DNA from: Candidatus Rifleibacteriota bacterium
GTDB lineage: Bacteria; Muiribacteriota; Ozemobacteria; Ozemobacterales; Ozemobacteraceae
NCBI GenBank assembly: GCA_012517355.1
Contig: JAAYVD010000172.1
Coordinates: forward strand, 64,081-128,080
Reading direction: 5' to 3'
DNA: 64,000 nucleotides
In this document: positions 1 through 64,000 of the stretch, in pieces
Numbering within the stretch: the first letter of the stretch is position 1
Layout of the letters: every line of letters begins with the position of its first letter
Position numbers and translations under genes: made by a program
Notes under the pieces: generated by a model
The model's database searches: none
What the model was told of the DNA's origin: nothing
The model's input: only the letters and a program-made list of their open reading frames with translations

Positions 1-133
1 GACAGCCGGGCCACGTGCAGGGCGTGCAGCTCCGAGAGCGGGCCGACGTCGGACAGCAGCTTGCGGGCTCCGTGGACGGCCAGGGTGTCGGGCAGCAGGG
101 GCAGGTGGTCGGCGGCGTGGAATTCAAACGGCA
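1..133 (-). CDS. hypothetical protein, N-terminal fragment (gene runs off window start)
   Basis: ATG at 131-133 (minus) gives MPFEFHAADHLPLLPDTLAVHGARKLLSDVGPLSELHALHVARL with protein-like composition; overlaps stop of upstream CHAD gene; family not assignable from 44 aa. Confidence 0.3.
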
Positions 134-1281
134 TGGCGGGCGAACTCCTTTTTCCAGATGGGCGGACAGCTGCCCTCGGAGAACCAGCGGGCCAGCGATT
201 CTGACCAGTGCAGGGAAGCGAGGTTCCCGAGGAGCGAACGGGCGGCCCCGTAGTGGCGTTCGCGCTGGGCCGACAGGTCGGCCAGCACGTGCAAAAAAAC
301 CTTGCGGTGATCCCGGGGCGCTGGCAGGAAGCGGGCTTCAAGGTTGAGGCCCCGGGGGAACGGCCAGGGCAGTTCGGCCACCAGGGCGCGCACCAGGCGC
401 TGCCGGTCGCGGACCTGGCGGCGCCACAGTTTTCTGAGGGTCTCGGCGAGCAGATCGACGTCGTGGATCCAGCCGAGCAGGTCCTGGACGTTCTTGCAGA
501 CCTTCAGCAACCCGGGCGCCTCCTTGCCGAGGAAGGGCGCGAACAGTTCGACCGCGTAGCGCAGGCGCTTGAACTGGATGCGCAGGTCGTGCAGGGGAAC
601 CACCGTCTCTTGCGGCATGTCCCAGGCGATCGCGTGGGAGCGCCGCACGGCCTCGTCGAGCTCCGCCTGCAACACGGCCCGAACACCCTCGGGCACGGTG
701 GGCAGAGGACCGGGGCGGGGGTCGGGCAGGGGAAGGGTGCCGACCGCGGCGTGTTCGCGCACGAACTGCTGGAGCTCGGCGTCGAGCCGTCCCTTGCGGG
801 CGGTGAACCACGCGGTGACCTCGTCCAGGCTGGTCCGCACACCGGGCCGCGCGGGTGCCGGGATCTGGGCCAGCATCTCGAGCTGCACGTCGAGATCGCG
901 CAGGTCGTTGAATGCCTGCATGAACCCTTTCAGTTCGGCGCCCAGGGCCTTTGTCGCCGCCTCGTCGAGGAAGGGGGCGAACCCGCGCAGGGCGCTGCGA
1001 TACCGCCGGCAGGCCACGCGCAGGTCGTGGATGCTGTCGGCCGTCCATTCCCCGGCCACCCGTCCGAGCTCCTTCTGGAAGCCGACCCGACGGGTCTCCA
1101 GCATCTCCTGCAGAGCCCGGTGCAAGGCTCCACGGCCGCCGGGAGTGCCTCGCGAAGCCGGGCCGCCGCGCGAGGCCTGGTCGCGGGGAGAGGGGCCGGC
1201 CGCGGCGTGGGCCCGGACCGCCGGGCTGCGATGCGGGCCAGGGCGGGGTGGGGTGGGGCGGTTGGCGCGGGTCGTTCCCAT
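124..1281 (-). CDS. CHAD domain-containing protein (polyphosphate-associated domain), Pro/Arg-rich N-terminus
   Basis: ORF 124..1365; repeated helical CHAD-like motifs (HDLRVACRRYRSALRGFAPF, HDLRIQFKRLRYAVELFAPF); start chosen at second Met (1281) preceded by GAAAGAAGG-like RBS; 1365 also possible. Confidence 0.7.
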   Translation of the reverse strand: MGTTRANRPTPPRPGPHRSPAVRAHAAAGPSPRDQASRGGPASRGTPGGRGALHRALQEMLETRRVGFQKELGRVAGEWTADSIHDLRVACRRYRSALRGFAPFLDEAATKALGAELKGFMQAFNDLRDLDVQLEMLAQIPAPARPGVRTSLDEVTAWFTARKGRLDAELQQFVREHAAVGTLPLPDPRPGPLPTVPEGVRAVLQAELDEAVRRSHAIAWDMPQETVVPLHDLRIQFKRLRYAVELFAPFLGKEAPGLLKVCKNVQDLLGWIHDVDLLAETLRKLWRRQVRDRQRLVRALVAELPWPFPRGLNLEARFLPAPRDHRKVFLHVLADLSAQRERHYGAARSLLGNLASLHWSESLARWFSEGSCPPIWKKEFARHAV

Positions 1282-1473
1282 GTTCCTTCTTTCTGCGACA
1301 AATCGGGCCGCGACGAGGCCCTTTCTCCTGATATCGGCAACCCATCCGTCCTGCTCCAGGGGCACTTCCGACGTCGGGTCGGTCGGGCGCGGGAACGCGG
1401 CCAGGAGGCATGCCCGATGGGGAAAAAAGGGAAAGGGGCCGGTTTCCCGGCCCCGGTGCAGATGAAAGAACGG

Positions 1474-3762
1474 TCAGTGGATGTCGGTGACCTGGATGGT
1501 CTTGCGTTCGCCCTCGGTGTAGAGGACCCCCGCGAGGGTGACCCCCTTTCCGACCCATTGCGCCAGCGAGATCGAACTGACCGTATCGACGCTGACGAAC
1601 ATCGCCTGCAGGACGGCCCCGTCGTAGGCGGGATCGGCGCAGGAGAACACAAACAGGCCGGCCACCGGTTTGCCGCCGGCGGTGGCCTGCACGACCTTCC
1701 CCGGCACCCCGGAAAACTCGGCCGGGGGCGGGGGCAGCACGCGGGCGCGCGTCACGACGAGATACATGGGCCCGATGTCGTAGGAGGAAATGACGCCGGT
1801 CCCGGGGTATCCATCGACCACCCCGGGTTCGCCGGAGCTGCCCGGACCGCTGCCCGAGCCGCCGCCCGAGGAGTCGAGGGTGACGGACATCGGAATGACC
1901 TGGCCAGGGTCGGTGGGGAAGTCGGGATCGGTCGGGGCGACGGGCGTGTAGGGCGATTTCACCATCAGACCCTCAACCTCGACGAAGGCATACTGGGCGA
2001 GGTCGGCGAGATCGACCTGGGTCTCGGTCTTGGCGCCGGTCTCCGAGACTTTCGTCAGGGTGATCTTCTGGCCTGGTTCCTGGGCCAGCCAGGCGATGGT
2101 CGGGTTGAAGGCCGGGTAGATGGCGGGTTCGGCCCCTCCCCAGGCCGGGCTGGAACCAGCCGACATGACGCGGGCGAGCCCGACGGATTCGAGGCTGTGG
2201 GTGAAGGACCAGGACTCGCCCTCCAGGGTCATCGGGGTGGCGAGGGCCTGCACCCGGCCCGACAGGTTGATGGAATAGGGCGCCGCAGGATCAGGCCCGG
2301 TCACGACGGGCGGGGTGGGGAAGTTGAGGTTCTCGCCGGTCTGGGCCCAGATCAGGTAGGCGACGGCCTTGGCCTGCCCGGCGGTGAGCGGCGGGTTGAT
2401 GCCGGCGGCCACCTCCTGCACGCGGGTGATGAGCCGCTCGATGAACTGGTCCTGGAGGCGGACGAACCCGATGGCGCGGCCGGCCGGGTCGCCTTGCGGG
2501 GCCATCAGGGTCTTGTATTCCGAGTTGGCGCTGATCTCGACGCCCGAGCCGACGGCGTCGGCGCCGGTGAGGGAATCGTCGAACCCGTAGGCGGGGACCT
2601 CGATGGCGAACACCTTCCCGACCAGGTCGGGGGTGAAGTTCACTTCCATCAGGGCCAGGCTCAGATACTTGCCGAAGGTCAGAAAGACCTGGCCGTTGTC
2701 GGTGAAGAACCGCTGGATCTCGGCGGGCGTGCGGGCGGCCTCCAGGGCGGCGGCGATCTTTTCCACCAGGGCGAAGAATTCCTGGTAGCTGGCCTCCTTC
2801 GTGTCGGGCACGAGCGTCCTGACCGACTCGGTGACGACCTCGAGGAACCGGAGTTTGCGCTCCTTGAGCCGTTCCGTGGCGGTGGTCTGCCACTCGGCGG
2901 TGCGCTTGATCTCGGGCAGGAAGGGCTCGTAGACGAAGGTCTGATCCATGTCGTCCATGGCCTGGCGGTCGGTGGCGCTGAACCCGAGCTCGGCGGCCTT
3001 GGCGGCCAGTTCGCGGTCGAACAGCTTCCAACCCTCGGCCGGGGTCATCTCGCCCTTTTCGATGGCCTCGTTGATGCGTTGCTGCAGGTCGAAGGCGAAC
3101 TGGCGCAGGGCGGGGAGCTTCGTGCCGAACCTGGCTTCCATGGCCTGTTCGCGGGCGACCAGGTTCCGCACCAGCTCGGCGATCTTCCCTTCCAGCTCCT
3201 GGAGGGCCTCCTCGGGCAGGACGGACAGGACCTCGCCCAGGTTGATCTCCAGGTGCTTGCCGAATTTGGCGGCCTCCCTGACGATCTTCACGGGCAGGCC
3301 GGACTCGGGGTCCATGGTCGGGGCCCGCACCATGCGGCCGTTCACCACCATGGGCAGCAGCGCCTCGAACGAGCGGCCGTTCGCGGTGGCGCGCACGATC
3401 AGGTTCCGCAGGATGGCCAGCGAGGAGGTGAAGGGAATCTGGTAGTAGCCCTTGTCATCGGTGCGGCCGGCTCCGAGGGGGATCTCCACGCCGGTCGTCG
3501 GGTCGAGGGCGATCAGCTGCACGGCGGCGTTCTCGGCAGGGGTCTCGAGGGTCGCGGCCAGGTTGGCCCGGACCTTGTTGTTCAGGCTGGCCGTGCTGAC
3601 GTAGCCTTCGACGGTGCCCGTGGTGCCGGTGCCGGGCCCGACCGGGCTGATGAAGCCGCCGCCGCCCCCGCCGCCGCCGCCGCATCCGGTCAACAACAAG
3701 GAACAAAGAAAGGCCAGGAAGACGGCCAACGGCCGGAACTCTCTCTTGGCATGGGATCTCAT
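1474..3762 (-). CDS. large hypothetical lipoprotein
   Basis: Internal Met at 3762 gives MRSHAKREFRPLAVFLAFLCSLLLTGCGGGG (signal peptide plus lipobox LTGC) with AGGAGG RBS 5 nt upstream; GS-rich linker; no family match recognised. Confidence 0.7.
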   Translation of the reverse strand: MRSHAKREFRPLAVFLAFLCSLLLTGCGGGGGGGGGFISPVGPGTGTTGTVEGYVSTASLNNKVRANLAATLETPAENAAVQLIALDPTTGVEIPLGAGRTDDKGYYQIPFTSSLAILRNLIVRATANGRSFEALLPMVVNGRMVRAPTMDPESGLPVKIVREAAKFGKHLEINLGEVLSVLPEEALQELEGKIAELVRNLVAREQAMEARFGTKLPALRQFAFDLQQRINEAIEKGEMTPAEGWKLFDRELAAKAAELGFSATDRQAMDDMDQTFVYEPFLPEIKRTAEWQTTATERLKERKLRFLEVVTESVRTLVPDTKEASYQEFFALVEKIAAALEAARTPAEIQRFFTDNGQVFLTFGKYLSLALMEVNFTPDLVGKVFAIEVPAYGFDDSLTGADAVGSGVEISANSEYKTLMAPQGDPAGRAIGFVRLQDQFIERLITRVQEVAAGINPPLTAGQAKAVAYLIWAQTGENLNFPTPPVVTGPDPAAPYSINLSGRVQALATPMTLEGESWSFTHSLESVGLARVMSAGSSPAWGGAEPAIYPAFNPTIAWLAQEPGQKITLTKVSETGAKTETQVDLADLAQYAFVEVEGLMVKSPYTPVAPTDPDFPTDPGQVIPMSVTLDSSGGGSGSGPGSSGEPGVVDGYPGTGVISSYDIGPMYLVVTRARVLPPPPAEFSGVPGKVVQATAGGKPVAGLFVFSCADPAYDGAVLQAMFVSVDTVSSISLAQWVGKGVTLAGVLYTEGERKTIQVTDIH

Positions 3763-3842
3763 GGTGCCTCCTGCAAAACTCTTTTTTCGGGACCCATTAA
3801 TGGTACCCCAGATGGGGCCTCTCTTCAATATCGGACGGGACG

Positions 3843-3871
3843 ACCTCGACCCTGAGGGGGTGGTGTATAAT
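3843..3871 (+). promoter_or_regulatory. putative sigma70 promoter with extended -10 (TGTATAAT) upstream of DUF362 gene
   Basis: TGtATAAT at 3864-3871, about 45 nt upstream of the ATG at 3915; no good -35. Confidence 0.4.
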
Positions 3872-3914
3872 AGCCAACAGACCGGACCCACTCTCCCCTG
3901 AAAGGAGCCCGCCC

Positions 3915-5192
3915 ATGGCTTCTAGCGCCCCCGTGGCCATCCTGCGAACCTCGCCCGAACGGGTGCTCGAGGACTACCACGAGCTGATGAACCTGGCCGG
4001 CTACCGGGACGAGATCGCCCCCGACGCCGAGACCGCCCTCAAAGTCAACATCTCCTGGCACTTCTTCTACCCCGCCGCCTCGACCACCCCCTGGCAGCTG
4101 GAAGGGGTCATCCGGGCCATGAAGCGCGACGGGTACGCCCCCGACCGCATCCATGCCTGCCACAACCGCACCGTGGTCATCGATGCCCACCTCGGCGAGC
4201 GCGAGAACAAGCAGGTGAACGTGGTGCAGGCCCACGGCCTGGCCAACGTGCACCTCTACGAGACCGAGCAGTGGATGGACGTGCGCGAGGCGGTCGGTGA
4301 CCTGACGCGGAAGTTCCTGTGCCTGAACGAGGTCTACCCGCAGGGGTTCTCCATCCCGCGGCGGTTCGTCGGCGAAAACATCATCCACCTGCCGACCGTG
4401 AAGACCCACGTCTTCACCACCACCACGGGGGCGATGAAGAACGCCTTCGGCGGCCTCCTCAACGAGCGCCGCCACTGGACCCACCCCGTCATCCACGAGA
4501 CGCTGGTCGACCTGCTGATGATCCAGAAGAAGATCCATCGCGGCATTTTCGCCGTCATGGACGGCACCTTCGCGGGCGACGGCCCGGGGCCCCGCTGCAT
4601 GGTGCCCCACGTCAAGAACGTCATCCTCGCCTCGCGCGACCAGGTGGCCATCGACGCGGTGGCGGCGCGCCTGATGGGGTTCGATCCCCTGAAGGACCTG
4701 AAATACGTGCGGCTGGCCCACGAGATGGGCCTGGGGTGCGGCGACCCGGCGCAGATCCCGCTGGTGGGCGACCTCGAGGCGGCGCGCGAGAACTGGCATT
4801 TCGACGGGCCCTTCCGCGAGATGACCTTCGCCGCCCGGAACCAGCACCGCATCTACTGGGGACCCCTGAAGAAGCCCCTCGAATGGTCGCTGAAGACCTG
4901 GCTCGCGCCGTGGTCCTACCTCGCCTCGGTCTTCTACCACGACCTGTTCTGGTATCCGCTCTACGCCCGCGCCAAGGCCCGCCGCGTCATGCGCAGCCCC
5001 TGGGGCCGGCTGTTCTCGAACTGGGAACAGGCCCGCCCCGACGCCGCCGGCCGCGGCTACCCCGCCGACCAGTGGGGGGGCACGGCCCCCCTGAAGATCG
5101 ACAAGAGCCATGTCTGGCAGGGCCTCAAGCTCCTGGGCATGGCCATCGCCGAGTCGCCTGAATGGCTGGGAACCGGCCAGGACCGGCGGTGA
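3915..5192 (+). CDS. DUF362 domain-containing protein (cytoplasmic paralog)
   Basis: ORF 3915..5192; AAAGGAG RBS; conserved DUF362 core (KTHVFTTTTGAMKNAFGGL, GDGPGPRCM); paralog of TAT-exported DUF362 at 51662..52615. Confidence 0.8.
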   Translation: MASSAPVAILRTSPERVLEDYHELMNLAGYRDEIAPDAETALKVNISWHFFYPAASTTPWQLEGVIRAMKRDGYAPDRIHACHNRTVVIDAHLGERENKQVNVVQAHGLANVHLYETEQWMDVREAVGDLTRKFLCLNEVYPQGFSIPRRFVGENIIHLPTVKTHVFTTTTGAMKNAFGGLLNERRHWTHPVIHETLVDLLMIQKKIHRGIFAVMDGTFAGDGPGPRCMVPHVKNVILASRDQVAIDAVAARLMGFDPLKDLKYVRLAHEMGLGCGDPAQIPLVGDLEAARENWHFDGPFREMTFAARNQHRIYWGPLKKPLEWSLKTWLAPWSYLASVFYHDLFWYPLYARAKARRVMRSPWGRLFSNWEQARPDAAGRGYPADQWGGTAPLKIDKSHVWQGLKLLGMAIAESPEWLGTGQDRR

Positions 5193-5223
5193 GCCTCCGC
5201 CTCCCCCCCACGCGGGGTCCGGC

Positions 5224-5913
5224 GTGAACGGGCCCGCTTCCCCGGCCCCTCCTTCGGGGCGTCCGACCGACCGGGGCCGCTCAACAGCCCGTCCGCCTTT
5301 GCCATCCCCGGTCCGGGGATTGCCGTCGCGGGCGGCCTGGATCCTGCCATTGGCCGGGGCCGGGCTGATTTTCGCCCTGGCGCTTGGCGCGAGCCCGGCC
5401 ATCGCGGACGGCCCGCCCGCTGACGTCCAGGACGCGGCCCCGGTCGCCCCCGGTCCGGGGCAGGGCCCGGCCATCCCCGCCGCCGCCCCCTGCCCGCTCG
5501 ACCTGCTTCCCGAGATGCAGCCCCTGCCCGAAGAGGCGACCCTCGACCGCGCCGCCGTCCCGCCGGTCGATGTCGTCGGCGCTTTCCGCGCCGCCTGGGA
5601 ACCGGCGCGTTCGCCCCTGTTGTCCAGTCTGGACACACCACGTTTCGTTGACCTGTCCAGGTGGGCCCGGGGCGAGACGACCAGCTTCGTCCCGCCCGCG
5701 CGCTGGCCCGAGACCCTCGATCTGGAGCCGCTGGGGCGGGACCCGGCCACCGGCCGCTGGTTGTTCGGCCTGCCGCCGGAGCGGTCGCCCGTGGCCCTGC
5801 CCGCCCATTCCCCCCTCGTCTTCCGGCGGGTGGTGGCGTTCGCCTGGTTCGACCCCGGCTCCCGCCGGCTCGACCGGGTGATCCTCACCATCCGCGGCTG
5901 GCGCGAGGAATGA
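5224..5913 (+). CDS. hypothetical secreted protein (start uncertain)
   Basis: High GC3 frame with signal-peptide-like segment RGLPSRAAWILPLAGAGLIFALALGASPAIA-DG; candidate starts GTG 5224 or TTG 5299/5320; ends 31 nt before the moxR RBS. Confidence 0.4.
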   Translation: MNGPASPAPPSGRPTDRGRSTARPPLPSPVRGLPSRAAWILPLAGAGLIFALALGASPAIADGPPADVQDAAPVAPGPGQGPAIPAAAPCPLDLLPEMQPLPEEATLDRAAVPPVDVVGAFRAAWEPARSPLLSSLDTPRFVDLSRWARGETTSFVPPARWPETLDLEPLGRDPATGRWLFGLPPERSPVALPAHSPLVFRRVVAFAWFDPGSRRLDRVILTIRGWREE

Positions 5914-5944
5914 TCCCCCTGATCCCCGTCAAGGAGCCCGACCG

Positions 5945-7303
5945 ATGAGCGAACTCGACAAGAACCAGTTGATGCGCCTGGTGGTGGCCGAGGCCCTGCG
6001 TGACCGCCGGCTCGATGCCGAGGACAAGCAGAAGATCCGCGCCCTCGCCCTGGCCCTCGACGTGCCCCGCGAGGAGATCGAGGCGCAGGTCAGGGCCTGC
6101 GCCGCCGAGGCCCCGACCGCCGGGCCGGCCGAAGGATTCGACGCCGTCGCCGTCTTTACCGCCGCCTGCGAGGCGGCCGCCGCCGACCGTGTCCTGACCC
6201 GCCAGGAGGAGGAGCTGCTGTTCGCCCTGAAGGAGGTCCTCGGTCTGGGCGACGACCAGTACCACCGCGAGATGAAGGCGCTGCAGGAGAGATGCCGCAC
6301 CAAGGTCGGGTCGGTGGCGCAGGACGAGGAGGACCCGGGCGACCTCGACCCCGCCGCCATCAGCCCGGCCGAGATCATCGGGAGGATCATCGCCAACGTC
6401 GAGAAGGTCATCGTCGGCAAGATCGACGTGGTGCGGCTGATCCTGACCGCCGTCATGGCGAACAGCCACGTGCTGCTCGAGGACGTTCCCGGCACCGGCA
6501 AGACGATGCTGGCGCGCGCGCTGGCCACCTCGATCGACTGCGTCTGCAAGCGCGTCCAGTTCACGCCCGACCTGCTGCCGATGGACGTCACCGGCACGAT
6601 GGTGTTCAACCCGCAGTCCTCGGAGTTCACCTTCAAGCGCGGCCCCATCTTCACCAACGTCTTTTTGGCCGACGAGGTCAACCGCGCCACCCCCCGCACC
6701 CAGTCGAGCCTGCTCGAGGTCATGGAGGAACGGCAGGTCTCGCTCGACGGCGCCGCCTACCCGATGGCCCGCGTCTTCTTCGTGCTCGCCACCCAGAACC
6801 CGATCGAGCAGCACGGCACCTTCCCGCTGCCCGAGGCGCAGCTCGACCGGTTCCTGATGAAACTGACGATGGGCTACCCGGGCCCCGCCGGCGAGCGCAC
6901 CATGCTGGAAAGCCACGTGCGCGGCTCGCCGATCAGCGAGATCCGCCCGGTCGTCAGCCTGCGCGAGTTCGCGGCCCTCCAGACCTGGGTGCGGCGCCGG
7001 GTGACCGTGGCGCCCGAGGTCATGACCTACGTGCTCGGGGTCGTCCAGGCCCTGCGCGAGCACGGCGACCTCGCCCTCGGCCCCAGCCCGCGCGCCTCGA
7101 TCGCCCTGATGCGCGCCGGCATGGCCTACGCCGCCCTCGAGGGCCGCGATTACGTCATCCCCGACGACGTCAAGTTCCTGGCCCCGCGCGTGCTCGGCCA
7201 CCGGCTGGTGCTCAAGCCCGGAGCCCTGATCAAGAAGGTGCGGCCCGAGGACATCGTCGGCACCGTCCTCGGCCGCGTGGCCGTGCCGACGGTCAGGTCC
7301 TGA
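5945..7303 (+). CDS. MoxR-family AAA+ ATPase with ~130-aa N-terminal helical (TerB-like) extension
   Basis: ORF 5945..7303; AAGGAG RBS; Walker A GTGKT, FNPQ...FTNVFLADEVNRATPRTQSSLLEVMEE box typical of MoxR; N-terminal 130 aa is extra relative to canonical MoxR. Confidence 0.9.
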   Translation: MSELDKNQLMRLVVAEALRDRRLDAEDKQKIRALALALDVPREEIEAQVRACAAEAPTAGPAEGFDAVAVFTAACEAAAADRVLTRQEEELLFALKEVLGLGDDQYHREMKALQERCRTKVGSVAQDEEDPGDLDPAAISPAEIIGRIIANVEKVIVGKIDVVRLILTAVMANSHVLLEDVPGTGKTMLARALATSIDCVCKRVQFTPDLLPMDVTGTMVFNPQSSEFTFKRGPIFTNVFLADEVNRATPRTQSSLLEVMEERQVSLDGAAYPMARVFFVLATQNPIEQHGTFPLPEAQLDRFLMKLTMGYPGPAGERTMLESHVRGSPISEIRPVVSLREFAALQTWVRRRVTVAPEVMTYVLGVVQALREHGDLALGPSPRASIALMRAGMAYAALEGRDYVIPDDVKFLAPRVLGHRLVLKPGALIKKVRPEDIVGTVLGRVAVPTVRS

Positions 7304-7515
7304 GCGGGATCCCGCAGGCATCTGCCGCACGATGAGCGATGGGAGGCACCGGGCTGCCGCAGCGTGGGCAGGAAGGACGGTGGGCTGCGAGCCCTCACGG
7401 CCAGGACCTGCCTTGTCCGGCCACGTTGTCGAGGAATCTCGCCAGCAGAGGCTAGGGCAGGCCACGGACCGAAGCCGGGAAACGGGACACCAACCGGAAG
7501 GAGGAGGGTAGGGGA

Positions 7516-8844
7516 ATGGGCCTGTTCTATGGCCGCACCGGTGACACGTGGGGGCCCTCCCTGCCGACCACCCTGCGGGGCCTGCTCTGGTATCTGCTGT
7601 TCGGCGGCATCTTCCTGTTCCTGCCCCACAGCCGTGCCTCCTGGCAGGACTTCCGCCCCGAGGCCCTGTTCCTGGTCTACCTGCCTCTCGCCCTGTGGGG
7701 GGTCGCCTGGGCTTACGTCACCGCCGTCCGCGACGGGTTCCGCCTCACCGACCGGCGGCTGCCGGCCCTCTGCCTCGAAGGGGAACGCCTCGAGGTCGAA
7801 CTCGACCTGGAATACCATGGCCTGCTGCCCTTCACCCGCGTCCTCGCCCGCGACGGGTTCGACGCCTCCGACATCCTGCAGGGTCCCGAGATCCTCGTCT
7901 ACCCGTCGATGGCCGACCGCGCCGGCCGGCTCCGCCTGCGCTACGTGGTCGAGGCCAGCCGTGGGTTCGGCGACTTCTCGATCGGCCCCCTGCGCCTGGT
8001 GGTCAGCGACCCCCTCGACCTGTTCACCCGCGAGATCGACCTGCCCCTGCGCACCCCGCTCAAGGTGCTTCTCCACTCCCCGCCCCCCGCCGGGATCGAC
8101 CTCGACAAGGACAACGCCCTGACCCCGCTCGGTGACAGCCGGTCGACCCGCACCGGCTCCAGCCTGGAGTTCTACGGCATCAAGGAATACGCCTACGGCG
8201 ACGACATCCGCGCCCTGTGCTGGGCCAAGACCGCGCAGATCGGCCGGCCGGTGCTCAAGACGTTCGAACTCGACGCCCGCCCCGACGTGGTGATGGTGGT
8301 GAACACCAGCCTCGCCCAGGTCAAGGGGTTCGGGTTCGGCAACACCCTCAAGCGCATCCTGCGCCTGGCTTCCGGATTCCTGCACGTCTTCCAGGCGCGC
8401 GGCCTGACCGTGCGCCTGCTGCTGCCGGTCGACGACGAGCCGCGCGAGATCCGCATTCCCCCCGCCGCCGGCCATCACACCTTCGTGCGCGAGTTCTTCG
8501 CCGGCCTCGAAGGCAGCCGGCGGGTCGACCTGGCCGGCCTGCTCGAGGTGGCCACCGCGCGGGTCGGGCCGTCGACGGTGTTTTTGGTGCTGAGCCACAC
8601 CCTCGACATCCCGTTGGAACCGGTGATCGAGTGGCTGTTCGTGGCCCGCTCCCGCAACGCCAAGGTCGCCGTCTGGGTGCTCGACGACGCCGACCTGGTG
8701 CGGTTCAACGAGCAGCAGCAGAGCGAGCGGCTCGACAAGCAGGTGTTCGTCACGCGCATGGGGGAACTGGGCGTCCCCATCCGGCTCGTCCCCATCAGGG
8801 CCTCCGCCATCCGCGAAGCGGCCCGGCACGAGGGAAAGGCATGA
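7516..8844 (+). CDS. DUF58 domain-containing protein (MoxR partner), N-terminal TM helices
   Basis: ORF 7516..8844 with GGAGG RBS; canonical MoxR-DUF58 gene order. Confidence 0.85.
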   Translation: MGLFYGRTGDTWGPSLPTTLRGLLWYLLFGGIFLFLPHSRASWQDFRPEALFLVYLPLALWGVAWAYVTAVRDGFRLTDRRLPALCLEGERLEVELDLEYHGLLPFTRVLARDGFDASDILQGPEILVYPSMADRAGRLRLRYVVEASRGFGDFSIGPLRLVVSDPLDLFTREIDLPLRTPLKVLLHSPPPAGIDLDKDNALTPLGDSRSTRTGSSLEFYGIKEYAYGDDIRALCWAKTAQIGRPVLKTFELDARPDVVMVVNTSLAQVKGFGFGNTLKRILRLASGFLHVFQARGLTVRLLLPVDDEPREIRIPPAAGHHTFVREFFAGLEGSRRVDLAGLLEVATARVGPSTVFLVLSHTLDIPLEPVIEWLFVARSRNAKVAVWVLDDADLVRFNEQQQSERLDKQVFVTRMGELGVPIRLVPIRASAIREAARHEGKA

Positions 8845-10784
8845 GCGACGACGCCGTCGATATCCTGCCTCCCGAGGAGAGCCGGGAGCGCCGCGCCGGG
8901 GTCACCGCCCTCTGGCTGATGGCCCTGCTCATCGCCGGGCCTCTCTACCTCGGCTCGTTGGCCTGGTACGGCTTCGACCGCGTCTTCGCCCGCCTCGGCC
9001 TGATCCACGCCTCTCCCGATGCTGACGACCCCGACCACCCCCGCCTGCCGATCGTCCCCGTCCCTGACACCCTCCGGTTCGAGGACGCTTCGCACCTGCA
9101 GGCGATCCGTTCCCAGGAGGAATTCCTCAAGACCCTGCTGTTCACCTGCGAGGCCGACGAGCCCCTTCCCGCCGAACCCCTGCACTTCCGGCAGCGGACC
9201 ATGGAAATCTTCACCCCCTCCGCCATGCGGTCGGTCCGGACGAACCAGCCGGGCGGCGACGCCCCCGACTTCGCGCTCGACGAAGACCCCCTGTGGGTCG
9301 GGCTGCCGCAACGGACCTGCCTGCTGCGCTTTTTCCGGAACAGCGACGGGGTCCTGGCCTACCCTCCCGTCCTTCGACGGCTGGCCGGGCCCCAGGAGTT
9401 CCTGCCGGCGCGCGACGGCTCGGTCTCCTTCCCCGGCACCATCGCCGTCGGCGACGAGTATGAGGTGGCCTGGCTGCCCCAGCCCGAGTTCGGCCCCGGC
9501 CACCGGATCCCCGCCCTCGACAAGGACAACATCTACCTGGACCTGGGGCCCCTGGTCCGCGAGCAGCTGGACGCGGTGGCCAGCCAGGCCGCCCTCCACG
9601 GCCTGCCCAAGCCCGTGGCGGTACGGGCGATCCGCGATTTCCTCGAGCGGGAGTTCGTCTATTCCCTCAAGATCAGCCCGCCGCCGCCCGACATCCACCC
9701 GGTGCTCGATTTCCTGACGCGCACGAAGACGGGGCACTGCCAGCACATCGCCGGCTCGTTCGTCGCCCTCGCCCGCTTCTGCGGGATCGGCGCGCGCGTG
9801 GCGACGGGGTATCTGGAAAGCCGTCGCGACGCCAGCGGCACACGCGTGTTCGTCCTGGGCGACGTCGGGCATGCCTGGCCGGAGGTGCTGACCGACCGCG
9901 GCTGGGTGGTCTGCGATCCCAGCGTCCGGCCCCTCCAGCGGGAACGCGGCCCGGCCCCGGCCTTCGCCTTGCCCGACGAACGGCAGCTGCAGCGCCGCCT
10001 GGCCGCCGGCGTCCGCCAGAATCGCGGGGAACCGCCGCGGGAAGACGAGGAGACCCCCGATTCCCGGTTCGGCGACGGGGCGCGCCGGCAGGCTTCCGAC
10101 CGCTGGCCCGCCCTGGTCCGTGATGGTTTGGTGATGCGGCCGGACGCGCCCGGCACCGTCCAGGCCGACCGCGAACGGCAACGCGCCTACGAGGAGGCCG
10201 AACGGGCGAAGGCCGACGCGGCGGCGGCGAAGGAATGGTGGCGCTGGCTGGGATGGCTGCTGCTGGCCGTGACCGCCACCGTGCTCGTCGTCGGGGCCTG
10301 GAAGACGGGCCTGGTGACGCTGGTCACGGCCAAGGTCCTCCGCTTCCTGCTGCGACTCGTGCGCCTGCTCCTCTTCGGACCGGAACCCGAGGGCCCCGCG
10401 GCGCGCGGCTATGACCCCGCCCGCCTTGGCCGCCTGTATGAGGAGCTGCAGCGGCCCGCCGGCCCCGATTTCCACGCCAAGGACCTGGTGCGGCTGTTCA
10501 ACGAGTTCCTGCGGCTGATGGCCGAGGTGGCCGGCCAGCCGCGCCTGTCTTCGGAAACCGCCGCCGAGTATCTGGCCCGGGTTCGGGCCTCGCACGAGCT
10601 GCCCGAGCGGGAATGCGCGGCCGTGGTGACGGCGTTCGGCGCGGCGTTGTACGGGAGGAAGAGCGTGCCGCGCGAGTCGGTGCGCGTGTTCCGGGAGAGC
10701 CTGCGGGTGCTGCTGCAGCACATGCTGGCGCGGCAGGCCCCCGACTATTCCACGACGGCGCCCGCCGCGCCGCGGGAGGGGTGA
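8841..10784 (+). CDS. transglutaminase-like (Cys-His-Asp) domain protein with C-terminal DUF4129-like region
   Basis: ATG 8841 overlaps DUF58 stop (ATGA); core TKTGHCQHIAGSFVALARFCGIGARVATGY ... GHAWPEV ... VCDPS; C-terminal TM plus DUF4129-like segment. Confidence 0.85.
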   Translation: MSDDAVDILPPEESRERRAGVTALWLMALLIAGPLYLGSLAWYGFDRVFARLGLIHASPDADDPDHPRLPIVPVPDTLRFEDASHLQAIRSQEEFLKTLLFTCEADEPLPAEPLHFRQRTMEIFTPSAMRSVRTNQPGGDAPDFALDEDPLWVGLPQRTCLLRFFRNSDGVLAYPPVLRRLAGPQEFLPARDGSVSFPGTIAVGDEYEVAWLPQPEFGPGHRIPALDKDNIYLDLGPLVREQLDAVASQAALHGLPKPVAVRAIRDFLEREFVYSLKISPPPPDIHPVLDFLTRTKTGHCQHIAGSFVALARFCGIGARVATGYLESRRDASGTRVFVLGDVGHAWPEVLTDRGWVVCDPSVRPLQRERGPAPAFALPDERQLQRRLAAGVRQNRGEPPREDEETPDSRFGDGARRQASDRWPALVRDGLVMRPDAPGTVQADRERQRAYEEAERAKADAAAAKEWWRWLGWLLLAVTATVLVVGAWKTGLVTLVTAKVLRFLLRLVRLLLFGPEPEGPAARGYDPARLGRLYEELQRPAGPDFHAKDLVRLFNEFLRLMAEVAGQPRLSSETAAEYLARVRASHELPERECAAVVTAFGAALYGRKSVPRESVRVFRESLRVLLQHMLARQAPDYSTTAPAAPREG

Positions 10785-10795
10785 GAGGCACGGAC

Positions 10796-11194
10796 ATGGA
10801 AAAGTGGTTCTTCGAGACGGTGGGCTTCCTGATCAGCCTGTTCGGCACGGTGGTGGTCTTCTGGGGCGTGGCCGAGGCGTTCCTCGGGTTCCTGCGCACC
10901 AAGCTGAAGCTGGCCGGGGAGGAGGCGACCGAAGCGCTGGCGGCCATCCGGCGCCGTCTGGGAGCGCACCTGCTGCTGGGCCTGGAGGTCTTCATCGCCG
11001 AGGACATCATCAACTCGGTGATCCGCCCGAGCTGGGAAAAGGTCGGCATGCTGGGGGCCATCGTGGTCATCCGCACCGTGCTCAGCCACTTCCTGCACCG
11101 CGAACTGGCCGAGGAGGAGCATGGGAAGACCGTCCGGAGCGTGGATGCCGACAAGCCCTGGCCGGCCGGAACCTCTGTGGGGAAGGGGGAGTGA
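10796..11194 (+). CDS. DUF1622 domain-containing membrane protein
   Basis: MEKWFFETVGFLISLFGTVVVFWGVAEAFLGFLR... two TM helices, typical DUF1622; GGGAGGGG RBS. Confidence 0.7.
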   Translation: MEKWFFETVGFLISLFGTVVVFWGVAEAFLGFLRTKLKLAGEEATEALAAIRRRLGAHLLLGLEVFIAEDIINSVIRPSWEKVGMLGAIVVIRTVLSHFLHRELAEEEHGKTVRSVDADKPWPAGTSVGKGE

Positions 11195-11196
11195 AC

Positions 11197-11703
11197 ATGC
11201 ATCGGATGTTGGCGATCGGGGTTGTCGTCGTCCTGGTCTCGGCGATGGTGGTGCCGGTGGTTGCCGACGCCACGGCCGCGGACGGCCGACCCTTCGCGCC
11301 CTTCCTCGGGGAATGGCGTGGGGTGGCCAAAGCCCTCAACCGGCACGTCCTGGACCCCCTCATCCCCTTCTGCCTCACGGTCGAGCCCGCCGGCACCTTT
11401 TCCGGGAGGATCGGCCCCATGAAGATCCTCTCGGGGCACGTCGTCGAAGGGAAGGCCGCCCCCGCCCACCTCGCCAGGAGGGGCGGACACATTCTCGCCC
11501 TGGAGGTGGAAGGGCAGGTGACCCCGGCCTGGCCCATCGAGCGGTTCCCGTATGTTCTCTGGGTGAGCCGTCTGCAGGGGGCGGTCGAGGGGGAGATCAT
11601 CGGGAAGGGAATCGATTCCCGCCTCGGTGTTCCCGATACCGTGACCTACCGCATCCTGTCCTGGGACAGGTTCATTTCTGGAAACCCGCCGAGGAATCGA
11701 TGA
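11197..11703 (+). CDS. hypothetical secreted protein
   Basis: ATG 11197 three nt after DUF1622 stop; signal peptide MHRMLAIGVVVVLVSAMVVPVVADA; GAAGGGGGAG RBS. Confidence 0.6.
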   Translation: MHRMLAIGVVVVLVSAMVVPVVADATAADGRPFAPFLGEWRGVAKALNRHVLDPLIPFCLTVEPAGTFSGRIGPMKILSGHVVEGKAAPAHLARRGGHILALEVEGQVTPAWPIERFPYVLWVSRLQGAVEGEIIGKGIDSRLGVPDTVTYRILSWDRFISGNPPRNR

Positions 11704-12240
11704 GATTGTCGCAACCCGTTGACCAAGGCCATTCGAAACGAGGTCCGCCAGACCACCTGGCCGCCATTGGTGGCGTGACGAACCTCCCGTTTCACGCTCC
11801 GCCTGGGGACCGACCGCCACGAAATCGGGCAGACCTCCTTTCCGGCATGGATGGAGGGGTGAACCGTCCGGTGTCCGGGTGGTCGGTGGGCCGGCCGGCC
11901 CCAGGCCGGAAGGAACCTCTGTCCCCCAAAGAGGGCGGCGCGCAACACCTGTTTCGCGGATCGCGCCTGGGTCGTCTGTCGGTTCTCCTCGGGCTCTTCA
12001 TCTTGACCGTGGGGTTGGGAATGGCCCGGGTGCTGCCGGACGGGGGCGCCGTCCTGGAGAAGACCATCTTTCGTCAATGTCGCGAATCCGCAAGAGTTCA
12101 TTGAGCTCCATCCGGACGGCGGATTTCTTGTCCACCGGGGGGGCATGACCGGTCTGGGCGATACACGGTTTCCGGCAAGACAGAATCCAGAACTGGCGGG
12201 AGGCGGGGTTGCCCTACCCATCGGCAGTGACCGGGATCAT

Positions 12241-12420
12241 GCTTTCCATAAGAAAGCAATGATCCGCATTAAGGCTTGCCGAAGGGGCTTTGCCCCTTCA
12301 CCCCACCAGGGCCGATGGCCCTGGACCCTTTCTGCTGGCGAGGTGAACGCTGATGCATTCACCTCGCGGAAGCTCCGCTTCGCGGTTCGTTAGCCCTGGA
12401 CCGGACGGTAGAAAAAAAGA
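12241..12420 (-). repeat. structured ~165-nt intergenic repeat, family A copy 1 (inverted relative to copy 2 at 49237..49420)
   Basis: Reverse complement aligns at ~90% identity with 49237..49420 (tctaccgtccggtccagggctaacg...agggtccagggccatcggccctggtgg...ggcaaagccccttcggcaagcc...atgcggatcattgct); contains perfect hairpins (ccagggcc-atc-ggccctgg; gaggtgaa-N10-ttcacctc). Confidence 0.8.
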
Positions 12421-12506
12421 CCCTCTTGGAAAAGAAGCTCGGCATTCTGGGCAAAGACGATTTCGGAAAAGTCACGGAAAACCTGAGGAAAACCCTGGAA
12501 TCATGA

Positions 12507-12540
12507 GCCAAAACCGCCCCTCCGGGGGGGAGGGGCGGTC
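12507..12540 (-). terminator. rho-independent terminator downstream of serC
   Basis: Minus strand: ccgcccctc-ccccccg-gaggggcgg followed by TTTTGG, about 55 nt after serC stop. Confidence 0.5.
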
Positions 12541-12596
12541 GGATGGGGCAGCGACGGGCGGGCCGGGGAGCCGGCCCGCGCCGGGAAGCGGTCAGC

Positions 12597-13682
12597 TCAG
12601 CGGTTGGCCTTGGCGAAGTCGTCCATCAGCTTGGCGAGGGCGCGGGCGCCGTCGACCGGCATGGCGTTGTAGACCGAGGCGCGGCAGCCGCCGACGCTGC
12701 GGTGGCCCTTCAGGCCGTCGAGTTTCTGCTTCTTCGCTTCCTCGAGGAACTTGGCCTCGAGTTCCTCGGTCTTCATCCGGAAGACGATGTTCATCTTCGA
12801 CTGGCAGGCCTTCGGCACCGGGCAGGTGTAGAAGCCGTTGGAGCGGGCGATCGCGTCGTAGATGATGCCCGACCGCTCGGCCGCGAGCTTCTCGGCCGCC
12901 GGCAGGCCGCCGATGCCCTTCAGCCATTCCATGGTGAGCTTGATCGCCCAGATGGTGAAGACCGGGGGGGTGTTGTACATCGAGTTCTCTTTGACGTGGA
13001 GCCGGAAGTCGAGATAGTTGATGATGCTCTCCGGGCACTTCTTCAGCAGGTCCTCGCGCATGATCACGATGCAGGCGCCGGCGGGGCCGGCGTTCTTCTG
13101 GGCGCCGGCGTAGATCAGGGCGAACTTCTCGACCGGCACGCGGCGGCTCATGAAGTCGGAGGACATGTCACAGAACAGCGGCACGTTGCCGACGTCCGGC
13201 CAGTCCTGCCACTGAACCCCGCCGATCGTCTCGTTCGAGGTCATGTGGAAGTAGGCCGCGTCGGGGCTGGCCTTCAGGCTCTTGGGGTCGGGCAGGTTCA
13301 GATAGTTGTCGGCCTTGCCGTCCCAGACCACGTTGACCTTGCCCACCTTCTTGGCATCCTCGATGGCCTTCTTGGCCCAGGCCCCGGTGTTGGTGTAATC
13401 GGCGGACTTGCCGCCCCACAAAAAGTTCATCGGGATCATGCCGAACTGCAGCGTGGCGCCACCGCCCAGGATCAGCACCTTGTGGGTGTCGGGAACCCCG
13501 AGCAATTCCTTGATGAGGGCGAGGCACTGGTTGTGCATCTCGTCGACCACCTTGCCGCGGTGGCTCATCTCGATGAGGGACATCCCCTTCCCCTGGAAAT
13601 CGACGATCTCGTCGCGGATCTTCTCGAGGACGGGGACGGGCAGGATGGACGGTCCTGCGCTGAAGTTGAAGATGCGGGCCAT
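12597..13682 (-). CDS. serC: 3-phosphoserine/phosphohydroxythreonine aminotransferase
   Basis: Full-length SerC match (MARIFNFSAGPSILP..., PLP-lysine region GGAQKNAGPAG). Confidence 0.95.
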   Translation of the reverse strand: MARIFNFSAGPSILPVPVLEKIRDEIVDFQGKGMSLIEMSHRGKVVDEMHNQCLALIKELLGVPDTHKVLILGGGATLQFGMIPMNFLWGGKSADYTNTGAWAKKAIEDAKKVGKVNVVWDGKADNYLNLPDPKSLKASPDAAYFHMTSNETIGGVQWQDWPDVGNVPLFCDMSSDFMSRRVPVEKFALIYAGAQKNAGPAGACIVIMREDLLKKCPESIINYLDFRLHVKENSMYNTPPVFTIWAIKLTMEWLKGIGGLPAAEKLAAERSGIIYDAIARSNGFYTCPVPKACQSKMNIVFRMKTEELEAKFLEEAKKQKLDGLKGHRSVGGCRASVYNAMPVDGARALAKLMDDFAKANR

Positions 13683-13765
13683 GGAATTCTCCTTTTCCGA
13701 TGTTTTGGTGGAAGCGCCCCCCGGCGCCCCGGCCGGAGCGGAGCGGGGGGCGGGAACGGACTCGG

Positions 13766-14686
13766 TCAGCGGGTGAGCTGGGAAATGACGATCTCGGCGA
13801 CGTCCTTGCCGGCGCGGGACTGCCCCTCGTCGGTCGAAGCGCCCAGGTGCGGCAGGGCGATCACGTTCTGGTGCTTGACCAGATCGTGGTTCGCGGTGGG
13901 TTCCTTCTCCCAGACGTCGATGCCGGCCGCGGCCACGGTGCCGTCGTTGAGGGCGGCCAGCAGGGCCTTCTCGTCGACGGTGCCGCCGCGGGCGCAGTTG
14001 ACCAGGAAGGCCCCCTTCTTCATCTGCTTGAACTGGGCTTCGCCGAGGGTGGGGCCGGCCGCCTTGTCGAAGGGGATGTGCAGGCTGACGAAGTCGCTCT
14101 GCTTCAGCAGCTCTTCCATGGAGACCATCTTCACGAAAGGAAGGGGGCTCTGCTTGATGACGGCGTCGTAGGCGAACACCTTCATCCCGAAGGCCTGGGC
14201 GCGGGTGGCCACCGCCTGCCCGATGCGGCCGATGCCGATCAGGCCAAGGGTCTTCTCATACAGCTCGCTTCCCTGGAAGGACTTCTTGTCCCACTCGCCG
14301 TTCTTCATCGAGATGTTGGCCCGGCCCACCTTGCGGGCGAGGGCGAGCATCAGGCCGAAGGCCAGCTCGGCCACCGAGATGGTGGTGCAGGAGGGGGTGT
14401 TGGCGACCTTGATGTTCCGCTCCTTGGCGGCCACCTGGTCGACGTTGTCCAGGCCGACGCCGGCCCGGGCGATCAGCTTGAGGTCCTTGCCGGCCTCGAT
14501 GACGGCACGGGTGACCTTGGTGGCCGAACGCACCACGATGGCGTGGTAGCCGGGAATCTCCTTCAGCAGCTCCTCGGGGGTCAGCTTGTTCTTGTAGGCG
14601 ACCTCGAGGGCGGGGTGCTTTTTCAGCATCTCCACGGCCTGGGCGTCGAGGGAGTCGGCGATGAGAACCTTGGCTTTCTCTGGCAT
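13766..14686 (-). CDS. serA: D-3-phosphoglycerate dehydrogenase (short form, no ACT domain)
   Basis: 2-hydroxyacid dehydrogenase family, NAD motif GLIGIGRIGQAVA, catalytic HLGAST; adjacent to serC. Confidence 0.9.
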   Translation of the reverse strand: MPEKAKVLIADSLDAQAVEMLKKHPALEVAYKNKLTPEELLKEIPGYHAIVVRSATKVTRAVIEAGKDLKLIARAGVGLDNVDQVAAKERNIKVANTPSCTTISVAELAFGLMLALARKVGRANISMKNGEWDKKSFQGSELYEKTLGLIGIGRIGQAVATRAQAFGMKVFAYDAVIKQSPLPFVKMVSMEELLKQSDFVSLHIPFDKAAGPTLGEAQFKQMKKGAFLVNCARGGTVDEKALLAALNDGTVAAAGIDVWEKEPTANHDLVKHQNVIALPHLGASTDEGQSRAGKDVAEIVISQLTR

Positions 14687-14874
14687 GGAACAGGGCTCCT
14701 TTCCTTGTTGATGGTGGAATTCTCAACCGCACGCCCACCCTAGCACCCCCCCCGGTCCGTGTCAACCCGCGTTGGGTGCTGATGCCGGCCTGGCCGATAT
14801 TCCCGCCCATCCTTGGGCTTTTCGTCCCGAGGCGACCGGCCCGAGGCCGGATGGGCCCCGCCCCCGTCACGGCG

Positions 14875-15060
14875 GGCGGCGCGAAACGCCCGTTTCGCGC
14901 ATCGCAAAGGGGCCGACCGACACGATGTCGGAAGTGCCCCTTTGCCGCCACGGATGGCGGCGCGAAACGCCCGTTTCGCGCATCGCAAAGGGGCCGACCG
15001 ACACGATGTCGGAAGTGCCCCTTTGCCGCCACGGATGGCGGCGCGAAACGCCCGCCTGGC
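14875..15060. repeat. 81-bp tandem repeat (2.3 copies), each unit carrying two perfect hairpins (family B)
   Basis: Unit ggcggcgcgaaacgcccgtttcgcgcatcgcaaaggggccgaccgacacgatgtcggaagtgcccctttgccgccacggat; unit starts at 14875, 14956, 15037; hairpins gcgcgaaacg/cgtttcgcgc and gcaaaggggc-N20-gcccctttgc; lies in the divergent serA / 15149 intergenic region. Confidence 0.85.
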
Positions 15061-15148
15061 GAGCCGCAGCGGGATCGACCGACCGATCTTCTTGAGTGGC
15101 AGGGGGTGCCGTGGTATCCTGGCGGAAGTTCGATGGAGGGAAGATGCC

Positions 15149-16291
15149 ATGAACGTGCGTTCCCGTTGCTTCCTGATGCTGGCCGTCTGTGTCGGCCTGC
15201 TTTTCCTGTCGGCCCTGCCCGTCCCGGCCCAGGATGAAGACGAATCGCTGCAGGATGCCCGCCTGCTGTTCAAGTCCGCGCTAGACCTGAAAAAGCAGGG
15301 GAAACTCACCGAGGCCGCGCAGACCTACGAGAAGGCCGTCCGGAAGAACCGGGCCATCCTGGGCGAGGACGACGAAGGGCTCATCGCCGAGCTGCAGAAG
15401 GTCTACGAGAGCCGGCTCGCCAGCGCCCCCGATGACATCAAGTCCCTCGAGGGGATGGGCTTTCTGCATGCCGTCTGTCATTCCGACTTCCCCAAGGCCC
15501 TGACCTATTACGAGAAGGTCATCCAGTTGTCTCCCGACGAAGGCGTCCGCGAGCGCACCACCTTCCTCGTCGAACGGCTGCGCGCCATGGGCGACCAGGC
15601 CTCCAAGGTCCAGGAAGACATGGCCACCAACCAGCGCGACGAGCGCCTGAAGGAATGGGCCGAGATGGAGAAGCAGGACGCCCTCGCCGCCCAGACCGCC
15701 CAGGAACAGAAAGAGGCGGCCACCATCGGCGCCCTCGGCAAGACGAAGGAAGACCTCGAGGCCCGCATCCCCCAGATGGAAGACGAACTCAAGGCCCTCG
15801 ACGAGGAATACAAAAAGGCCAACCGCCTCTGGTACACCCTGAAAGATGACCGCTACGACCGCAAGCGCGACCGCCTCGAGAAGGAGATCGAGCAGAAGAA
15901 GCAGGCCCTCGAGGAAGCCAAGGACAAGCTCGAGGATGCCACCAGCAAGCTCGATGCCTACGATGCCGCCCAGGAGAAGAAGAACACTACCAAGCCCGCC
16001 ACGGGCGGCGGTTCCCCCGCCACCCCCGACGCGGGCACCCCGCCTGACGGCCAACCCGTCCCTCCCGACGGGAATCCGCCGACCATTGCCCCGGGCGACC
16101 CGGGTGCGCCGCCGCCCGACCAGCCGGGTGATCAAACCCCCCTTTCGCCCGCCGACCAGCCGCTCACCCCGATCCAGCCCACCCTTCCGGATGCGCCGGC
16201 CCCCGACACCGACCCCGCCCTTCCGCCCCTCGACGAAGGTTCCGCGCCCCCCGCCGACGGAGCAGCCCCCCCATCCGACGCAGGAGAATGA
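15149..16291 (+). CDS. secreted coiled-coil protein with Pro-rich C-terminus
   Basis: ATG 15149 with GGAGGG RBS 8 nt upstream; signal peptide MNVRSRCFLMLAVCVGLLFLSALPVPAQ; KE-rich coiled coil; PxDxP-rich tail. Confidence 0.7.
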   Translation: MNVRSRCFLMLAVCVGLLFLSALPVPAQDEDESLQDARLLFKSALDLKKQGKLTEAAQTYEKAVRKNRAILGEDDEGLIAELQKVYESRLASAPDDIKSLEGMGFLHAVCHSDFPKALTYYEKVIQLSPDEGVRERTTFLVERLRAMGDQASKVQEDMATNQRDERLKEWAEMEKQDALAAQTAQEQKEAATIGALGKTKEDLEARIPQMEDELKALDEEYKKANRLWYTLKDDRYDRKRDRLEKEIEQKKQALEEAKDKLEDATSKLDAYDAAQEKKNTTKPATGGGSPATPDAGTPPDGQPVPPDGNPPTIAPGDPGAPPPDQPGDQTPLSPADQPLTPIQPTLPDAPAPDTDPALPPLDEGSAPPADGAAPPSDAGE

Positions 16292-16317
16292 CCCTCCGGA
16301 CACCCGTCTGATCCACC

Positions 16318-16740
16318 TCCTCCTTCTCTCATTCCCCCATCGTTCCTGCCGTCGCCGACCCAACCGGCGACTCCCTTCGCCATTTCCCCCTCTTCCCCCC
16401 TTCCCCTGCCGTTCTCAAAGTTTCCGTCGCTCACGGTTTTTCTGACTCTCCCGCCTCTTCTCTCCCCCTCCTCCTCCGCCTCTCCTTCCCCGATCGCCCT
16501 CCATCGCCGATTCAGCCGGCGATTCCCTTCGCCATTTCCCCCTCTTCCCCCCTTCCCCTGCCGTTCTCGAGGTTTCAATCGTTCGCAGTTTGCCTGACTC
16601 TCCTGCCTTTCGCTTGCCTCAACTTCACCTTCTCTCCTCCCCCCACCGATCCTGCCGTCGCCCACCCAACCGGCGACTCCCTTCGCATCACCTCTTCATT
16701 CTCCTGTCCCTTTCAAGGGTTCAACCGATGGGCGGAAGTC
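16318..16740 (+). repeat. CT-rich ~150-bp tandem repeat, ~2.7 copies (family C)
   Basis: Repeated ccaaccggcgactcccttcgccatttccccctcttccccccttcccctgccgttctc[ga]a[ga]gtttc... at ~16362, ~16509, ~16664; >80% pyrimidine on plus strand. Confidence 0.8.
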
Positions 16741-16851
16741 TCTTCTCTGCCGGTCGTTCTCCCCTCTCTTGGCTCGTGGTGAGGGCCGGAAAAGACGAAA
16801 CCCGCGCCCGGCCTCAGCCAGGAGCGGGTCTCTGCCGCGCGGGAACCGGGA

Positions 16852-17022
16852 TTACAGGCTCAGAGCCTCCACCGGGCACACCGACACGCAGGCGCCGCAC
16901 TCGATGCAGCCGTCGCCTTTGTAGTTGGCCTTGCCGTCTTTCATTTCCAGCACTTCGACCGGGCAGGTCCCGATGCAGGCCCCACAACCCGTGCACTTGT
17001 TCTTGTCGACCTTGATCGCCAT
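16852..17022 (-). CDS. 2x[4Fe-4S] ferredoxin (56 aa)
   Basis: MAIKVDKNKCTGCGACIGTCPVEVLEMKDGKANYKGDGCIECGACVSVCPVEALSL; two CxxCxxCxxxCP motifs; GGAGGA RBS; below ORF-track size cutoff. Confidence 0.75.
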   Translation of the reverse strand: MAIKVDKNKCTGCGACIGTCPVEVLEMKDGKANYKGDGCIECGACVSVCPVEALSL

Positions 17023-17487
17023 TGGTGATTCCTCCAGATGGATTTGCAGACTGCCACGTAGGCGGAAAGACGCGCCATACTACAGTACCATCCGGGAAAA
17101 GTAAAGCGGGCTCCCCCCATCGCTTCCGGACGGTCTCTTGGCGCTTCGCCAGACGGGCGTCCCACGCCGTCGGCCGTGGCGGCAAAGGGGAACCTTCCGA
17201 CAGCCTTCCGACAGCCTTCCGACAGCTGCCGGTCGCCCTGCTTGCCGCGCTCAAAAAGCGGGCTTCGCCTTGCCCGCCGGATCTCTTCGGAGGCCCTTTC
17301 CGTCATCGCGCCGGTCGGCCGCCGTCCCTCCCCGCCCGGAAAACCCCTGCCGGAGGTTTCCAACGCCAGGCCAGGGTTTCGCCCCTGCAATCGGATGGCG
17401 GGGTCGGCACGATTGTGGTAGTATTCCCCACCTTCGCCCCGGGGGAGGAGGCTCCCCCAACATCGAGATCGGGAGGGAATGCCTGGT

Positions 17488-19542
17488 ATGGCCAAGAAGT
17501 CGGTGTCGCCCCTGGGTCGCGTCAAGGAACATCTTCAGAAACTGGCCCGGAAGCCGTTCAAAGGGTTGTACCGGGTTCCTGGCCTGTGGTCCCCGGTCGG
17601 CACCGAAGCCACGGATGGCCAGCCCCCCGCCGAGGTCCATCCGGCCAAATACTACCTGTCGCACCTCGAGGCCATCGACGCAGCGGCCGACCGTTCCGTC
17701 GACCCCCTGAAATCCCTGAACGGGCAGAAAGAGGGCGGGAAGCACGGCTCCTGGATCGCCAACGGCTCGATCTACAACGTGTTCGTCCGCCTGACCACCG
17801 CTTTCGACCACGACGGCGACTCCCGTCTCGGCACCGGCGGCCAGGATCCCACCCTCAACGCCGACGGCATGCGCGAGACCGGCACCTTCCTCAAGACCAT
17901 CGCCCTGCTGGGCCATATCCGGCGCCTCGGCTGCACCACCGTCCATCTCCTGCCGGTGACCGCCATCGGCCACGACGGCAACAAAGGTGTCCTGGGCTCC
18001 CCCTACGCCATCAAGGATCCCTACCGTCTCGAGGCCTCCCAGGCCGACCCGCTGCTCGACATGCCGGTCGACGACCAGTTCCGCGCCCTCGTTGAGGCCT
18101 GTCACCTGCTCGGCATGCGGGTCATCGTCGAGTTCGTCTTCCGCACCGCCAGCAAGGATTCCGACTGGACCATCGAGCATCCCGACTGGTTCTACTGGAT
18201 CGACGAAAAGGTCGCCGACCGCCAGGTGGGCGAGACCGATCTCGAGGTGGCCCGCCGCCACTACGGCAACCCGATCTTCACCCCCGAGGAACTGAAGGTC
18301 ATCAACGACAAGGTGTCGCGCAACGATTTCCACGACCTGCCCGCGCCGCCCGAGACCTTCCGTCGCTTCTTCCAGGCGCCTCCGGCCAAGGGGAAGGTCA
18401 AGGTCGATGCCCATGGCCGGGTGCGGGGCACCTCGGTCGATCCGGCCACCGGAAAGACGCTCAGCGTGCGCATTCCCGGCGCCTTCGCCGACTGGCCGCC
18501 CGACGACAACCAGCCCCCCTGGGGCGACGTGACCTACCTGCGCATGTACCGCGACGAGAACCCCGCTGCGCCGCGCTTCAACTACATCGCCTACAACACC
18601 ATCCGCATGTACGACGCCGCCCTGGCCCGCCCCGAACTGGCCAACCGGCCGCTCTGGGACAAGATCCGCGACCTCGCCCCCTACTACCAGGACCAGTTCG
18701 GCATCGACGGCGTGATGGTCGACATGGGCCATGCCGTCCCGGTCAGCCTGATGCAGGAGATCATCGCCGCCGCCCGCGCCAAGGACCCCGACTTCTGCTT
18801 CCTGTCCGAGAACTTCGCGATCGAGCAGAGCAGCGTCGACGCCGGCTACAACGCGGTCGTCGGCTACGCCTGGTGGGTCGAGTACAAACGGGAAGGCATG
18901 ATGGGCCTGCTCGACCACGTCGGGGTGCGCGGCGTGCCGCTGCCGTTCTTCGGCGCCGTCGAGAACCACAATACCCCGCGGGCCGCCGGCCGGCCGGGCG
19001 GCGAACGCTATGCCACCTACGCCTTCCTGGTCAACACTTTCCTGCCGCGGTCGATTCCCTTCATCCATGCCGGGTTCGAGCTGGGCGAAACGATGCCGGT
19101 CAACACCGGCCTCGATTTCTCCAACGCCGACCTCGAAAAGTTCCGCGGCAAGGCCCTGCCGCTCTTCGACCCCGGCGCCCTGCGCTGGGAAGGCGCCCAC
19201 CCGATGCTGGGCATCACCCGCTGCATCCTCGACCTGCGGGCCCGCTACCGCGACACCGTCGACCGTACCGGCCCCGGCTGCTGCGTCCCGTTATCGACCG
19301 GCAACCCCGATGTGATGGCCTTCCTGCGCACAGGCGGGTCGCACACGTTGATGGTCCTGTTCAATCGCAACCTCGAACTCGAACTGGGTTGCACCATCGA
19401 CCTGAAGGCGCACCTGCCGCCCGGCACCGCCAAACTGGCCAACCTCCTCGACAAAGCCGGGGCGGTGCGTGACCTGCCGGTGCGCGACGGCGTGCTGTCC
19501 TGCGCCGTGCGGCCCGGCGACTCGCTGTTCTTTGCCTGGTGA
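17488..19542 (+). CDS. alpha-amylase family (GH13-like) glycosyl hydrolase/transferase
   Basis: ORF 17479..19542; (beta/alpha)8 signature regions (HLLPVTAIGHDGNKGVLGSPYAI, GIDGVMVDMGH); subfamily not assignable without search. Confidence 0.65.
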   Translation: MAKKSVSPLGRVKEHLQKLARKPFKGLYRVPGLWSPVGTEATDGQPPAEVHPAKYYLSHLEAIDAAADRSVDPLKSLNGQKEGGKHGSWIANGSIYNVFVRLTTAFDHDGDSRLGTGGQDPTLNADGMRETGTFLKTIALLGHIRRLGCTTVHLLPVTAIGHDGNKGVLGSPYAIKDPYRLEASQADPLLDMPVDDQFRALVEACHLLGMRVIVEFVFRTASKDSDWTIEHPDWFYWIDEKVADRQVGETDLEVARRHYGNPIFTPEELKVINDKVSRNDFHDLPAPPETFRRFFQAPPAKGKVKVDAHGRVRGTSVDPATGKTLSVRIPGAFADWPPDDNQPPWGDVTYLRMYRDENPAAPRFNYIAYNTIRMYDAALARPELANRPLWDKIRDLAPYYQDQFGIDGVMVDMGHAVPVSLMQEIIAAARAKDPDFCFLSENFAIEQSSVDAGYNAVVGYAWWVEYKREGMMGLLDHVGVRGVPLPFFGAVENHNTPRAAGRPGGERYATYAFLVNTFLPRSIPFIHAGFELGETMPVNTGLDFSNADLEKFRGKALPLFDPGALRWEGAHPMLGITRCILDLRARYRDTVDRTGPGCCVPLSTGNPDVMAFLRTGGSHTLMVLFNRNLELELGCTIDLKAHLPPGTAKLANLLDKAGAVRDLPVRDGVLSCAVRPGDSLFFAW

Positions 19543-19567
19543 GCGACAGGGAAGGGACGGCACGGCC

Positions 19568-20923
19568 ATGAGCGGTCCCGTTCCTGATTCCTCCGGCCGG
19601 CCGCCAGGACCCCAGGCGGGCTCCCCGCAGGCACCTGACCAGGCCTCCGGGCTTGCGGCTTCGTCGGAGCTCCCGCCCGCGCCACTGGCGGGTTCCCCGC
19701 CGCCACCCTCCGGCTGGCGGCGGGTGGCCGCTTTCTTCGCCCTCGAGCGCAGCATCGTCGGCGTCCTGGCCATGTGCATCCTGGTCGGGATGGGCGAACG
19801 CATGGCCGAGCGGTTCCTGCCCGTCTACCTCGTGGCCCTCGGCGGCGGCCCGCTGGTGGTCGGGTTCCTCAACGCCCTCGACAACCTGCTCTCCGCGCTC
19901 TACTCGTTCCCCGGCGGCTGGCTGGCCGACCGGATCGGCACCAAGAAATCGCTGCTGGTCTTCAACCTGGTCGCCATGGCCGGCTACCTCATCGTGCTCA
20001 TCCACCGGTCCTGGGAAGCCGTCCTCGTGGGTTCGGTGCTGTTCATCTCCTGGACCGCCTTGTCGCTGCCCGCCACCATGGGCCTCATCGCCGAGGTGTT
20101 GCCCAAGTCGAAGCGCACCATGGGCGTTTCGGTCCATTCGCTGATCCGGCGCATCCCGATGGCCCTCGGCCCGCTGGCCGGCGGCACCCTGGTCACCTGG
20201 TACGGACCGCTCGACGGTGTCTGGTATGCCTTCGTCGGCGCCCTGGTCATGGCGGTCGTGGCGCTCGTCTTCCAGCAGGTGATGATCCGCGAAACCCCAC
20301 GGCCAGCCCCCCCTTCGCCGGCACCTGACGACTCCGGGCCACCCGCCGCCCCCGCCGCCGCTTCCCCCCTGATCGGCCCCTCCCTGCGCCGACTCCTGGT
20401 GGCCGACATCCTGGTGCGCTTCTGCGAGCAGATGCCCTATCCCTACGTCGTGATCTGGTGCATGAATACCCATTCCCTCACGGGGGTCGAGTTCGGTCTG
20501 CTGACCACCATCGAGATGGTGACCGCGATGCTCGTCTATCTTCCCGTCGCCTGGCTCGCCGACCGGTCCACCAAGAAACCGTTCGTCGTCATGACTTTCG
20601 TCTTCTTCACCCTCTTTCCGCTCGTCCTTCTGCACTCCACCACCTTCTGGCCCCTGGCCTTCGCCTTCTTCGTCCGCGGGCTGAAGGAGTTCGGCGAGCC
20701 CACCCGAAAAGCCCTCATCATCGACCTTGCCCCCGCCGGACGCGAGGCTGCCGCCTTCGGCCAATACTACCTCTGGCGGGACTGCATCGTCTCCGTCGGG
20801 GCGTTCGGCGGGGCCTTCCTGTGGCAGGCCGGCCCGGCCGTGAACCTGTGGACCGCTTTCGCTTTCGGCTTGGCGGGAACCCTGTGGTTCGCCCTGCGCG
20901 GAGAGGACCTCCCCCGCGGCTGA
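19568..20923 (+). CDS. MFS transporter
   Basis: 12 predicted TM helices, DRxGxK-like loop (LADRIGTKK); start at first Met of hydrophobic region. Confidence 0.8.
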   Translation: MSGPVPDSSGRPPGPQAGSPQAPDQASGLAASSELPPAPLAGSPPPPSGWRRVAAFFALERSIVGVLAMCILVGMGERMAERFLPVYLVALGGGPLVVGFLNALDNLLSALYSFPGGWLADRIGTKKSLLVFNLVAMAGYLIVLIHRSWEAVLVGSVLFISWTALSLPATMGLIAEVLPKSKRTMGVSVHSLIRRIPMALGPLAGGTLVTWYGPLDGVWYAFVGALVMAVVALVFQQVMIRETPRPAPPSPAPDDSGPPAAPAAASPLIGPSLRRLLVADILVRFCEQMPYPYVVIWCMNTHSLTGVEFGLLTTIEMVTAMLVYLPVAWLADRSTKKPFVVMTFVFFTLFPLVLLHSTTFWPLAFAFFVRGLKEFGEPTRKALIIDLAPAGREAAAFGQYYLWRDCIVSVGAFGGAFLWQAGPAVNLWTAFAFGLAGTLWFALRGEDLPRG

Positions 20924-21098
20924 ACGTGCTTCCCGGGGGCGGTGCCCCGGCGCCGATACGAGGTGTTCGTTGCAGGCTCTGGCCAATCGGGCCCTCAGCC
21001 TCTCTCGACCGACACCTCTCCATCCCCTTTCCCTGCCTTCCCTTCCTTGGGTTTGATTCAACAAGGTTTCGGCCAAAACGCCGAAGTCCATGCAAATA

Positions 21099-21129
21099 AG
21101 GAAAATTCCCTCGACAAATCAGGGAATTC
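21099..21129. promoter_or_regulatory. palindromic GGAAAATTCCC-N11-GGGAATTCC element upstream of glnA3
   Basis: Inverted repeat aattccc/gggaatt about 120 nt upstream of GSIII ATG; third half-site gaggattcc at 21138. Confidence 0.35.
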
Positions 21130-21183
21130 CTGAAGATCGAGGATTCCATTTTTTCGGTTTTTCGTGCTAACGTCGCGCGTCCG

Positions 21184-21197
21184 CTTGACGATAGTCA
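21184..21197. promoter_or_regulatory. perfect palindrome TTGAC-GATA-GTCAA about 50 nt upstream of glnA3 start
   Basis: ttgacgatagtcaa; candidate operator or -35 region. Confidence 0.35.
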
Positions 21198-21247
21198 AAC
21201 CATGGGTGCCCTCCGCCCAACCTTCGAACCGTTGAAAGGAACCAACC

Positions 21248-23353
21248 ATGTCCAGGGTCACGGAATGTTTCGGGGAACTGACCTTTTCCAAGGCGGTCAT
21301 GCGTGAGAAGCTGAGCCGCGAGGTGTTCGAGAAGCTCTCCGACGCCATCCAGGCCGGCAATGCGCTCGACGAGAACATCGCCGCCGACGTGGCGCACGCC
21401 ATGAAAGAATGGGCCATCAGCCGGGGGGCCACCCATTTCTCCCACTGGTTCCAGCCCCAGCGCGGGGGCACCGCGGAAAAGCACGACGCCTTCCTGTCCT
21501 ATTCCGAACAGGGCGATCTCATCGAACGGTTCTCGGGGAAACAACTGATCCAGTCGGAACCCGACGCCAGCTCCTTTCCCTCGGGCGGCATCCGCTCCAC
21601 CTTCGAAGCCCGTGGCTACACCGCCTGGGATCCCACCTCTCCCGCCTTCCTTCTCGAATCGGGCGAGACCCGCACCCTGGTCATCCCCTCCGTCTTCCTG
21701 AGCTGGACCGGCGACGTCCTCGACCGCAAGACCCCGTTTTTGCGCTCGATGCGCGCCCTCAATGACGCCGTCATCAAGCTCCAGCGCCTGCTCGGCAACC
21801 GCCTCGCCCGCAAGGTCGTCGTCAACGTCGGCCCCGAGCAGGAATACTTCGTCGTCGCCCGCCGCCTGGCCGACACCCGCCCCGACCTGCGCATCTGCGG
21901 CCGCAGCCTGTTCGGCGCCCCTCCCGCCAAGGGCCAGCAGATGGAGGACCACTACTTCGGCGCCATCCACCCGAAAATGATGCGGTTCATGGAGGACCTC
22001 GACCACGAGCTCTACCGCCGGGGCATCCCCGCCAAGACCCGTCACAACGAGGTTTCCCCCAACCAGTTCGAGATCGCCCCCCTCTACGAGGAGGCGAACC
22101 TCGCCATCGACCACAACCTCCAGATGATGGACATCATGAAGAAGGTCGGTGCCCGCCACGACCTCGAGGTGCTCCTGCACGAAAAGCCGTTCGCCGGGGT
22201 CAACGGGTCGGGCAAGCACGTCAACTGGTCGATCGGGGACAACACCGGCGCCAACTACCTCGAGCCCTCCGCCTCGCCGCTGAAGAACATCAACTTCCTG
22301 TTGACCCTCGGCGCCCTGATGCTCGGCGTCGACAAGTTCGGCGGCCTCCTGCGTGCCGGCGTGGCCGATGCCGGTAACGATCACCGCCTGGGGGCCAACG
22401 AAGCGCCACCCGCCATCATGTCGGTCTTCCTGGGCGAGTATCTGAGCACGCTCGTCGACGAAATCGCCGGCATGGGGAAGGTCAACGAGCAGTCGATGAA
22501 CCACATCACCATGGGGGTCCGCAACCTGCCTCGCATCTCCAAGGACACCTCCGACCGCAACCGGACCTCCCCGATCGCCTTCACCGGGAACAAGTTCGAG
22601 TTCCGCGCCGTCGGTTCTTCGCAGAACGTCTCCGAGGCGGTGACCTCCCTCAATCTCCTGCTGGCCTACGGCCTGTTCATCATCGAGGGCCGGATGGCGG
22701 AACGTGGATCCATCGAAGACGTCAAGGAACGCGCCATCACCGTCCTCAAGGACGTGTTCAAGGAGACCCGCCGGGTGCGCTTCGACGGCAACGGGTACAG
22801 CGAGGAATGGCATCGCGAGGCGGAACGGCGCGGCCTGCCCAACGCCCGCAACACCCCCGCCGCGTTGCCCGCCTACCTGGACAAGGAGGTCATCGAGCTG
22901 ATGGAGAAGTCGCGGACCCTCAGCGAGCGCGAACTGCGGGCCAAGGTCGAGATCAAGCTCGAAACGTATCTCAAGACCAAGGAGATCGAGTACAAAACCG
23001 CCCTCGACATGGCCCGCACCCTGTTCCTGCCGGCCCTGACCCGCCAGATCGCCAGCACCGCGGCGGCCGCCGCCGCCATGAAGCAGGCCGGCCTCGAGGG
23101 AACCCTCCTGCGTGATGAGGCCGCGCGCTTCGAAGCCCTGTTCGGCGACATCAAGGCGCGGACCGCCGAGCTCGAACGGGTCCTGAACGACGCCCAGGCC
23201 GAAAAGGATTGCCACCGGCGGGCCCACTTCCTCGCCGACCACGGCGAGACCGCCCTCGGGGCCCTGCGGGCGGTGGTCGACACCGCCGAACGGGACGTGG
23301 CCGCCGAATTCTGGCCCATGGCCAAATACCAGGAACTGTTGACCGTCCTGTAA
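21248..23353 (+). CDS. glnA: glutamine synthetase type III
   Basis: 701 aa; full-length GSIII similarity (MSRVTECFGELTFSKAVMREKL..., NEVSPNQFEIAP, FAGVNGSGKHVNWS); AAAGGA RBS. Confidence 0.95.
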   Translation: MSRVTECFGELTFSKAVMREKLSREVFEKLSDAIQAGNALDENIAADVAHAMKEWAISRGATHFSHWFQPQRGGTAEKHDAFLSYSEQGDLIERFSGKQLIQSEPDASSFPSGGIRSTFEARGYTAWDPTSPAFLLESGETRTLVIPSVFLSWTGDVLDRKTPFLRSMRALNDAVIKLQRLLGNRLARKVVVNVGPEQEYFVVARRLADTRPDLRICGRSLFGAPPAKGQQMEDHYFGAIHPKMMRFMEDLDHELYRRGIPAKTRHNEVSPNQFEIAPLYEEANLAIDHNLQMMDIMKKVGARHDLEVLLHEKPFAGVNGSGKHVNWSIGDNTGANYLEPSASPLKNINFLLTLGALMLGVDKFGGLLRAGVADAGNDHRLGANEAPPAIMSVFLGEYLSTLVDEIAGMGKVNEQSMNHITMGVRNLPRISKDTSDRNRTSPIAFTGNKFEFRAVGSSQNVSEAVTSLNLLLAYGLFIIEGRMAERGSIEDVKERAITVLKDVFKETRRVRFDGNGYSEEWHREAERRGLPNARNTPAALPAYLDKEVIELMEKSRTLSERELRAKVEIKLETYLKTKEIEYKTALDMARTLFLPALTRQIASTAAAAAAMKQAGLEGTLLRDEAARFEALFGDIKARTAELERVLNDAQAEKDCHRRAHFLADHGETALGALRAVVDTAERDVAAEFWPMAKYQELLTVL

Positions 23354-23474
23354 GCGGCCTCTGGGGGGCGGGTTCCGCCCCATCGGCCCTTTCCTGCCCG
23401 CCCGGTGGCCCTCTCTGCCCCGGGCGGGCTTGGCCTCTTCCCCAGGCGATGGCGCCGGGTATGCTCATCACCAG

Positions 23475-23640
23475 ACCAGGTTCGGACCGACACGACATCG
23501 GAGGCTCCCCCTTCCCGCCACGGATGTCGGCGCGAAGCCCCCAATCATAAGCCGCGCAGCGGCCACAGACCCGCTGCCGGCCCGATCGCCAAGCCCACGG
23601 ATGTCGGCACCAAGCCCCGAATGCGTGCCGCGCCAGCGGG
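23475..23640. repeat. degenerate family-B-related hairpin repeats
   Basis: gaccgacacgacatcggaggctcccccttcccgccacggatgtcggcgcgaagcccc and gcccacggatgtcggcaccaagcccc resemble the 81-bp unit at 14875..15060. Confidence 0.5.
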
Positions 23641-23744
23641 CCACCGGGGTCGATCGACGTGCACCGGTGCCCCGCTTGCAAAACGACGCGATTCCGGTAT
23701 ACTGACCCCACCGGTTCCCCCATTCCTGTGCACCGAGGTCGGCT

Positions 23745-24356
23745 GTGCGTTCGTGGTGGTTCGTGGTCTTCATGCTGGTGGTCGTGTTCGCCACCGTGGC
23801 CTGCGACGAAAGCGGCGAGGTGGTGTATCCCGAGGCCCCGCCCAGTTCGGTCGGGCCCACCCTGGCCAACCTGCTGGCCGGCACCACCACGTTGTCCCGG
23901 ACGAACGGCGGCATTCTCCGGCTGTCCTGCGAATGGGCCAGCCCCCGCGCGGTGACGACCGGAACGGCCTATCTCGCCTTCGTCCGGTCCCTGTCAGACG
24001 TGCTGGCCTCTCCCACCGGGGTCATCGGCTCGGGAACGGCCTCGACCACGGTCACCGCGACCAGCACCACCACGACCACCGCCACCACCACCACCACGGC
24101 CTCGGGCACCAGCACCGCCTCGGGCACCGCCACCGCCTCCGAGACCGCCGCCTTCTACGCCCGCTTCGAAACGCCCATCGCCGTCCCGCTCGGCATCGGC
24201 ACCGATCAGAAGCAGGGCTTCTTCAGCGTCGAGCTCCCGTTCCCCACCGCCGACATCGCCGACGCCCCCCTCGGCCGCCAGCAGATGCTGCTGTGGATGG
24301 TGATCAACGGCGTGAAGACCAACTCTCTCGCCTTCGAGGTCGAGTTCACCCCCTGA
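23745..24356 (+). CDS. hypothetical Thr-rich lipoprotein
   Basis: Signal peptide plus lipobox MRSWWFVVFMLVVVFATVAC; poly-Thr/Ser linker; no family recognised. Confidence 0.6.
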   Translation: MRSWWFVVFMLVVVFATVACDESGEVVYPEAPPSSVGPTLANLLAGTTTLSRTNGGILRLSCEWASPRAVTTGTAYLAFVRSLSDVLASPTGVIGSGTASTTVTATSTTTTTATTTTTASGTSTASGTATASETAAFYARFETPIAVPLGIGTDQKQGFFSVELPFPTADIADAPLGRQQMLLWMVINGVKTNSLAFEVEFTP

Positions 24357-24414
24357 ATTTCGGGGACACATGACCAAATTCCCCCCAGAAGGTGACGCTC
24401 CAGCCTCTCGACTG

Positions 24415-24545
24415 GCGCATCCATTCCCCTTTCTTCATCAACCCACCGATTCTGACAATGCCGATCGTGTTGGCGACTCCCTTACGCCACTTCCCCCCCC
24501 GTTCTCCCTTTCCCCTGCCGCCCTCGAGGTTTCTGCCGAAATGCT
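24415..24545 (+). repeat. single copy of CT-rich family C element
   Basis: ggcgactcccttacgccacttcccccccgttctccctttcccctgccgccctcgaggtttc matches the 16318..16740 unit. Confidence 0.7.
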
Positions 24546-24597
24546 GAAGTCTCGAGAAGTTTGCGAACCCCTCGCCGAAGGAAGTCGTGTGTCCCCG

Positions 24598-24643
24598 GAA
24601 TTCCCGAAATTCCCCCAAAATTCCGTAATTCCCCGAAATTCCC
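24598..24643. repeat. (GAAATTCCC)x5 short tandem repeat abutting nuclease stop codon
   Basis: ggaattccc gaaattccccc aaaattccg taattcccc gaaattccc, ending 1 nt before the CTA (minus-strand TAG stop) at 24645. Confidence 0.8.
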
Positions 24644-24644
24644 A

Positions 24645-27600
24645 CTAGAACTTCTTCATCGAGATCAGCGACTGGTCTTGCAGCACCTCCTCCTTCAGGG
24701 GACAATCGTGAAGGTGGTCGCAGCTCTTGCAGTACTTGTTCTTCCTGGGGGCGAACTCCTTCTCGTTGATCATCGCGTAGGCGGTCTTGTCGACCTGCTC
24801 GACGACCTTGGGCACGTCCTCGCGGGTGCGGGTGGTGGTGATCTTGGCGTCGTGGTCGAGCATGAACAGCGACAGCTTGCTGATCTTCAGGCCGAGCGCG
24901 TCCTCGCAGGCCCAGTAGTAGATGCTCAGCTGCTTGTCGTGGTCGACCTCGTCCTGGGTGCGCATGGTCGGCTCGGTCTTGTAGTCGAGGATCTCGTAGG
25001 TGCCGTCCGGAAGCTTGTCGATGCGGTCGATGAAGCCGGTCATGACGGCATACTTGCCACACGGCAGCTCGAAGTAGTCCTCGATCGAGTGGGCCGGGGC
25101 GAACGGCTGGTCCTTGATGAACCGGTTGTAGTAGAGGGTGATCTGCCGGATGCCGTCCTGCCGGTAGCGCTCCTCGATCTCTTCCGAGGCCATGCCTTCG
25201 CGGTGGGTGAGCCGGACCTCGTCGTAGATCTTCAACACCTCCTCGAGGGAAGGCTTGGGGCGCGGGTTGCCGGGGTCGTAGATATGCTCGAAGGTCTCGT
25301 GGATGGTGGTGCCGAAGCTGAAGAACGGCTGCGGCTTGGGCGGCACGCGGTCGAGGTAGAGCCGCTTGTAGGCGCGCGGGCAGTTCAGATACAGGCTCAT
25401 CTTCGAGTAGCTGAGCCGGATGCGCTTGCGGAACACCTCGGGGGTCTCGCCGGCCATCTGGAACGGCTTGACCTTCCACTCCGGGCAGGGGTTGTAGAAC
25501 TCGCACCAGGCGCACAGGGCGCCCTTGTTGGGTTCCCATTTCGCCTCGGTGATGCCGGCGACGATCTTGCGGAGCCGCTTCTTGTGGGCCTCGATATGCT
25601 CGGACTCCGGGGTGAGGCTCATCTTTTTGTTGGCGGCCAGGAAGATGTACGACACCTTGGCCACCTGGCCCGGCCAGCGCTGGCTGGCCGCCAGGTACAT
25701 GTTCAGCAGACCCATGTCCTCGTGGATGATCCGCTCGTCGGGGATCTTCTTGCCCGACTTGTAGTCGATGATCTCGTATTTGCCGTCCGGGAGCTGGTCG
25801 ACCCGGTCGATCTGCACCGCCAGATCGAGGTCGTCGAACGTCCAGCGGGCCGAGGTCTCGAACATGACCGGGTTCTCCTCCCCGGTCAGGCCGTTGAAAT
25901 ACTCCTCGAGCATCTGCATGCCGCGGCTCTTGAAACGCTGTTCCTCTTCCCAATCGGTGTAGCCGCCGTCGATCCAGTGCTTGGCCAGCAGCTCCCGGAA
26001 CGGGTTGACCTTCTGCATCTTCCGCTCGAAATGCTCGTGGTACTCGCGCAGGGCGTAGTGCAGTGACCGGTCGAAGTTCAGGTGCGGGGTGGGGCGGGGC
26101 TCCTTGGGCACCCGGTCGATGTAGTTCATCTTGTATTTGAGCGGGCAGGACAGGAAGGAATTGATCTTGCTGGGAGACAGCAGCATCCGCTTCGCGTCCT
26201 CGCAACGGTCGAGGTAATCGCAGTAGGGGCAGAGGGGATTGCGGTTCCCCTCGAACTCCCCGCGGGCGTTCTCGTCCTGGAACTCGCTGACCGCCAGCTT
26301 CAGCCGCTCGAGATCGCGCGGCGACGGGGTGAACACCACCCGCTCGCCCGGCAGCAGGTACAGGAAGGTGGTGCGCTCGACCTTGCCGGGCCAGGTCAGG
26401 CTGGCCACGGTGTGGGTGAGCACCCCCGACAGGTCGATCTCGGCCTCGTGCACGGTCATCGGCCGCTTGGTGGTCTTGTAGACGAACACCTCGTAATTGC
26501 CGTTGGGCAGGATGTCGACCCGGTCGAACCCGGCGCTCAGCACGACCCCCTCGAAGGGCGCGCGGGCCTGGTCGGCCAGGGTGCGCACGCGCGGCCGCTT
26601 CCCCTCGAGCGACTCGAGGAAGTTCTTCAGCGCCTTCTTGCCCGTCTCCTCGAGGAACTGCCGGGCCTGCAGGCTGAGCGAGACGTCGGTCGGGATGCGG
26701 GTCAGGTAGTACTTGTACAATTTCTCGAGATCCGCCGACTGGTTGAGGGCGAAGAAGTCGCGCAGGACGTCGCGCACCACCTGGTTGAGCAGCAGGGCCG
26801 GCCGTTCTTTGTCGGGAACCGGGGCCCGCTCGAGGTAGCGGAACTTGTACTTGCGCGGGCATTCCCGCAGGGTCTGGATCTTGGCCGTGGTCGCGGTCAG
26901 CGCCTGGAACTGGCACTGGGTCGCGGCGCGGCAGGTGGAACAGCCCGGCCCGCCAAGCGTCTCGAACTCCTTGCGCCGCATCCGTTCGCTGATGTCCTCG
27001 AGCAGGTCGATCCCGTGCTTGGTCATGAACTCGTCGACCTCGACGGTGACCGCCCGGGCGGCGCGCAGGTAGAGGTGGGTGAACCGCTTCACCCGCCCCG
27101 GCCATTTCGCCGCGGCGACGGCGCAGGTGATGGCCGACACCGGGTCGATCTTCAGCTCGCCCTCGTCCTTCACGCTCTTGCCGGTCTTGTAGTCGATCAG
27201 CTCGAGCGAGCCGTCCGGGTGCTCGTCGATGCGGTCGATGGTGATCTGGAAATCGTAGCGCTCGGTCGACAGGGAGAGGAACTCGTTGATGAAGCGGGTG
27301 TGCGATTTCGGGTAGAGCAGCTTGAAATAGAGCTGCAACAGCTCGCGCCCGGTCTCCTTCATCAGCACGACCGTCTCTTCGGGGAAGGTCTTGGGCACGG
27401 CCTCGTAGAAGCGGGCGAACAGGTATCCCTGCGGGTCGCCGTGGGCGGCCGGCTTGAAATCGCGGTGCAGGGCGGTCAGGGCGTCGTGCAGCGCGCGGTC
27501 GAGGGCCAGGTCGGTGGAGGGCTCGGCCGGTTCGGCGCGCCCCGCCGTCCGGTGCAGGTAGTAGTGGGCGAACTTCTGGGGGCACTCGAGGAAGGTGCGC

Positions 27601-28493
27601 ACCTTGGTCGAGGTCAGGGCGGGCACCTGCCCGACCGGGCAGGACTCGCGGAAATCGCAGAAGGGGCAGGCGGACGACCGCACGGGCTGGAACTTCCCCT
27701 GGTAGATCGCTTCCCCGATCTCGAGGTAGGTCTTCTTCCCCTGGGCCAGCAGCGCCGGCGAGCGCTGGACGGTGAGCGCCACCCCCTCGCGCAGGAACAG
27801 GTGGGTGACCTTCTGCACCTTCCCCGGCCAGATCACGTCGCCGGCCAGGAACAGGAGCTGGATGGGCAGACTCTGCGTCAGTTCGGCGGCTCCGCCGGCG
27901 GGGGTCTTCCCGCTCTTGTAGTCGATGATCTCGATCGAGCCGTCGGGATGCTGGTCGACGCGGTCCATGCGGCCGCTGAACTCCCCGCCGAACAGGTCGA
28001 TCTTGAAGAAGTAGTCGATCTCGACCGCCCGGGGCGGGGTCTGGCAGAAGTTCTGGTGGAACAGGCGCAGGGCCGCTTCGGCGTCGTGCCGGAACTGCTG
28101 CTCCTGCTCGGCCGACTCGTAGCCGCGGGAATCCCAGCTGGTGCCCAGCAGCTGCATCAGCTTCTCGAGCTTGAGGGGCTCGTTGGCCCCGCGGCTCTTG
28201 AAGAAGACCTTCAGGGCGGTGTGCAGGCTCTGGTCGAACGACAGGTTGGGCGCGGGGGCGGTTCCCTGCGGCGCCTTCTCGATGTACGAGAAGTGGAACT
28301 TCTTGGGGCAGGTGCGGTAGACCTCGATCTTGCCCGGGGTCAGCGGGATCTTGAATTTTTTCTGGGGCGGGGCGGCCGGTGGGGTGGGGGGCCGCGGCGG
28401 CCGTCCGGGCGGGGCGGCTTCGGGGGGCTTCTTCTCGAGGTTCTCCTTCGTCTTGCGGAACAGCTTCTGGAACAGGTTCGGCTTGTCGGCCAT
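24645..28493 (-). CDS. giant nuclease with five tandem Cas4/AddB-type Fe-S PD-(D/E)XK (RecB-family) modules
   Basis: ORF 24645..28529. Five ~250-aa repeats, each with an N-terminal Cys (CPKKF / CPQKF / CPRKY / CPLKY / CPRAY), motif II G-x-hDRhD, motif III hhDYK(S/T)GK (repeat 3 degenerate: VFVYKTTK) and a C-terminal CxxCx5C triad. Start taken at second Met (28493, GAGGA RBS 7 nt upstream); first Met 28529 overlaps a TATAAT. Confidence 0.85.
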   Translation of the reverse strand: MADKPNLFQKLFRKTKENLEKKPPEAAPPGRPPRPPTPPAAPPQKKFKIPLTPGKIEVYRTCPKKFHFSYIEKAPQGTAPAPNLSFDQSLHTALKVFFKSRGANEPLKLEKLMQLLGTSWDSRGYESAEQEQQFRHDAEAALRLFHQNFCQTPPRAVEIDYFFKIDLFGGEFSGRMDRVDQHPDGSIEIIDYKSGKTPAGGAAELTQSLPIQLLFLAGDVIWPGKVQKVTHLFLREGVALTVQRSPALLAQGKKTYLEIGEAIYQGKFQPVRSSACPFCDFRESCPVGQVPALTSTKVRTFLECPQKFAHYYLHRTAGRAEPAEPSTDLALDRALHDALTALHRDFKPAAHGDPQGYLFARFYEAVPKTFPEETVVLMKETGRELLQLYFKLLYPKSHTRFINEFLSLSTERYDFQITIDRIDEHPDGSLELIDYKTGKSVKDEGELKIDPVSAITCAVAAAKWPGRVKRFTHLYLRAARAVTVEVDEFMTKHGIDLLEDISERMRRKEFETLGGPGCSTCRAATQCQFQALTATTAKIQTLRECPRKYKFRYLERAPVPDKERPALLLNQVVRDVLRDFFALNQSADLEKLYKYYLTRIPTDVSLSLQARQFLEETGKKALKNFLESLEGKRPRVRTLADQARAPFEGVVLSAGFDRVDILPNGNYEVFVYKTTKRPMTVHEAEIDLSGVLTHTVASLTWPGKVERTTFLYLLPGERVVFTPSPRDLERLKLAVSEFQDENARGEFEGNRNPLCPYCDYLDRCEDAKRMLLSPSKINSFLSCPLKYKMNYIDRVPKEPRPTPHLNFDRSLHYALREYHEHFERKMQKVNPFRELLAKHWIDGGYTDWEEEQRFKSRGMQMLEEYFNGLTGEENPVMFETSARWTFDDLDLAVQIDRVDQLPDGKYEIIDYKSGKKIPDERIIHEDMGLLNMYLAASQRWPGQVAKVSYIFLAANKKMSLTPESEHIEAHKKRLRKIVAGITEAKWEPNKGALCAWCEFYNPCPEWKVKPFQMAGETPEVFRKRIRLSYSKMSLYLNCPRAYKRLYLDRVPPKPQPFFSFGTTIHETFEHIYDPGNPRPKPSLEEVLKIYDEVRLTHREGMASEEIEERYRQDGIRQITLYYNRFIKDQPFAPAHSIEDYFELPCGKYAVMTGFIDRIDKLPDGTYEILDYKTEPTMRTQDEVDHDKQLSIYYWACEDALGLKISKLSLFMLDHDAKITTTRTREDVPKVVEQVDKTAYAMINEKEFAPRKNKYCKSCDHLHDCPLKEEVLQDQSLISMKKF

Positions 28494-28530
28494 GGGTGTG
28501 TCCTCGTTTTGCGCGTGGCGATATGCCATC

Positions 28531-28565
28531 CATTATACGGCAACCCGACCACGGATGCAGGGGAT
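28531..28565 (-). promoter_or_regulatory. putative promoter of nuclease gene (perfect TATAAT at 28531-28536 on minus strand)
   Basis: TATAAT sits about 35 nt upstream of ATG 28493 and immediately upstream of the first in-frame ATG; -35 poor. Confidence 0.35.
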
Positions 28566-28574
28566 ACGGAAAAC

Positions 28575-28603
28575 TTGCGTGGTCCTTCCCGGCGTGGGAG
28601 AAT
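28575..28603 (+). promoter_or_regulatory. putative sigma70 promoter of methyltransferase gene
   Basis: TTGCGT, 17-nt spacer, GAGAAT; about 110 nt upstream of GTG 28716. Confidence 0.3.
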
Positions 28604-28715
28604 GCTCCGGAAGAGGTTCCAGAAAGATGACCGGCCGACACCGGCAGAAATCCGGGCGACGGGAAGCGGGAGAAAACCCCCCGGCGTGGCTTCCGGGCAG
28701 GCAAGGGAGGGTGTA

Positions 28716-29339
28716 GTGAGCGTGCAACAGGCTTACGAGATCTGGGGCGCGGCGTTCGAAGACGAAGGGAAGGTGACCTCCGAGTTCGACCGCGAGGTCA
28801 TGCGCATCGTCCTGGGCGGCCGCCGGTTCGGTTCCATTCTCGAGATCGGTTGCGGCACCGGCCGCAATACCCCTGTCCTGGCCGAGATCGGCAACCGCGT
28901 GACCGCCATGGACGTGGCCACCGGCCTGGTCTGGCGCGCCCGCGCCAAGGTCCCCCGCGACACCGTTTCCTACATGATGGCCGATTTCATGCGCTCCTGG
29001 CCGGTGCGCGACTGCGCCTTCGACCTGGTGGTCAGCAACCTGGTCCTCGAGTATGCCCGCGACCTCGAGGCCATCTACCGCGAAGCCGCCCGGGTGCTGG
29101 TGCCCGGCGGCCGCTACTTCCTGTCCGAATTCCACCCGTACCGGCAATGCCAGCGGGTCGGGGCCGCCGTCGGCTTGTACCGCGACGTCGATCCGCCCCC
29201 GACCTTCCTCCACCACGTCTCCGACCACCTGTCCGCCGCCATGGCGGCCGGGTTCTCCCTCGAGCAGCTCAACGAGTGGTGGGAAGGGGTCGAGCACCAG
29301 AAGCCCCCCCGCATGTTGTCCCTCCTGCTGATCCGGTAG
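28716..29339 (+). CDS. class I SAM-dependent methyltransferase (small-molecule/RNA type)
   Basis: Motif I ILEIGCGTGRNT, motif post-I MDVA, motif II FDLVVSNLVLEY; GTG start after AAGGGAGGG; no DPPY/NPPW DNA-MTase motif. Confidence 0.75.
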   Translation: MSVQQAYEIWGAAFEDEGKVTSEFDREVMRIVLGGRRFGSILEIGCGTGRNTPVLAEIGNRVTAMDVATGLVWRARAKVPRDTVSYMMADFMRSWPVRDCAFDLVVSNLVLEYARDLEAIYREAARVLVPGGRYFLSEFHPYRQCQRVGAAVGLYRDVDPPPTFLHHVSDHLSAAMAAGFSLEQLNEWWEGVEHQKPPRMLSLLLIR

Positions 29340-29561
29340 CCCTCCGGCCACCCTTCCGGGATTGGCCGCGGGTTGCTCCGGAACCATCGCGGATCCCCCG
29401 CGGCCACCGCCCGGCACCGGCCAGTCGGGGCCCTGGCCGCCTCCGGCCGCCGTTCGGCACGCATACCCGACCATGCCCGACCATACCCGAAGTTGCCCGG
29501 GTTTGGACGGGCGGTTCCGGTTTTCCCGGCGTTTTCCGCCCGGGAATCGGCGAAATCCCGG

Positions 29562-29591
29562 TTAGGACGTCCGCGGGCCCTGTGCTATAAT
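29562..29591 (+). promoter_or_regulatory. sigma70-type promoter of ornithine-degradation operon
   Basis: TTAGGA, 18 nt, extended -10 TGcTATAAT (29583-29591); about 60 nt upstream of ord ATG. Confidence 0.5.
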
Positions 29592-29650
29592 GGCCCCCTC
29601 GGGGAGACCCGAAACCATCATACCGAAAAGGGAAAGGATTCTTCAAAGGC

Positions 29651-30691
29651 ATGAAACCGATCCGCGTCGTTCAATGGGGCCTGGGCGCCATGGGCAGTGG
29701 CATGTGCAAGCTGATGCTCGAGAAGGAAGGGCTGAAGATCGTCGGAGCCATCCGCAAACGGCCCGACACCGCCGGGAAGGACCTCGGCGAAGTGCTGGGG
29801 CTCAACAAGACCCTGGGCGTCAAGATCACCAACAAGCCCGCCGACGTCCTCAAGAAGGACAACGTCGACCTGGTCCTCCATGCCACCGACTCCTTCACCC
29901 GCTCCTGTTTCGACGAACTGAAGAAGATCATCGAAGCCGGCATCGACGTCATCTCGATCGCCGAGGAGATGGCCTACCCGCACGCCCAGGAACCCGATCT
30001 CGCCAAGGAGATCGACATGCTGGCCAAGCGGCACGATGTCACCGTGCTCGGCACCGGCGTCAACCCCGGCTTCGTCCTCGACGCCCTGGTCATCATGCTG
30101 TCCGGCGCCTGCCTGCGCGTCGACCGCATCGAGGCCAGCCGCATCAACGACCTGTCCCCCTTCGGCGCCACCGTCATGAAGACCCAGGGCGTCGGCACCA
30201 CCCCCGAGGAGTTCGAGGCCGGCCTGAAGAGCGGCACCATCGTCGGCCACATCGGCTTCCCCGAGTCGATCAGCATGATCTCCGACGCCCTCGGCCTCGG
30301 CGTCGACCGCATCGAGCAGCAGCGCCGCCCGATCATCTCCAAGACCCACCGCGAGACCCCGGTCGTCAAGGTGTCGCCGGGCATGGTCGCCGGCTGCGAG
30401 CACATCGGCATCGGCTACCGCGGTCAGACCGAGGTCATCAAGCTGATCCACCCGCAGCAGATCCATCCGGGCAAGGAAGACATCCTGACCGGCGATTACA
30501 TCAACATCTTCGGCGATCCCGACATCCACATGAGCAACAAGCCCGAGATCCCCGGCGGGAAGGGCACCATGGCCGTCGCCGTCAACATGATCCCCATCGT
30601 CAAGAAGGCCGGCCCCGGCCTCAAGCGCATGATCGACCTGCCCATCCCGGCCTGCCTGATGGGAAAGACCGCCTACGACCGGTGGATCTGA
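29651..30691 (+). CDS. ord: 2,4-diaminopentanoate dehydrogenase (DapB-like fold)
   Basis: 346 aa; N-terminal Rossmann MKPIRVVQWGLGAMGSGMCKLM; family call from similarity plus position immediately upstream of ortAB. Confidence 0.85.
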   Translation: MKPIRVVQWGLGAMGSGMCKLMLEKEGLKIVGAIRKRPDTAGKDLGEVLGLNKTLGVKITNKPADVLKKDNVDLVLHATDSFTRSCFDELKKIIEAGIDVISIAEEMAYPHAQEPDLAKEIDMLAKRHDVTVLGTGVNPGFVLDALVIMLSGACLRVDRIEASRINDLSPFGATVMKTQGVGTTPEEFEAGLKSGTIVGHIGFPESISMISDALGLGVDRIEQQRRPIISKTHRETPVVKVSPGMVAGCEHIGIGYRGQTEVIKLIHPQQIHPGKEDILTGDYINIFGDPDIHMSNKPEIPGGKGTMAVAVNMIPIVKKAGPGLKRMIDLPIPACLMGKTAYDRWI

Positions 30692-30692
30692 G

Positions 30693-30980
30693 ATGAGCAC
30701 CGTCCCCACGGGAACCTGGGTCGAGATCGAGAGGGTCATCCTTCGTCCCGACCAACGGGCCCCCAACATTCCGGAAGACACCGCCCGCACGCCCTACGTG
30801 ATGCGGGTCTCCGGGTGGCTCCTGGAGCCGGCTGCCCCCGGGCAGCCGGCCCGGGTCCGCACCCTGATCGGCCGCGAGCTGGCAGGAACCCTGAAGACGG
30901 TCTCCCCCAGCTACACCCACGGCTTCGGCGAGGTCGTTCCCGAGCTGCTCGACATCGGTACCGCGGGAGGGAAGCCATGA
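30693..30980 (+). CDS. ortA: 2-amino-4-ketopentanoate thiolase alpha subunit
   Basis: 95-aa protein between ord and the PLP-dependent ortB; 1-nt gap after ord stop, 4-nt overlap with ortB. Confidence 0.8.
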   Translation: MSTVPTGTWVEIERVILRPDQRAPNIPEDTARTPYVMRVSGWLLEPAAPGQPARVRTLIGRELAGTLKTVSPSYTHGFGEVVPELLDIGTAGGKP

Positions 30981-32383
30981 AACGCGACACCTCCTACGCC
31001 GCCGTCACCGCCCGCAAGAACGAGATCATGAAGGCCTCGCTCGGGGTCGATTTCGACCGCTACGTCACCAGCCCCGTCGCCTTCGACTACGAGCGCCTGA
31101 TGAAAGACACGGGGTACACCCTCGACGACATCGTCCGCATCCAGCGCGAGACCAAGGTGGGCGACACCCCCCTGTTCGAGCTGACCCGCCTGACCGAGGT
31201 GGTCCGCCAGATCAGTCCCCGCGGCAAGGGCGCCACCATCCTCCTGAAGGACGAGGCGGCCAACGCCTCGGGCAGCTTCAAGGCCCGGCGCGCCTCGATC
31301 TCCGCCTACGAGGCGAAGAAGCGCGGCTACGCCGGCGTCATCGCCGCCACCTCCGGCAACTACGGCGCCGCGGTCGCCTCCCAGGCGGCCATGCGCGGCC
31401 TCAAGTGCATCATCCTCCAGGAGGTCTACGACTCGCAGGGGGTCGGCCAGCCCGAGATCGTCGAGAAGGGCCGCAAGTGCGAGGCGTTCGGCGCCGAGGT
31501 CCACAAGCTCACCGTCGGCCCCGAACTGTTCTACTGCCTGCTGCTCGCCCTCGAGGAGACGATGTTCTTCAACGCCTCCCTCTACACCCCGTTCGGCATC
31601 AAGGGCGTCGAGACCCTCGGCACCGAGATCGCCGCCCAGGTGCGGGCCCGCTACCGTCGCGACCCCGACGTCGTCGTCATCACCCACGCCGGCGGCGGCA
31701 ACCTCACCGGCACCGCCCGGGGCCTTTTGGCCGCCGGGGCCGACAAGACCCGCATCGTCGCCTGCTCCGTCGACCTGAGCGGGCTGCACATGGCCTCCGA
31801 CCGCGACTTCAACCGCAAGTCCTTCACCACCGGCCACACCGGGTTCGGCGTGCCCTTCGCCACCTGGCCCGACCGGGTCGACGTGCCGCGCAACGCCGCC
31901 CGCAGCCTGCGCTACATGGACGACTACCAGCTGGTGTCGCAGGGCGAGGTCTTCTACGTCACCGAACTGCTGGCCAAGCTCGAGGGCATCGAGCGCGGTC
32001 CGGCCGGCAACACCAGCCTGACCGCCGCGGTCGCCCTGGCCCGCACCCTCGACCGCGACCAGGTGGTCGTGGTGCAGGAGACCGAATACACCGGCGCCGG
32101 CAAGCACCACAACGCCCAACTCAGCTTCGCCCGGAAGATGGGCGTCGAGGTGCGCCGCGGCGACCCGCGCGAGAACGTGCCGGGGAAGGCGATCGTCATT
32201 CCCGAACGGCTCGAACAGGTCACCGGCCACGGGCAGTCCATGGACAAGCTGCGCGAGTCGTACCTGAAAAACGCGGCGAAGGCCCATCCCGCCAAGAAAT
32301 GGACCGACGCCGACAAGGCCTTCCTGGCCGCCGACGTGAAGAAAGACGTGGCCTGGCTGGAGTCCCGCCTGCGGGAACTCTGA
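30977..32383 (+). CDS. ortB: 2-amino-4-ketopentanoate thiolase beta subunit (PLP-dependent, TrpB-like fold)
   Basis: MKRDTSYAAVTARK...; PLP-lysine region GSFKARRA; ATGA overlap with ortA. Confidence 0.85.
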   Translation: MKRDTSYAAVTARKNEIMKASLGVDFDRYVTSPVAFDYERLMKDTGYTLDDIVRIQRETKVGDTPLFELTRLTEVVRQISPRGKGATILLKDEAANASGSFKARRASISAYEAKKRGYAGVIAATSGNYGAAVASQAAMRGLKCIILQEVYDSQGVGQPEIVEKGRKCEAFGAEVHKLTVGPELFYCLLLALEETMFFNASLYTPFGIKGVETLGTEIAAQVRARYRRDPDVVVITHAGGGNLTGTARGLLAAGADKTRIVACSVDLSGLHMASDRDFNRKSFTTGHTGFGVPFATWPDRVDVPRNAARSLRYMDDYQLVSQGEVFYVTELLAKLEGIERGPAGNTSLTAAVALARTLDRDQVVVVQETEYTGAGKHHNAQLSFARKMGVEVRRGDPRENVPGKAIVIPERLEQVTGHGQSMDKLRESYLKNAAKAHPAKKWTDADKAFLAADVKKDVAWLESRLREL

Positions 32384-32560
32384 CCCCCCGACGGTCCGAT
32401 GGCTGACCCGACAACCGGCATCCCTGGAGGGCTCTCCTCCAGGGATGCTCCCTTCCCGACCCCTCGCCGGGGCCGCCGGCCGCCGGCCCACCCCTGACCC
32501 GGCCGGCGCTTTTCCCCACCCGCACCCCTCAGACCGAGTGAAAGGAACAAGGAAACGAAG

Positions 32561-32920
32561 ATGAACGACGCAGATCGCCTCAAAAAGTTCGAGGAGCGGC
32601 GCGCCGCCCTCAGGAAGCTGAGCGACGACCAGCTCAAGGAACGCTTCTGGGACCTGTGCCGCCAGGCCGTCGAGCCGATGGTCGAACTGGCGAAGACCCA
32701 CACCAGCCCCTCGATCGAGCGGGCCGTCCTGCTGCGCATGGGGGTCGACAGCGTGTCGACCAAGGGCGTGGTCGGCCGCATCCACGAGGCCGGCCTGCTC
32801 GGCCACGGCGCCGGACACGTCGTGTTGAAGGTCAGCCAGAAGTTCAAGACCGACGTTCGCGGGGCGGCGAAGAAGATCGTCGACGACCCCAACTGCCTCA
32901 ACGGCCTGTTCGGGAGGTGA
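32561..32920 (+). CDS. oraS: D-ornithine 4,5-aminomutase subunit S
   Basis: 119 aa; immediately upstream of oraE (4-nt gap). Confidence 0.85.
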   Translation: MNDADRLKKFEERRAALRKLSDDQLKERFWDLCRQAVEPMVELAKTHTSPSIERAVLLRMGVDSVSTKGVVGRIHEAGLLGHGAGHVVLKVSQKFKTDVRGAAKKIVDDPNCLNGLFGR

Positions 32921-32924
32921 ACCA

Positions 32925-35123
32925 GTGAAGAATCTCGATCCCAAGACCAAGATCGACATCGAGGAGATCCTCACCGGGCTCGACACCTACCACCCGCCGC
33001 GCAAGGGCTGGACCTGGCGCGAGCCGGTTCCGGGCGGCTACAAGGTCGGCAAGTTCCACTACAAGACCATGACGAAGCCGCTCAAGCAGTCGGTTCCGCT
33101 GCCGGCCTCGAAGTATTTCGACCACATCGACCCGCAGCCGCAGCCGGTCATCACCACCGAGATCGCCTCCGGGCGGTTTGAAGATGACATCCGGCGCATG
33201 CGCATGGCCGCCTGGCACGGCGCCGACCACATCATGGTCATCCGCACCACCGGCCAGAGCCACATCGACGGACTGCTGGAAGGCACCCCGGAAGGCGTCG
33301 GCGGCGTGCCCATCACCCGCAAGCAGATCCGCGCCAGCCGCAAGGCCTGCGACCTGATCGAGGCCGAGGTCGGCCGGCCCATCAACTTCCATTCGTATGT
33401 CTCGGGCGTCGCCGGCCCCGAAGTGGCCGTCCTGTTCGCCGAGGAGGGCATCAACGGCGCCCACCAGGACCCGCAGTACAACGTGCTGTACCGCAACGTC
33501 AACATGTACCGGTCGTTCGTCGACGCCGCGGAGGCCAAGTGCGTGATGGCCGGCGCCCGCATCTTCCAGATCGACGGGGCCCACAACGCCAACGCCACCG
33601 CCAAGGAAGGCTGGTCGGTCATGCCCGAACTGCTCGTCCAGCACGGCATCAACAGCGCCTTCTCGGTCGCCGCCGGCATGCCCAAGGACCTGATCGGCCT
33701 GTCGACCGTGCCGCCCTGCGCGCCGCCCGCCCCCAAGCTGTGGTACGACCTGCCCTACGCGGTCGCCCTGCGCGATTTCTTCAGCGAGTACAAGATGCGG
33801 GCCCAGCAGAACACCCGCTACATCGAGGCCGACATCGAGGAGGCCACCCGCACCCACGTCATCGACACCCTGATCTCGGCCCTGACCCGGGCCGACATCC
33901 AGAGCACCATCACCCCCGACGAGGGGCGCAACGTGCCGTGGCACTACAACAACATCCGCGGCATCGAGACGGCCAAGCAGACCCTGGTCGCCCTCGACGG
34001 CATCCAGGAACTGGTCAAGATCGACCGCTCGGGGCCGCTCGGCGAGATCGTCCGCGACCTGAAGGAACGCGCCGTCTGCTTCCTCGAGGAACTGATCGAG
34101 GCGGGAGGCTACTTCGCCGCCGTCGAGAAGGGCTTCTTCGTCGACTCGGCGAAATACCCCGACCGCAACGGCGACGGCATCGCCCGCGACGGGAAGGGTG
34201 GGGTGGGGGCCGGCAGCATCGTCAGGCGCGAGGCCGACTACTTCGCCCCGGTCTGCAACCACTTCGGCCACAATCACCCGCCCGCCGGGGTGAAGAAGGC
34301 CTGCGACGTCATCGACGGCTGCACGTTCTGCAAGCCCGACAAGATTGTCTACATCGACGAGCTCGACCCCGGCGACAGCTGCCATGCCCGCCTCGAAAAG
34401 ACCCTTCCCTACCGCAAGGGGGGAATGATCAAGCCCGAGGCCGAGTGGGCCGGCGATGGCACCATGCTGCTGCAGTTCTTCCTGCCCGAGGAGATCGACG
34501 TCGCCCGCGTCGCGGCGCTCGAGATCGCGAAGAAGATGGGCCTGGCCGACCCCGAGGTCATCAACGCCCAGGTCATGCATCCCGCCGAGGGCACCTTCCT
34601 CGAGGTGAAAGGGAAGGTCGACATCGCCATCGACAAGAAGACCCTCAAGATCCCGCCCAAGGAGGTCGTCCTGCCCGAGGACGAGCTGCGCGCCGCGGTC
34701 AAGCAATACGGTTTGCGCGTCGTCGCCGGCACGGTCGGTGAGGACGAGCACTCCGTCGGCCTGCGCGAGATCCTCGACATCAAGCACGGCGGCATCGAGA
34801 AATACGGGGTCAAGTACCACTACCTCGGCACCTCCGTGCCGGTCGGGAAACTGGTCGACGCGGCGGTCGAGACCGGCGCCCAGGCCATCCTGATCAGCAC
34901 GATCATCTCGCACAACGACGTCCACAAGGCGATGATGCGGAAACTGGACGAGCTGTGCCGCGAGAAGGGCATCCGCGACAAGATCATCCTGATCAGCGGC
35001 GGCACCCAGGTCACCCGCGACATCGCCCGCCAGGCCGGCATGGACGACGGGTTCGGCCGCGGCACCAAGGGCATCCACGTGGTCAACTCGATGGTCAAGA
35101 TCCTGCGGCAACGGGGGCGCTGA
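32925..35123 (+). CDS. oraE: D-ornithine 4,5-aminomutase subunit E (adenosylcobalamin- and PLP-dependent)
   Basis: 732 aa; C-terminal B12-binding Rossmann with DxHxxG-like region (VGEDEHSVG); TIM-barrel N-domain. Confidence 0.9.
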   Translation: MKNLDPKTKIDIEEILTGLDTYHPPRKGWTWREPVPGGYKVGKFHYKTMTKPLKQSVPLPASKYFDHIDPQPQPVITTEIASGRFEDDIRRMRMAAWHGADHIMVIRTTGQSHIDGLLEGTPEGVGGVPITRKQIRASRKACDLIEAEVGRPINFHSYVSGVAGPEVAVLFAEEGINGAHQDPQYNVLYRNVNMYRSFVDAAEAKCVMAGARIFQIDGAHNANATAKEGWSVMPELLVQHGINSAFSVAAGMPKDLIGLSTVPPCAPPAPKLWYDLPYAVALRDFFSEYKMRAQQNTRYIEADIEEATRTHVIDTLISALTRADIQSTITPDEGRNVPWHYNNIRGIETAKQTLVALDGIQELVKIDRSGPLGEIVRDLKERAVCFLEELIEAGGYFAAVEKGFFVDSAKYPDRNGDGIARDGKGGVGAGSIVRREADYFAPVCNHFGHNHPPAGVKKACDVIDGCTFCKPDKIVYIDELDPGDSCHARLEKTLPYRKGGMIKPEAEWAGDGTMLLQFFLPEEIDVARVAALEIAKKMGLADPEVINAQVMHPAEGTFLEVKGKVDIAIDKKTLKIPPKEVVLPEDELRAAVKQYGLRVVAGTVGEDEHSVGLREILDIKHGGIEKYGVKYHYLGTSVPVGKLVDAAVETGAQAILISTIISHNDVHKAMMRKLDELCREKGIRDKIILISGGTQVTRDIARQAGMDDGFGRGTKGIHVVNSMVKILRQRGR

Positions 35124-35508
35124 GCCATCCTTCCCCAGCCGCTCCGCCAGAAGATTCCCGGGCTCCGGCCTTCCTGCCGGGGCCCGGGCCATCCTGCGCC
35201 CGCCGCGACGATCCCCGGCCAGGTCCTCGGCAGCACGGCCCCCAGGCGGGCGGGCCCTGGGGGAGTGGCCGCCGGTGGCGTTTCCCGGAGGAACCGGCTC
35301 TCCGGGTTCCCCCGCCTGGACGGTCCGGTGATCGTCCATTCCCCATTCCCGCGACGGGGATCCGAACCCGGGCTTCGGCGTGCCGGCCCTCTTCCCGGAG
35401 GGCGGTCGCTGGGACCCTTCCCGGTTTCCTTGCGGGTCTCCCGGTTTTCCCCCTGGGGGCCTCCCGACAGAACGCCCCCTGCCCACCTCCCCTCGAGGCT
35501 ACTTGTAC

Positions 35509-36855
35509 ATGAATCGCGAAATTGACATTCTGACCATCGAGGTCGGCAGCACCATCACCAAGGCCAACGGGTTCGTGCGGGCAGCCGACGGTCTCCTGCA
35601 GCATGTCGCGCAGGGGTTCGCCCCCACTTCCATCGCCCAGGGCGACGTGGAGATCGGGGTGCGCGGCGCCCTGGCCGAACTGCAGCACACCTCGCGCCGC
35701 CGCCAGGAAGGCGCCGAGGTCTTCGTCAACAGCTCGGCCGCCGGCGGCCTGCGCATGACCGTCCACGGCCTGACCTACAACATGACCGCCCGCGCCGCCC
35801 GCGAGGCCAGCCTGGGCGCCGGCGCCATCGTCAAGCTGGTGACGGCCGGCCGCCTGGCTGCCTCCGACCTGGCCGAGATCCGGCGCCTGCAGCCCAACAT
35901 CATCCTGCTCGCCGGCGGGGTCGACTTCGGCGCCCGGGAGGTCGTCCTCGACAACGCGGCCGACCTCGCCGCCGCCCGCCTCGGCGTGCCCGTCATCTAC
36001 GCCGGCAACGCCGCCCTCGTCGATACCGTCCGGGAGTTCTTCGCCGGGACCGGCAGCGAGGTGCTGGTGGCGCCCAACGTCTTTCCCGACGTCGACGTGC
36101 TCAACGTCGACCCCTTGCGCAAGATCATCCAGGAGGCCTTCGCCCGCCACATCATCCACGCCCCGGGCATGGAAAAACTGCAGCAGCTCACCTCCCGGCC
36201 GGTGCTGCCCACGCCCGGAGCCGTGCTGAAGGCGGCCGAGATCTTCGCCGAGGCGATGGGCGACGTCGTCGTCCTCGACGTCGGCGGCGCCACCACCGAC
36301 GTCCACTCGGTGACCGAGGGCAGCCCGGCGTTCGCCGACAAGCTGACCGACCCCGAGCCGCGCGCCAAGCGCACGGTCGAGGGCGACCTGGGGGTGTTCG
36401 TCAACGCCCGGCACATCTTCGACCTGACCGCCGACGCCCAGTGGCAGGCCCGGGCCGAGGAGGTGCGCGCCATGCCCGCCACCGGACGCGAGCGCGAGGT
36501 CACCCGCTGGCTGTGCGCCCGCGCCGTCGAGGCGGGGATGCGCCGGCACGCCGGCACGCTGCACGACCTGTATACACCGTCGGGCCGCAAACAGATCGTG
36601 CGTGGCAAAGACCTGACCGCGGTGAAGTGGGTGATCGGCACCGGCGGGGCCTTGACCCGCGTCGAGGGAGGCGAAGCCATCCTGCGGGCGATGTGCACCG
36701 GGCCCGGCAAGTTCCTGCTCCCCCAGCCGGAGGCGAAGGTGCTGCTCGACCGGCAGTATCTGTTTTCGGCGATGGGTACCATTGCCGACGCTTGCCGCGA
36801 CGAGGTGCGCACTCTGTTCACCCGCTGGTCCGGGGAGAACGGGGGAAGGCGGTGA
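35509..36855 (+). CDS. GlmL/MutL-family protein (methylaspartate-mutase accessory-like; putative aminomutase reactivase)
   Basis: MNREIDILTIEVGSTITKANGF... ASKHA-like fold hallmarks (DVGGATTDV); position after oraE matches Clostridial or-clusters. Confidence 0.75.
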   Translation: MNREIDILTIEVGSTITKANGFVRAADGLLQHVAQGFAPTSIAQGDVEIGVRGALAELQHTSRRRQEGAEVFVNSSAAGGLRMTVHGLTYNMTARAAREASLGAGAIVKLVTAGRLAASDLAEIRRLQPNIILLAGGVDFGAREVVLDNAADLAAARLGVPVIYAGNAALVDTVREFFAGTGSEVLVAPNVFPDVDVLNVDPLRKIIQEAFARHIIHAPGMEKLQQLTSRPVLPTPGAVLKAAEIFAEAMGDVVVLDVGGATTDVHSVTEGSPAFADKLTDPEPRAKRTVEGDLGVFVNARHIFDLTADAQWQARAEEVRAMPATGREREVTRWLCARAVEAGMRRHAGTLHDLYTPSGRKQIVRGKDLTAVKWVIGTGGALTRVEGGEAILRAMCTGPGKFLLPQPEAKVLLDRQYLFSAMGTIADACRDEVRTLFTRWSGENGGRR

Positions 36856-36929
36856 GCCGGTTCCCTTGGGAACCGAGGAGCAGGGGAATGGGTGAATCGG
36901 GGGAAGGGGCGAGCGGGGCCGGCAGCAGG

Positions 36930-36971
36930 CAAAGGGCGACAGAGCCTTTGGCGGGGAAAATTCTTTTTTTT
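36930..36971 (+). terminator. possible intrinsic terminator after glmL-like gene
   Basis: caaagg-gcgacagag-cctttg hairpin (weak, 6 bp) followed 13 nt later by T8 run. Confidence 0.3.
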
Positions 36972-37018
36972 CGTTCAGATCGGAAAAAACGGTGACTTCC
37001 TGTCGGAGGCCTGGAACG

Positions 37019-37786
37019 ATGAAATTTGACGAACTCGACGCCCGGATGCGGGTGTTCGAAACCTCGCTGGACCAGCACATCGTCCCCGGGATCTTCGTGG
37101 TCGTGCGGCTCGACGGGCGGTCGTTCACCCGGCTGACCAAGGAGACCTCCGGATTCGAGGCCCCATTCGACGTCCGGTTCCGGGACCTGATGATCCACAC
37201 GACCCGGCACCTCATGCATTGCGGCTTCAACGTCGTCTTCGGATACACGCAGAGCGACGAGATCTCCCTGCTGTTCCCGCCCGCGGAAACCCTGTTCGAA
37301 CGCAAGGTCCGCAAGATCCTCTCGATCCTGGCAGGCGAAGCCAGCGCGGCCTTCTCGCTGAAGCTCGGCGCCATCGGGGTCTTCGATGCCCGCATCTGCC
37401 AGTTGCCCACCGGGGACCTGGTCGCCGACTACTTCCGGTGGCGAAGTGAGGATGCCGGCCGGAACTGTTTGAACAGCCATTGCTACTGGCTCCTGCGGAA
37501 AACCGGGGTGTCGGGGAGCAAGGCCTTCCAGCAACTGGCAGGGCTGTCCGTCAGGGAGAAGAACGAATTTCTTTTTCGCCACGACATCAACTACAATGAC
37601 CTTCCCTCCTGGCAGAAGCGCGGAACGGGCCTCTACTGGGAGGAATACCGGAAGAAAGGGTTCAACCCGATGACCAGGCAGGAAGTCGAAGCCACCCGTC
37701 GACGCCTCAAGGTCGACCTGGAACTGCCGATGAAACAGGATTTCGAACGGTTGATCCGCCGCCTGCTGAAAGATCATGGCTGCTAG
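37019..37786 (+). CDS. Thg1-like protein (tRNA-His guanylyltransferase family, 3'-5' nucleotidyltransferase)
   Basis: [49 protein letters not shown] align with eukaryotic/archaeal Thg1 hallmarks ([49 protein letters not shown]). Confidence 0.85.
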   Translation: [255 protein letters not shown]

Positions 37787-38155
37787 GCAACCAATCACCC
37801 CCACCGGACGCCCCTTCCCAGGGCCTTCCCGTCGTTCGCCCTTTCCCTTTTTTCCGCTGGCGCGCCCCGCCGCACCCGCTCCCCTTCCTCTGGATCCTCT
37901 TTCCGGAATGCGGCCCGCTCCTTACGCCTCGGCCGTTACTGTTCCGGTCCCGTTTTTTCCCTTTCTCCCAGTCCTGCCGGTGCATCCAGGCCGGCTCCCG
38001 GTCTCCCCTCGTTTCGGCCGGCCCCGCTCGCCCCTTCTCCCGCTTCCCCCTTTCCCCTCTGCCCGGGCCCCCGTCCCCAAAGTTCGGGCCACCCCGCCAT
38101 GCAACCTCGCTCCAGAACCCCTTGCCTTCCACTCATCCTTCGCCTCCGGAGGTCG

Positions 38156-39241
38156 ATGATGTTCAACCGCACCCCCCGCCTCGAAATCTACCAGGACCGC
38201 ATCTGCGACAACGCCCGAGCCATTGCCAGGCTCTGCCATGAGCACGGGGCGCAGCTCGCCTGCGTCACCAAGGTCTCCGCCGCCCACCCCTCGGTGGCCG
38301 AGGCCATGATCCAGGCCGGCTCTGACATGCTCGCCGACTCGCGGGTCGCCAACCTGTGGGCCCTGCGTGGCCTGGGCTTCCGCGTCCCCCTGATGCTGCT
38401 GCGCCTGCCCGCCCCCTCCGAGGCCTACGAGGTGGTCCAGGCCGCCGACTACAGCCTGAACTCCGGCCTGCCGACCCTGCGCGCCCTCTCCGAGGCCGCC
38501 CGCGCGCAGCGGGTCGTCCACAAGGTCATCCTCATGATCGACGTCGGCGACCTGCGCGAAGGCGTCTGGCCCGACCGCGCCGTCGAAGTGGTGAAGACCG
38601 CCCGGGACCTGCCCAACCTCGAAGTGGCAGGCCTCGGCTGCAACCTCGCCTGCTACGGCGGCGTGATCCCTTCCGTCGAAAACATGCTCAAGCTGGTCCA
38701 GGTCCGCGACCTCTGTCGCCGCGAAACCGGGCTTCCCCTCAACCTCCTGTCCGGCGGCAACAGTTCCGGGTTGCCCCTGCTCGCCTCGGGGAAGATGCCC
38801 AAGGAGATCAACCACTTCCGCGTCGGCGAGGCGATCCTGCTCGGCCGCAACGTCATCGACCGCTCCCCCTTCCCCGGCACCCGCCAGGATACCGTGATCG
38901 GGGTCGGCCAGGTCATCGAACTGGAGCGCAAACCCTCGATCCCCATCGGAGACCGCGGCCAGGACGCCTTCGGCGGCACCACCTCCTTCGTCGACCGCGG
39001 AGTCCGGTGGCGCGCCATCTGCAACCTCGGCCGCCAGGACGTGGTGGTCGACGGCATCGCCCCCGTCGATCCGCGGGTCATCGTGCTGGGCGGATCGAGC
39101 GACCACCTGCTCGTCGACGTCGAGGACGTCACGCCCCATCTCGAAGTGGGAGGCGAGATCGCCTTCTACCCGGGCTACGGCGCCCTGTTGGCCCTGTCGA
39201 CCTCGCCCTACGTCCACAAGTTCGTGATCCGGGGGAAATGA
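38156..39241 (+). CDS. orr: ornithine racemase (alanine-racemase-fold PLP enzyme)
   Basis: MMFNRTPRLEIYQDRICDNARAI... alanine racemase N-terminal TIM-barrel fold; GGAGG RBS; called Orr rather than a generic racemase from cluster context and 4-nt overlap with alr. Confidence 0.7.
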   Translation: MMFNRTPRLEIYQDRICDNARAIARLCHEHGAQLACVTKVSAAHPSVAEAMIQAGSDMLADSRVANLWALRGLGFRVPLMLLRLPAPSEAYEVVQAADYSLNSGLPTLRALSEAARAQRVVHKVILMIDVGDLREGVWPDRAVEVVKTARDLPNLEVAGLGCNLACYGGVIPSVENMLKLVQVRDLCRRETGLPLNLLSGGNSSGLPLLASGKMPKEINHFRVGEAILLGRNVIDRSPFPGTRQDTVIGVGQVIELERKPSIPIGDRGQDAFGGTTSFVDRGVRWRAICNLGRQDVVVDGIAPVDPRVIVLGGSSDHLLVDVEDVTPHLEVGGEIAFYPGYGALLALSTSPYVHKFVIRGK

Positions 39242-40368
39242 CCATGCTGTACCAGACCCACGCCCGCGTCCACCTGCAGAACATCCGGTTCAACATCGAG
39301 GGGATCCGCGAGGCGGTCGGACCCGACCGCAAGATCCTTCTCGCCGTCAAGGCCAACGGCTACGGCCACGGCGCCGTCGAGGTCTCGCGGATGGCCGAAC
39401 GCATCGGGGTCGACTGGCTCGGAGTGGCCACCGTCCCCGAGGGCATCCAGTTGCGCGAAGCCGGCATCCGGCTGCCCATCCTGAAGTTCAGCCCCGCCTT
39501 CCCCGAGGAGATGGAAGCCGCCGTCCGGCACGCAATCGCGCTCTCCGTCTGCGATGCCGCCAACATCGCCGAACTCGAGGCGGTGGCCGGCCGGCTCGAC
39601 CAGCGGGTGGCGGTCCATCTCAAGGTCGACAGCGGCATGGGCCGCATCGGGGTGGCTTGCGAGCAGGCCCCCGACATGGCGGCCACGATCGAGAAACGCT
39701 GCCCCCACCTGTTCCTGGAAGGGGTGTTCACCCACCTGCCGGTCAGCGACGAATTGAACAAGATGTTCACCCAGCGCCAGGTGGCCGCTTTCAAAAAGAC
39801 CGTCGACACGATCGAAAGCCAGATCGGCCGCAAGATCCCCCTGGTGCACGCGGCCAACTCCGGCGGCATCCTCGCCCACCCGGAATCCTGGCTGAACATG
39901 GTGCGGCCGGGCATCATGCTGTACGGGTTCTACCCGTCCCACGAGACGCCGCAGACCGTCCCGCTCAAGCCGGGGCTCTCCTTCCTGACCCGCGTCTCCT
40001 TCCTGAAACAGGTGAAGGCCGGCACCTCGATCGGCTACGGCCGCAGCTGGATCGCCCCCGAAGACACCTGGATCGCCACTTTCCCGGCCGGCTATGCCGA
40101 CGGGTTCAACCGGCTGTTTTCGAACAAGGGCCGGGTTCTCATCAATGGCCGCAGTGCTCCGGTGGTCGGCCGGGTCTGCATGGACCAGAGCATGGCGAAC
40201 CTCGGGCCCGAAACGGACGTGAAGGTGGGCGACGAGGTCGTTCTCATCGGCCAGTCGGGAACCGAAAGCATCTCCGCCTACGAGTGGGCCGGCGCGCTGG
40301 GAACGATCACCTACGAGGTGACCTGCCAGATCAACGCCCGCGTTCCACGGGTGTACGATCCCTACTGA
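39238..40368 (+). CDS. alr: alanine racemase
   Basis: PLP-lysine motif AVKANGYGHG, full-length Alr similarity; ATGA overlap with orr stop. Confidence 0.9.
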   Translation: MTMLYQTHARVHLQNIRFNIEGIREAVGPDRKILLAVKANGYGHGAVEVSRMAERIGVDWLGVATVPEGIQLREAGIRLPILKFSPAFPEEMEAAVRHAIALSVCDAANIAELEAVAGRLDQRVAVHLKVDSGMGRIGVACEQAPDMAATIEKRCPHLFLEGVFTHLPVSDELNKMFTQRQVAAFKKTVDTIESQIGRKIPLVHAANSGGILAHPESWLNMVRPGIMLYGFYPSHETPQTVPLKPGLSFLTRVSFLKQVKAGTSIGYGRSWIAPEDTWIATFPAGYADGFNRLFSNKGRVLINGRSAPVVGRVCMDQSMANLGPETDVKVGDEVVLIGQSGTESISAYEWAGALGTITYEVTCQINARVPRVYDPY

Positions 40369-40746
40369 TCTCCGCCCGGAACCCCGATGCCCGTCGGGTG
40401 AATTCCCCGGGGTCCAGGGTTTCCGGCCGCCTGAGGATTGTAGGCGCCTGCGGTAGGGGGCGGCGAAGGGCCAGATCGTCCCCCGCGATCTGGGCAACCC
40501 CTGGATGCAGGATGGGCGCGGGGTCGTCGCGACACGAGACCAGGGCGACCCACGGAGCGGGAGGCATGGGACAGGCCTGGGGCGGGATGACCCCCTGCCT
40601 TCCCTCCCGGGTTCCCAACCCCTTTTCACCACTTCCCAACTTCCTGCTCCCACCCCACCCAAGGATGCCACTTCGCCACCTCCCCATCCCCCGATTCCAT
40701 TTTCCCCCATCGCCACTCCCCACTCCCCACTCCCCTGAATCTTTCA

Positions 40747-40775
40747 TTGACTCGGGGGGGCATGGGCTATACAAT
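40747..40775 (+). promoter_or_regulatory. sigma70 promoter for tldD (TTGACT-17-TACAAT)
   Basis: Near-consensus hexamers with 17-nt spacer, about 28 nt upstream of tldD ATG 40803. Confidence 0.55.
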
Positions 40776-40802
40776 CCCAACCAATTCACCATGGGGTAGG
40801 AA

Positions 40803-42239
40803 ATGAAAGATCAACTGCTGAAGATCGTGGATTATGCCCGGTCGCTCGGGGCGCAGTATGCCGACGTCCGGTTCATCCACGAGGAGAACGAGATCCTGAC
40901 CGTGAAGAACGGCCGGGTCGAGGGTATTTCCAAGATCGATGACGAAGGGTTCGGCGTCCGGGTCCTGATCGACGGCGCCTGGGGATTCAGTTCCGGACCG
41001 TCGCTTCCGCTCTGGGAGCGCATCGTCCGCGAGGCGGTGGAGGTGGCCCGCTGCTCCGGGCTGGCCCGCAAGGAAGGCGGCATCCGGTTCCCCGCCGCCT
41101 CCGCCGTCACCGACCACTACCGGACCCCGTTCGTCGAGGACCCCTTCGCCCTCCCGCTCGAAGAGAAGCTGGCCCTGATGATGAAGGCCGACGCCGCGGC
41201 CCGCCAGGTTCCCGACCTCAAGGTGGTCCGCACCTCCCTCGGCTTCCTGCGCATCGACAAGCACTTCGCCAGCACCGAAGGGTCCTACATCCACCAGGAA
41301 CTGATGGAGTCCGGCGGCGGCATCGAGTGCACCGCGATCGGCAACGGCGAGGTGCAGAAGCGCAGCTATCCGAATTCCTTCGGCCGCCAGCAGCTGACCG
41401 GCGGGTTCGAGCACATCCGTGCCATGGACCTGCCCGGCCATGCGCACCGCATCGCCGAGGAGGCCCGGGCGTTGCTGACCGCCCCCACCTGCCCGGCCGG
41501 CACCACCACCATCATCCTCGACCCCACCCAGCTGGCCCTGCAGATCCACGAATCGTGTGGCCACGCGGTCGAGCTCGACCGCGCCCTGGGCATGGAGGCC
41601 AGCTACGCCGGAACCTCCTTCCTGACGCCCGACAAGGCCGGCCGGTTCCGCTACGGGTCCGACCTCGTCAACCTCTACCAGGACGGCACCGTCCGCAACG
41701 GGCTGGGCACCTTCGGCTACGACGACGACGGCATGCCCGCCTGCCGCACCGACATCGTGAAGAACGGACAGTTCGTCGGCTACCTGTCGAACCGCGAGAC
41801 GGCCGCCGAGATCGGCCATGCCACCAGTGCCGCCAACCGCGCCTGCAGCTGGAACCGCATCCCCATCGTGCGCATGACCAACGTCAACCTCGCCCCCGGC
41901 ACCTGGGCCTTCGACGACCTGGTCGCCGACACCAGGGAGGGCCTCTACCTGGTCACCAACAAGTCCTGGTCGATCGACGACAAGCGGCTCAACTTCCAGT
42001 TCGGCACCGAACTGGCCTACGAAATCAAGGACGGAAAGCTGGGCCGCATGCTGAAGAACGCCACCTACACCGGCATCACCCCCGAGTTCTGGGCCAACTG
42101 CGATGCCATCTGCAACGAGAAGCACTGGGGCCTGTGGGGAACCCCCAACTGCGGCAAGGGCGAGCCCTCCCAGATCGCCCACGTCGGGCACGGCTGCGCC
42201 CCGGCCCGGTTCCGCAACGTGCGCGTGGGGGTGGCCTGA
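40803..42239 (+). CDS. tldD: TldD metalloprotease
   Basis: 478 aa; HExxxH-like motif IHESCGHAVELD; Gly-rich C-terminal signature. Confidence 0.9.
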   Translation: MKDQLLKIVDYARSLGAQYADVRFIHEENEILTVKNGRVEGISKIDDEGFGVRVLIDGAWGFSSGPSLPLWERIVREAVEVARCSGLARKEGGIRFPAASAVTDHYRTPFVEDPFALPLEEKLALMMKADAAARQVPDLKVVRTSLGFLRIDKHFASTEGSYIHQELMESGGGIECTAIGNGEVQKRSYPNSFGRQQLTGGFEHIRAMDLPGHAHRIAEEARALLTAPTCPAGTTTIILDPTQLALQIHESCGHAVELDRALGMEASYAGTSFLTPDKAGRFRYGSDLVNLYQDGTVRNGLGTFGYDDDGMPACRTDIVKNGQFVGYLSNRETAAEIGHATSAANRACSWNRIPIVRMTNVNLAPGTWAFDDLVADTREGLYLVTNKSWSIDDKRLNFQFGTELAYEIKDGKLGRMLKNATYTGITPEFWANCDAICNEKHWGLWGTPNCGKGEPSQIAHVGHGCAPARFRNVRVGVA

Positions 42240-43582
42240 TGCTCGGCAAGGAACGCTGCGAACAGGTCCTGAAGGAAACCCTGCAGGCCGCCCGCCCGGC
42301 CGACGAGGCCGAGGTGCTGGTGATGACCAACGAGAGCGGGCTGACCCGCTTCGCCGAGAACTCCATCCACCAGAACGTCGTGGAGCGCAACGCCCAGGCG
42401 TTCGTCCGGGTGGTGCTCGGCAAAAAGCTCGGCCACGCCAGCACCAACCGCGTCGATGCCGACGGGCTGCGGCAGATGATCGAACGCGCCCTCCAGATCG
42501 CCCGCCTGTCCGAAGACAACCCCGACTTCGGCGGCCTGCCCGACGACGGCCGCCCGGTGCCCGTCATCGACGTCTTCCGCCCGTCCACCGAACGGTACAC
42601 CCCGCGCCGCCGGGCCGAGGCGGTGGCCCGCCTGATCGGCGCCTGCCGCGGCAAGGGCCTGCGCGCCTCGGGCGCCTTCGAGACCGGCCTGCGCGAGTTC
42701 GGGGTGGCCAACTCGAAAGGCATCTTCCGCTACCAGCCCGCCACCACGGCCGACTTCAACACCGTCGTGATGTCCGACGACAGCTCGGGCGTGGCCAACG
42801 CCAGCGCCCTCGACGTGCACGAGCTCGACGTCGACGCCCTCGCCGCCGAGGCCATCGACAAGGCCGAGCGCAGCCGGTATCCGATCGACCTGCCGGCCGG
42901 CGACTACCCGGTGGTGCTCGAGGAATACGCCGTCGCCAACCTCGTCGGCTTCCTCGGCTACCTGGGGTTCAACGGCACCGCCTTCCGCGAGGGCCGCAGC
43001 TTCCTCAACGAGAAACGCGGCCAGCTGGTCGCCGCGCCCGCCGTCTCGATCTGGGACGACGGCCTCGATCCGCGCGGGCTGGCCCAGCCGTTCGACTTCG
43101 AAGGCGTGCCCAAGCAGCGGGTCGACCTGATCAAGGCCGGCGTGGCCGGCGACCCCGTCTGGGACTCCTACAACGCCCGCCTGGCCGGGGTGCCCAACAC
43201 CGGCCATGCCCTTCCCGCCCCCAACTCCTTCGGGCCGATCCCGCTCAACGTCTTCATGGCCCCCGGCCCCACCCCCAAGGCCGACCTCGCCAAAGGCATC
43301 GCCCGGGGCGTCTGGGTCACCCGGTTCCACTACGTGAACCCGCTTCAGCCCAAAAAAACCCTGCTGACCGGCATGACCCGCGATGGCACCTTCCTCATCG
43401 AGAACGGGCAGGTGACCCGCGGCGTCAAGAACATGCGGTTCACCGCCTCCATCCTCGACGCCCTCAGCCGGGTCGAGGCGGTCGGTTCCTCCACCCGCTG
43501 CTCCATCAACTCCTGGGGCAGCACTTCGGTTCCCGCGCTGCGGGTCGGGTCGTTCGCCTTCTCGGGCGTCACCCAATTCTGA
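42239..43582 (+). CDS. pmbA: TldE/PmbA-family protein (TldD partner)
   Basis: 1-nt overlap with tldD stop; PmbA/TldD-fold similarity, lacks HExxxH. Confidence 0.85.
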   Translation: MLGKERCEQVLKETLQAARPADEAEVLVMTNESGLTRFAENSIHQNVVERNAQAFVRVVLGKKLGHASTNRVDADGLRQMIERALQIARLSEDNPDFGGLPDDGRPVPVIDVFRPSTERYTPRRRAEAVARLIGACRGKGLRASGAFETGLREFGVANSKGIFRYQPATTADFNTVVMSDDSSGVANASALDVHELDVDALAAEAIDKAERSRYPIDLPAGDYPVVLEEYAVANLVGFLGYLGFNGTAFREGRSFLNEKRGQLVAAPAVSIWDDGLDPRGLAQPFDFEGVPKQRVDLIKAGVAGDPVWDSYNARLAGVPNTGHALPAPNSFGPIPLNVFMAPGPTPKADLAKGIARGVWVTRFHYVNPLQPKKTLLTGMTRDGTFLIENGQVTRGVKNMRFTASILDALSRVEAVGSSTRCSINSWGSTSVPALRVGSFAFSGVTQF

Positions 43583-43587
43583 TCGCC

Positions 43588-44061
43588 ATGGCCAAATCAT
43601 CCAAAAATCGCATCGGCACTTCGATGGGCATCGTCACCGTCACTCCCGCACTGGTCGAAGAGGTCCGTCAGGCCCTCGGCCTGAAGACCTTCTCGCGCCC
43701 CTACGCCGTCCTGCTCGACCCCGGCGACTTCGGCACCGTCTTCACCTACCTGCCGCTCATGAACGGCGAGTATGAGAAGCTGCCCATCCCCATGCGCCGA
43801 TATGCCTACTGCATCGACAAGGGCCGGTACGGCCTGATCGGCTACCTGCCAAAGGGGTTCGAAACGCCCCGCGAGGGGAAGGTCGCCACCGTGACCGTCA
43901 CCTACAACGAGTTCCACACCGTCGTCGATCTCGCCTACACCCTCGACGAGAGCCCCGACACCACCTACCACGTGCAGCACCCCCTGCGCCGGGAGAAGCT
44001 GCTCGAGCACGCGAAGAAGAAGAAGATCCCCACCAGGTCCATGGTGCGGTCCAGCCAGTAA
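43588..44061 (+). CDS. hypothetical protein (157 aa), translationally coupled to pmbA
   Basis: ATG 5 nt after pmbA stop; MAKSSKNRIGTSMGIVTVTPALVEEVRQALG...; no family recognised. Confidence 0.6.
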   Translation: MAKSSKNRIGTSMGIVTVTPALVEEVRQALGLKTFSRPYAVLLDPGDFGTVFTYLPLMNGEYEKLPIPMRRYAYCIDKGRYGLIGYLPKGFETPREGKVATVTVTYNEFHTVVDLAYTLDESPDTTYHVQHPLRREKLLEHAKKKKIPTRSMVRSSQ

Positions 44062-44119
44062 GGGCCTTGCCGGCCCGGAAACGAGGTGCGGGGCCACCCC
44101 CGCGGAAAGGGTTTCATCG

Positions 44120-45706
44120 ATGAAGATCCACTTCCACGGGGCGGTCGGCATGGTCACCGGGTCCTGTTATCGGGTCGAGGTTGGCCAGACCCGGTTCCTC
44201 GTCGATTGCGGGATGTTCCAGGGGAACAAGACCCTGAAGGAACGGAACTACGGCGATTTCCCGTTCGACCCCGCGCAGATCGACGCGGTGCTCGTCACCC
44301 ACGCCCACATCGACCACATCGGCCTGCTGCCCAAACTGGTCAAGAAGGGGTTCCGGGGGACGATCTACGCCACGCGGCCGACCGCCGACCTGATGACCTT
44401 CATGCTGCCCGACTCGGCCCGTATCCAGGTCACCGAGGTCGCGCAGAAGAACCAGCGCAACGAGCGCAAGGGCCTGCCACCGCTCGAACCGATCTACGAC
44501 GAGGAGGACGCCGAGCGGACCCTGGCCCTGATCAAGGGGGTCGACTCCAGCGTGACGATCGGCGACTCGGTGCGGGCCGTCTTCCGGAACGCCGGCCATG
44601 TGCTGGGCTCGGCCTTCATCGAGATCACCCTGACCGAGGGCGGCCAGACCAAGAAGGTCGTCTTCTCGGGCGACCTCGGGGCGAAGGACCACCCCATCGT
44701 CGAGGACCCGGAGGTCTTCACCGAGACCGATTGTCTCCTGGTCGAATCGACCTATGGCAACCGCGTGCGCGCCGAAGAGAAGAAAAAGGACCGGCTCAAG
44801 GCCCTGGCCACCATCGTGCGCGATGCCCTGAAGAGGGGCGGGAACCTGATCATCCCCGCCTTCGCCCTTGAGCGCAGCCAGGATCTGATGCACGACCTGA
44901 TCATCCTGATGGACAACCGGGAGATCCCTTTCGCCAAGGTGATCATCGATTCGCCCCTCGCCGCCAACGCCACGAAGGTCTTCGCCCGCTACCCCGAACT
45001 GTACGACGAGGACGCCACCGCCCTCCTGAAAGCCCAGGGCAGCATCTTCGAGCATCCGAATTTCACCTTCACCCGGTCGGCCGAGGACTCCATGGCCCTC
45101 AACGGCCAGAAGGGGCTGATCATCATGTCGGCCAGCGGCATGTGCGATGCCGGCCGCATCAAGCACCACCTCAAGCACAACCTGTGGCGGCGCGAGTCGA
45201 CCGTCCTGTTCGTCGGCTACCAGGCCGAGGGCACCCTCGGCCGCCTCCTGCTCGACGGCGCCAAGGTCGTGCGCATCCACGGCGAGGAGGTTCGGGTCGA
45301 GGCCCAGATCCGAGAGATCACCGGGTATTCCGGCCACGCCGACCAGAATGGGCTCATGGAATGGATCGGATCCATCAACGCGGTGCGCGACCGGGTCTTC
45401 GTCGTCCATGGCGAGGACGACGCCCGCGCCGAACTGGCGCGCCTCATCAGGGAAAAGAAGGGCTTTTCCGTCCACGTGCCGCGCATGGGGGAATCCTTCG
45501 ACCTGCTGGCCAACGTCGCCCCGGCCCCGGCCCCGGGCCAGGCTTCGGCGGCCGGCGCTCCCGCTCCCGCCCCCGCGGTGACCCCGGCCCACGACTCCTT
45601 CAACCTCTACGCCGACCTCACCATCCGCCTCGCTGAATTCATGCGACGCGAGAAGGACGAAAGCCGCCGCCGCACCCTCCTGGAAGAGTTGCTGCGGAAA
45701 ATGTAG
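44120..45706 (+). CDS. beta-CASP MBL-fold RNA-metabolising metallo-hydrolase
   Basis: HxHxDH motif VTHAHIDHIG, beta-CASP motifs, C-terminal RNA-specificity domain (GYSGHADQNGLMEW). Confidence 0.85.
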   Translation: MKIHFHGAVGMVTGSCYRVEVGQTRFLVDCGMFQGNKTLKERNYGDFPFDPAQIDAVLVTHAHIDHIGLLPKLVKKGFRGTIYATRPTADLMTFMLPDSARIQVTEVAQKNQRNERKGLPPLEPIYDEEDAERTLALIKGVDSSVTIGDSVRAVFRNAGHVLGSAFIEITLTEGGQTKKVVFSGDLGAKDHPIVEDPEVFTETDCLLVESTYGNRVRAEEKKKDRLKALATIVRDALKRGGNLIIPAFALERSQDLMHDLIILMDNREIPFAKVIIDSPLAANATKVFARYPELYDEDATALLKAQGSIFEHPNFTFTRSAEDSMALNGQKGLIIMSASGMCDAGRIKHHLKHNLWRRESTVLFVGYQAEGTLGRLLLDGAKVVRIHGEEVRVEAQIREITGYSGHADQNGLMEWIGSINAVRDRVFVVHGEDDARAELARLIREKKGFSVHVPRMGESFDLLANVAPAPAPGQASAAGAPAPAPAVTPAHDSFNLYADLTIRLAEFMRREKDESRRRTLLEELLRKM

Positions 45707-46041
45707 GCCCCGCACCTCTGGTTCGGCCTCTCGTCCCCGGCCTTCCGGGAAGGGATGGCAGGGTTCCTCCCGCCCGCGGAATGTCCGGATCCGAACGACG
45801 CTGGAATTTTGACACGGCGGGCAGCCACCCGGTTTCCGCCCCGCCGGGCAGCATGGGAAGAGGGTTTGACACCAGGCGGAGGCTTCCCGGCCGGCCGTTG
45901 GATTTTCGGCAGGGTTCCAGCCTGCTGCCGACCTGTTTCGCTCACCAGATCAGCGTTTCCACCCTCCGAAGTCCGTGGCACGGTTCCTGCTAGAAAAAAA
46001 CGCGTTCACAGGTTCGGAAACGCATGCAAGGGGGAGCTTCA

Positions 46042-46695
46042 ATGAAACGTCTGATCAGCCTGCTGGCCGTGGTCCTCTGCCTGTGCCTCGCCGCCTCGAC
46101 CGCTTATGCCTACAGCCGCTACGATCTGCAGCGCGCCGACCGCACCCGCGACCGCGGCGATTTCTTCGAAGCCCGCCGCCAATACAGCGCCATCGCCCGC
46201 GACTACTACACCGAGCAGTTTCTCCGCCGCCAGGCCGGGTACTTCCTCGGCTTCTGCAGCGTCCGCCTGAACGAGCCCTACAATGCCATCAGCGACTACC
46301 GCTGGTTCCTGCGTGAGTTCGACAACGGCAACACCACCCTGATCCCCGATGCCCTCTACGTCCTCGGCCGCACCTACGAGACCGTCGACAACGTCCGCGA
46401 CGCCAAGTGGTGCTATCGGGAATGCATCCGCCGGTTCTCCTACGGCGAGTTCCCCCAGAAGTCCCGCGAACGCCTGAACTACCTCGAGGGCGGCTACAAT
46501 CACGGCGGGTACACCCACGGCGGGTACGGCCCCCACTACTCGATGGAAGCCGCCCCGGCCGCCGCGGCTGCCCCCGCCGCCCCGGCCCGCGCCCTGAGCG
46601 CCACCGACCCGTTCGATGGCTTCCAGATGGACCTGCAGAGCGACAAGGTCGAAGCCCTGAAGGCCACCTTCGACAAGCTGCACGAGCGCCCCTGA
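46042..46695 (+). CDS. secreted TPR-like protein, paralog 1
   Basis: Signal peptide MKRLISLLAVVLCLCLAASTAYA; shared block YRWFLREFDNG...ALYVLGRTYE with paralogs 2 and 3. Confidence 0.6.
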   Translation: MKRLISLLAVVLCLCLAASTAYAYSRYDLQRADRTRDRGDFFEARRQYSAIARDYYTEQFLRRQAGYFLGFCSVRLNEPYNAISDYRWFLREFDNGNTTLIPDALYVLGRTYETVDNVRDAKWCYRECIRRFSYGEFPQKSRERLNYLEGGYNHGGYTHGGYGPHYSMEAAPAAAAAPAAPARALSATDPFDGFQMDLQSDKVEALKATFDKLHERP

Positions 46696-46842
46696 TCCCC
46701 GATCAGATACCGATCTCCGACGACCATGGAGCCCGCTTGGGTTCCATGGTTTTTTTCTGGTAGAATGGAAACGGGTCCCGCGAGGGGAACCGGGCCCCAG
46801 CGGGAAGGAAACAGCCTGCCGCCGAAATGCCCCCCGCGGACG

Positions 46843-47694
46843 ATGCAGATGGAGATGAAGAAGAACATTCGCTGGAACATCCTGGCCGGGGCGGTCCTGG
46901 CCATCCTCTTCAGCCTGTCGCCCGTCGGGGAATCCTTCGCCGGAACCCCCACCGAGGCCGACCTGGTCCGGGCGACCGCCCTCCGTACCTCCCGGAAATA
47001 CGTCGAGGCGAGGTCGCTGTATGCTGCCATCGCCCACAACGCCTCGGCGCCCGCCCCCCTCCGCCAGGAAGCCGGCTACTGGATGGGCTTCTGCAATGTC
47101 GTGTCCGGCTCCTTCCTCGGGGCCATCCGCGACTTCCGGTGGTTCCTCGACGCCTTCCCCGGCGAGAAGACCCGCTACCTTGCCGATACCCTCTACGTCC
47201 TGGCCCGGACCTACGAAGTCGTTGGCCAGCCGGGGCCCGCCGCCTACTACTACCGGCAGTGCCTTCGCAGCAAGGCCGCCCAGGGAACCTCCTTCCCGGC
47301 CAAGGCCCGCGAGGGTCTGGCCCGGGTCACCGCCATGCTCGACATCGAAGCCCGCCAGAAGCGGAACGACCCCCTGTTCGGCCAGGACCCCGCGAGCGCT
47401 TCGGCCCCCCTGTTCGATCCCTACACCCGCCGCCCCCTGACTCGTGACCAATACACCCGCATCCGCACCTTCCTCGACCGGGTGGGCGCCAACATGCCCC
47501 TGGACGCCGCCCTGCAGGAGCTGCCCCCTGAGGACCAGCAACTCGAACTGGTCAAACGCCTGGTGGCCCAGCTTCGTGCCCAGAAAGCCCGTCAGAGTGC
47601 CGTTCCCGGCCGGTCCAAGCCGGTCCCACCCAAACCCGGAACGAAAAAAAATGCCGAAAAAGGAAAACCACCCCCGTCCGGGGGAGTAAAATAA
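46843..47694 (+). CDS. secreted TPR-like protein, paralog 2
   Basis: MQMEMKKNIRWNILAGAVLAILFSLSPVGESFA signal; FRWFLDAFPGEKTRYLADTLYVLARTYE; start approximate (46843/46849/46855). Confidence 0.6.
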   Translation: MQMEMKKNIRWNILAGAVLAILFSLSPVGESFAGTPTEADLVRATALRTSRKYVEARSLYAAIAHNASAPAPLRQEAGYWMGFCNVVSGSFLGAIRDFRWFLDAFPGEKTRYLADTLYVLARTYEVVGQPGPAAYYYRQCLRSKAAQGTSFPAKAREGLARVTAMLDIEARQKRNDPLFGQDPASASAPLFDPYTRRPLTRDQYTRIRTFLDRVGANMPLDAALQELPPEDQQLELVKRLVAQLRAQKARQSAVPGRSKPVPPKPGTKKNAEKGKPPPSGGVK

Positions 47695-47717
47695 ATGGAA
47701 GAATTTCAATTGGAGGG

Positions 47718-48866
47718 TTGGTCATGAGAATCCGTTATCTGGGTTTCCTGGTCCTTTTCGCCGCTGCGGCCGTGATCCTGACCGGTTGTGGCAACGATCC
47801 CGACAAGAACTTCCAGAAAGGGAAGTATGCCGAGGCCTACCCCGAGTTCATCAAGCGGGCCGGCACCAACGAGGTGGCCCTGAAGAACGAAGTCGCCAAC
47901 GGCACCTTCGATTCCCGGCAGAAAGCCGGCAACCAGGCCCTCCATGACCTCTACTACGCGGCCGAATGCCAGAAGCGGCTCGGCAACACCCAGGAAGCCG
48001 CCACCCTTTTCCAGCGCGTGGTGGGCCTGAGCCAGTACCAGATCCGCATCCCCCAGGACCGCAGCGCCATCCTGAAGGACGGGCTGTCCAGCCTGCTGAG
48101 CGCCGCCCGCGAGGTCCGTCGCCAGGAGGTCAGCTACGGCCAGGCCCTCGAAGACTGGGAGAACGACCAGTCCTCCGGCAACACCGACCCCTACGACAAC
48201 GGTGGCTCCAATACCGATCCGTATGACAACGGTGGCTCCAATACCGATCCGTATGACAACGGTGGCTCCAACACCGACCCCTACAGCAACGGTGGCTCCA
48301 ACACCGACCCCTACAGCAACGGCGGCTCCAATACCGACCCCTACAACAGCCGCACCACCAACAACGTCGCCAAGGCCGCCTCGACCGCCGAGGCCCCCAG
48401 CCGGTTCTGGCTCGACAACGCCGTCTCCACCCTGCGCAGCCGGCAGCGCGACTTCGAAAAGAAACTCTACGAGACCACCCCGCAGCAGGTTCCCGACATC
48501 GCCAAGGTCAAGGCCGAATACGACAAGTTCTCCCGCCTCCTCGACAACTACATGTCGTATGCCTCCCCCGGCGGCATCTTCTTCCGGCCCGACTCCCTGT
48601 TCTCCCAGATGGCCTGGCAGTCCTTCGAGTCCGGCGCCGACTCCCTGCAGCGCGTGACCTACGCCGCCCAGGGCAACATCACCTACATCAGCCAGCCCCT
48701 GCAGCTGAAGGAACCCCAGTTGGTCGAAGCCGCCAAGGCCGCCCTCCAGAGCATGGGCCAGGCCTCCGCCCCCGCGACCCCGGCCAGCCCCGCCGGTGCC
48801 CAGAGCACCTCCGGCACCACCGGCGTCACCGTCAACACCGAAGGCAACAGTCCCTTCGGCCAGTAA
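47718..48866 (+). CDS. TPR-like lipoprotein, paralog 3, with (GGSNTDPY[DS]N)x6 repeat
   Basis: Lipobox LTGC; six tandem 30-nt repeats at 48182..48358. Confidence 0.65.
   Translation: MVMRIRYLGFLVLFAAAAVILTGCGNDPDKNFQKGKYAEAYPEFIKRAGTNEVALKNEVANGTFDSRQKAGNQALHDLYYAAECQKRLGNTQEAATLFQRVVGLSQYQIRIPQDRSAILKDGLSSLLSAAREVRRQEVSYGQALEDWENDQSSGNTDPYDNGGSNTDPYDNGGSNTDPYDNGGSNTDPYSNGGSNTDPYSNGGSNTDPYNSRTTNNVAKAASTAEAPSRFWLDNAVSTLRSRQRDFEKKLYETTPQQVPDIAKVKAEYDKFSRLLDNYMSYASPGGIFFRPDSLFSQMAWQSFESGADSLQRVTYAAQGNITYISQPLQLKEPQLVEAAKAALQSMGQASAPATPASPAGAQSTSGTTGVTVNTEGNSPFGQ
48182..48358 (+). repeat. 30-bp in-frame tandem repeat x6 encoding GGSNTDPY(D/S)N
   Basis: Near-identical 30-mers inside the 47718..48866 CDS. 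Confidence 0.9.
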
Positions 48867-49236
48867 CCGGCCAGATCCTCTGGGGGCAGCCCGTCAGTCG
48901 CCCTCAGGAAGAGTTCCCGCAAGAGCCCTCCGGCCCCTCCGGGGGGCTCCTGCGTTGCGGGCGCTTTATCGGGCGCCTTCCCGGGCGGCTCCGGCCCGGT
49001 GGAAGGCTGGTGGGGGGGGCACGCCCAAAAGGGTTCCTGTGGGCCCCCCGCGGGCCAGGCTTCCCTCGCCCCCCACGCGGCACCGTGTCCCCGCCGCGGC
49101 AGGCGCCAACGGGTGTCTGGCCGGCCTCTGGTCGGTCGTCGAGCCCTCGGCGCCCCTTCTGGTCGGCGGATCGGTCGTCGAGGTCTTGGCGCAGCTTCGG
49201 GTCGGCGCCCGGTCGTCGAGTCTCAGCGCTCTTTCT

Positions 49237-49420
49237 CTACCGTCCGGTCCAGGGCTAACGGACCGCGAAGCGGAGCTTCCGCGAGGTGGACGCGTCAGCG
49301 TTCTCCTCGCCAGCAGAAAGGGTCCAGGGCCATCGGCCCTGGTGGAGTGAAGTGGCAAAGCCCCTTCGGCAAGCCTTTATGCGGATCATTGCTCTTTCTG
49401 GTCGCCGTTTCGGTGGTCGA
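49237..49420 (+). repeat. family A structured repeat copy 2 (inverted to copy 1 at 12241..12420), flanked by partial duplications of the 3' end of the adjacent small gene
   Basis: About 90% identity to reverse complement of 12241..12420; flanking sub-repeats ggtcgtcgagccctcggcgccccttctggtcggcg (49130-49165) and ggtggtcgagccgtcagcgccccttctggtcggcg (49440-49475). Confidence 0.8.
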
Positions 49421-49462
49421 GGCCTCGGAGCCCCTTCCGTCGCCGTTTCGGTGGTCGAGCCG

Positions 49463-49666
49463 TCAGCGCCCCTTCTGGTCGGCGATGAAGGCGGCGATGG
49501 TCCGATCGTAGGTCCGCTCGCCCTTGGGCGAGAAGAAACACCCCGGCACTTCGCCGTTCATGCGATGATACGCCACGCACTCGCAGCAGATCCCCTTCCG
49601 CGAGCACGGATCGTGGGTGCAGGTGCACCGCCCCCCGTTCTTGGCTTTGCATTCGGCATTCGACAT
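49463..49666 (-). CDS. small cysteine-rich protein (67 aa; DUF6485-like)
   Basis: MSNAECKAKNGGRCTCTHDPCSRKGICCECVAYHRMNGEVPGCFFSPKGERTYDRTIAAFIADQKGR; AGGAGGG RBS; 9 Cys. Confidence 0.7.
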   Translation of the reverse strand: MSNAECKAKNGGRCTCTHDPCSRKGICCECVAYHRMNGEVPGCFFSPKGERTYDRTIAAFIADQKGR

Positions 49667-49789
49667 ACAACCCTCCTGAAAATGGGTGCCCGAATTCCGC
49701 GGTCTTCAACGAATCCGTTCGAACGGCCATCGACGTCCGCAAAGCGGGCCTGTTGCTTGGGGAACGCGGAACCGTTTCCCAAGCCCGAA

Positions 49790-49900
49790 ACAAGGGTCCA
49801 GGGCCATTGGCCCCGGTGGGGTGAAGAGACAAAGTCCCTTCCGAAAGCCTTGAGGCAGAAAACGGTTCCCCCGGACCATTTTTCTGAGGCCCTCCAGATG
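49790..49900 (+). repeat. partial, diverged family A copy 3
   Basis: agggtccagggccattggccccggtggggtgaagagacaaagtcccttccgaaagcctt versus the family A core. Confidence 0.6.
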
Positions 49901-49959
49901 CGGCTTTCCGTTGGCCAAGGGGCTCATCCGCTTCGGTCTCCTCCTTCCCGGTTCCCTGC

Positions 49960-51657
49960 CTACCGGTTCTCGTAGGCCCTGACGACGAAGACCCCCGTAG
50001 CCGTGCCGGGAAGGGGGCACTTGTGCTCGCAGATGCCGCATCCGATGCAACGTTCGGGGACCACGTAGGGGAATTTCACCTTCCGGCGGCTGCCGTCGGG
50101 CAGGTCGACCTCCCGCTCGTGGGTCTGGATCGCCTTTTCCGGCAGCGGACAGTGCTCCTCGCAAACCAGGCAGTCGGTCAGCTTCGCATAGGGAATGCAG
50201 TGGTTCTTGTTGAAGCAGGCCTGCCCCATGACGGTCTTCTGCTTCTCGGCTTCCGGCAGCCGCTTGATCGCGCCGGTCGGGCACACCTGGCCGCACAGGT
50301 TGCAGTTGTACTCGCAGTAACCGGCCTTCATGTGGGCCCGTGGCGTCCACAGGCGGGGGAAACCCGCCTCGAACCCGGCCGGCTGCAGGCAGCCCCCGTT
50401 CGAGGAACAGACCCGCACGCAGGCCAGGCACCGGATGCACCGCTCGAGGAAGGCCGGTTCCGGCAACGCTCCGGGCGGCCGGATCAGCTGGCTGGAAACC
50501 CGCGGGTCGTCGAGGGCCACCCGCGCCCCACCGGCCGCCAGAAGCCCCCCTGCCGCCGCCTGCAGCAGCCGGCGACGGGTCAGGTCGACGGGAGTGACCG
50601 CGGCGAACCCCAGCGGCACGGTCGGCACGGGCATTCCTTCCGGCCACGGGGCCCAGCCGGGGACGAACCCGATGGCCCGCAGGCCGACGGGGCAATGGTC
50701 GAGGCAGTCGAGGCAGAGGGTGCATTCGCCCCGCGCCGTCGCCGTCACGTCATCATCGGGGATCGCCCCCATCGGGCACCGGCGCGAGCACTGGCGGCAC
50801 TGCACGCACGACGAGTCGACCTGCCGGCGCACCCCCCGGAACCGGGAACACAGGGCCAGCAGCGCTCCGGCGGGGCAGAGGGTCCGGCACCAGAAGCGGC
50901 GCGTCACCCACTCGGTGGCCAGCAGCCCGAGGAAGAAGACGGCGGTGAACCAGAAGAAGGCCGGCTCGGTCTGCCCCTCGGGCATGACCCAGCCCCGCAG
51001 CGAGCGCCGCAGGGTTCCGGCCAGGCCGCCGGCGCCGGGAACCAGCTCGAGCAGACCCGCCACGCCCTGGGCGGCCCAGGTGCCGAGAGGGAACAGGACC
51101 ACCGTCATGCCGCGGTTGGCGACCGCCAGAGGGTCGAAGAAGAACCAGGCGTGCAGCCCCGCCACGGCGGCGGCGACCACCGCCGCCAGCACCAGGAACT
51201 TTCCCGCCGGCCAGCTCCGGGCCTGGGCGCCCTGCCGTGCCTGGTCGGCCGGGGCGAGCCGTTCCCCGACCAGGTCGAGCATCGCCCCCAACGGGCAGAC
51301 CCAGCTGCAGAAAAAGCGGCCCAGCAACGGGGTCAGCGCCAGCACCACCAGGCCGGGCCACCAGGCCCATGGCACGGCCCGGTCGGCCGCCCCGAAGAAC
51401 AGGGGGGCGAGCGGGCTGGTGCGCAACAGCAGGTCGGGAGCGGGTGACGGGTGGAAGGGATATCGCATCCGCACGAACAACACCACGAAGGCGACCAGGA
51501 AAACCGCCTGGACCAGGCGTCGCCCGCCGGGCATTCCCGGCCAGCGCAGCCACGGCACCAACCCCGCCAGGCGGGTCACCAGCCGGGCCAGCCACGGCAC
51601 CCGTTCAGCCAAACCGTTCGGCCCCTGGCGCGCCTCTCCTTCTCCGGACCCGGCCAT
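49960..51657 (-). CDS. membrane-bound polyferredoxin: NapH-like N-terminal domain fused to NapG-like 4x[4Fe-4S] domain with internal twin-arginine motif
   Basis: CSWVCPLGAM and CRTLCPAGAL motifs in TM region; internal TRRRLLQAAAGGLLAAGGA; about 24 Cys in CxxCxxCxxxCP arrays in C-terminal half; 4-nt gap after upstream DUF362 gene. Confidence 0.8.
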   Translation of the reverse strand: MAGSGEGEARQGPNGLAERVPWLARLVTRLAGLVPWLRWPGMPGGRRLVQAVFLVAFVVLFVRMRYPFHPSPAPDLLLRTSPLAPLFFGAADRAVPWAWWPGLVVLALTPLLGRFFCSWVCPLGAMLDLVGERLAPADQARQGAQARSWPAGKFLVLAAVVAAAVAGLHAWFFFDPLAVANRGMTVVLFPLGTWAAQGVAGLLELVPGAGGLAGTLRRSLRGWVMPEGQTEPAFFWFTAVFFLGLLATEWVTRRFWCRTLCPAGALLALCSRFRGVRRQVDSSCVQCRQCSRRCPMGAIPDDDVTATARGECTLCLDCLDHCPVGLRAIGFVPGWAPWPEGMPVPTVPLGFAAVTPVDLTRRRLLQAAAGGLLAAGGARVALDDPRVSSQLIRPPGALPEPAFLERCIRCLACVRVCSSNGGCLQPAGFEAGFPRLWTPRAHMKAGYCEYNCNLCGQVCPTGAIKRLPEAEKQKTVMGQACFNKNHCIPYAKLTDCLVCEEHCPLPEKAIQTHEREVDLPDGSRRKVKFPYVVPERCIGCGICEHKCPLPGTATGVFVVRAYENR

Positions 51658-51661
51658 GGGT

Positions 51662-52615
51662 TCAGGACAGGGACAGCTTCTTGACGTTCAGGCGGGCGGG
51701 GTCGAACTTGAACATCTTGCGGTTGACCGCCTCCTGCAGGTAGGGCAGGTCGCCGACCTGGAGGCCGAACAGCGGGAGCGCCGTGAGGTCGGCCGACACG
51801 GTGCAGGGGCTCATGATCAGGGTTTTGGCGAGTTTCACGTCGGCCGGGTTGCCGCCTGAGGGGCCGTTGTTCATCAGCAGGCGATAGGCATCGATGATGG
51901 TCAGGGTGGGCAGGATCTCGCCGGCGATGTCATTCAGCTTCTTGTCGAACGGGTTGTGGATCTGCCCTCGCTGGCCGCCCATCACGCCCATGAGATTCTT
52001 CAGGCCCAGCGTCACGCGGGCGAGCCCGTGGTGCTTGGCGATGGGAACGTTGATGACCTTGTCGGCCTCGAGATAGTCCTGGTAGATGTCCCAGGATTTC
52101 ACGGCCTCGCCGTTTTTCAGACCGATCGTCTTGAAGCGCGACTCGTCGATCTGGCTCACCTCCGCCCCGGCGCCGGCGGCGGCCGCCTCGATCCCGCTGT
52201 TGGCGTAGCAGCGCAGCGGGTTGTTGCAGGTGCGGTCGAACACCTTGACCACCTTGGCACCCGCGTTGAGGCATTCCTTCACGACCTCGGCCACCAGGTC
52301 GGGGTTGGTGTTGCCGGCCAGCTCGGGCGGGCGGTCCCAGCCGATGTTGGGCTTGACCACGACGACGTCGCCGCGGCTGACGAACTTCCCCATCCCGCCC
52401 ATTTCCTTCAGGGCGGCCTGCAACAGCGCAACGGGTTCGCCGTTCTCGACCAGGACCACCTCGGGAGCGCCGGTGGTGGCGGCGGCCGGGCCTGAGGCCT
52501 GGCCCGTGGCGGCATCCTGGGCCCGGGTGGGGGAGATCGCTCCCGGGACCAGGGAACCCAGGCCGGCGGCGGCCAGGGCGCCTCCCGTCATCTTGAGGAA
52601 TGCACGTCGTTTCAT
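51662..52615 (-). CDS. TAT-exported DUF362 domain-containing protein
   Basis: MKRRAFLKMTGGALAAAGLGSL twin-arginine signal; DUF362 core (KPNIGWDRPPE..., GGQRGQIHNP). Confidence 0.8.
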   Translation of the reverse strand: MKRRAFLKMTGGALAAAGLGSLVPGAISPTRAQDAATGQASGPAAATTGAPEVVLVENGEPVALLQAALKEMGGMGKFVSRGDVVVVKPNIGWDRPPELAGNTNPDLVAEVVKECLNAGAKVVKVFDRTCNNPLRCYANSGIEAAAAGAGAEVSQIDESRFKTIGLKNGEAVKSWDIYQDYLEADKVINVPIAKHHGLARVTLGLKNLMGVMGGQRGQIHNPFDKKLNDIAGEILPTLTIIDAYRLLMNNGPSGGNPADVKLAKTLIMSPCTVSADLTALPLFGLQVGDLPYLQEAVNRKMFKFDPARLNVKKLSLS

Positions 52616-53113
52616 GGCGGTTTCCTTTCCCGGCGGCCTGTCGCCTCACGCGCGCCGGTTTGGTTTCGATGGTCCATTATACCGGGCGGGGGGACGGGCC
52701 GCAAACGGCCGGCCAACGCCCCCGGATCCGTGCAAGAGGCACCGCATGTTCCTCAGATTTGACTTTGCCCCCCCCGCTCCAGCGGCAGTTGCGAACCCCC
52801 GGGCCCGCCCGACGGGGTGTGCTTGTCTGGTTTTCCCGGAACCATCGACAATCATGGGAGAGGGAATGGCCGGGCGGCCGAATGGGACGGGTGGACGCCA
52901 GGGCCGACCCGGGGGCAGGGGAGGGGTGGGCTCACGGGATTCCCGCTCCAAGATGCCTCGTCTGGCCGGTGGGGGAAGGTTTCCCGGTCGATTTCCGGGG
53001 GGGCCGGATCCCTGCCGGGAACCGCAAGGACCGCCACACGATCCAGGCGGGCTTTGCCTCAGGCCCGGGATGGATGTATCGTAAGCTCACCCGCCCCCGT
53101 GAAGGAGTCGCCC

Positions 53114-55657
53114 ATGCCGGCAATCCCCCCTCCCAGGGTTTTCCGCCCCCGCCCATCGGCCGCGGCCATCGCAGTACCGTGCCACAGACCTGGCCTTCTG
53201 CCACTCCTGATGTTGGTGGGCATCGCCCTGTCCATCGCCGGCCTGGGTTTCCCTCCTCCCGCCCGCGGGGCCCCTTCGGTCACCGCGCGGCTGGACGCCC
53301 TCCTGGCGGAGTTCGGCGACCCGGCCCGCCGCACCGACAGCGACCGCATCCTGGACGACCTGCTCGGCCGTCTCGCCGCCCTGACCGCGGAAAATCGCTT
53401 CGCCACGGCCGGCCATTACCTGCGACAGCTCGAACCGGCCCGCCTCGGCCGCACTTTCAGCCTCCTGCGCTCATCCGAACGGCGCGACCGCGATGCCCAG
53501 ATCTTCCGCATCCGGAAGTTCGCCGCCGCCCATTTCCAGGCTCGGGCCCGCTACGAGACCGGCCGCGGCATGACCGAGGAGGCGGCGGCCATGCAGAAGA
53601 TCGCCGACGACTACACCGCCCTGGTAGAGGCCACCAGGCGCAGCCTGGGAGGCAGATCCGAGGCCGACCTCCCCGTCTTCGAGGACGAATCGGCGGCCAC
53701 CCCCTTCCCCCGCCATGACCCCGCCGCCCGCATCGTGCCGATCCCCACCGCCTTCTTCGTCTCCCTGCCCCCGCCCTGCGCCATGGCCCTGCCGCTGGTC
53801 GCCCCCTTCTCCTTCCTGCCGTCGGAGGGCCCCACGGCCGAGGTGGCCCTCGACCCCGCCTGGGCCTGGCAGTTCGGCAGTTGGCAGGAAGTCAGGTACA
53901 CCCTCGTAGCCGGCCTGTCGCCGACCGGTCACCAGGTGCTCTGGCTCGCCGGGCCCCTGGACGGGAACCATCCGCTCTCCACCCGGATGGTCAGCGGCCG
54001 CTGGGTTCTCGCCGCCGGCCCCGAAGACCTCGCCCCTGACCCAGGCCCGCGCTACCGCCTCACCCCCGGCGCGGCCGCCCCCACCGCCCCCTCCCTGGTC
54101 GTCGCCCGCTCCGACCCCGGCACCCCGGAACCCGCCACTGGTTCAACCACGCCGGTCGACCATGATCCCGCGGCCGGAACCTCGGAACCACCTGCGGGCC
54201 CCACCTCACCGGGTGGCGCCAATCCGGCAGCGGGCAGCGATTTCCCCCCGGCCCTCCCGGCCCCTTCGGCCCCTTCGACGTCCACCGCCTTCGCCCCTTC
54301 CGCCACCGGTTTCGCCACATCCCCGGCGGTTCCGGCCATTCCACTGATGGTCTCCCCACCCGCCGGCCCCCCGCCCGGATTGCGCAGCCGCGGCCTGGCC
54401 GGATTCGCCTTCCGGGCCCTGACCCCCGCCGATGTCGCCTCGAGCCCCGCCCCGTTGTCCGAGGGGGTCGTCGTGCGCGAGGTCTTCCCCGGCACCCCCG
54501 CCGCCCGCGCCGGCCTGGAACCCGGCGACATCCTCGTGGAATACGGTGGGGTGCTGATCTCCGGCGAGCCGCGTCTCCAGGACGTCCTCCGCACGAAATT
54601 CGCCGGCGACGAGGTGCCGGTCACCCTCTGGCGCGGCAGCCGCCAGGTCAGGACCACCCTCACCCTGGCCGAACCGCCACTCGAGCAGGCCCCCGGCTGC
54701 GACATCGAGTATGCCTCGTTCGTCGCCCCCGGCGGATTCCGCCTGCGGGCGGTGGTCACCAGCCCCACCGGGTCGGCCGGCCGGCCTCTTCCCGCGCTGT
54801 TCCTCGTCAGCGCCCTCGGCAGCCCGCGCCTGCGCGAACTGCCCGGCCTCGACCTGCACCGGGAACTCGCCCGCGCGGCCGCCCGGAACGGCTGGCGCGT
54901 GTTGCGCTTCGAGCAGCGCGGCAGCGGCGACTCGGAAGGCCCCGACTTCCGTGAGTCCGACTTCCATGCCGAACTGGCCGACAACCGGGCCGCCCTCGAC
55001 TTCCTGCTCGGCCGGCCCGACGTCGATCCCCGCCGCGTCGCCATCTTCGGGCACAGCACCGGCGGCCTGCACGCGGCGCTCCTGGCCGGCACCCGACCGG
55101 TCGCCGGGCTGATCGTCTCGGGAACCTGGGGCCGCTCGTTCTTCGAACGGGTCCTCGAAACCATCCGGCTCCAGGGCCGGCTGCAGGGCAAAAACCCCGC
55201 CGCGATCGATACCTCGGTGAAAGAGCATCTGGCCATGTTCGCGGAACTGCAGTCCGACCGCCCCCTGTCCCAGATCCTGCAGGAACGCCCCGCCCTGGCC
55301 CGGTTCCGCCTGCCCACCGGCCGCCTCATGGACGACCGCATCGCGGCCTACTGGCACCAGAAGCTGAACCTGAACCTGGCCGAGGTCTACGGCATCGTGC
55401 GCTGCCCCGTGCTCGTCTTGTACAACTCAGCCGATTTCATCACCACGCGCGCCTGCCACGACTGGATCCGCGACACGCTCGTGGCCGCCGGCAACCCCGA
55501 CGTCACCTTGCGGATCGCCGCGGGGGCCGACCACCGCTGGGCCACCGCCCCCGACTTCGCCGCCAGCTTCGCCGGGTACCGGTCCGGCCAGGCCACCCTG
55601 GCCACCGCCCCGGTCGAGACCGTCATCGACTGGCTTGCCCACCTGCCCCCCCGCTGA
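53114..55657 (+). CDS. PDZ domain plus alpha/beta-hydrolase (S9/DLH-like) protein with signal/TM N-terminus
   Basis: GAAGGAG RBS; PDZ-like PGTPAARAGLEPGDILVEYGG; nucleophile elbow GHSTGG; long Pro/Ala/Thr-rich linker. Confidence 0.75.
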   Translation: MPAIPPPRVFRPRPSAAAIAVPCHRPGLLPLLMLVGIALSIAGLGFPPPARGAPSVTARLDALLAEFGDPARRTDSDRILDDLLGRLAALTAENRFATAGHYLRQLEPARLGRTFSLLRSSERRDRDAQIFRIRKFAAAHFQARARYETGRGMTEEAAAMQKIADDYTALVEATRRSLGGRSEADLPVFEDESAATPFPRHDPAARIVPIPTAFFVSLPPPCAMALPLVAPFSFLPSEGPTAEVALDPAWAWQFGSWQEVRYTLVAGLSPTGHQVLWLAGPLDGNHPLSTRMVSGRWVLAAGPEDLAPDPGPRYRLTPGAAAPTAPSLVVARSDPGTPEPATGSTTPVDHDPAAGTSEPPAGPTSPGGANPAAGSDFPPALPAPSAPSTSTAFAPSATGFATSPAVPAIPLMVSPPAGPPPGLRSRGLAGFAFRALTPADVASSPAPLSEGVVVREVFPGTPAARAGLEPGDILVEYGGVLISGEPRLQDVLRTKFAGDEVPVTLWRGSRQVRTTLTLAEPPLEQAPGCDIEYASFVAPGGFRLRAVVTSPTGSAGRPLPALFLVSALGSPRLRELPGLDLHRELARAAARNGWRVLRFEQRGSGDSEGPDFRESDFHAELADNRAALDFLLGRPDVDPRRVAIFGHSTGGLHAALLAGTRPVAGLIVSGTWGRSFFERVLETIRLQGRLQGKNPAAIDTSVKEHLAMFAELQSDRPLSQILQERPALARFRLPTGRLMDDRIAAYWHQKLNLNLAEVYGIVRCPVLVLYNSADFITTRACHDWIRDTLVAAGNPDVTLRIAAGADHRWATAPDFAASFAGYRSGQATLATAPVETVIDWLAHLPPR

Positions 55658-55727
55658 CCGCCGCTCTTCACCGCCAGAGTTCCCGCCCCCCCGACCCGCC
55701 GGTTCGCCACCTCCTGGCCACCCCATG

Positions 55728-58700
55728 TCATTCCACCTCCACCAGGAAACTCTCCGAGTGGCTGTTGAACTCCGGCGCGTACATGCACTGGATCTCGGTC
55801 ATGCCGGTCTGGTAGCGGCCCTTGTGCTGCACCCGCAGATCGTACTCGAAGACGTAGGTGCCCTTGGGCAGGTAGTCGATGAAGAAATGCGAGGCGGTGT
55901 CCTTGGTCGACTGGTAGTAGGCCAGGCCGTCCTGGTACCGGTAGGTCGACAGCACGTCGACCGGCTCCATGCCGCTGCCGCGCTGGTCCTTCATATGCAC
56001 GTATTCCATGTCGCGGTCGGTGCGCAGCTCGATCCGCACGGTCACCAGGTCGCCGACGGCAGCCTTGCCCGCCAGCGGCGTCAGCACCGGGCCCTTGGCG
56101 GAATCGGCCTTCACGAACAGGGTCTTTTTCAGCTTCAGGTTCGTCTCGTGCGGGGTGACCTTGCTCATGTCCTCGAGATACTGCCAGTGCAGGCCGCCCC
56201 AGGCGACCCCGGCATCCTCCTTGGTCACCTTGACCTCACCCATGGCCGGTGTGACGGCGGCACCCTCGTACCGCTTCTCGTAGAACCCGGTGCCGGCCTC
56301 GACCTTCTCCGGCTTCACCTCGACGCCGCCCAGGCTGACCGCCACGAGCTTGTCCGAGGCCAGCAGGGTGGCGCCTTTCAAAAGCAGGGCGTAGACGGCG
56401 TCGGCCGTGGCCTTGGTGGTCTTCCAGTCCTGCGTCTGCTTCTGCTTCAGCAACCAAACCTTGCAGTCCTCGACGCCCTCGGCGTCCTTGCCGATCTCGT
56501 CGAACACCTCGACCATCAGCGCCTGCGTCTCGATGGGCGCGCGGTACCACCACCACGACAGTTCGGTGTCCCGCCAGAAGCGGCCCAGTTCCGCGTCGGT
56601 GACGCTGCGTTCCTTCATGCTGTCGTAGATCGCCTTCGCGGTGGCCGCGTCGCCGAACCGCGCCAGGCCCAGGGCGAGGTGCCCCTGCGACAGCCGGCAG
56701 TCGAGCTGCAGCCAGTATTTCTTCGCCTGCCTCAGGAAGTAGTCGACCGCCTCCTTTGCCGTGCCGGGGATCGGCCGGTCTTTCAAAAAGAAGCTGCGCC
56801 CGTACAGATACAGCGCGATCGTCGACGACAGGTGGTTCTCGTTGGCGTTCCCCCAGCGCAGGATCTCGCGGTAGGTCGTGTTGATCCAGCTGTCGAGGTG
56901 GCCGAGGGCGCGCACCGCCAGGTCGGTCTCGACGTCGACGCCCAGGTGCCGCAGCCGGCCGAAGCCGGTCACGATGTACAGCGTGATGAAGGAATCGCCG
57001 CGCCCGCCGGGGAACCAGGGCCAGCTGCCGTCGCCGAGCTGCATCTTGGCCAGCTTGTCGCGGGCCTTCCCCAGCTCCGAATCCAGCCGGTTCCCGTCGA
57101 ACAGCACCCCGAGGTTGTGCTTCGCCTCCGTTTCCGACTTCGCCTGCCGCACCCAGGGCGTCTCGAGCAGCACCACGCTCTTGAGCTGCTCGTTCTTCTC
57201 CAGGTTCGACTTCAGCGCGGTGCCGCCCTGACCCTCCTCCGCCTTCCAGGCGTCGAAGATCTTGCGGATGCGCGGGTCGGAGGCCGCGATGAACCGGGCC
57301 AGCGTGTTCGCATACAGCCGGTTGAAGGTCTGCTCGGAACACTCGTGCGGGAACTCCATCAGGTAGGGAAGCGCCTGCACCGCGTACCAGGCCGGGTTCG
57401 AGGTCATCTGCACGGTCAGCGCCTGGGTCGTCAGGGTGTCCGATGTCCCGCTGTCGAGCAGCTTCTGCAGCTTGAAGGTCTTGCTGCCCGGCCCCCGGAT
57501 CGGCAACGGCACCGACTCGGTCACGAAGATGCGCCGCGCCAGCACCGGCACGATCGCCTCTTCCCCGTCCGACAGCTGGTCGGTCGCCCCCACCACCTTG
57601 TAGGTGACCAACCCTGGCCCGTCGGGCACCTTCAACCGCCACCCGAATGGCCGCGACTCCTTCGCTGGCACCTCGAACGGCAGGTCGGCGGCGGTCAGCC
57701 CGAACTCCGCGTCCCGCGACCGGTCGGTGGCGGGGTCGCGCAACGACAACCGCACCTTCCCCTTCAGAACGCGGTCCGACAGGTTCGTGACCTTGGCCGA
57801 GAAGACCAGCTCGTCACCCTCGCGCAGGAACCGCGGCGGGTTCGGCTGGACCATCAGGTCCTTCTGCGTGACCGTCTCCCCGCCCAGGCCGCCCGACTGG
57901 CAGCGCGGGCCGTGGGCGAAGGCCTGGAACTTCCAGGTGGTCAGCGCCTCGGGCATGGTGAAGGTCATCGTCACCGTCCCCTTGTCGTCGACCGCGAGGT
58001 GCGGGAAGAAGAAGGCCGTCTCCTGCAGGTTGGTGCGCGCCGAGACCTTGTCGAGGTCGGGCGCCGGGGCCGGCGCCGCCGTGGCTTGGGGAACCGGGCC
58101 CGCCCCGCCGGTGTCCTGCTTTTCCAAACTCGCCGCCTCCCGCCGGCTCGGGGCTTCCTGGGGCATATCCGCGCTGGGCGCGGCCATCGACAGGCTCGGC
58201 TGCACCATGGACGGGCTCGGTGGCGGCATCCCCTCCATGTCGGCGAAGTTGGCCCGCAGGCCGCCGCCCTTGTACCGGGCGAACTCGTAGCCGCCGAAGT
58301 TGATCAGGACATTCGGCGGCAGCTGCGGGTAGCCGCGGGTGGCGAACCCTCCGCCGTGGTACCAGTCGTCCCAGAACGACTGGAAGGTCACCAGGTGGTT
58401 CGCCGTCTGGGCGTTGGCGTCGTCGTACTCCTCGCGGAAGAACCCGAACCCGCTCAGCCACTGGAACGGAGCGAAGGCGTCGAGCGAGGCGTCGTACAGC
58501 CCCGCCACCACCTCGATCGCCTTTTTCCCCGCGTCGGGGCCCGACAGCGTCAGGGTCCAGGTCTCCTTCTGCCCGGGCGCCATCTTCGAGGTGAAATGCC
58601 CGAAACTCATCTGCAACCGCTTGTTCGACCAGGGAACGGCCACGCGCAGGGTCTGCTGGAAGGCCCGGTTCTCGCGCATCTGCCGCACCCGCACCAGGAA

Positions 58701-61697
58701 GCCACCCCGCATCGATTCGTCGATCGGCACCTCGAGCAGGTGCTGCGTGGCGCCGGGCGTGGTCCAGAAGGACTTGACGATGTGGTGCCGGTGCTCGACC
58801 TCGATGAAGGCCCGCCCTTCGCCGTAGCCCGTTCCCCACAGGGCCCGGAACGTCTCCCCGGGCTCGACCGACCCGGTCTGCGCCTCCACGAGGAAGGGGA
58901 CCTTGATGCCCAGGGCGGTCGCCGCGGGGTCGACCACCGTCAGGTCGAGCTTGCTGGTGACCGGCTTGTTGAACCGGTCGCGACTGGTCGCCACCAGCCG
59001 GTAAGCGCCGGCCGGCAGCGTGAACTTCAGGGTCGTGGTGCCGTCCACCGAGGTCTGGAAGGACTCCTCGGCGACCACTTCGCCTTCCTCCCAGGTGGCG
59101 GGGTTGGAACGGTCGGGGTCGTCGGCGTCGGGCTGGCCGTCCAGGCGCGGACGCACCACCTGTGCGGGCGCCTTCAGGGCATGCACCAGCACCGCGCCGG
59201 CAGCGGGGATCCCCTTGCCGTCGAGGGTGGCGGTGGTGAGGGGAAGGGAAATCGGCTGGCCGGCCTGCATCCAGACCGGGGCCGACAGCGAAAGGTCGAG
59301 CGCGGTGTAGCCCACCCGCACCGGCCGCGTCTGCGAGCGGGTCTCGCCGGCCGTGTCGGTCACGTTGGCGGTCACCGTGTAGGTGAACACCGGCTGGTCC
59401 TTTTCGGGAATCGACAGGTCGGGCTGGGCCGGGAAGGTGACCTCGAACTTCCCCTCCTTGTCGGTCGTCGCCCGCCCGTGCGCGATCTCGCGGGAGGTCG
59501 CGCCATACCGGAAGAACCACCAGCACCAGGGCGGGAACTGGACTTCCCGCACCACCCGCCAGGTGACCTTCGCCCCGTCGATGGCCGCCCCCGTATAGGA
59601 CTTCGCCTCGCCCTTCACGGTGACCGCCTCGCCCAGCTTCCCACCCTCGGCGGGGGACTCCAGGCTCACCTGGAACTTGGGCCTCTTGTACTCCTCCACC
59701 TGGAAGGCCGCGCTGCCGTCGGCCCCCACCGCGACCAGGCGCATCTGCCCGGTCAGCCGGTCGGCCGGGGCGGTGAAGGTGCCCGAGAACGACCCGAAGG
59801 CGTTCGTCCGGACCGCCGTCTTGGCGATCTCCTGGTCGTTCGGATCGCGGAACGAAACCTCCAGGTCCCGCTCGGGAATGACCTCGTAGGTGTCCGTATC
59901 GCGGTCGATGCGCACCAGGATGCCCTTGAACTGCACGGTCTGCCCGGGCCGGTACAGCCCGCGATCGGTGAAGAACACCACCGTGGTCTCGACGGGCGCC
60001 GTCCACGGCTGGTTGGCATACAGGGCATTCGCGTCGACCAGCGTCTCCCCGTGGTGCCTGGCCACCAGGAACACGCTGTCGTCGGAAGAGGGGAGCCGGA
60101 AAGCGCCGTCCTGGTCGGTGGTGGCCGTGCCGGCGATGCGCCAGCCCCGGTCGTAGTGGTACTGCTGCGCCTCGACGGTGGCCCCGGGCACCGGCTCGCC
60201 CGTCCCGTTGTCCACCACGAGACCCTCGATCTTCCCCCAGCGGGCGCGGGTCATCAGGCCCAGCGAGGTGACCCAGACCGGGGTGTTGCGCACGGCGTTC
60301 CTCTTCCTGGAGAAATCCTTCCGCCAGCTGGCGATCAGGTAATAGAACCCGGGCTTGACGCTGGGCAGCGTGGTTCGGAAGGTCTGCGGCGCGAACTCCT
60401 TCGTCGGCGGCAGGTCGAGCCGCCATTCCTTGGCCGGGCTGGCGGCGAGGGCCGCATCGAGATCGGCCTCCTCGGGGTAGTTCGGGTTGTACCGGTTCTT
60501 GCGGAACACGCTTTTGACGTCGCGCTCCACCAGCCGGAAATGCACCTCGCCGATGTTCGTGTAGTCGACGATCAGCTCGGCGGCCGGCTGGCCCGCCACC
60601 CGCTCGGTCTTGACGGCGAGTTGCTTCTGCTCGATCTGGCCGATGAGCGCCTGGCAGTTGAGGCCCCCGATGCTCTGCGGGAACCGCTCCGCCCCCTCGC
60701 TGGCCACCGCGTGCGCCTCGGCGCGCCGTTTGCGGGCCAGCAGGTCCTGGGCGGCCAGGAACCGCGCGGTCGCCGACAGCGGGTCGGCGGCATGGGCCTT
60801 GGCCAGCTCCAGCAGGCGCTCGACGAACCGCACGCCCGCGCCTTCCCCGACCGCGTTGGCGTTGGCCCAGACGAGCCGGTGCAGGTCGGCATCCAGCAGC
60901 GCGAGGGTGTTCCCCTGCTTCTTGTGCCAGGCCATCACCTTCTGGAACAGGCCCAGCGCCTTGGCCTTCGCCGACCCCGTGTCCGTGGTGGCCGGGGCCC
61001 AGGCCAGGAACTCGTCAGCCGTGCCCAGGGCGGGGGAGTCGGCCGCGATCTCGAACGCGTCCTCGGGGACCGCGCCCGCCTGTTCCCCCGACGTGTAGAA
61101 CTCGATCGCCTGGAAAACCAAAAAGTCCCAGAGCGTGGGACGCAACTCGTCGGGCTGGTTGCCGGGGGTCAGGAACTTCCCGAGCCGGTCGATCGGCGTC
61201 GCCTGCAGCGCCGCTTCCCCTTTCAGGGCCCCGTCGTAGAGGGCGCCGATGTGCGCGAACAGCCGCGGCAGGTCCCAGGTCGTGAAGTCCTTGTCGTCGA
61301 CGCCCTGCGTCGCGGTGCGGTTCAAGAACCGCCAGTTGTTCTGCTGGAAGTAATGCCAGTACCACCGGGCCAGCACCGCCTGCAACAATGGCTGCATCTC
61401 GCCAGGCAGGGTCTTGACCGCCTCCTCGAGCCGGGTGACCTTCTCCTCGGCCTTGTTCCCCTGGATGTTCGCCTCCAGCGTGATCTTCTCGCAGAGGGCC
61501 AGCGCCGCCTGGGCGTGGTCCTTCTCGGCCAGCGCCCGCTCGAGGATCGGCTGGAGCTTCTCCACCGCCGTCTTCGGCAGGCCCTTCGCCTTGGCCGCCT
61601 CGACCTCGGACCAGGCCGCCCTCCAGTCGGCGGCCAGGGCCGGGGCGCAGGCCACGGCCAGGAGCAGCACGAGGGCGATCGTCAGGTGGTTGTGCAT
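55728..61697 (-). CDS. bacterial alpha-2-macroglobulin family protein (thioester-containing)
   Basis: About 1990 aa; signal MHNHLTIALVLLLAVACAPALA; CSEQ thioester motif (MEFPHECSEQT); MG-domain repeats; GGGAGG RBS before Met at 61697. Confidence 0.9.
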   Translation of the reverse strand: MHNHLTIALVLLLAVACAPALAADWRAAWSEVEAAKAKGLPKTAVEKLQPILERALAEKDHAQAALALCEKITLEANIQGNKAEEKVTRLEEAVKTLPGEMQPLLQAVLARWYWHYFQQNNWRFLNRTATQGVDDKDFTTWDLPRLFAHIGALYDGALKGEAALQATPIDRLGKFLTPGNQPDELRPTLWDFLVFQAIEFYTSGEQAGAVPEDAFEIAADSPALGTADEFLAWAPATTDTGSAKAKALGLFQKVMAWHKKQGNTLALLDADLHRLVWANANAVGEGAGVRFVERLLELAKAHAADPLSATARFLAAQDLLARKRRAEAHAVASEGAERFPQSIGGLNCQALIGQIEQKQLAVKTERVAGQPAAELIVDYTNIGEVHFRLVERDVKSVFRKNRYNPNYPEEADLDAALAASPAKEWRLDLPPTKEFAPQTFRTTLPSVKPGFYYLIASWRKDFSRKRNAVRNTPVWVTSLGLMTRARWGKIEGLVVDNGTGEPVPGATVEAQQYHYDRGWRIAGTATTDQDGAFRLPSSDDSVFLVARHHGETLVDANALYANQPWTAPVETTVVFFTDRGLYRPGQTVQFKGILVRIDRDTDTYEVIPERDLEVSFRDPNDQEIAKTAVRTNAFGSFSGTFTAPADRLTGQMRLVAVGADGSAAFQVEEYKRPKFQVSLESPAEGGKLGEAVTVKGEAKSYTGAAIDGAKVTWRVVREVQFPPWCWWFFRYGATSREIAHGRATTDKEGKFEVTFPAQPDLSIPEKDQPVFTYTVTANVTDTAGETRSQTRPVRVGYTALDLSLSAPVWMQAGQPISLPLTTATLDGKGIPAAGAVLVHALKAPAQVVRPRLDGQPDADDPDRSNPATWEEGEVVAEESFQTSVDGTTTLKFTLPAGAYRLVATSRDRFNKPVTSKLDLTVVDPAATALGIKVPFLVEAQTGSVEPGETFRALWGTGYGEGRAFIEVEHRHHIVKSFWTTPGATQHLLEVPIDESMRGGFLVRVRQMRENRAFQQTLRVAVPWSNKRLQMSFGHFTSKMAPGQKETWTLTLSGPDAGKKAIEVVAGLYDASLDAFAPFQWLSGFGFFREEYDDANAQTANHLVTFQSFWDDWYHGGGFATRGYPQLPPNVLINFGGYEFARYKGGGLRANFADMEGMPPPSPSMVQPSLSMAAPSADMPQEAPSRREAASLEKQDTGGAGPVPQATAAPAPAPDLDKVSARTNLQETAFFFPHLAVDDKGTVTMTFTMPEALTTWKFQAFAHGPRCQSGGLGGETVTQKDLMVQPNPPRFLREGDELVFSAKVTNLSDRVLKGKVRLSLRDPATDRSRDAEFGLTAADLPFEVPAKESRPFGWRLKVPDGPGLVTYKVVGATDQLSDGEEAIVPVLARRIFVTESVPLPIRGPGSKTFKLQKLLDSGTSDTLTTQALTVQMTSNPAWYAVQALPYLMEFPHECSEQTFNRLYANTLARFIAASDPRIRKIFDAWKAEEGQGGTALKSNLEKNEQLKSVVLLETPWVRQAKSETEAKHNLGVLFDGNRLDSELGKARDKLAKMQLGDGSWPWFPGGRGDSFITLYIVTGFGRLRHLGVDVETDLAVRALGHLDSWINTTYREILRWGNANENHLSSTIALYLYGRSFFLKDRPIPGTAKEAVDYFLRQAKKYWLQLDCRLSQGHLALGLARFGDAATAKAIYDSMKERSVTDAELGRFWRDTELSWWWYRAPIETQALMVEVFDEIGKDAEGVEDCKVWLLKQKQTQDWKTTKATADAVYALLLKGATLLASDKLVAVSLGGVEVKPEKVEAGTGFYEKRYEGAAVTPAMGEVKVTKEDAGVAWGGLHWQYLEDMSKVTPHETNLKLKKTLFVKADSAKGPVLTPLAGKAAVGDLVTVRIELRTDRDMEYVHMKDQRGSGMEPVDVLSTYRYQDGLAYYQSTKDTASHFFIDYLPKGTYVFEYDLRVQHKGRYQTGMTEIQCMYAPEFNSHSESFLVEVE

Positions 61698-61916
61698 GGG
61701 TGCCTCCCGCATGTCAAGGTCTTGCCAGTTGTACAACTGGTACTATTCCGAAAAAAAACGTTTCTTGTCGCCGCCGCCGAACCTCCGGCCGGCCGGATGG
61801 GTCCCAGGGGGAAACGGCTCTCGCGGCCGGCGGGTTTAGTTCTGGGGCAGCCGCCGCCGGCTGCCACGGACGGGCCAGGGTGGATGCGGACCGGCCCGGG
61901 GGAGGGAAGCATGGCT

Positions 61917-63545
61917 TCAGGCCTCGTCCAACCGGTCTTCCCAAAGGTACTTTCGGGTTTCCGCGACGATGACCCTGTTCAGGACGATCAGCGAGACCAG
62001 GTTGGGGATCGCCATCAGGCCGTTGGCGATATCGGCGAAAGCCCAGACCGCCTTCAGGGTGACCGTCGACCCGACCAGGACGGAGACGACCCACAGGATG
62101 CGGTAGGGCAGGATGACCCGCGAACCCAGCAGATACTCGGCGGCTTTTTCCCCGTAATATTCCCAGCCGAGGATCGTGGAGAACACGAAGGTCAACAGGC
62201 CCAGCGACAACACGATCGGGCCGATGGTCGGGATGTCGGCGAAGGCCGTCTTGGTCAGCACCCCGCCGCCCATCGACGGGGGGCGCCAGCCTTCGGCGGC
62301 GGCCAGGGGGGCGAGCAGGTCCGCCGGCAGGGAGGCCACGGTCAGCACGTCTTTCTGGAGGGCCCCGGCCGCCGAGGCCGGTTCCCGGATCGCCTCGGGA
62401 AAACCCTCGGGCAGGACGGTGACGGTCTTCCAGGCCCCCGCCTGGAGGAGGGCGGAGCGCAGGTCGGCCGGCGCCTTGCCGAAATCGAGGCCGCCGTGTT
62501 GGAAGGCGGGGGAGGCGGTGACGGTCGCCTGCAGGCTCGCCGGCAGCGTGTTCATGGGAATCTCGGACAGCAGCCAGCTCTGGGAATTGACGATGACCAG
62601 CCCGGTCATGGCGCAGACCACCACGGTGTCCCAGAAGGTGCCGGTCGAGGAGACGAGCGCCTGCCGGACCGCGTTCCTCGTCTGGGCGGCGGCGGCCACG
62701 ATGGGGGCGCTGCCCAGCCCGGATTCGTTGGAGAACAGGCCGCGGGCGATGCCGAACCGGATCGCCTGGGCGACCCCCGCGCCCAGGAAACCGCCGGTCA
62801 GCGCGGTTCCCGAAAAGGCGCTGGTAACGATCAGCACGATGCTGTCCGGGATGCGGCCGGCGTGCATGATCAGCAGGACGAGGCAGCCCAGCACGTAGGA
62901 GATGGCCATGAAGGGCACCAGGGCTTCGCAGGCCGCCGAGATCCACTTGATGCCGCCGAGGACGACAACGGCGGTCAGAACGGCTATCACGATGCCGGAG
63001 GCGTAGGTGGGAACCCCCCAGGTGTCGTGCAGCATGGTGGCGATCGAGTTCGCCTGCACCATGTTCCCGATGCCGAAGGCGGCCACGGCCGTCAGCAGGG
63101 CGAAGATCCAGCCGAGCCAGCGGGCGTTCATGCCGCGCTCGAGGACGTACATCGGCCCGCCCGCCATCTGGCCGGCCGGGGTGGTGATACGGAATTTCAC
63201 CGACAGGAGGGCTTCGGCATACTTGGTGGCGATGCCGAACACGCCGGTCAGCCACATCCAGAGGACGGCGCCGGGACCCCCGGCGGCGATGGCCGTGGCG
63301 ACGCCGACGATGTTGCCGGTGCCGATCGTGGCGGCAAGGGCCGTGGTGAGGGCACCGAACTGGCTGATGTCCCCTTCCCCCTCCTGCGACCGTTCGAGCG
63401 ACAGGCGGATCGCCTTGCCGATGGAGCGCTGGATGAACCGCAAACGGAAGGTCAGGAACAGGTGGGTGCCGAACAGCAGCAGGAGGAGCGGTGCCCCCCA
63501 GACATACCCCGCCACGAGGTCGAGGATCTTTTCCAACGCCGCCAT
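61917..63545 (-). CDS. alanine/glycine:cation symporter (AGCS) family with ~100-aa soluble insertion
   Basis: AGCS N-terminal signature and polytopic TM profile; insertion SQSWLLSEIPMNTLPASLQ...GWRPPSMGG. Confidence 0.85.
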   Translation of the reverse strand: MAALEKILDLVAGYVWGAPLLLLLFGTHLFLTFRLRFIQRSIGKAIRLSLERSQEGEGDISQFGALTTALAATIGTGNIVGVATAIAAGGPGAVLWMWLTGVFGIATKYAEALLSVKFRITTPAGQMAGGPMYVLERGMNARWLGWIFALLTAVAAFGIGNMVQANSIATMLHDTWGVPTYASGIVIAVLTAVVVLGGIKWISAACEALVPFMAISYVLGCLVLLIMHAGRIPDSIVLIVTSAFSGTALTGGFLGAGVAQAIRFGIARGLFSNESGLGSAPIVAAAAQTRNAVRQALVSSTGTFWDTVVVCAMTGLVIVNSQSWLLSEIPMNTLPASLQATVTASPAFQHGGLDFGKAPADLRSALLQAGAWKTVTVLPEGFPEAIREPASAAGALQKDVLTVASLPADLLAPLAAAEGWRPPSMGGGVLTKTAFADIPTIGPIVLSLGLLTFVFSTILGWEYYGEKAAEYLLGSRVILPYRILWVVSVLVGSTVTLKAVWAFADIANGLMAIPNLVSLIVLNRVIVAETRKYLWEDRLDEA

Positions 63546-63714
63546 CGAAGAGGTCTCCTTCTACTTGGACTCTCGGGCGTTTTCTAGCACAACGGAGGGG
63601 CGGTTGGCAATTGGGGGTGGCTGGAAAAGCCGCGTCCATGGCCATGGTCGCGGGCGGGGGGAAAGTTCGGGTGCCCCATTGAGTTTCCGGGGGACGGTAT
63701 GCTATTCTTCGGCC

Positions 63715-64000
63715 ATGCGTACGATCATTTTCGGAGTCAGCCTCTGTCTGTGTCTCGGCCTTTCGCTTCCTGCCCGGGCGGATCCCTCGGCGCGTTCCGA
63801 AGCCGAGAAGCTCGGATACTCCCCGGAAATGCTGAAGCGCCTTCCCGACCGCCATCTGCCGCGCGCTCCGAACCCGGATGCCCCGATCACGTCACGGTCC
63901 CTGGCCGGGACCGGCTCCGTCCGGGACACCGACCAGCTGTCTCCCCGGCAGTACCAGAAGGCCGAATCGGTGACGATGGTGCCGTACCTGCTGGCGCTGC
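63715..64000 (+). CDS. hypothetical secreted protein, N-terminal fragment (runs off window end)
   Basis: MRTIIFGVSLCLCLGLSLPARA signal peptide; high GC3 frame. Confidence 0.4.
   Translation, partial: MRTIIFGVSLCLCLGLSLPARADPSARSEAEKLGYSPEMLKRLPDRHLPRAPNPDAPITSRSLAGTGSVRDTDQLSPRQYQKAESVTMVPYLLAL

Follow-up and report, generated by a model that had tools for sequence, protein, structure and literature searches.

A 155-bp interspersed repeat from uncultured Ozemobacteraceae that is probably a non-autonomous, MITE-like transposable element

The window, i.e., the whole stretch of 64,000 nucleotides that was analyzed, contains two regions in which copies of a short repeat, termed family A, are found between genes. 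Copy 1 is located beside a serC-like gene in an unusually long gap without genes (11704-12596, about 890 bp); the GC3 profile and gene calls on the same DNA (ENA assembly, L016) agreed with this predicted gap. Copies 2 and 3 lie on either side of a 67-aa DUF6485 gene (49463-49666, reverse strand), which had been missed before. Copy 2 is neighbored by the DUF6485 gene and a TPR-like gene (47718-48866, forward strand), the latter with a 30-nt in-frame tandem repeat of at least six units (48149-48388). Copy 3 precedes the DUF6485 gene by 60-70 nt and follows a polyferredoxin gene (49960-51657, reverse strand). Since copy 3 separates two co-directional genes, the original prediction that all copies sit at the 3' ends of convergent gene pairs does not apply to it.

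A repeat search of the window revealed two family A arms (12255-12419 and 49229-49393) that are 94% complementary over 165 nt, which bears out the inverted repeat of about 165 nt proposed for 12241-12420 and 49237-49420. The search also returned a third copy at 49737-49859 (74% identity over 123 nt), which is direct relative to copy 2 and was placed at 49727-49866 by a covariance model. Thus, a third copy exists as proposed, slightly shifted from the position given for it previously (49790-49900). Based on the alignment of 13 copies, the family A unit was delimited to 155 bp, CAATGATCCGC...CCGGACGGTAG (Table 1). Copy 1 matched the covariance model with a score of 178 bits over model positions 1-156, and copy 2 was about 95% identical to copy 1. 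The 22-nt core GGGCCRATGGCCCYGGACCCTT was found three times in the window, as compared to zero times in 100 shuffles. With a G+C content of 63%, family A contrasts with typical AT-rich MITEs; the host genome has about 68% G+C. No codon-position G+C signal was observed in 12250-12420, and the overlapping ORFs were only spurious. When the window and 27 loci (about 285 kb of related DNA) were searched with the covariance model, no further diverged copies beyond the 13 known ones were detected.

Table 1. Positions of the family A copies, their flanks, their hairpins and the target array in the window.
Feature	Position	Strand	Evidence or remark
Copy 1, full length	12257..12411	+	Repeat search; covariance-model match; ends set against copy 2
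Copy 1 left flank, TAAGAAAG, decayed target-site duplication	12249..12256	+	6/8 identical to right flank
Copy 1 right flank, AAAAAAAG, other half of decayed target-site duplication	12412..12419	+	Read from sequence
Hairpin across left boundary of copy 1, 13-bp stem	12234..12265		DNA fold
Hairpin H1, GAAGGGGC-TTT-GCCCCTTC, 8 bp	12281..12299		DNA fold -7.8 kcal/mol; 3/8 pairs changed on both sides
Hairpin H2, CCAGGGCC-GAT-GGCCCTGG, 8 bp, most conserved core	12306..12324		DNA fold -8.8 kcal/mol
Hairpin H3, GCGAGGTGAA...TTCACCTCGC, 10-11 bp	12338..12367		DNA fold -12.2 kcal/mol, z = -6.6; 4/11 pairs compensatory
Small hairpin H3b, GAAGC-TCC-GCTTC, 5 bp	12369..12381		-2.4 kcal/mol, weak; 81% of cells paired
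Putative 3' hairpin H4, GTTCG...CGGAC (GGTCCGTT...AACGGACC in MAG copies), poorly supported	12385..12406		76% of cells paired
38-nt tandem array, five units, target of copy 2	49132..49484	-	Repeat search; periodicity
Copy 2 target-site duplication, 3' side, AGAAAGAG on element forward strand	49229..49236	-	8/8 identical to 49392-49399
Copy 2, full length, in unit 3 of 38-nt tandem array	49237..49391	-	Repeat search; covariance model
Copy 2 target-site duplication, 5' side	49392..49399	-	Sequence comparison
Copy 3, old, diverged (74%), without 3' end, orientation as copy 2	49727..49866	-	Repeat search; covariance model

The mode of insertion could be read from copy 2. This copy sits within one unit of a 38-nt tandem array, and a perfect 8-bp duplication, AGAAAGAG, borders it on both sides. 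Once the element and one 8-mer (163 bp) were taken out of 49229-49399, the spacing of the array was restored to exactly 38/38/38/39. Both AGAAAGAG duplicates depart from the array consensus AGAAGGGG at the identical two positions. Thus, the duplication was made at insertion, as in a textbook target-site duplication. Only copy 2 has a perfect duplication (8/8); in other copies, the flanks agreed at 7/8, 6/8, 6/8, 6/8, 4/8 and 3/8 positions, with 7/8 for the copy at locus L006 and 6/8 each for L004, L002 and copy 1. The A-rich flanks of these other copies could partly reflect target preference instead of duplication. Since copies 1 and 2 are about 95% identical, at least one of these insertions was recent. 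Regarding the array itself, it lies directly downstream of the DUF6485 gene, and every unit consists of the last 18 nt or so of that gene including its stop codon (GACCAGAAGGGGCGCTGA) plus about 20 nt.

The relative age of copies 2 and 3 was deduced from orthologous loci. The polyferredoxin encoded in the window shares 93% identity with that of the MAG GCA_964554555.1 and 65% with that of Ca. Ozemobacter sibiricus, and GCA_964554555.1 was therefore regarded as a sister species. The window also encodes a phosphoserine aminotransferase identical to that of an NCBI MAG named Candidatus Riflebacteria bacterium, and these matches place the host among the uncultured Ozemobacteraceae. At its orthologous locus (L018), the next gene begins only 100 nt away from the DUF6485 gene, and neither the array nor copy 2 is present; about 190 nt further (about 48940-49110 in the window) are missing there as well. 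The orthologue of copy 3 is retained upstream of the DUF6485 gene (about 11768-11920). Ca. O. sibiricus has 28 nt between its polyferredoxin and DUF6485 genes, and copies 2 and 3 are both absent there. Since copy 3 occurs in both sister species, it was inserted before their split. Since copy 2 is missing from L018, it was inserted after the split, which fits its identity to copy 1. L018 offers no precise empty site for copy 2 because the whole array is missing there, too.

In the sister species, scanning for the exact 22-nt core uncovered at least eight further copies on eight contigs of GCA_964554555.1, at unrelated intergenic sites, and the same scan found one partial copy in another, more distant Ozemobacteraceae MAG. 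The family thus comprises 13 copies at unrelated loci of three genomes, and its insertions differ between the sister species. The genes flanking the copies in the sister MAG belong to unrelated housekeeping functions (HD-domain protein, FMN reductase, ECF sigma factor, M48 peptidase, CheR-HEAT). Across the family, the gene contexts were convergent, tandem and divergent, with copies in either orientation relative to their neighbors. Most copies in the sister MAG are located between A-runs that resemble each other, and the target of family A is an A/T-rich stretch of intergenic DNA. Since A/T tracts in a genome with about 68% G+C are largely confined to intergenic DNA and terminators, the copies gather at the 3' ends of genes. 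Within the element, a break was also seen in a Logan contig (L017) of the same sequencing run, as expected of a genomic repeat. Beyond the clade, metagenome contigs scanned with the core pattern gave only chance matches of 25-27 nt to hairpin H2, viral contigs scanned with the same pattern gave none, and a distant blastn search of plasmid and phage collections returned no match. Thus, family A appears confined to this Ozemobacteraceae clade. The same 25-nt H2 match, with no other element sequence, was seen in four unrelated metagenome contigs (L011, L013, L014 and L015) and is either due to chance or an independent conserved hairpin.

The gap around copy 1 was inspected further. The hairpin foreseen there is real (12234-12265, -11.3 kcal/mol, z = -5.0) and spans the left boundary of the copy. 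Its right arm is formed by the flank and the first 8 nt or so of copy 1, and its left arm is an inverted duplicate of both. No counterpart was found at copy 2, and the covariance model detected no element sequence further left of the hairpin. The hairpin could have been left behind by a second insertion in head-to-head orientation, or it could have arisen as a by-product of the insertion process. Orthologues of serC were used to look for an empty site of copy 1; in the relatives reached, the gene order following serC is not conserved. The DNA after copy 1 (12404-12505) has about 45-51% G+C and holds the ORF end ...KKLGILGKDDFGKVTENLRKTLES*. Its low-G+C tail (12414-12505) was considered as the terminal part of a MazF/PemK-like toxin gene that copy 1 had interrupted, as taking out copy 1 plus 8 bp joins the ...KKLGILGKDDFGKVTENLRKTLES* ORF in frame with upstream sequence. 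Since the joined ORF had neither a Pfam match nor a homologue among 5.8 billion proteins, the toxin-gene idea was dropped. Probably, the in-frame joining is due to chance or the ORF is a remnant that is fully orphan.

Other repeats accompany family A in the window. The family-B fragment predicted in the gap of copy 1 (11935-11975) was confirmed by the repeat search as part of a degenerate triple of the 81-nt family-B unit (11724-11972). This second interspersed family also forms a tandem of 2.4 copies with 97% identity (14864-15054) and occurs as solo or inverted fragments at 23478-23542, 17127-17193 (inverted) and 1342-1386 (inverted); an ENA contig of the same genome ends inside family B at about window position 15000. 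A 152-nt tandem repeat (16316-16686; 2.4 copies, 79% matches) is located in C/T-rich non-coding DNA. A 42-nt inverted repeat with 90% complementarity (36882-36923 and 38017-38058) brackets a Thg1-like gene (36992-37786) of the tRNA-His guanylyltransferase family, an arrangement that may be mobile or cassette-like. The gene at 24645-28529 (reverse strand) encodes a 1294-aa protein of unusual architecture with five tandem PD-(D/E)XK nuclease (Cas4-like) repeats, and the repeat search showed a periodicity of about 720-780 nt in its DNA.

The three hairpins of the original prediction (H1 to H3) are present and stable as DNA or RNA, with z-scores from -3.2 to -6.6. The whole element folds equally well on both strands (z = -5.6 for the forward and -5.4 for the reverse strand), while the fold of H4 was no better than that of shuffles. 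In order to assess covariation, a covariance model was built on five hairpins, the 13 copies were realigned with it and the pairs were then counted. Across the 13 copies, 87% of the pair cells were paired. H2 had 99% paired cells and a single swap, from C-G to G-C, in the MAG orthologue of copy 3. The swaps in H3, from G-C to U-A and from A-U to U-A, distinguish a young subfamily (GCGAGG/CCTCGC) from an old one (GCTTGG/CCAAGC). In total, 11 of 37 pairs were changed on both sides, as compared to 5.7 ± 1.7 in shuffles (3 of 500 reached 11) and 4-8 in slid controls. Thus, the covariance analysis revealed compensatory substitutions in H1 to H3. Since the structure guided the alignment and the copies share a common origin, this evidence is moderate rather than strong, and it suggests that three to four hairpins have been kept by compensatory changes. 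G·U pairs, which form only on the forward strand, numbered 23, and A·C pairs, which correspond to pairing only on the reverse strand, numbered 20; this balance means that neither strand is favored. As H1 to H3 are equally good on both strands, they are best read as DNA-level or strand-neutral structures, which might serve, e.g., as recognition or stability features of the element. Alternatively, they could act in read-through as part of a 3' UTR.

These properties were compared with those of known small mobile elements. Prokaryotic MITEs are shorter than 500 bp, with terminal inverted repeats of about 4-30 bp and with direct repeats that are present in young copies and fade with age; they insert in AT-rich intergenic DNA and give stable stem-loop transcripts (PMC10969869). 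Direct repeats of 7-9 bp are known, e.g., from QMITE2 of Coxiella burnetii and Chunjie of Geobacter (PMC10969869). Family A resembles these two in being multi-copy, non-coding and, with its 155 bp, shorter than 500 bp, in its intergenic location with A/T-rich targets and in its stable stem-loops. Moreover, as in these elements, the duplication is perfect in the youngest copy and decayed in older ones, and truncated inactive copies occur beside full ones. The differences concern the structure: family A has a high G+C content (63%), lacks a known parent IS and consists of three or four local hairpins in a row instead of one long fold-back of its ends. While QMITE2 has clear terminal repeats of 23-29 bp, the termini of family A match at only 13-14 of 28 positions without gaps. 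These matches fall on the same positions (TCCG, GGCT) in the window and MAG subfamilies (shuffle P = 0.004-0.012), with the pattern C..TG.TCCG....A.GGCT common to both termini; the best internal offsets score comparably. The terminal match is possibly a degenerate terminal inverted repeat. Since it was no better than the best internal offsets, this defining feature of MITEs is not firmly established for family A. Neither a transposase nor another autonomous partner was found by Pfam analysis among about 30 flanking or window proteins. A transposase was also looked for next to the L002 copy, whose 3' flank resembles the element start, and the neighbors there lack transposase domains.

An alternative reading of the fold is that family A represents small RNA genes or cis-regulatory RNAs, with hairpins under RNA selection and the copies as paralogous sRNA loci. 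The strong fold (z of about -5.5), the compensatory changes in H1 to H3 and the conservation of copy 3 in the orthologous 5'-leader position of the DUF6485 gene in two species, including the C-G to G-C swap in H2, would be in line with this. However, an Rfam 15 scan of the whole window at gathering thresholds gave no match, and at E ≤ 10 over 11700-12600 the best sub-threshold hits (E = 3.1 and 9.2) were noise. A sequence scan of copies 1 and 2, i.e., of young copies, returned no promoter-like and no terminator-like sites; the G·U and A·C counts show no strand preference; the copies occur in either orientation relative to neighboring genes; and the target-site duplication shows that copies arose by transposition. 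Thus, balanced wobbles, equal folding of both strands and the lack of Rfam matches, of promoter-like sites and of terminator-like sites in young copies leave nothing that marks family A as an RNA gene, and there is no sign of one with its own promoter. Judged from these sequence features, an RNA-gene origin is quite improbable. A somewhat better case, albeit still an unlikely one, can be made for a portable transcription-terminator module like the pneumococcal SPRITE, kept primarily for ending convergent or tandem transcription. Most copies lie just downstream of genes, and terminator-like MITEs have been documented (PMC10969869). Three old copies carry a T-run after H2, namely ACCCTTGTTT in copy 3, ATGCTTTTTG in its MAG orthologue at L018 and ACCCTTTTTTCT in the copy at L008. 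All three have lost the 3' end and lie forward between co-directional genes; the T-run was flagged by the terminator scan in copy 3 and recognized by eye in the other two. On the other hand, young full-length copies carry ACCCTTTCTGCT after H2, which is below the scan threshold, and on the reverse strand no hairpin is followed by a T-run. Furthermore, the serC-like gene beside copy 1 has a separate terminator hairpin of its own (about 12510-12540), the L009 copy directly follows the T-run of an existing terminator, the L005 copy is antisense to both of its neighbors and the L002 copy is located between divergent genes. SPRITE, BOX and RUP of Streptococcus pneumoniae are likewise small interspersed intergenic repeats of modular hairpins, and they tend to cluster with other repeat families, as family A does with family B and the 38-nt array. 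They have no sequence relation to family A, the 8-bp duplication could not be attributed to SPRITE or BOX from the texts compared, and SPRITE resembles rho-independent terminators, whereas in family A hairpin and T-run coincide only in older copies. Thus, of the three options raised originally, i.e., sRNA, MITE-like element and terminator, the MITE-like one is favored by the 8-bp duplication, the restored array, the insertion differences and the dispersal, the sRNA option is not upheld, and a terminator role comes into question for no more than the three old copies with a T-run. Such old copies between co-directional genes may have been retained as intrinsic terminators.

Fragments of IS ends were also weighed; these would derive from a known IS or from the guide or bridge RNA that belongs to it (omega-RNA of IS200/IS605, bridge RNA of IS110). 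The size of about 155-165 nt and the build of several hairpins resemble such end-encoded RNAs. However, neither IS200/IS605 nor IS110 is known to make an 8-bp target duplication such as the perfect one of copy 2. IS200/IS605-derived elements insert next to a fixed motif of 4-5 nt, while family A copies are flanked by variable A-runs. In addition, both ends are sharply defined and common to several full-length copies, none of the 13 copies has a transposase (tnpA), TnpB (tnpB) or recombinase gene next to it, and Rfam, plasmid and phage matches were absent. An origin from such ends or PATE-like derivatives is hence very unlikely. More copies than the three in the window and compensatory substitutions exist, and no known IS end was matched, which is a weak test as it was made without an IS-end library. 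REP, BIME and REPIN sequences share with family A the G+C-rich palindromic hairpins and the intergenic location, often at gene 3' ends or between convergent genes. REP units are single palindromes of about 20-40 nt that are thought to be moved by an HUH/RAYT enzyme, and they are not known to make a target duplication. In contrast, family A is a fixed 155-bp composite of four to five different hairpins with defined ends and an 8-bp duplication. Due to this target duplication and the fixed composite unit, family A is neither REP/REPIN nor of the IS200/IS605 type. The low number of copies in the window (three) might suggest chance similarity or a segmental duplication without mobility. This has next to no probability: none of 100 shuffles gave the core match, the copy flanks are unrelated beyond the 8-bp duplication, copies exist in two other genomes, and the array is restored upon removal of copy 2 and one half of its target-site duplication.

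Taken together, family A is most likely a non-autonomous, MITE-like transposable element, 155 bp long and non-coding, of an uncultured Ozemobacteraceae clade (Riflebacteria). It is a discrete insertion with an 8-bp target-site duplication, it is multi-copy and dispersed, and its insertions differ between sister species. It would be moved in trans by a transposase whose gene lies at another place in the genome; this enzyme would make 8-bp staggered cuts and recognize the degenerate ends with the pattern C..TG.TCCG....A.GGCT. A non-DDE mobilization route, e.g., one in which a reverse transcriptase or another non-DDE enzyme inserts the element into A/T tracts by target priming, is given only a marginal probability. 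On this route, an RNA or single-stranded DNA intermediate would be recognized by way of the conserved hairpins. The unconvincing terminal inverted repeat, the A-run targets and the A-rich duplications fit this route, none of them supporting it specifically; in particular, copy 2 has no A-tail between its 3' end and the duplication.

Family A is a new family of a kind of element that is already known. It provides a defined, datable mobile-element family for Riflebacteria/Ozemobacteraceae. So far, metagenomes are the only source from which this phylum is known. Family A is a small example of mobile hairpin modules retained between genes, where a terminator role is possible, and it opens no new mechanism. 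Should the partner transposase be found, the element would be assignable to a known IS family by its 8-bp duplication and its preference for A-tracts. Family A also helps to explain assembly breaks in these MAGs and gives insertion-polymorphism markers between close species.

Follow-up and report, generated by a model that had tools for sequence, protein, structure and literature searches.

The window analysed here, a 64,000-nt stretch of DNA from an uncultured Riflebacteria-like bacterium that is a relative of Candidatus Ozemobacter (Riflebacteria), contains a complete, well-known gene set for anaerobic ornithine breakdown. The + strand at 29651-40368 carries eight genes, ord, ortA, ortB, oraS, oraE, the GlmL-like or-4, orr and alr (Table 1), their reading frames having been picked by third-position GC. 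The first-pass annotation of this DNA had claimed the whole cluster, and every gene that it named is present on this strand with curated family models in support. As read from the junctions, ortA starts 1 nt past the ord stop and ortA and ortB share an ATGA overlap; oraE opens with a GTG codon 4 nt past oraS.

Table 1. Features of the ornithine cluster, with positions counted from the first nucleotide of the window
Feature	Position	Strand	Support
Tandem CCCGACCAT(G/A) repeats, candidate operator	29466-29490	+	conserved in relatives
Promoter-like site, extended -10	29562-29591	+	sequence read, conserved in relatives
ord, 2,4-diaminopentanoate dehydrogenase, 346 aa	29651-30691	+	NF040740, PF19328
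ortA, AKP thiolase small subunit, 95 aa	30693-30980	+	NF040739, PF22010
ortB, AKP thiolase PLP subunit, 468 aa	30977-32383	+	NF040741
oraS, D-ornithine 4,5-aminomutase small subunit, 119 aa	32561-32920	+	PF16552
oraE, D-ornithine 4,5-aminomutase large subunit, 732 aa	32925-35123	+	NF040743
or-4, GlmL/MutL-like accessory protein, 448 aa	35509-36855	+	PF13941, NF040744
Inserted cassette with Thg1-like gene	36882-38058 (gene 37022-37786)	+	PF04446, PF14413
orr, ornithine racemase, 361 aa	38156-39241	+	NF040742
alr, alanine racemase	39244-40368 (374 aa) or from 39238 (376 aa)	+	TIGR00492, PF01168, PF00842

The core enzymes are matched by ornithine equivalog models, with Ord at 532.7 bits on NF040740 (cut-off 400), OrtA at 104 bits on NF040739 (cut-off 70), OrtB at 802.5 bits on NF040741 (cut-off 550) and OraE at 1317 bits on NF040743 (cut-off 800), and for ord and ortAB it is these models, rather than those of the lysine pathway (kdd/kce), that match. 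The lysine 5,6-aminomutase models stay below their cut-offs, one with 150 bits (cut-off 600) and the other with 134 bits (cut-off 280). OraS scores 132.8 bits on PF16552 and matches the A. sticklandii OraS (PDB 3KOW_E) at E = 9e-26, and OraE aligns over its full length with 3KOW_A (1068 bits), its cobalamin motif DxHxxG (EDEHSVG, His609) falling on the corresponding residues and its PLP lysine, Lys620 (DIK), on the counterpart in the solved enzyme. Full-length identity of the seven core proteins to those of Firmicute clusters is 40-64%, with Ord at 46-54% and OrtB at 61-63%. The best family for Or-4, matched over its full length, is NF040744, whose cut-off of 600 it misses with 535 bits; PF13941 gives 477 bits, and or-4 occupies the same position, from oraE to orr, in every complete cluster examined. 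We infer that Or-4 is a putative mutase accessory protein, for which "reactivase" is a tentative label.

Ornithine racemases are defined by a PLP lysine and a catalytic cysteine, Cys164 in Salmonella OrnR (PMC13397332). In Orr, Lys39 and Cys166 (in NLACYGG) are invariant among 56 cluster Orrs and conserved in Firmicute Orrs, and PF01168 is the only domain detected, i.e. there is no Ala_racemase_C domain with its catalytic tyrosine. The best match is NF040742, covered over model positions 2-350 of 351 (E = 1e-114) at 383 bits, below its cut-off of 480. Against this score, YhfX (4KBX) gives 29.5 bits (E = 3e-6), which argues that orr is not YhfX-like. Orr shares 40-44% identity with the Orr of Firmicute ornithine clusters, and the two are syntenic. 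The gene is preceded at 4 nt by a GGAGG ribosome-binding site, a longer open reading frame from 38099 is probably not used, and the Orr homologue of the closest relative, locus L081, is likewise 361 aa long.

Alr scores 368 bits on TIGR00492 (cut-off 168) with both PF01168 and PF00842 detected, and its PLP lysine (AVKANGYGHG) and catalytic tyrosine (SIGYG), which align to the solved Alr 4LUY, are invariant in 37 sequences; the protein is closer to the Firmicute-type Alr structures 4LUY/4LUS (281 bits) than to the proteobacterial DadX. The orr and alr genes had been described as overlapping by ATGA. Reading of the sequence confirms that ATGA at 39238-39241 spans the orr stop and an ATG at 39238, but an alr start there is not favoured. 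The N-terminus MLYQT is shared by 28 of the 36 aligned Alr homologues and corresponds to ATG 39244, 2 nt past the orr stop; because the homologues open in this way, ATG 39244 is preferred, and the overlapping ATG 39238 is probably an alternative rather than the start used. The coupling itself is tight with either start, whether by a 4-bp overlap or a 2-nt gap, and the overlapping or near-touching stop and start codons make orr-alr a candidate translationally coupled pair. The view that alr belongs to the cluster as its tightly coupled last gene is supported, and the comparison of genomes strengthens it far beyond what the first-pass annotation could draw on.

The position of alr recurs in genomes of many non-clostridial phyla. 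Of 52 assessable genome loci anchored on OrtB, 36 have alr after orr on the same strand, as does L081, with an orr-alr gap of 25 bp or less at 26 of 37 loci (L081 counted) and a 4-bp overlap at 4. Orr-bearing loci without an adjacent alr make up 16 of the 52, and alr is therefore not obligatory for the pathway. In a reciprocal scan anchored on Alr, those of at least 58% identity adjoin orr in 6 of 9 assessable cases, with one more near a cluster, and those of 52% identity or less in 0 of 69. All 45 orr-adjacent Alrs fall inside one clade of 48 in a neighbour-joining tree, and this clade covers at least five phyla at 51-97% identity. Mean cross-phylum pairwise identity is 65% for Alr, 64% for Orr and 66% for Or-4, and Alr divergence correlates with that of OrtB. 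The gene is absent from all three Firmicute clusters examined, which end at orr; one of these is from a close A. sticklandii relative, with 91% identity between the OraE proteins of the two. The point that the first-pass annotation made about alr holds and extends to other genomes.

Downstream of alr, where alanine dehydrogenase and aminotransferase genes were sought, no family is found in more than 4 of the 37 loci. An aminotransferase gene directly follows alr in Mesoterricola silvestris (L082), and this arrangement is confined to two Holophagae-group loci, the other being L008 (Holophagaceae). Neither an alanine dehydrogenase nor an obvious alanine aminotransferase is present in our cluster or recognised among the window genes scanned, and the only pathway-related neighbour in the window is a distant gene of the Na+:alanine symporter family. 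OrtB homologues number more than 8000 in at least six phyla, with the cluster also present in Anaerolineae, Holophagae, Thermoanaerobaculia, Spirochaetota, Actinomycetota and Riflebacteria, and the literature already terms the ornithine pathway widespread (PMC13397332). Given this distribution over many non-clostridial phyla, the host is not notable, and the earlier emphasis on its high GC and non-clostridial character falls away.

Upstream of ord, a promoter-like site was read as TTAGGA (29562-29567) and TGcTATAAT (29583-29591) with an 18-nt spacer. A single copy of TGNTATAAT is present in the 64 kb, where 0.02 would be expected, the motif is invariant in two relatives (L081 and L068), and TG(C/A)TATAAT is found 68-111 nt upstream of ord in the Riflebacteria loci L020, L031, L081 and L068. 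Its absence from the list of a generic sigma-70 scan arises because the -35 hexamer matches at 3 of 6 positions only. The tandem CCCGACCAT(G/A) repeats that precede it are kept in the window, L081 and L068 as the flanks diverge, and we infer from this pattern a candidate operator. A search of the whole window against Rfam at gathering thresholds gave no matches, a cobalamin riboswitch having been plausible in the long intergenic regions; a permissive RNA search of 29300-40900 returned a chance microRNA match only (E = 0.28), and no tRNAs were found in the window. The proposal that one promoter serves the cluster is upheld as far as the motif is concerned, which is present and conserved; its control of all eight genes is uncertain here, since a Thg1-like cassette parts orr-alr from the first six.

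This 1.2-kb cassette lies between or-4 and orr, with the two arms of a 42-bp inverted repeat at its ends (36882-36923 and 38017-38058). The Thg1-like gene within it was overlooked by the earlier reading. Positions 36831-38145 of the window have no counterpart in L081, and none of the 80 comparison loci contains a Thg1 match; the cassette is a lineage-specific insertion and not a part of the pathway. The or-4/orr intergenic regions of the window and L081 have diverged beyond alignment, so the comparison defines no target-site duplication. At about 36930-36975, ahead of the Thg1-like gene, inspection by eye shows a hairpin with a T-run after it, which is absent from the terminator scan list; together with the insertion it may uncouple orr-alr from the ord promoter. 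The spacer between oraE and or-4 is 385 nt, about 340 bases more than in L081. Its predicted folding is no stronger than that of shuffled sequence (z = -0.40), and no repeat copy of it exists elsewhere in the window.

We propose that this region encodes the oxidative (Stickland-type) pathway of L-ornithine degradation, with Alr turning its D-alanine into L-alanine, and we consider this reading of the genes likely to be correct. By homology to characterised enzymes, Orr would convert L-ornithine to D-ornithine by means of its Lys/Cys acid-base pair, following which OraS and OraE, with adenosylcobalamin and PLP, are predicted to shift the amino group, forming (2R,4S)-2,4-diaminopentanoate. Homology likewise suggests that Ord carries out the oxidative deamination of this product to 2-amino-4-oxopentanoate, which OrtA and OrtB would cleave with CoA to acetyl-CoA and D-alanine, such that the net conversion is expected to be L-ornithine to acetyl-CoA, ammonia and D-alanine. 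Alr may then convert the D-alanine, a stoichiometric product, to L-alanine, which would be open to general metabolism via an aminotransferase or alanine dehydrogenase encoded elsewhere. Transcription would proceed from the conserved extended -10 promoter upstream of ord. The ancestral state was presumably one unit of eight genes with alr last, and in the window the Thg1-like cassette appears to have entered between or-4 and orr.

The linked alr might instead be a housekeeping alanine racemase that supplies D-alanine for peptidoglycan and stands beside orr by chance, working from L to D or in either direction with no dedicated catabolic role. Such an origin would account for a canonical Alr with both domains and its catalytic residues, and for the clusters that have no alr, but not for a single clade of orr-adjacent Alrs across at least five phyla, whose divergence follows the cluster genes in a way that is not expected under vertical housekeeping inheritance. 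The nearest non-linked Alrs are just 40-52% identical and never adjoin orr, and the tight coupling to orr (25 bp or less, or an overlap) is conserved. As the pathway already yields excess D-alanine, a supply from L to D beside it makes little sense, and we regard this alternative as unlikely.

Two further readings concern orr. That Orr is not specific for ornithine, being rather a lysine/arginine or broad basic amino acid racemase in a cluster that processes another diamino acid, would fit its score below the NCBIfam cut-off and the overlapping specificities of superfamily racemases (PMC13397332), but is made very improbable by partners (OraE, Ord and OrtAB) at equivalog level, by lysine 5,6-aminomutase models far below cut-off, and by the synteny, identity and Lys/Cys pair that Orr has in common with its Firmicute ornithine-cluster counterparts. 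It is possible, if doubtful, that the pathway is split in this window, with the Thg1-like cassette ending transcription after or-4 and orr-alr silent or separately and weakly expressed, which would leave a partly disabled cluster with no racemase and a need for D-ornithine. The insertion missing from the closest relative and the hairpin and T-run before the Thg1-like gene point in this direction, as does the absence of a consensus sigma-70 site upstream of orr in a scan that detects near-consensus sites only; set against them are intact orr and alr genes with a strong GC3 coding signature and all catalytic residues kept, a good GGAGG site before orr, and a hairpin that is not among the terminator scan results.

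Returning to the full pathway with its dedicated Alr, the ornithine pathway has mostly been described from clostridia, where D-alanine is an excreted end product, and our comparison suggests that the commonest form of the cluster outside the Firmicutes carries its own alanine racemase. In sludge, aquifers and sediments, habitats rich in Anaerolineae, Holophagae and Riflebacteria, the products, cross-feeding and carbon yield predicted for amino-acid fermenters would then change. The original paper on the oxidative ornithine degradation cluster is reportedly Fonknechten et al. 2009. Full-text searches of the accessible literature found no paper describing alr as a cluster member, although the figures of Fonknechten et al. 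may already show one in some genomes, and the alr-bearing cluster is apparently an undescribed, modest variant of the known pathway. It does not constitute a novel type of system, its chemistry being textbook and its genes already bearing automatic annotations in public genomes. A wider proposal, in our estimation evenly poised, is that the orr-adjacent Alr clade is the dedicated enzyme of an eight-gene ornithine module leading to acetyl-CoA and L-alanine, which, in place of the seven-gene clostridial archetype, prevails outside the Firmicutes and has passed as a whole from phylum to phylum; a second and independent association of OrtAB paralogues with an Alr (L105, L108, L115, L127) would make the AKP-thiolase/alanine-racemase couple reusable, also in an undescribed pathway. 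If this is true, ornithine breakdown in the carriers gives usable L-alanine and not excreted alanine. As a rule for annotation, an Alr of this clade beside orr could be taken as a catabolic and not a cell-wall enzyme, and cultured carriers (Mesoterricola, Geothrix, Mobilicoccus) allow the idea to be tested directly.

The literature on Acetoanaerobium (Clostridium) sticklandii and Clostridioides difficile give an oxidative L-ornithine cluster of orr, oraS, oraE, ord, ortA, ortB and or-4 (PMC3091704, PMC8803604, PMC13397332), and A. sticklandii excretes D- and L-alanine and has no alanine dehydrogenase (PMC3091704). The three Firmicute clusters examined share with the window the same seven families in the same order, ord-ortA-ortB-oraS-oraE-or4-orr, to which the window adds an eighth gene, alr, coupled to orr, as well as the lineage-specific Thg1-like insertion. 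They also differ upstream, where the window has an extended -10 promoter of the sigma-70 type and the Firmicute clusters a sigma-54 enhancer-binding protein, with a TGGCA-N7-TGCA site upstream of ord in two of the three (L165, L166). DadX/DadA of Proteobacteria likewise place a pathway-dedicated alanine racemase in a catabolic operon. There DadX supplies D-alanine to DadA, a D-amino acid dehydrogenase, so that the flux is opposite to that proposed for the window Alr, whose score on the DadX model is 156 bits (cut-off 600). The enterobacterial OrnR (Salmonella STM2358) belongs to the same racemase family as Orr and has the same Lys/Cys catalytic pair, but is only about 40% identical to catabolic-clade OrnRs and, unlike the window, lies in an operon with a D-ornithine/D-lysine decarboxylase for putrescine formation (PMC13397332). 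The closest likeness is to L081, where a transposase gene separates alr from tldD; L081 and the window are collinear, with a nucleotide identity of about 82%. Finally, the eight-gene order ord-ortA-ortB-oraS-oraE-or4-orr-alr is common to Ca. Ozemobacter (GCA_020725785.1), Mesoterricola silvestris (AP027080.1), Anaerolineae, Thermoanaerobaculia, Spirochaetota and Mobilicoccus, and from these other eight-gene clusters the window is set apart by its Thg1-like cassette and by the extra oraE/or-4 bases.

The region is a genuine and complete oxidative ornithine degradation cluster which, apart from alr, is essentially ordinary. The window has a G+C content of ~67%, and reading frames were therefore picked by third-position GC, giving nine plus-strand genes within 29651-40368, one of which, the Thg1-like gene, had been overlooked by the first-pass annotation. 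Five products lie above their curated NCBIfam cut-offs: Ord (533 bits, cut-off 400), OrtA (104, 70), OrtB (802, 550), OraE (1317, 800) and Alr (368 on TIGR00492, 168). OraS matches Pfam OAM_alpha with 133 bits, and Or-4 and Orr match the correct models over their full length at scores under the NCBIfam cut-offs (535 against 600 and 383 against 480 bits, respectively). OraE aligns over its entire length with the A. sticklandii OraE structure (3KOW_A, 1068 bits), with the EDEHSVG cobalamin motif and PLP lysine inside the alignment, and OraS matches A. sticklandii 3KOW_E with E = 9e-26. Three Firmicute clusters served as references for the comparison with A. sticklandii-type proteins: those of Alkaliphilus metalliredigens and Clostridium aceticum, and one from a Peptostreptococcaceae MAG with an OraE sharing 91% identity with that of A. 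sticklandii. The seven core proteins are 40-64% identical to these.

Features of the ornithine degradation cluster and its surroundings
Feature	Position	Strand	Identity to Firmicute references (n=3)	Remark
PD-(D/E)XK-matching gene	24645-28529	-		1294 aa
tandem repeats	29466-29490			~75 nt upstream of -35 region
ord	29651-30691	+	46-54%	
ortA	30693-30980	+	42-45%	start 1 nt past ord stop
ortB	30977-32383	+	61-63%	overlaps ortA by ATGA
oraS	32561-32920	+	44-45%	
oraE	32925-35123	+	63-64%	
oraE/or-4 spacer	35124-35508			385 nt
or-4	35509-36855	+	43-46%	GlmL/MutL-like
Thg1-like cassette	36882-38058			
Thg1-like gene	37022-37786	+		
orr	38156-39241	+	40-44%	
alr	39238 or 39244 to 40368	+		
promoter-like site	40747-40775			own site of tldD/pmbA-like genes
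tldD	40803-42239			downstream of cluster
pmbA-like gene	42239-43582			downstream of cluster
Na+:alanine symporter family gene	61917-63545	-		PF01235, 437 bits

The first-pass annotation had named two findings that would speak against an ornithine pathway, namely ord and ortAB resembling lysine-pathway or unrelated enzymes and an Orr of the YhfX type. Neither was found; YhfX, the sole structure solved among relatives of Orr, scores only 29.5 bits. In Orr, Lys39 (PLP lysine) and Cys166 (catalytic cysteine, within NLACYGG) are both retained. A 2025 study identified this cysteine as the residue defining ornithine racemases; in alanine racemase the position is a threonine, and catalysis relies on a tyrosine (PMC13397332). 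The window Alr is canonical: both domains are present, as are its catalytic Lys and Tyr. A second Orr-like gene occurs in the Peptostreptococcaceae reference (4327-5421 of L164), between the sigma-54 activator gene and ord; its product matches Ala_racemase_N only, is 38% identical to the window Orr and keeps the Lys and Cys.

Taken together, synteny, a reciprocal scan, a single clade, co-divergence and the contrast with Firmicutes support the earlier suggestion that alr is a dedicated operon member for the D-alanine product of the pathway, on which the cluster-encoded Alr would act. An OrtB-anchored scan with one genome per species gave 80 loci, 54 of them with orr, and alr is the next same-strand gene in 36 of the 52 with enough downstream sequence to be assessed, as it is in L081, the closest relative (Ozemobacter MAG, GCA_020725785.1). 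Including L081, the orr-alr gap is at most 25 bp in 26/37 loci and a 4-bp overlap in four, and since no gene is conserved 3′ of alr among these 37, the conserved unit ends with alr on its 3′ side. In the reciprocal, Alr-anchored scan of metagenome contigs, Alrs at least 58% identical to that of the window lie directly after orr in six of nine assessable cases and near a cluster in one, and none of the 69 at or below 52% identity adjoins orr. All 45 orr-adjacent Alrs fall inside a single clade of 48 tips in a neighbour-joining tree, with a mean pairwise identity across phyla of 65% (Orr 64%, Or-4 66%), and their divergence tracks that of OrtB (Spearman 0.63). None of the three Firmicute clusters has an Alr, and each ends with orr; A. 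sticklandii, which has no alanine dehydrogenase, excretes alanine in both D and L forms (PMC3091704). Outside Firmicutes, most versions of the cluster carry alr as a conserved, monophyletic eighth gene. These comparisons show orr-linked alr as a general trait of a large clade of clusters, no peculiarity of the window. The searchable literature, which does not extend to the founding 2009 cluster paper, holds no description of alr as a cluster member; a cluster-dedicated alanine racemase is the single noteworthy aspect here, and a modest one. In the cultured Mesoterricola silvestris an ornithine carbamoyltransferase gene precedes the cluster and an aminotransferase gene follows alr. A Na+:alanine symporter family gene, 21 kb from the window cluster, could serve alanine import or export.

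The ATGA overlap of orr and alr described in the first-pass annotation exists at 39238-39241, but is probably not the alr start in use, since 28/36 Alr homologues begin with MLYQT, fitting the ATG at 39244, 2 nt past the orr stop. An overlapping start is obligatory only in some lineages (L007, L022, L074), and coupling of orr and alr is likely whichever start is used. For orr, the start at 38156 is preferred over the less probable one at 38099, because a GGAGG lies 4 nt upstream of it and the resulting protein has the 361-aa length of Orr in L081. The pair does lie further downstream, as previously noted, but the operon is interrupted there by a cassette in which a 42-bp, 90%-complementary inverted repeat brackets the Thg1-like gene. 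Window positions 36831-38145 have no counterpart in L081, and no Thg1 homologue occurs in the 80 OrtB-anchored loci. This gene belongs to the tRNA-His guanylyltransferase family; its nearest long-contig homologue (73% identity) adjoins an AAA_33 kinase gene in a BREX/integrase/HicB island, and the window copy is not accompanied by a kinase gene. The insertion looks like a small mobile cassette, but neither a transposase nor a target duplication was found. In L081 a Transposase_31 (Rpn-family) gene (18201-19211) separates alr from tldD, which in the window are only a 435-nt spacer apart, so that both flanks of orr-alr are lineage-specific insertion sites. The oraE/or-4 spacer is ~45 nt in L081, and its extra sequence in the window has no Rfam match, significant fold or repeat copy.

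The high-GC, non-clostridial host, previously considered notable, is unremarkable because OrtB has more than 8000 homologues and the 80 loci span Anaerolineae, Holophagae, Thermoanaerobaculia, Spirochaetota, Actinomycetota and Riflebacteria; the pathway has already been termed widespread (PMC13397332). The top OrtB match is 93% identical, that of Candidatus Ozemobacter sibiricus (Riflebacteria) 90%, and the L081 contig is collinear with the window at ~82% nucleotide identity. Ten Riflebacteria loci (L020, L031, L043, L047, L048, L054, L056-L058, L061) carry ortA-ortB, five of them also ord (L020, L031, L056, L058, L061), with oraSE, or-4, orr and alr absent within 10 kb; ortB of L020 is followed by a protein of 371 aa that combines B12-binding_2 and B12-binding domains. 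These lineages may have a divided pathway or one with a different input. In four metagenome loci (L105, L108, L115, L127) OrtA/OrtB paralogues recurrently occur together with a different Alr, and ord, oraSE and orr are absent; relative to the window proteins, OrtB is 61-63% and Alr 44-47% identical. Their neighbours are SnoaL-like genes, an M28/M20 peptidase and a branched-chain-type ABC transporter, with an XRE-cupin regulator at two, and they may represent an undescribed pathway around an AKP thiolase/alanine racemase couple.

Upstream of the cluster lies a methyltransferase-like ORF (end 29339), in which a SAM-binding-type motif was read by eye and a Pfam scan matched no family. Beyond it, the 1294-aa minus-strand protein, conserved in L081, has five stretches matching the nuclease family PF12705, and its gene contains internal DNA repeats (self-matches in comparison with L081 and L068). 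The single promoter earlier proposed, TTAGGA-18-TGcTATAAT, is present upstream of ord and, judged by conservation, is reasonable as a putative promoter there because TGNTATAAT occurs once in 64 kb (0.02 expected) and the motif is invariant in two relatives despite differing surrounding bases. In the Riflebacteria loci L020, L031, L081 and L068, TG(C/A)TATAAT precedes ord by 68-111 nt, and some Anaerolineae have similar TGCTAAAAT sites. Tandem CCCGACCAT(G/A) repeats, which L081 and L068 share, are a candidate binding site for a regulator. In contrast, a sigma-54 activator gene lies upstream in each of the three Firmicute clusters, and L165 and L166 also show a TGGCA-N7-TGCA site.
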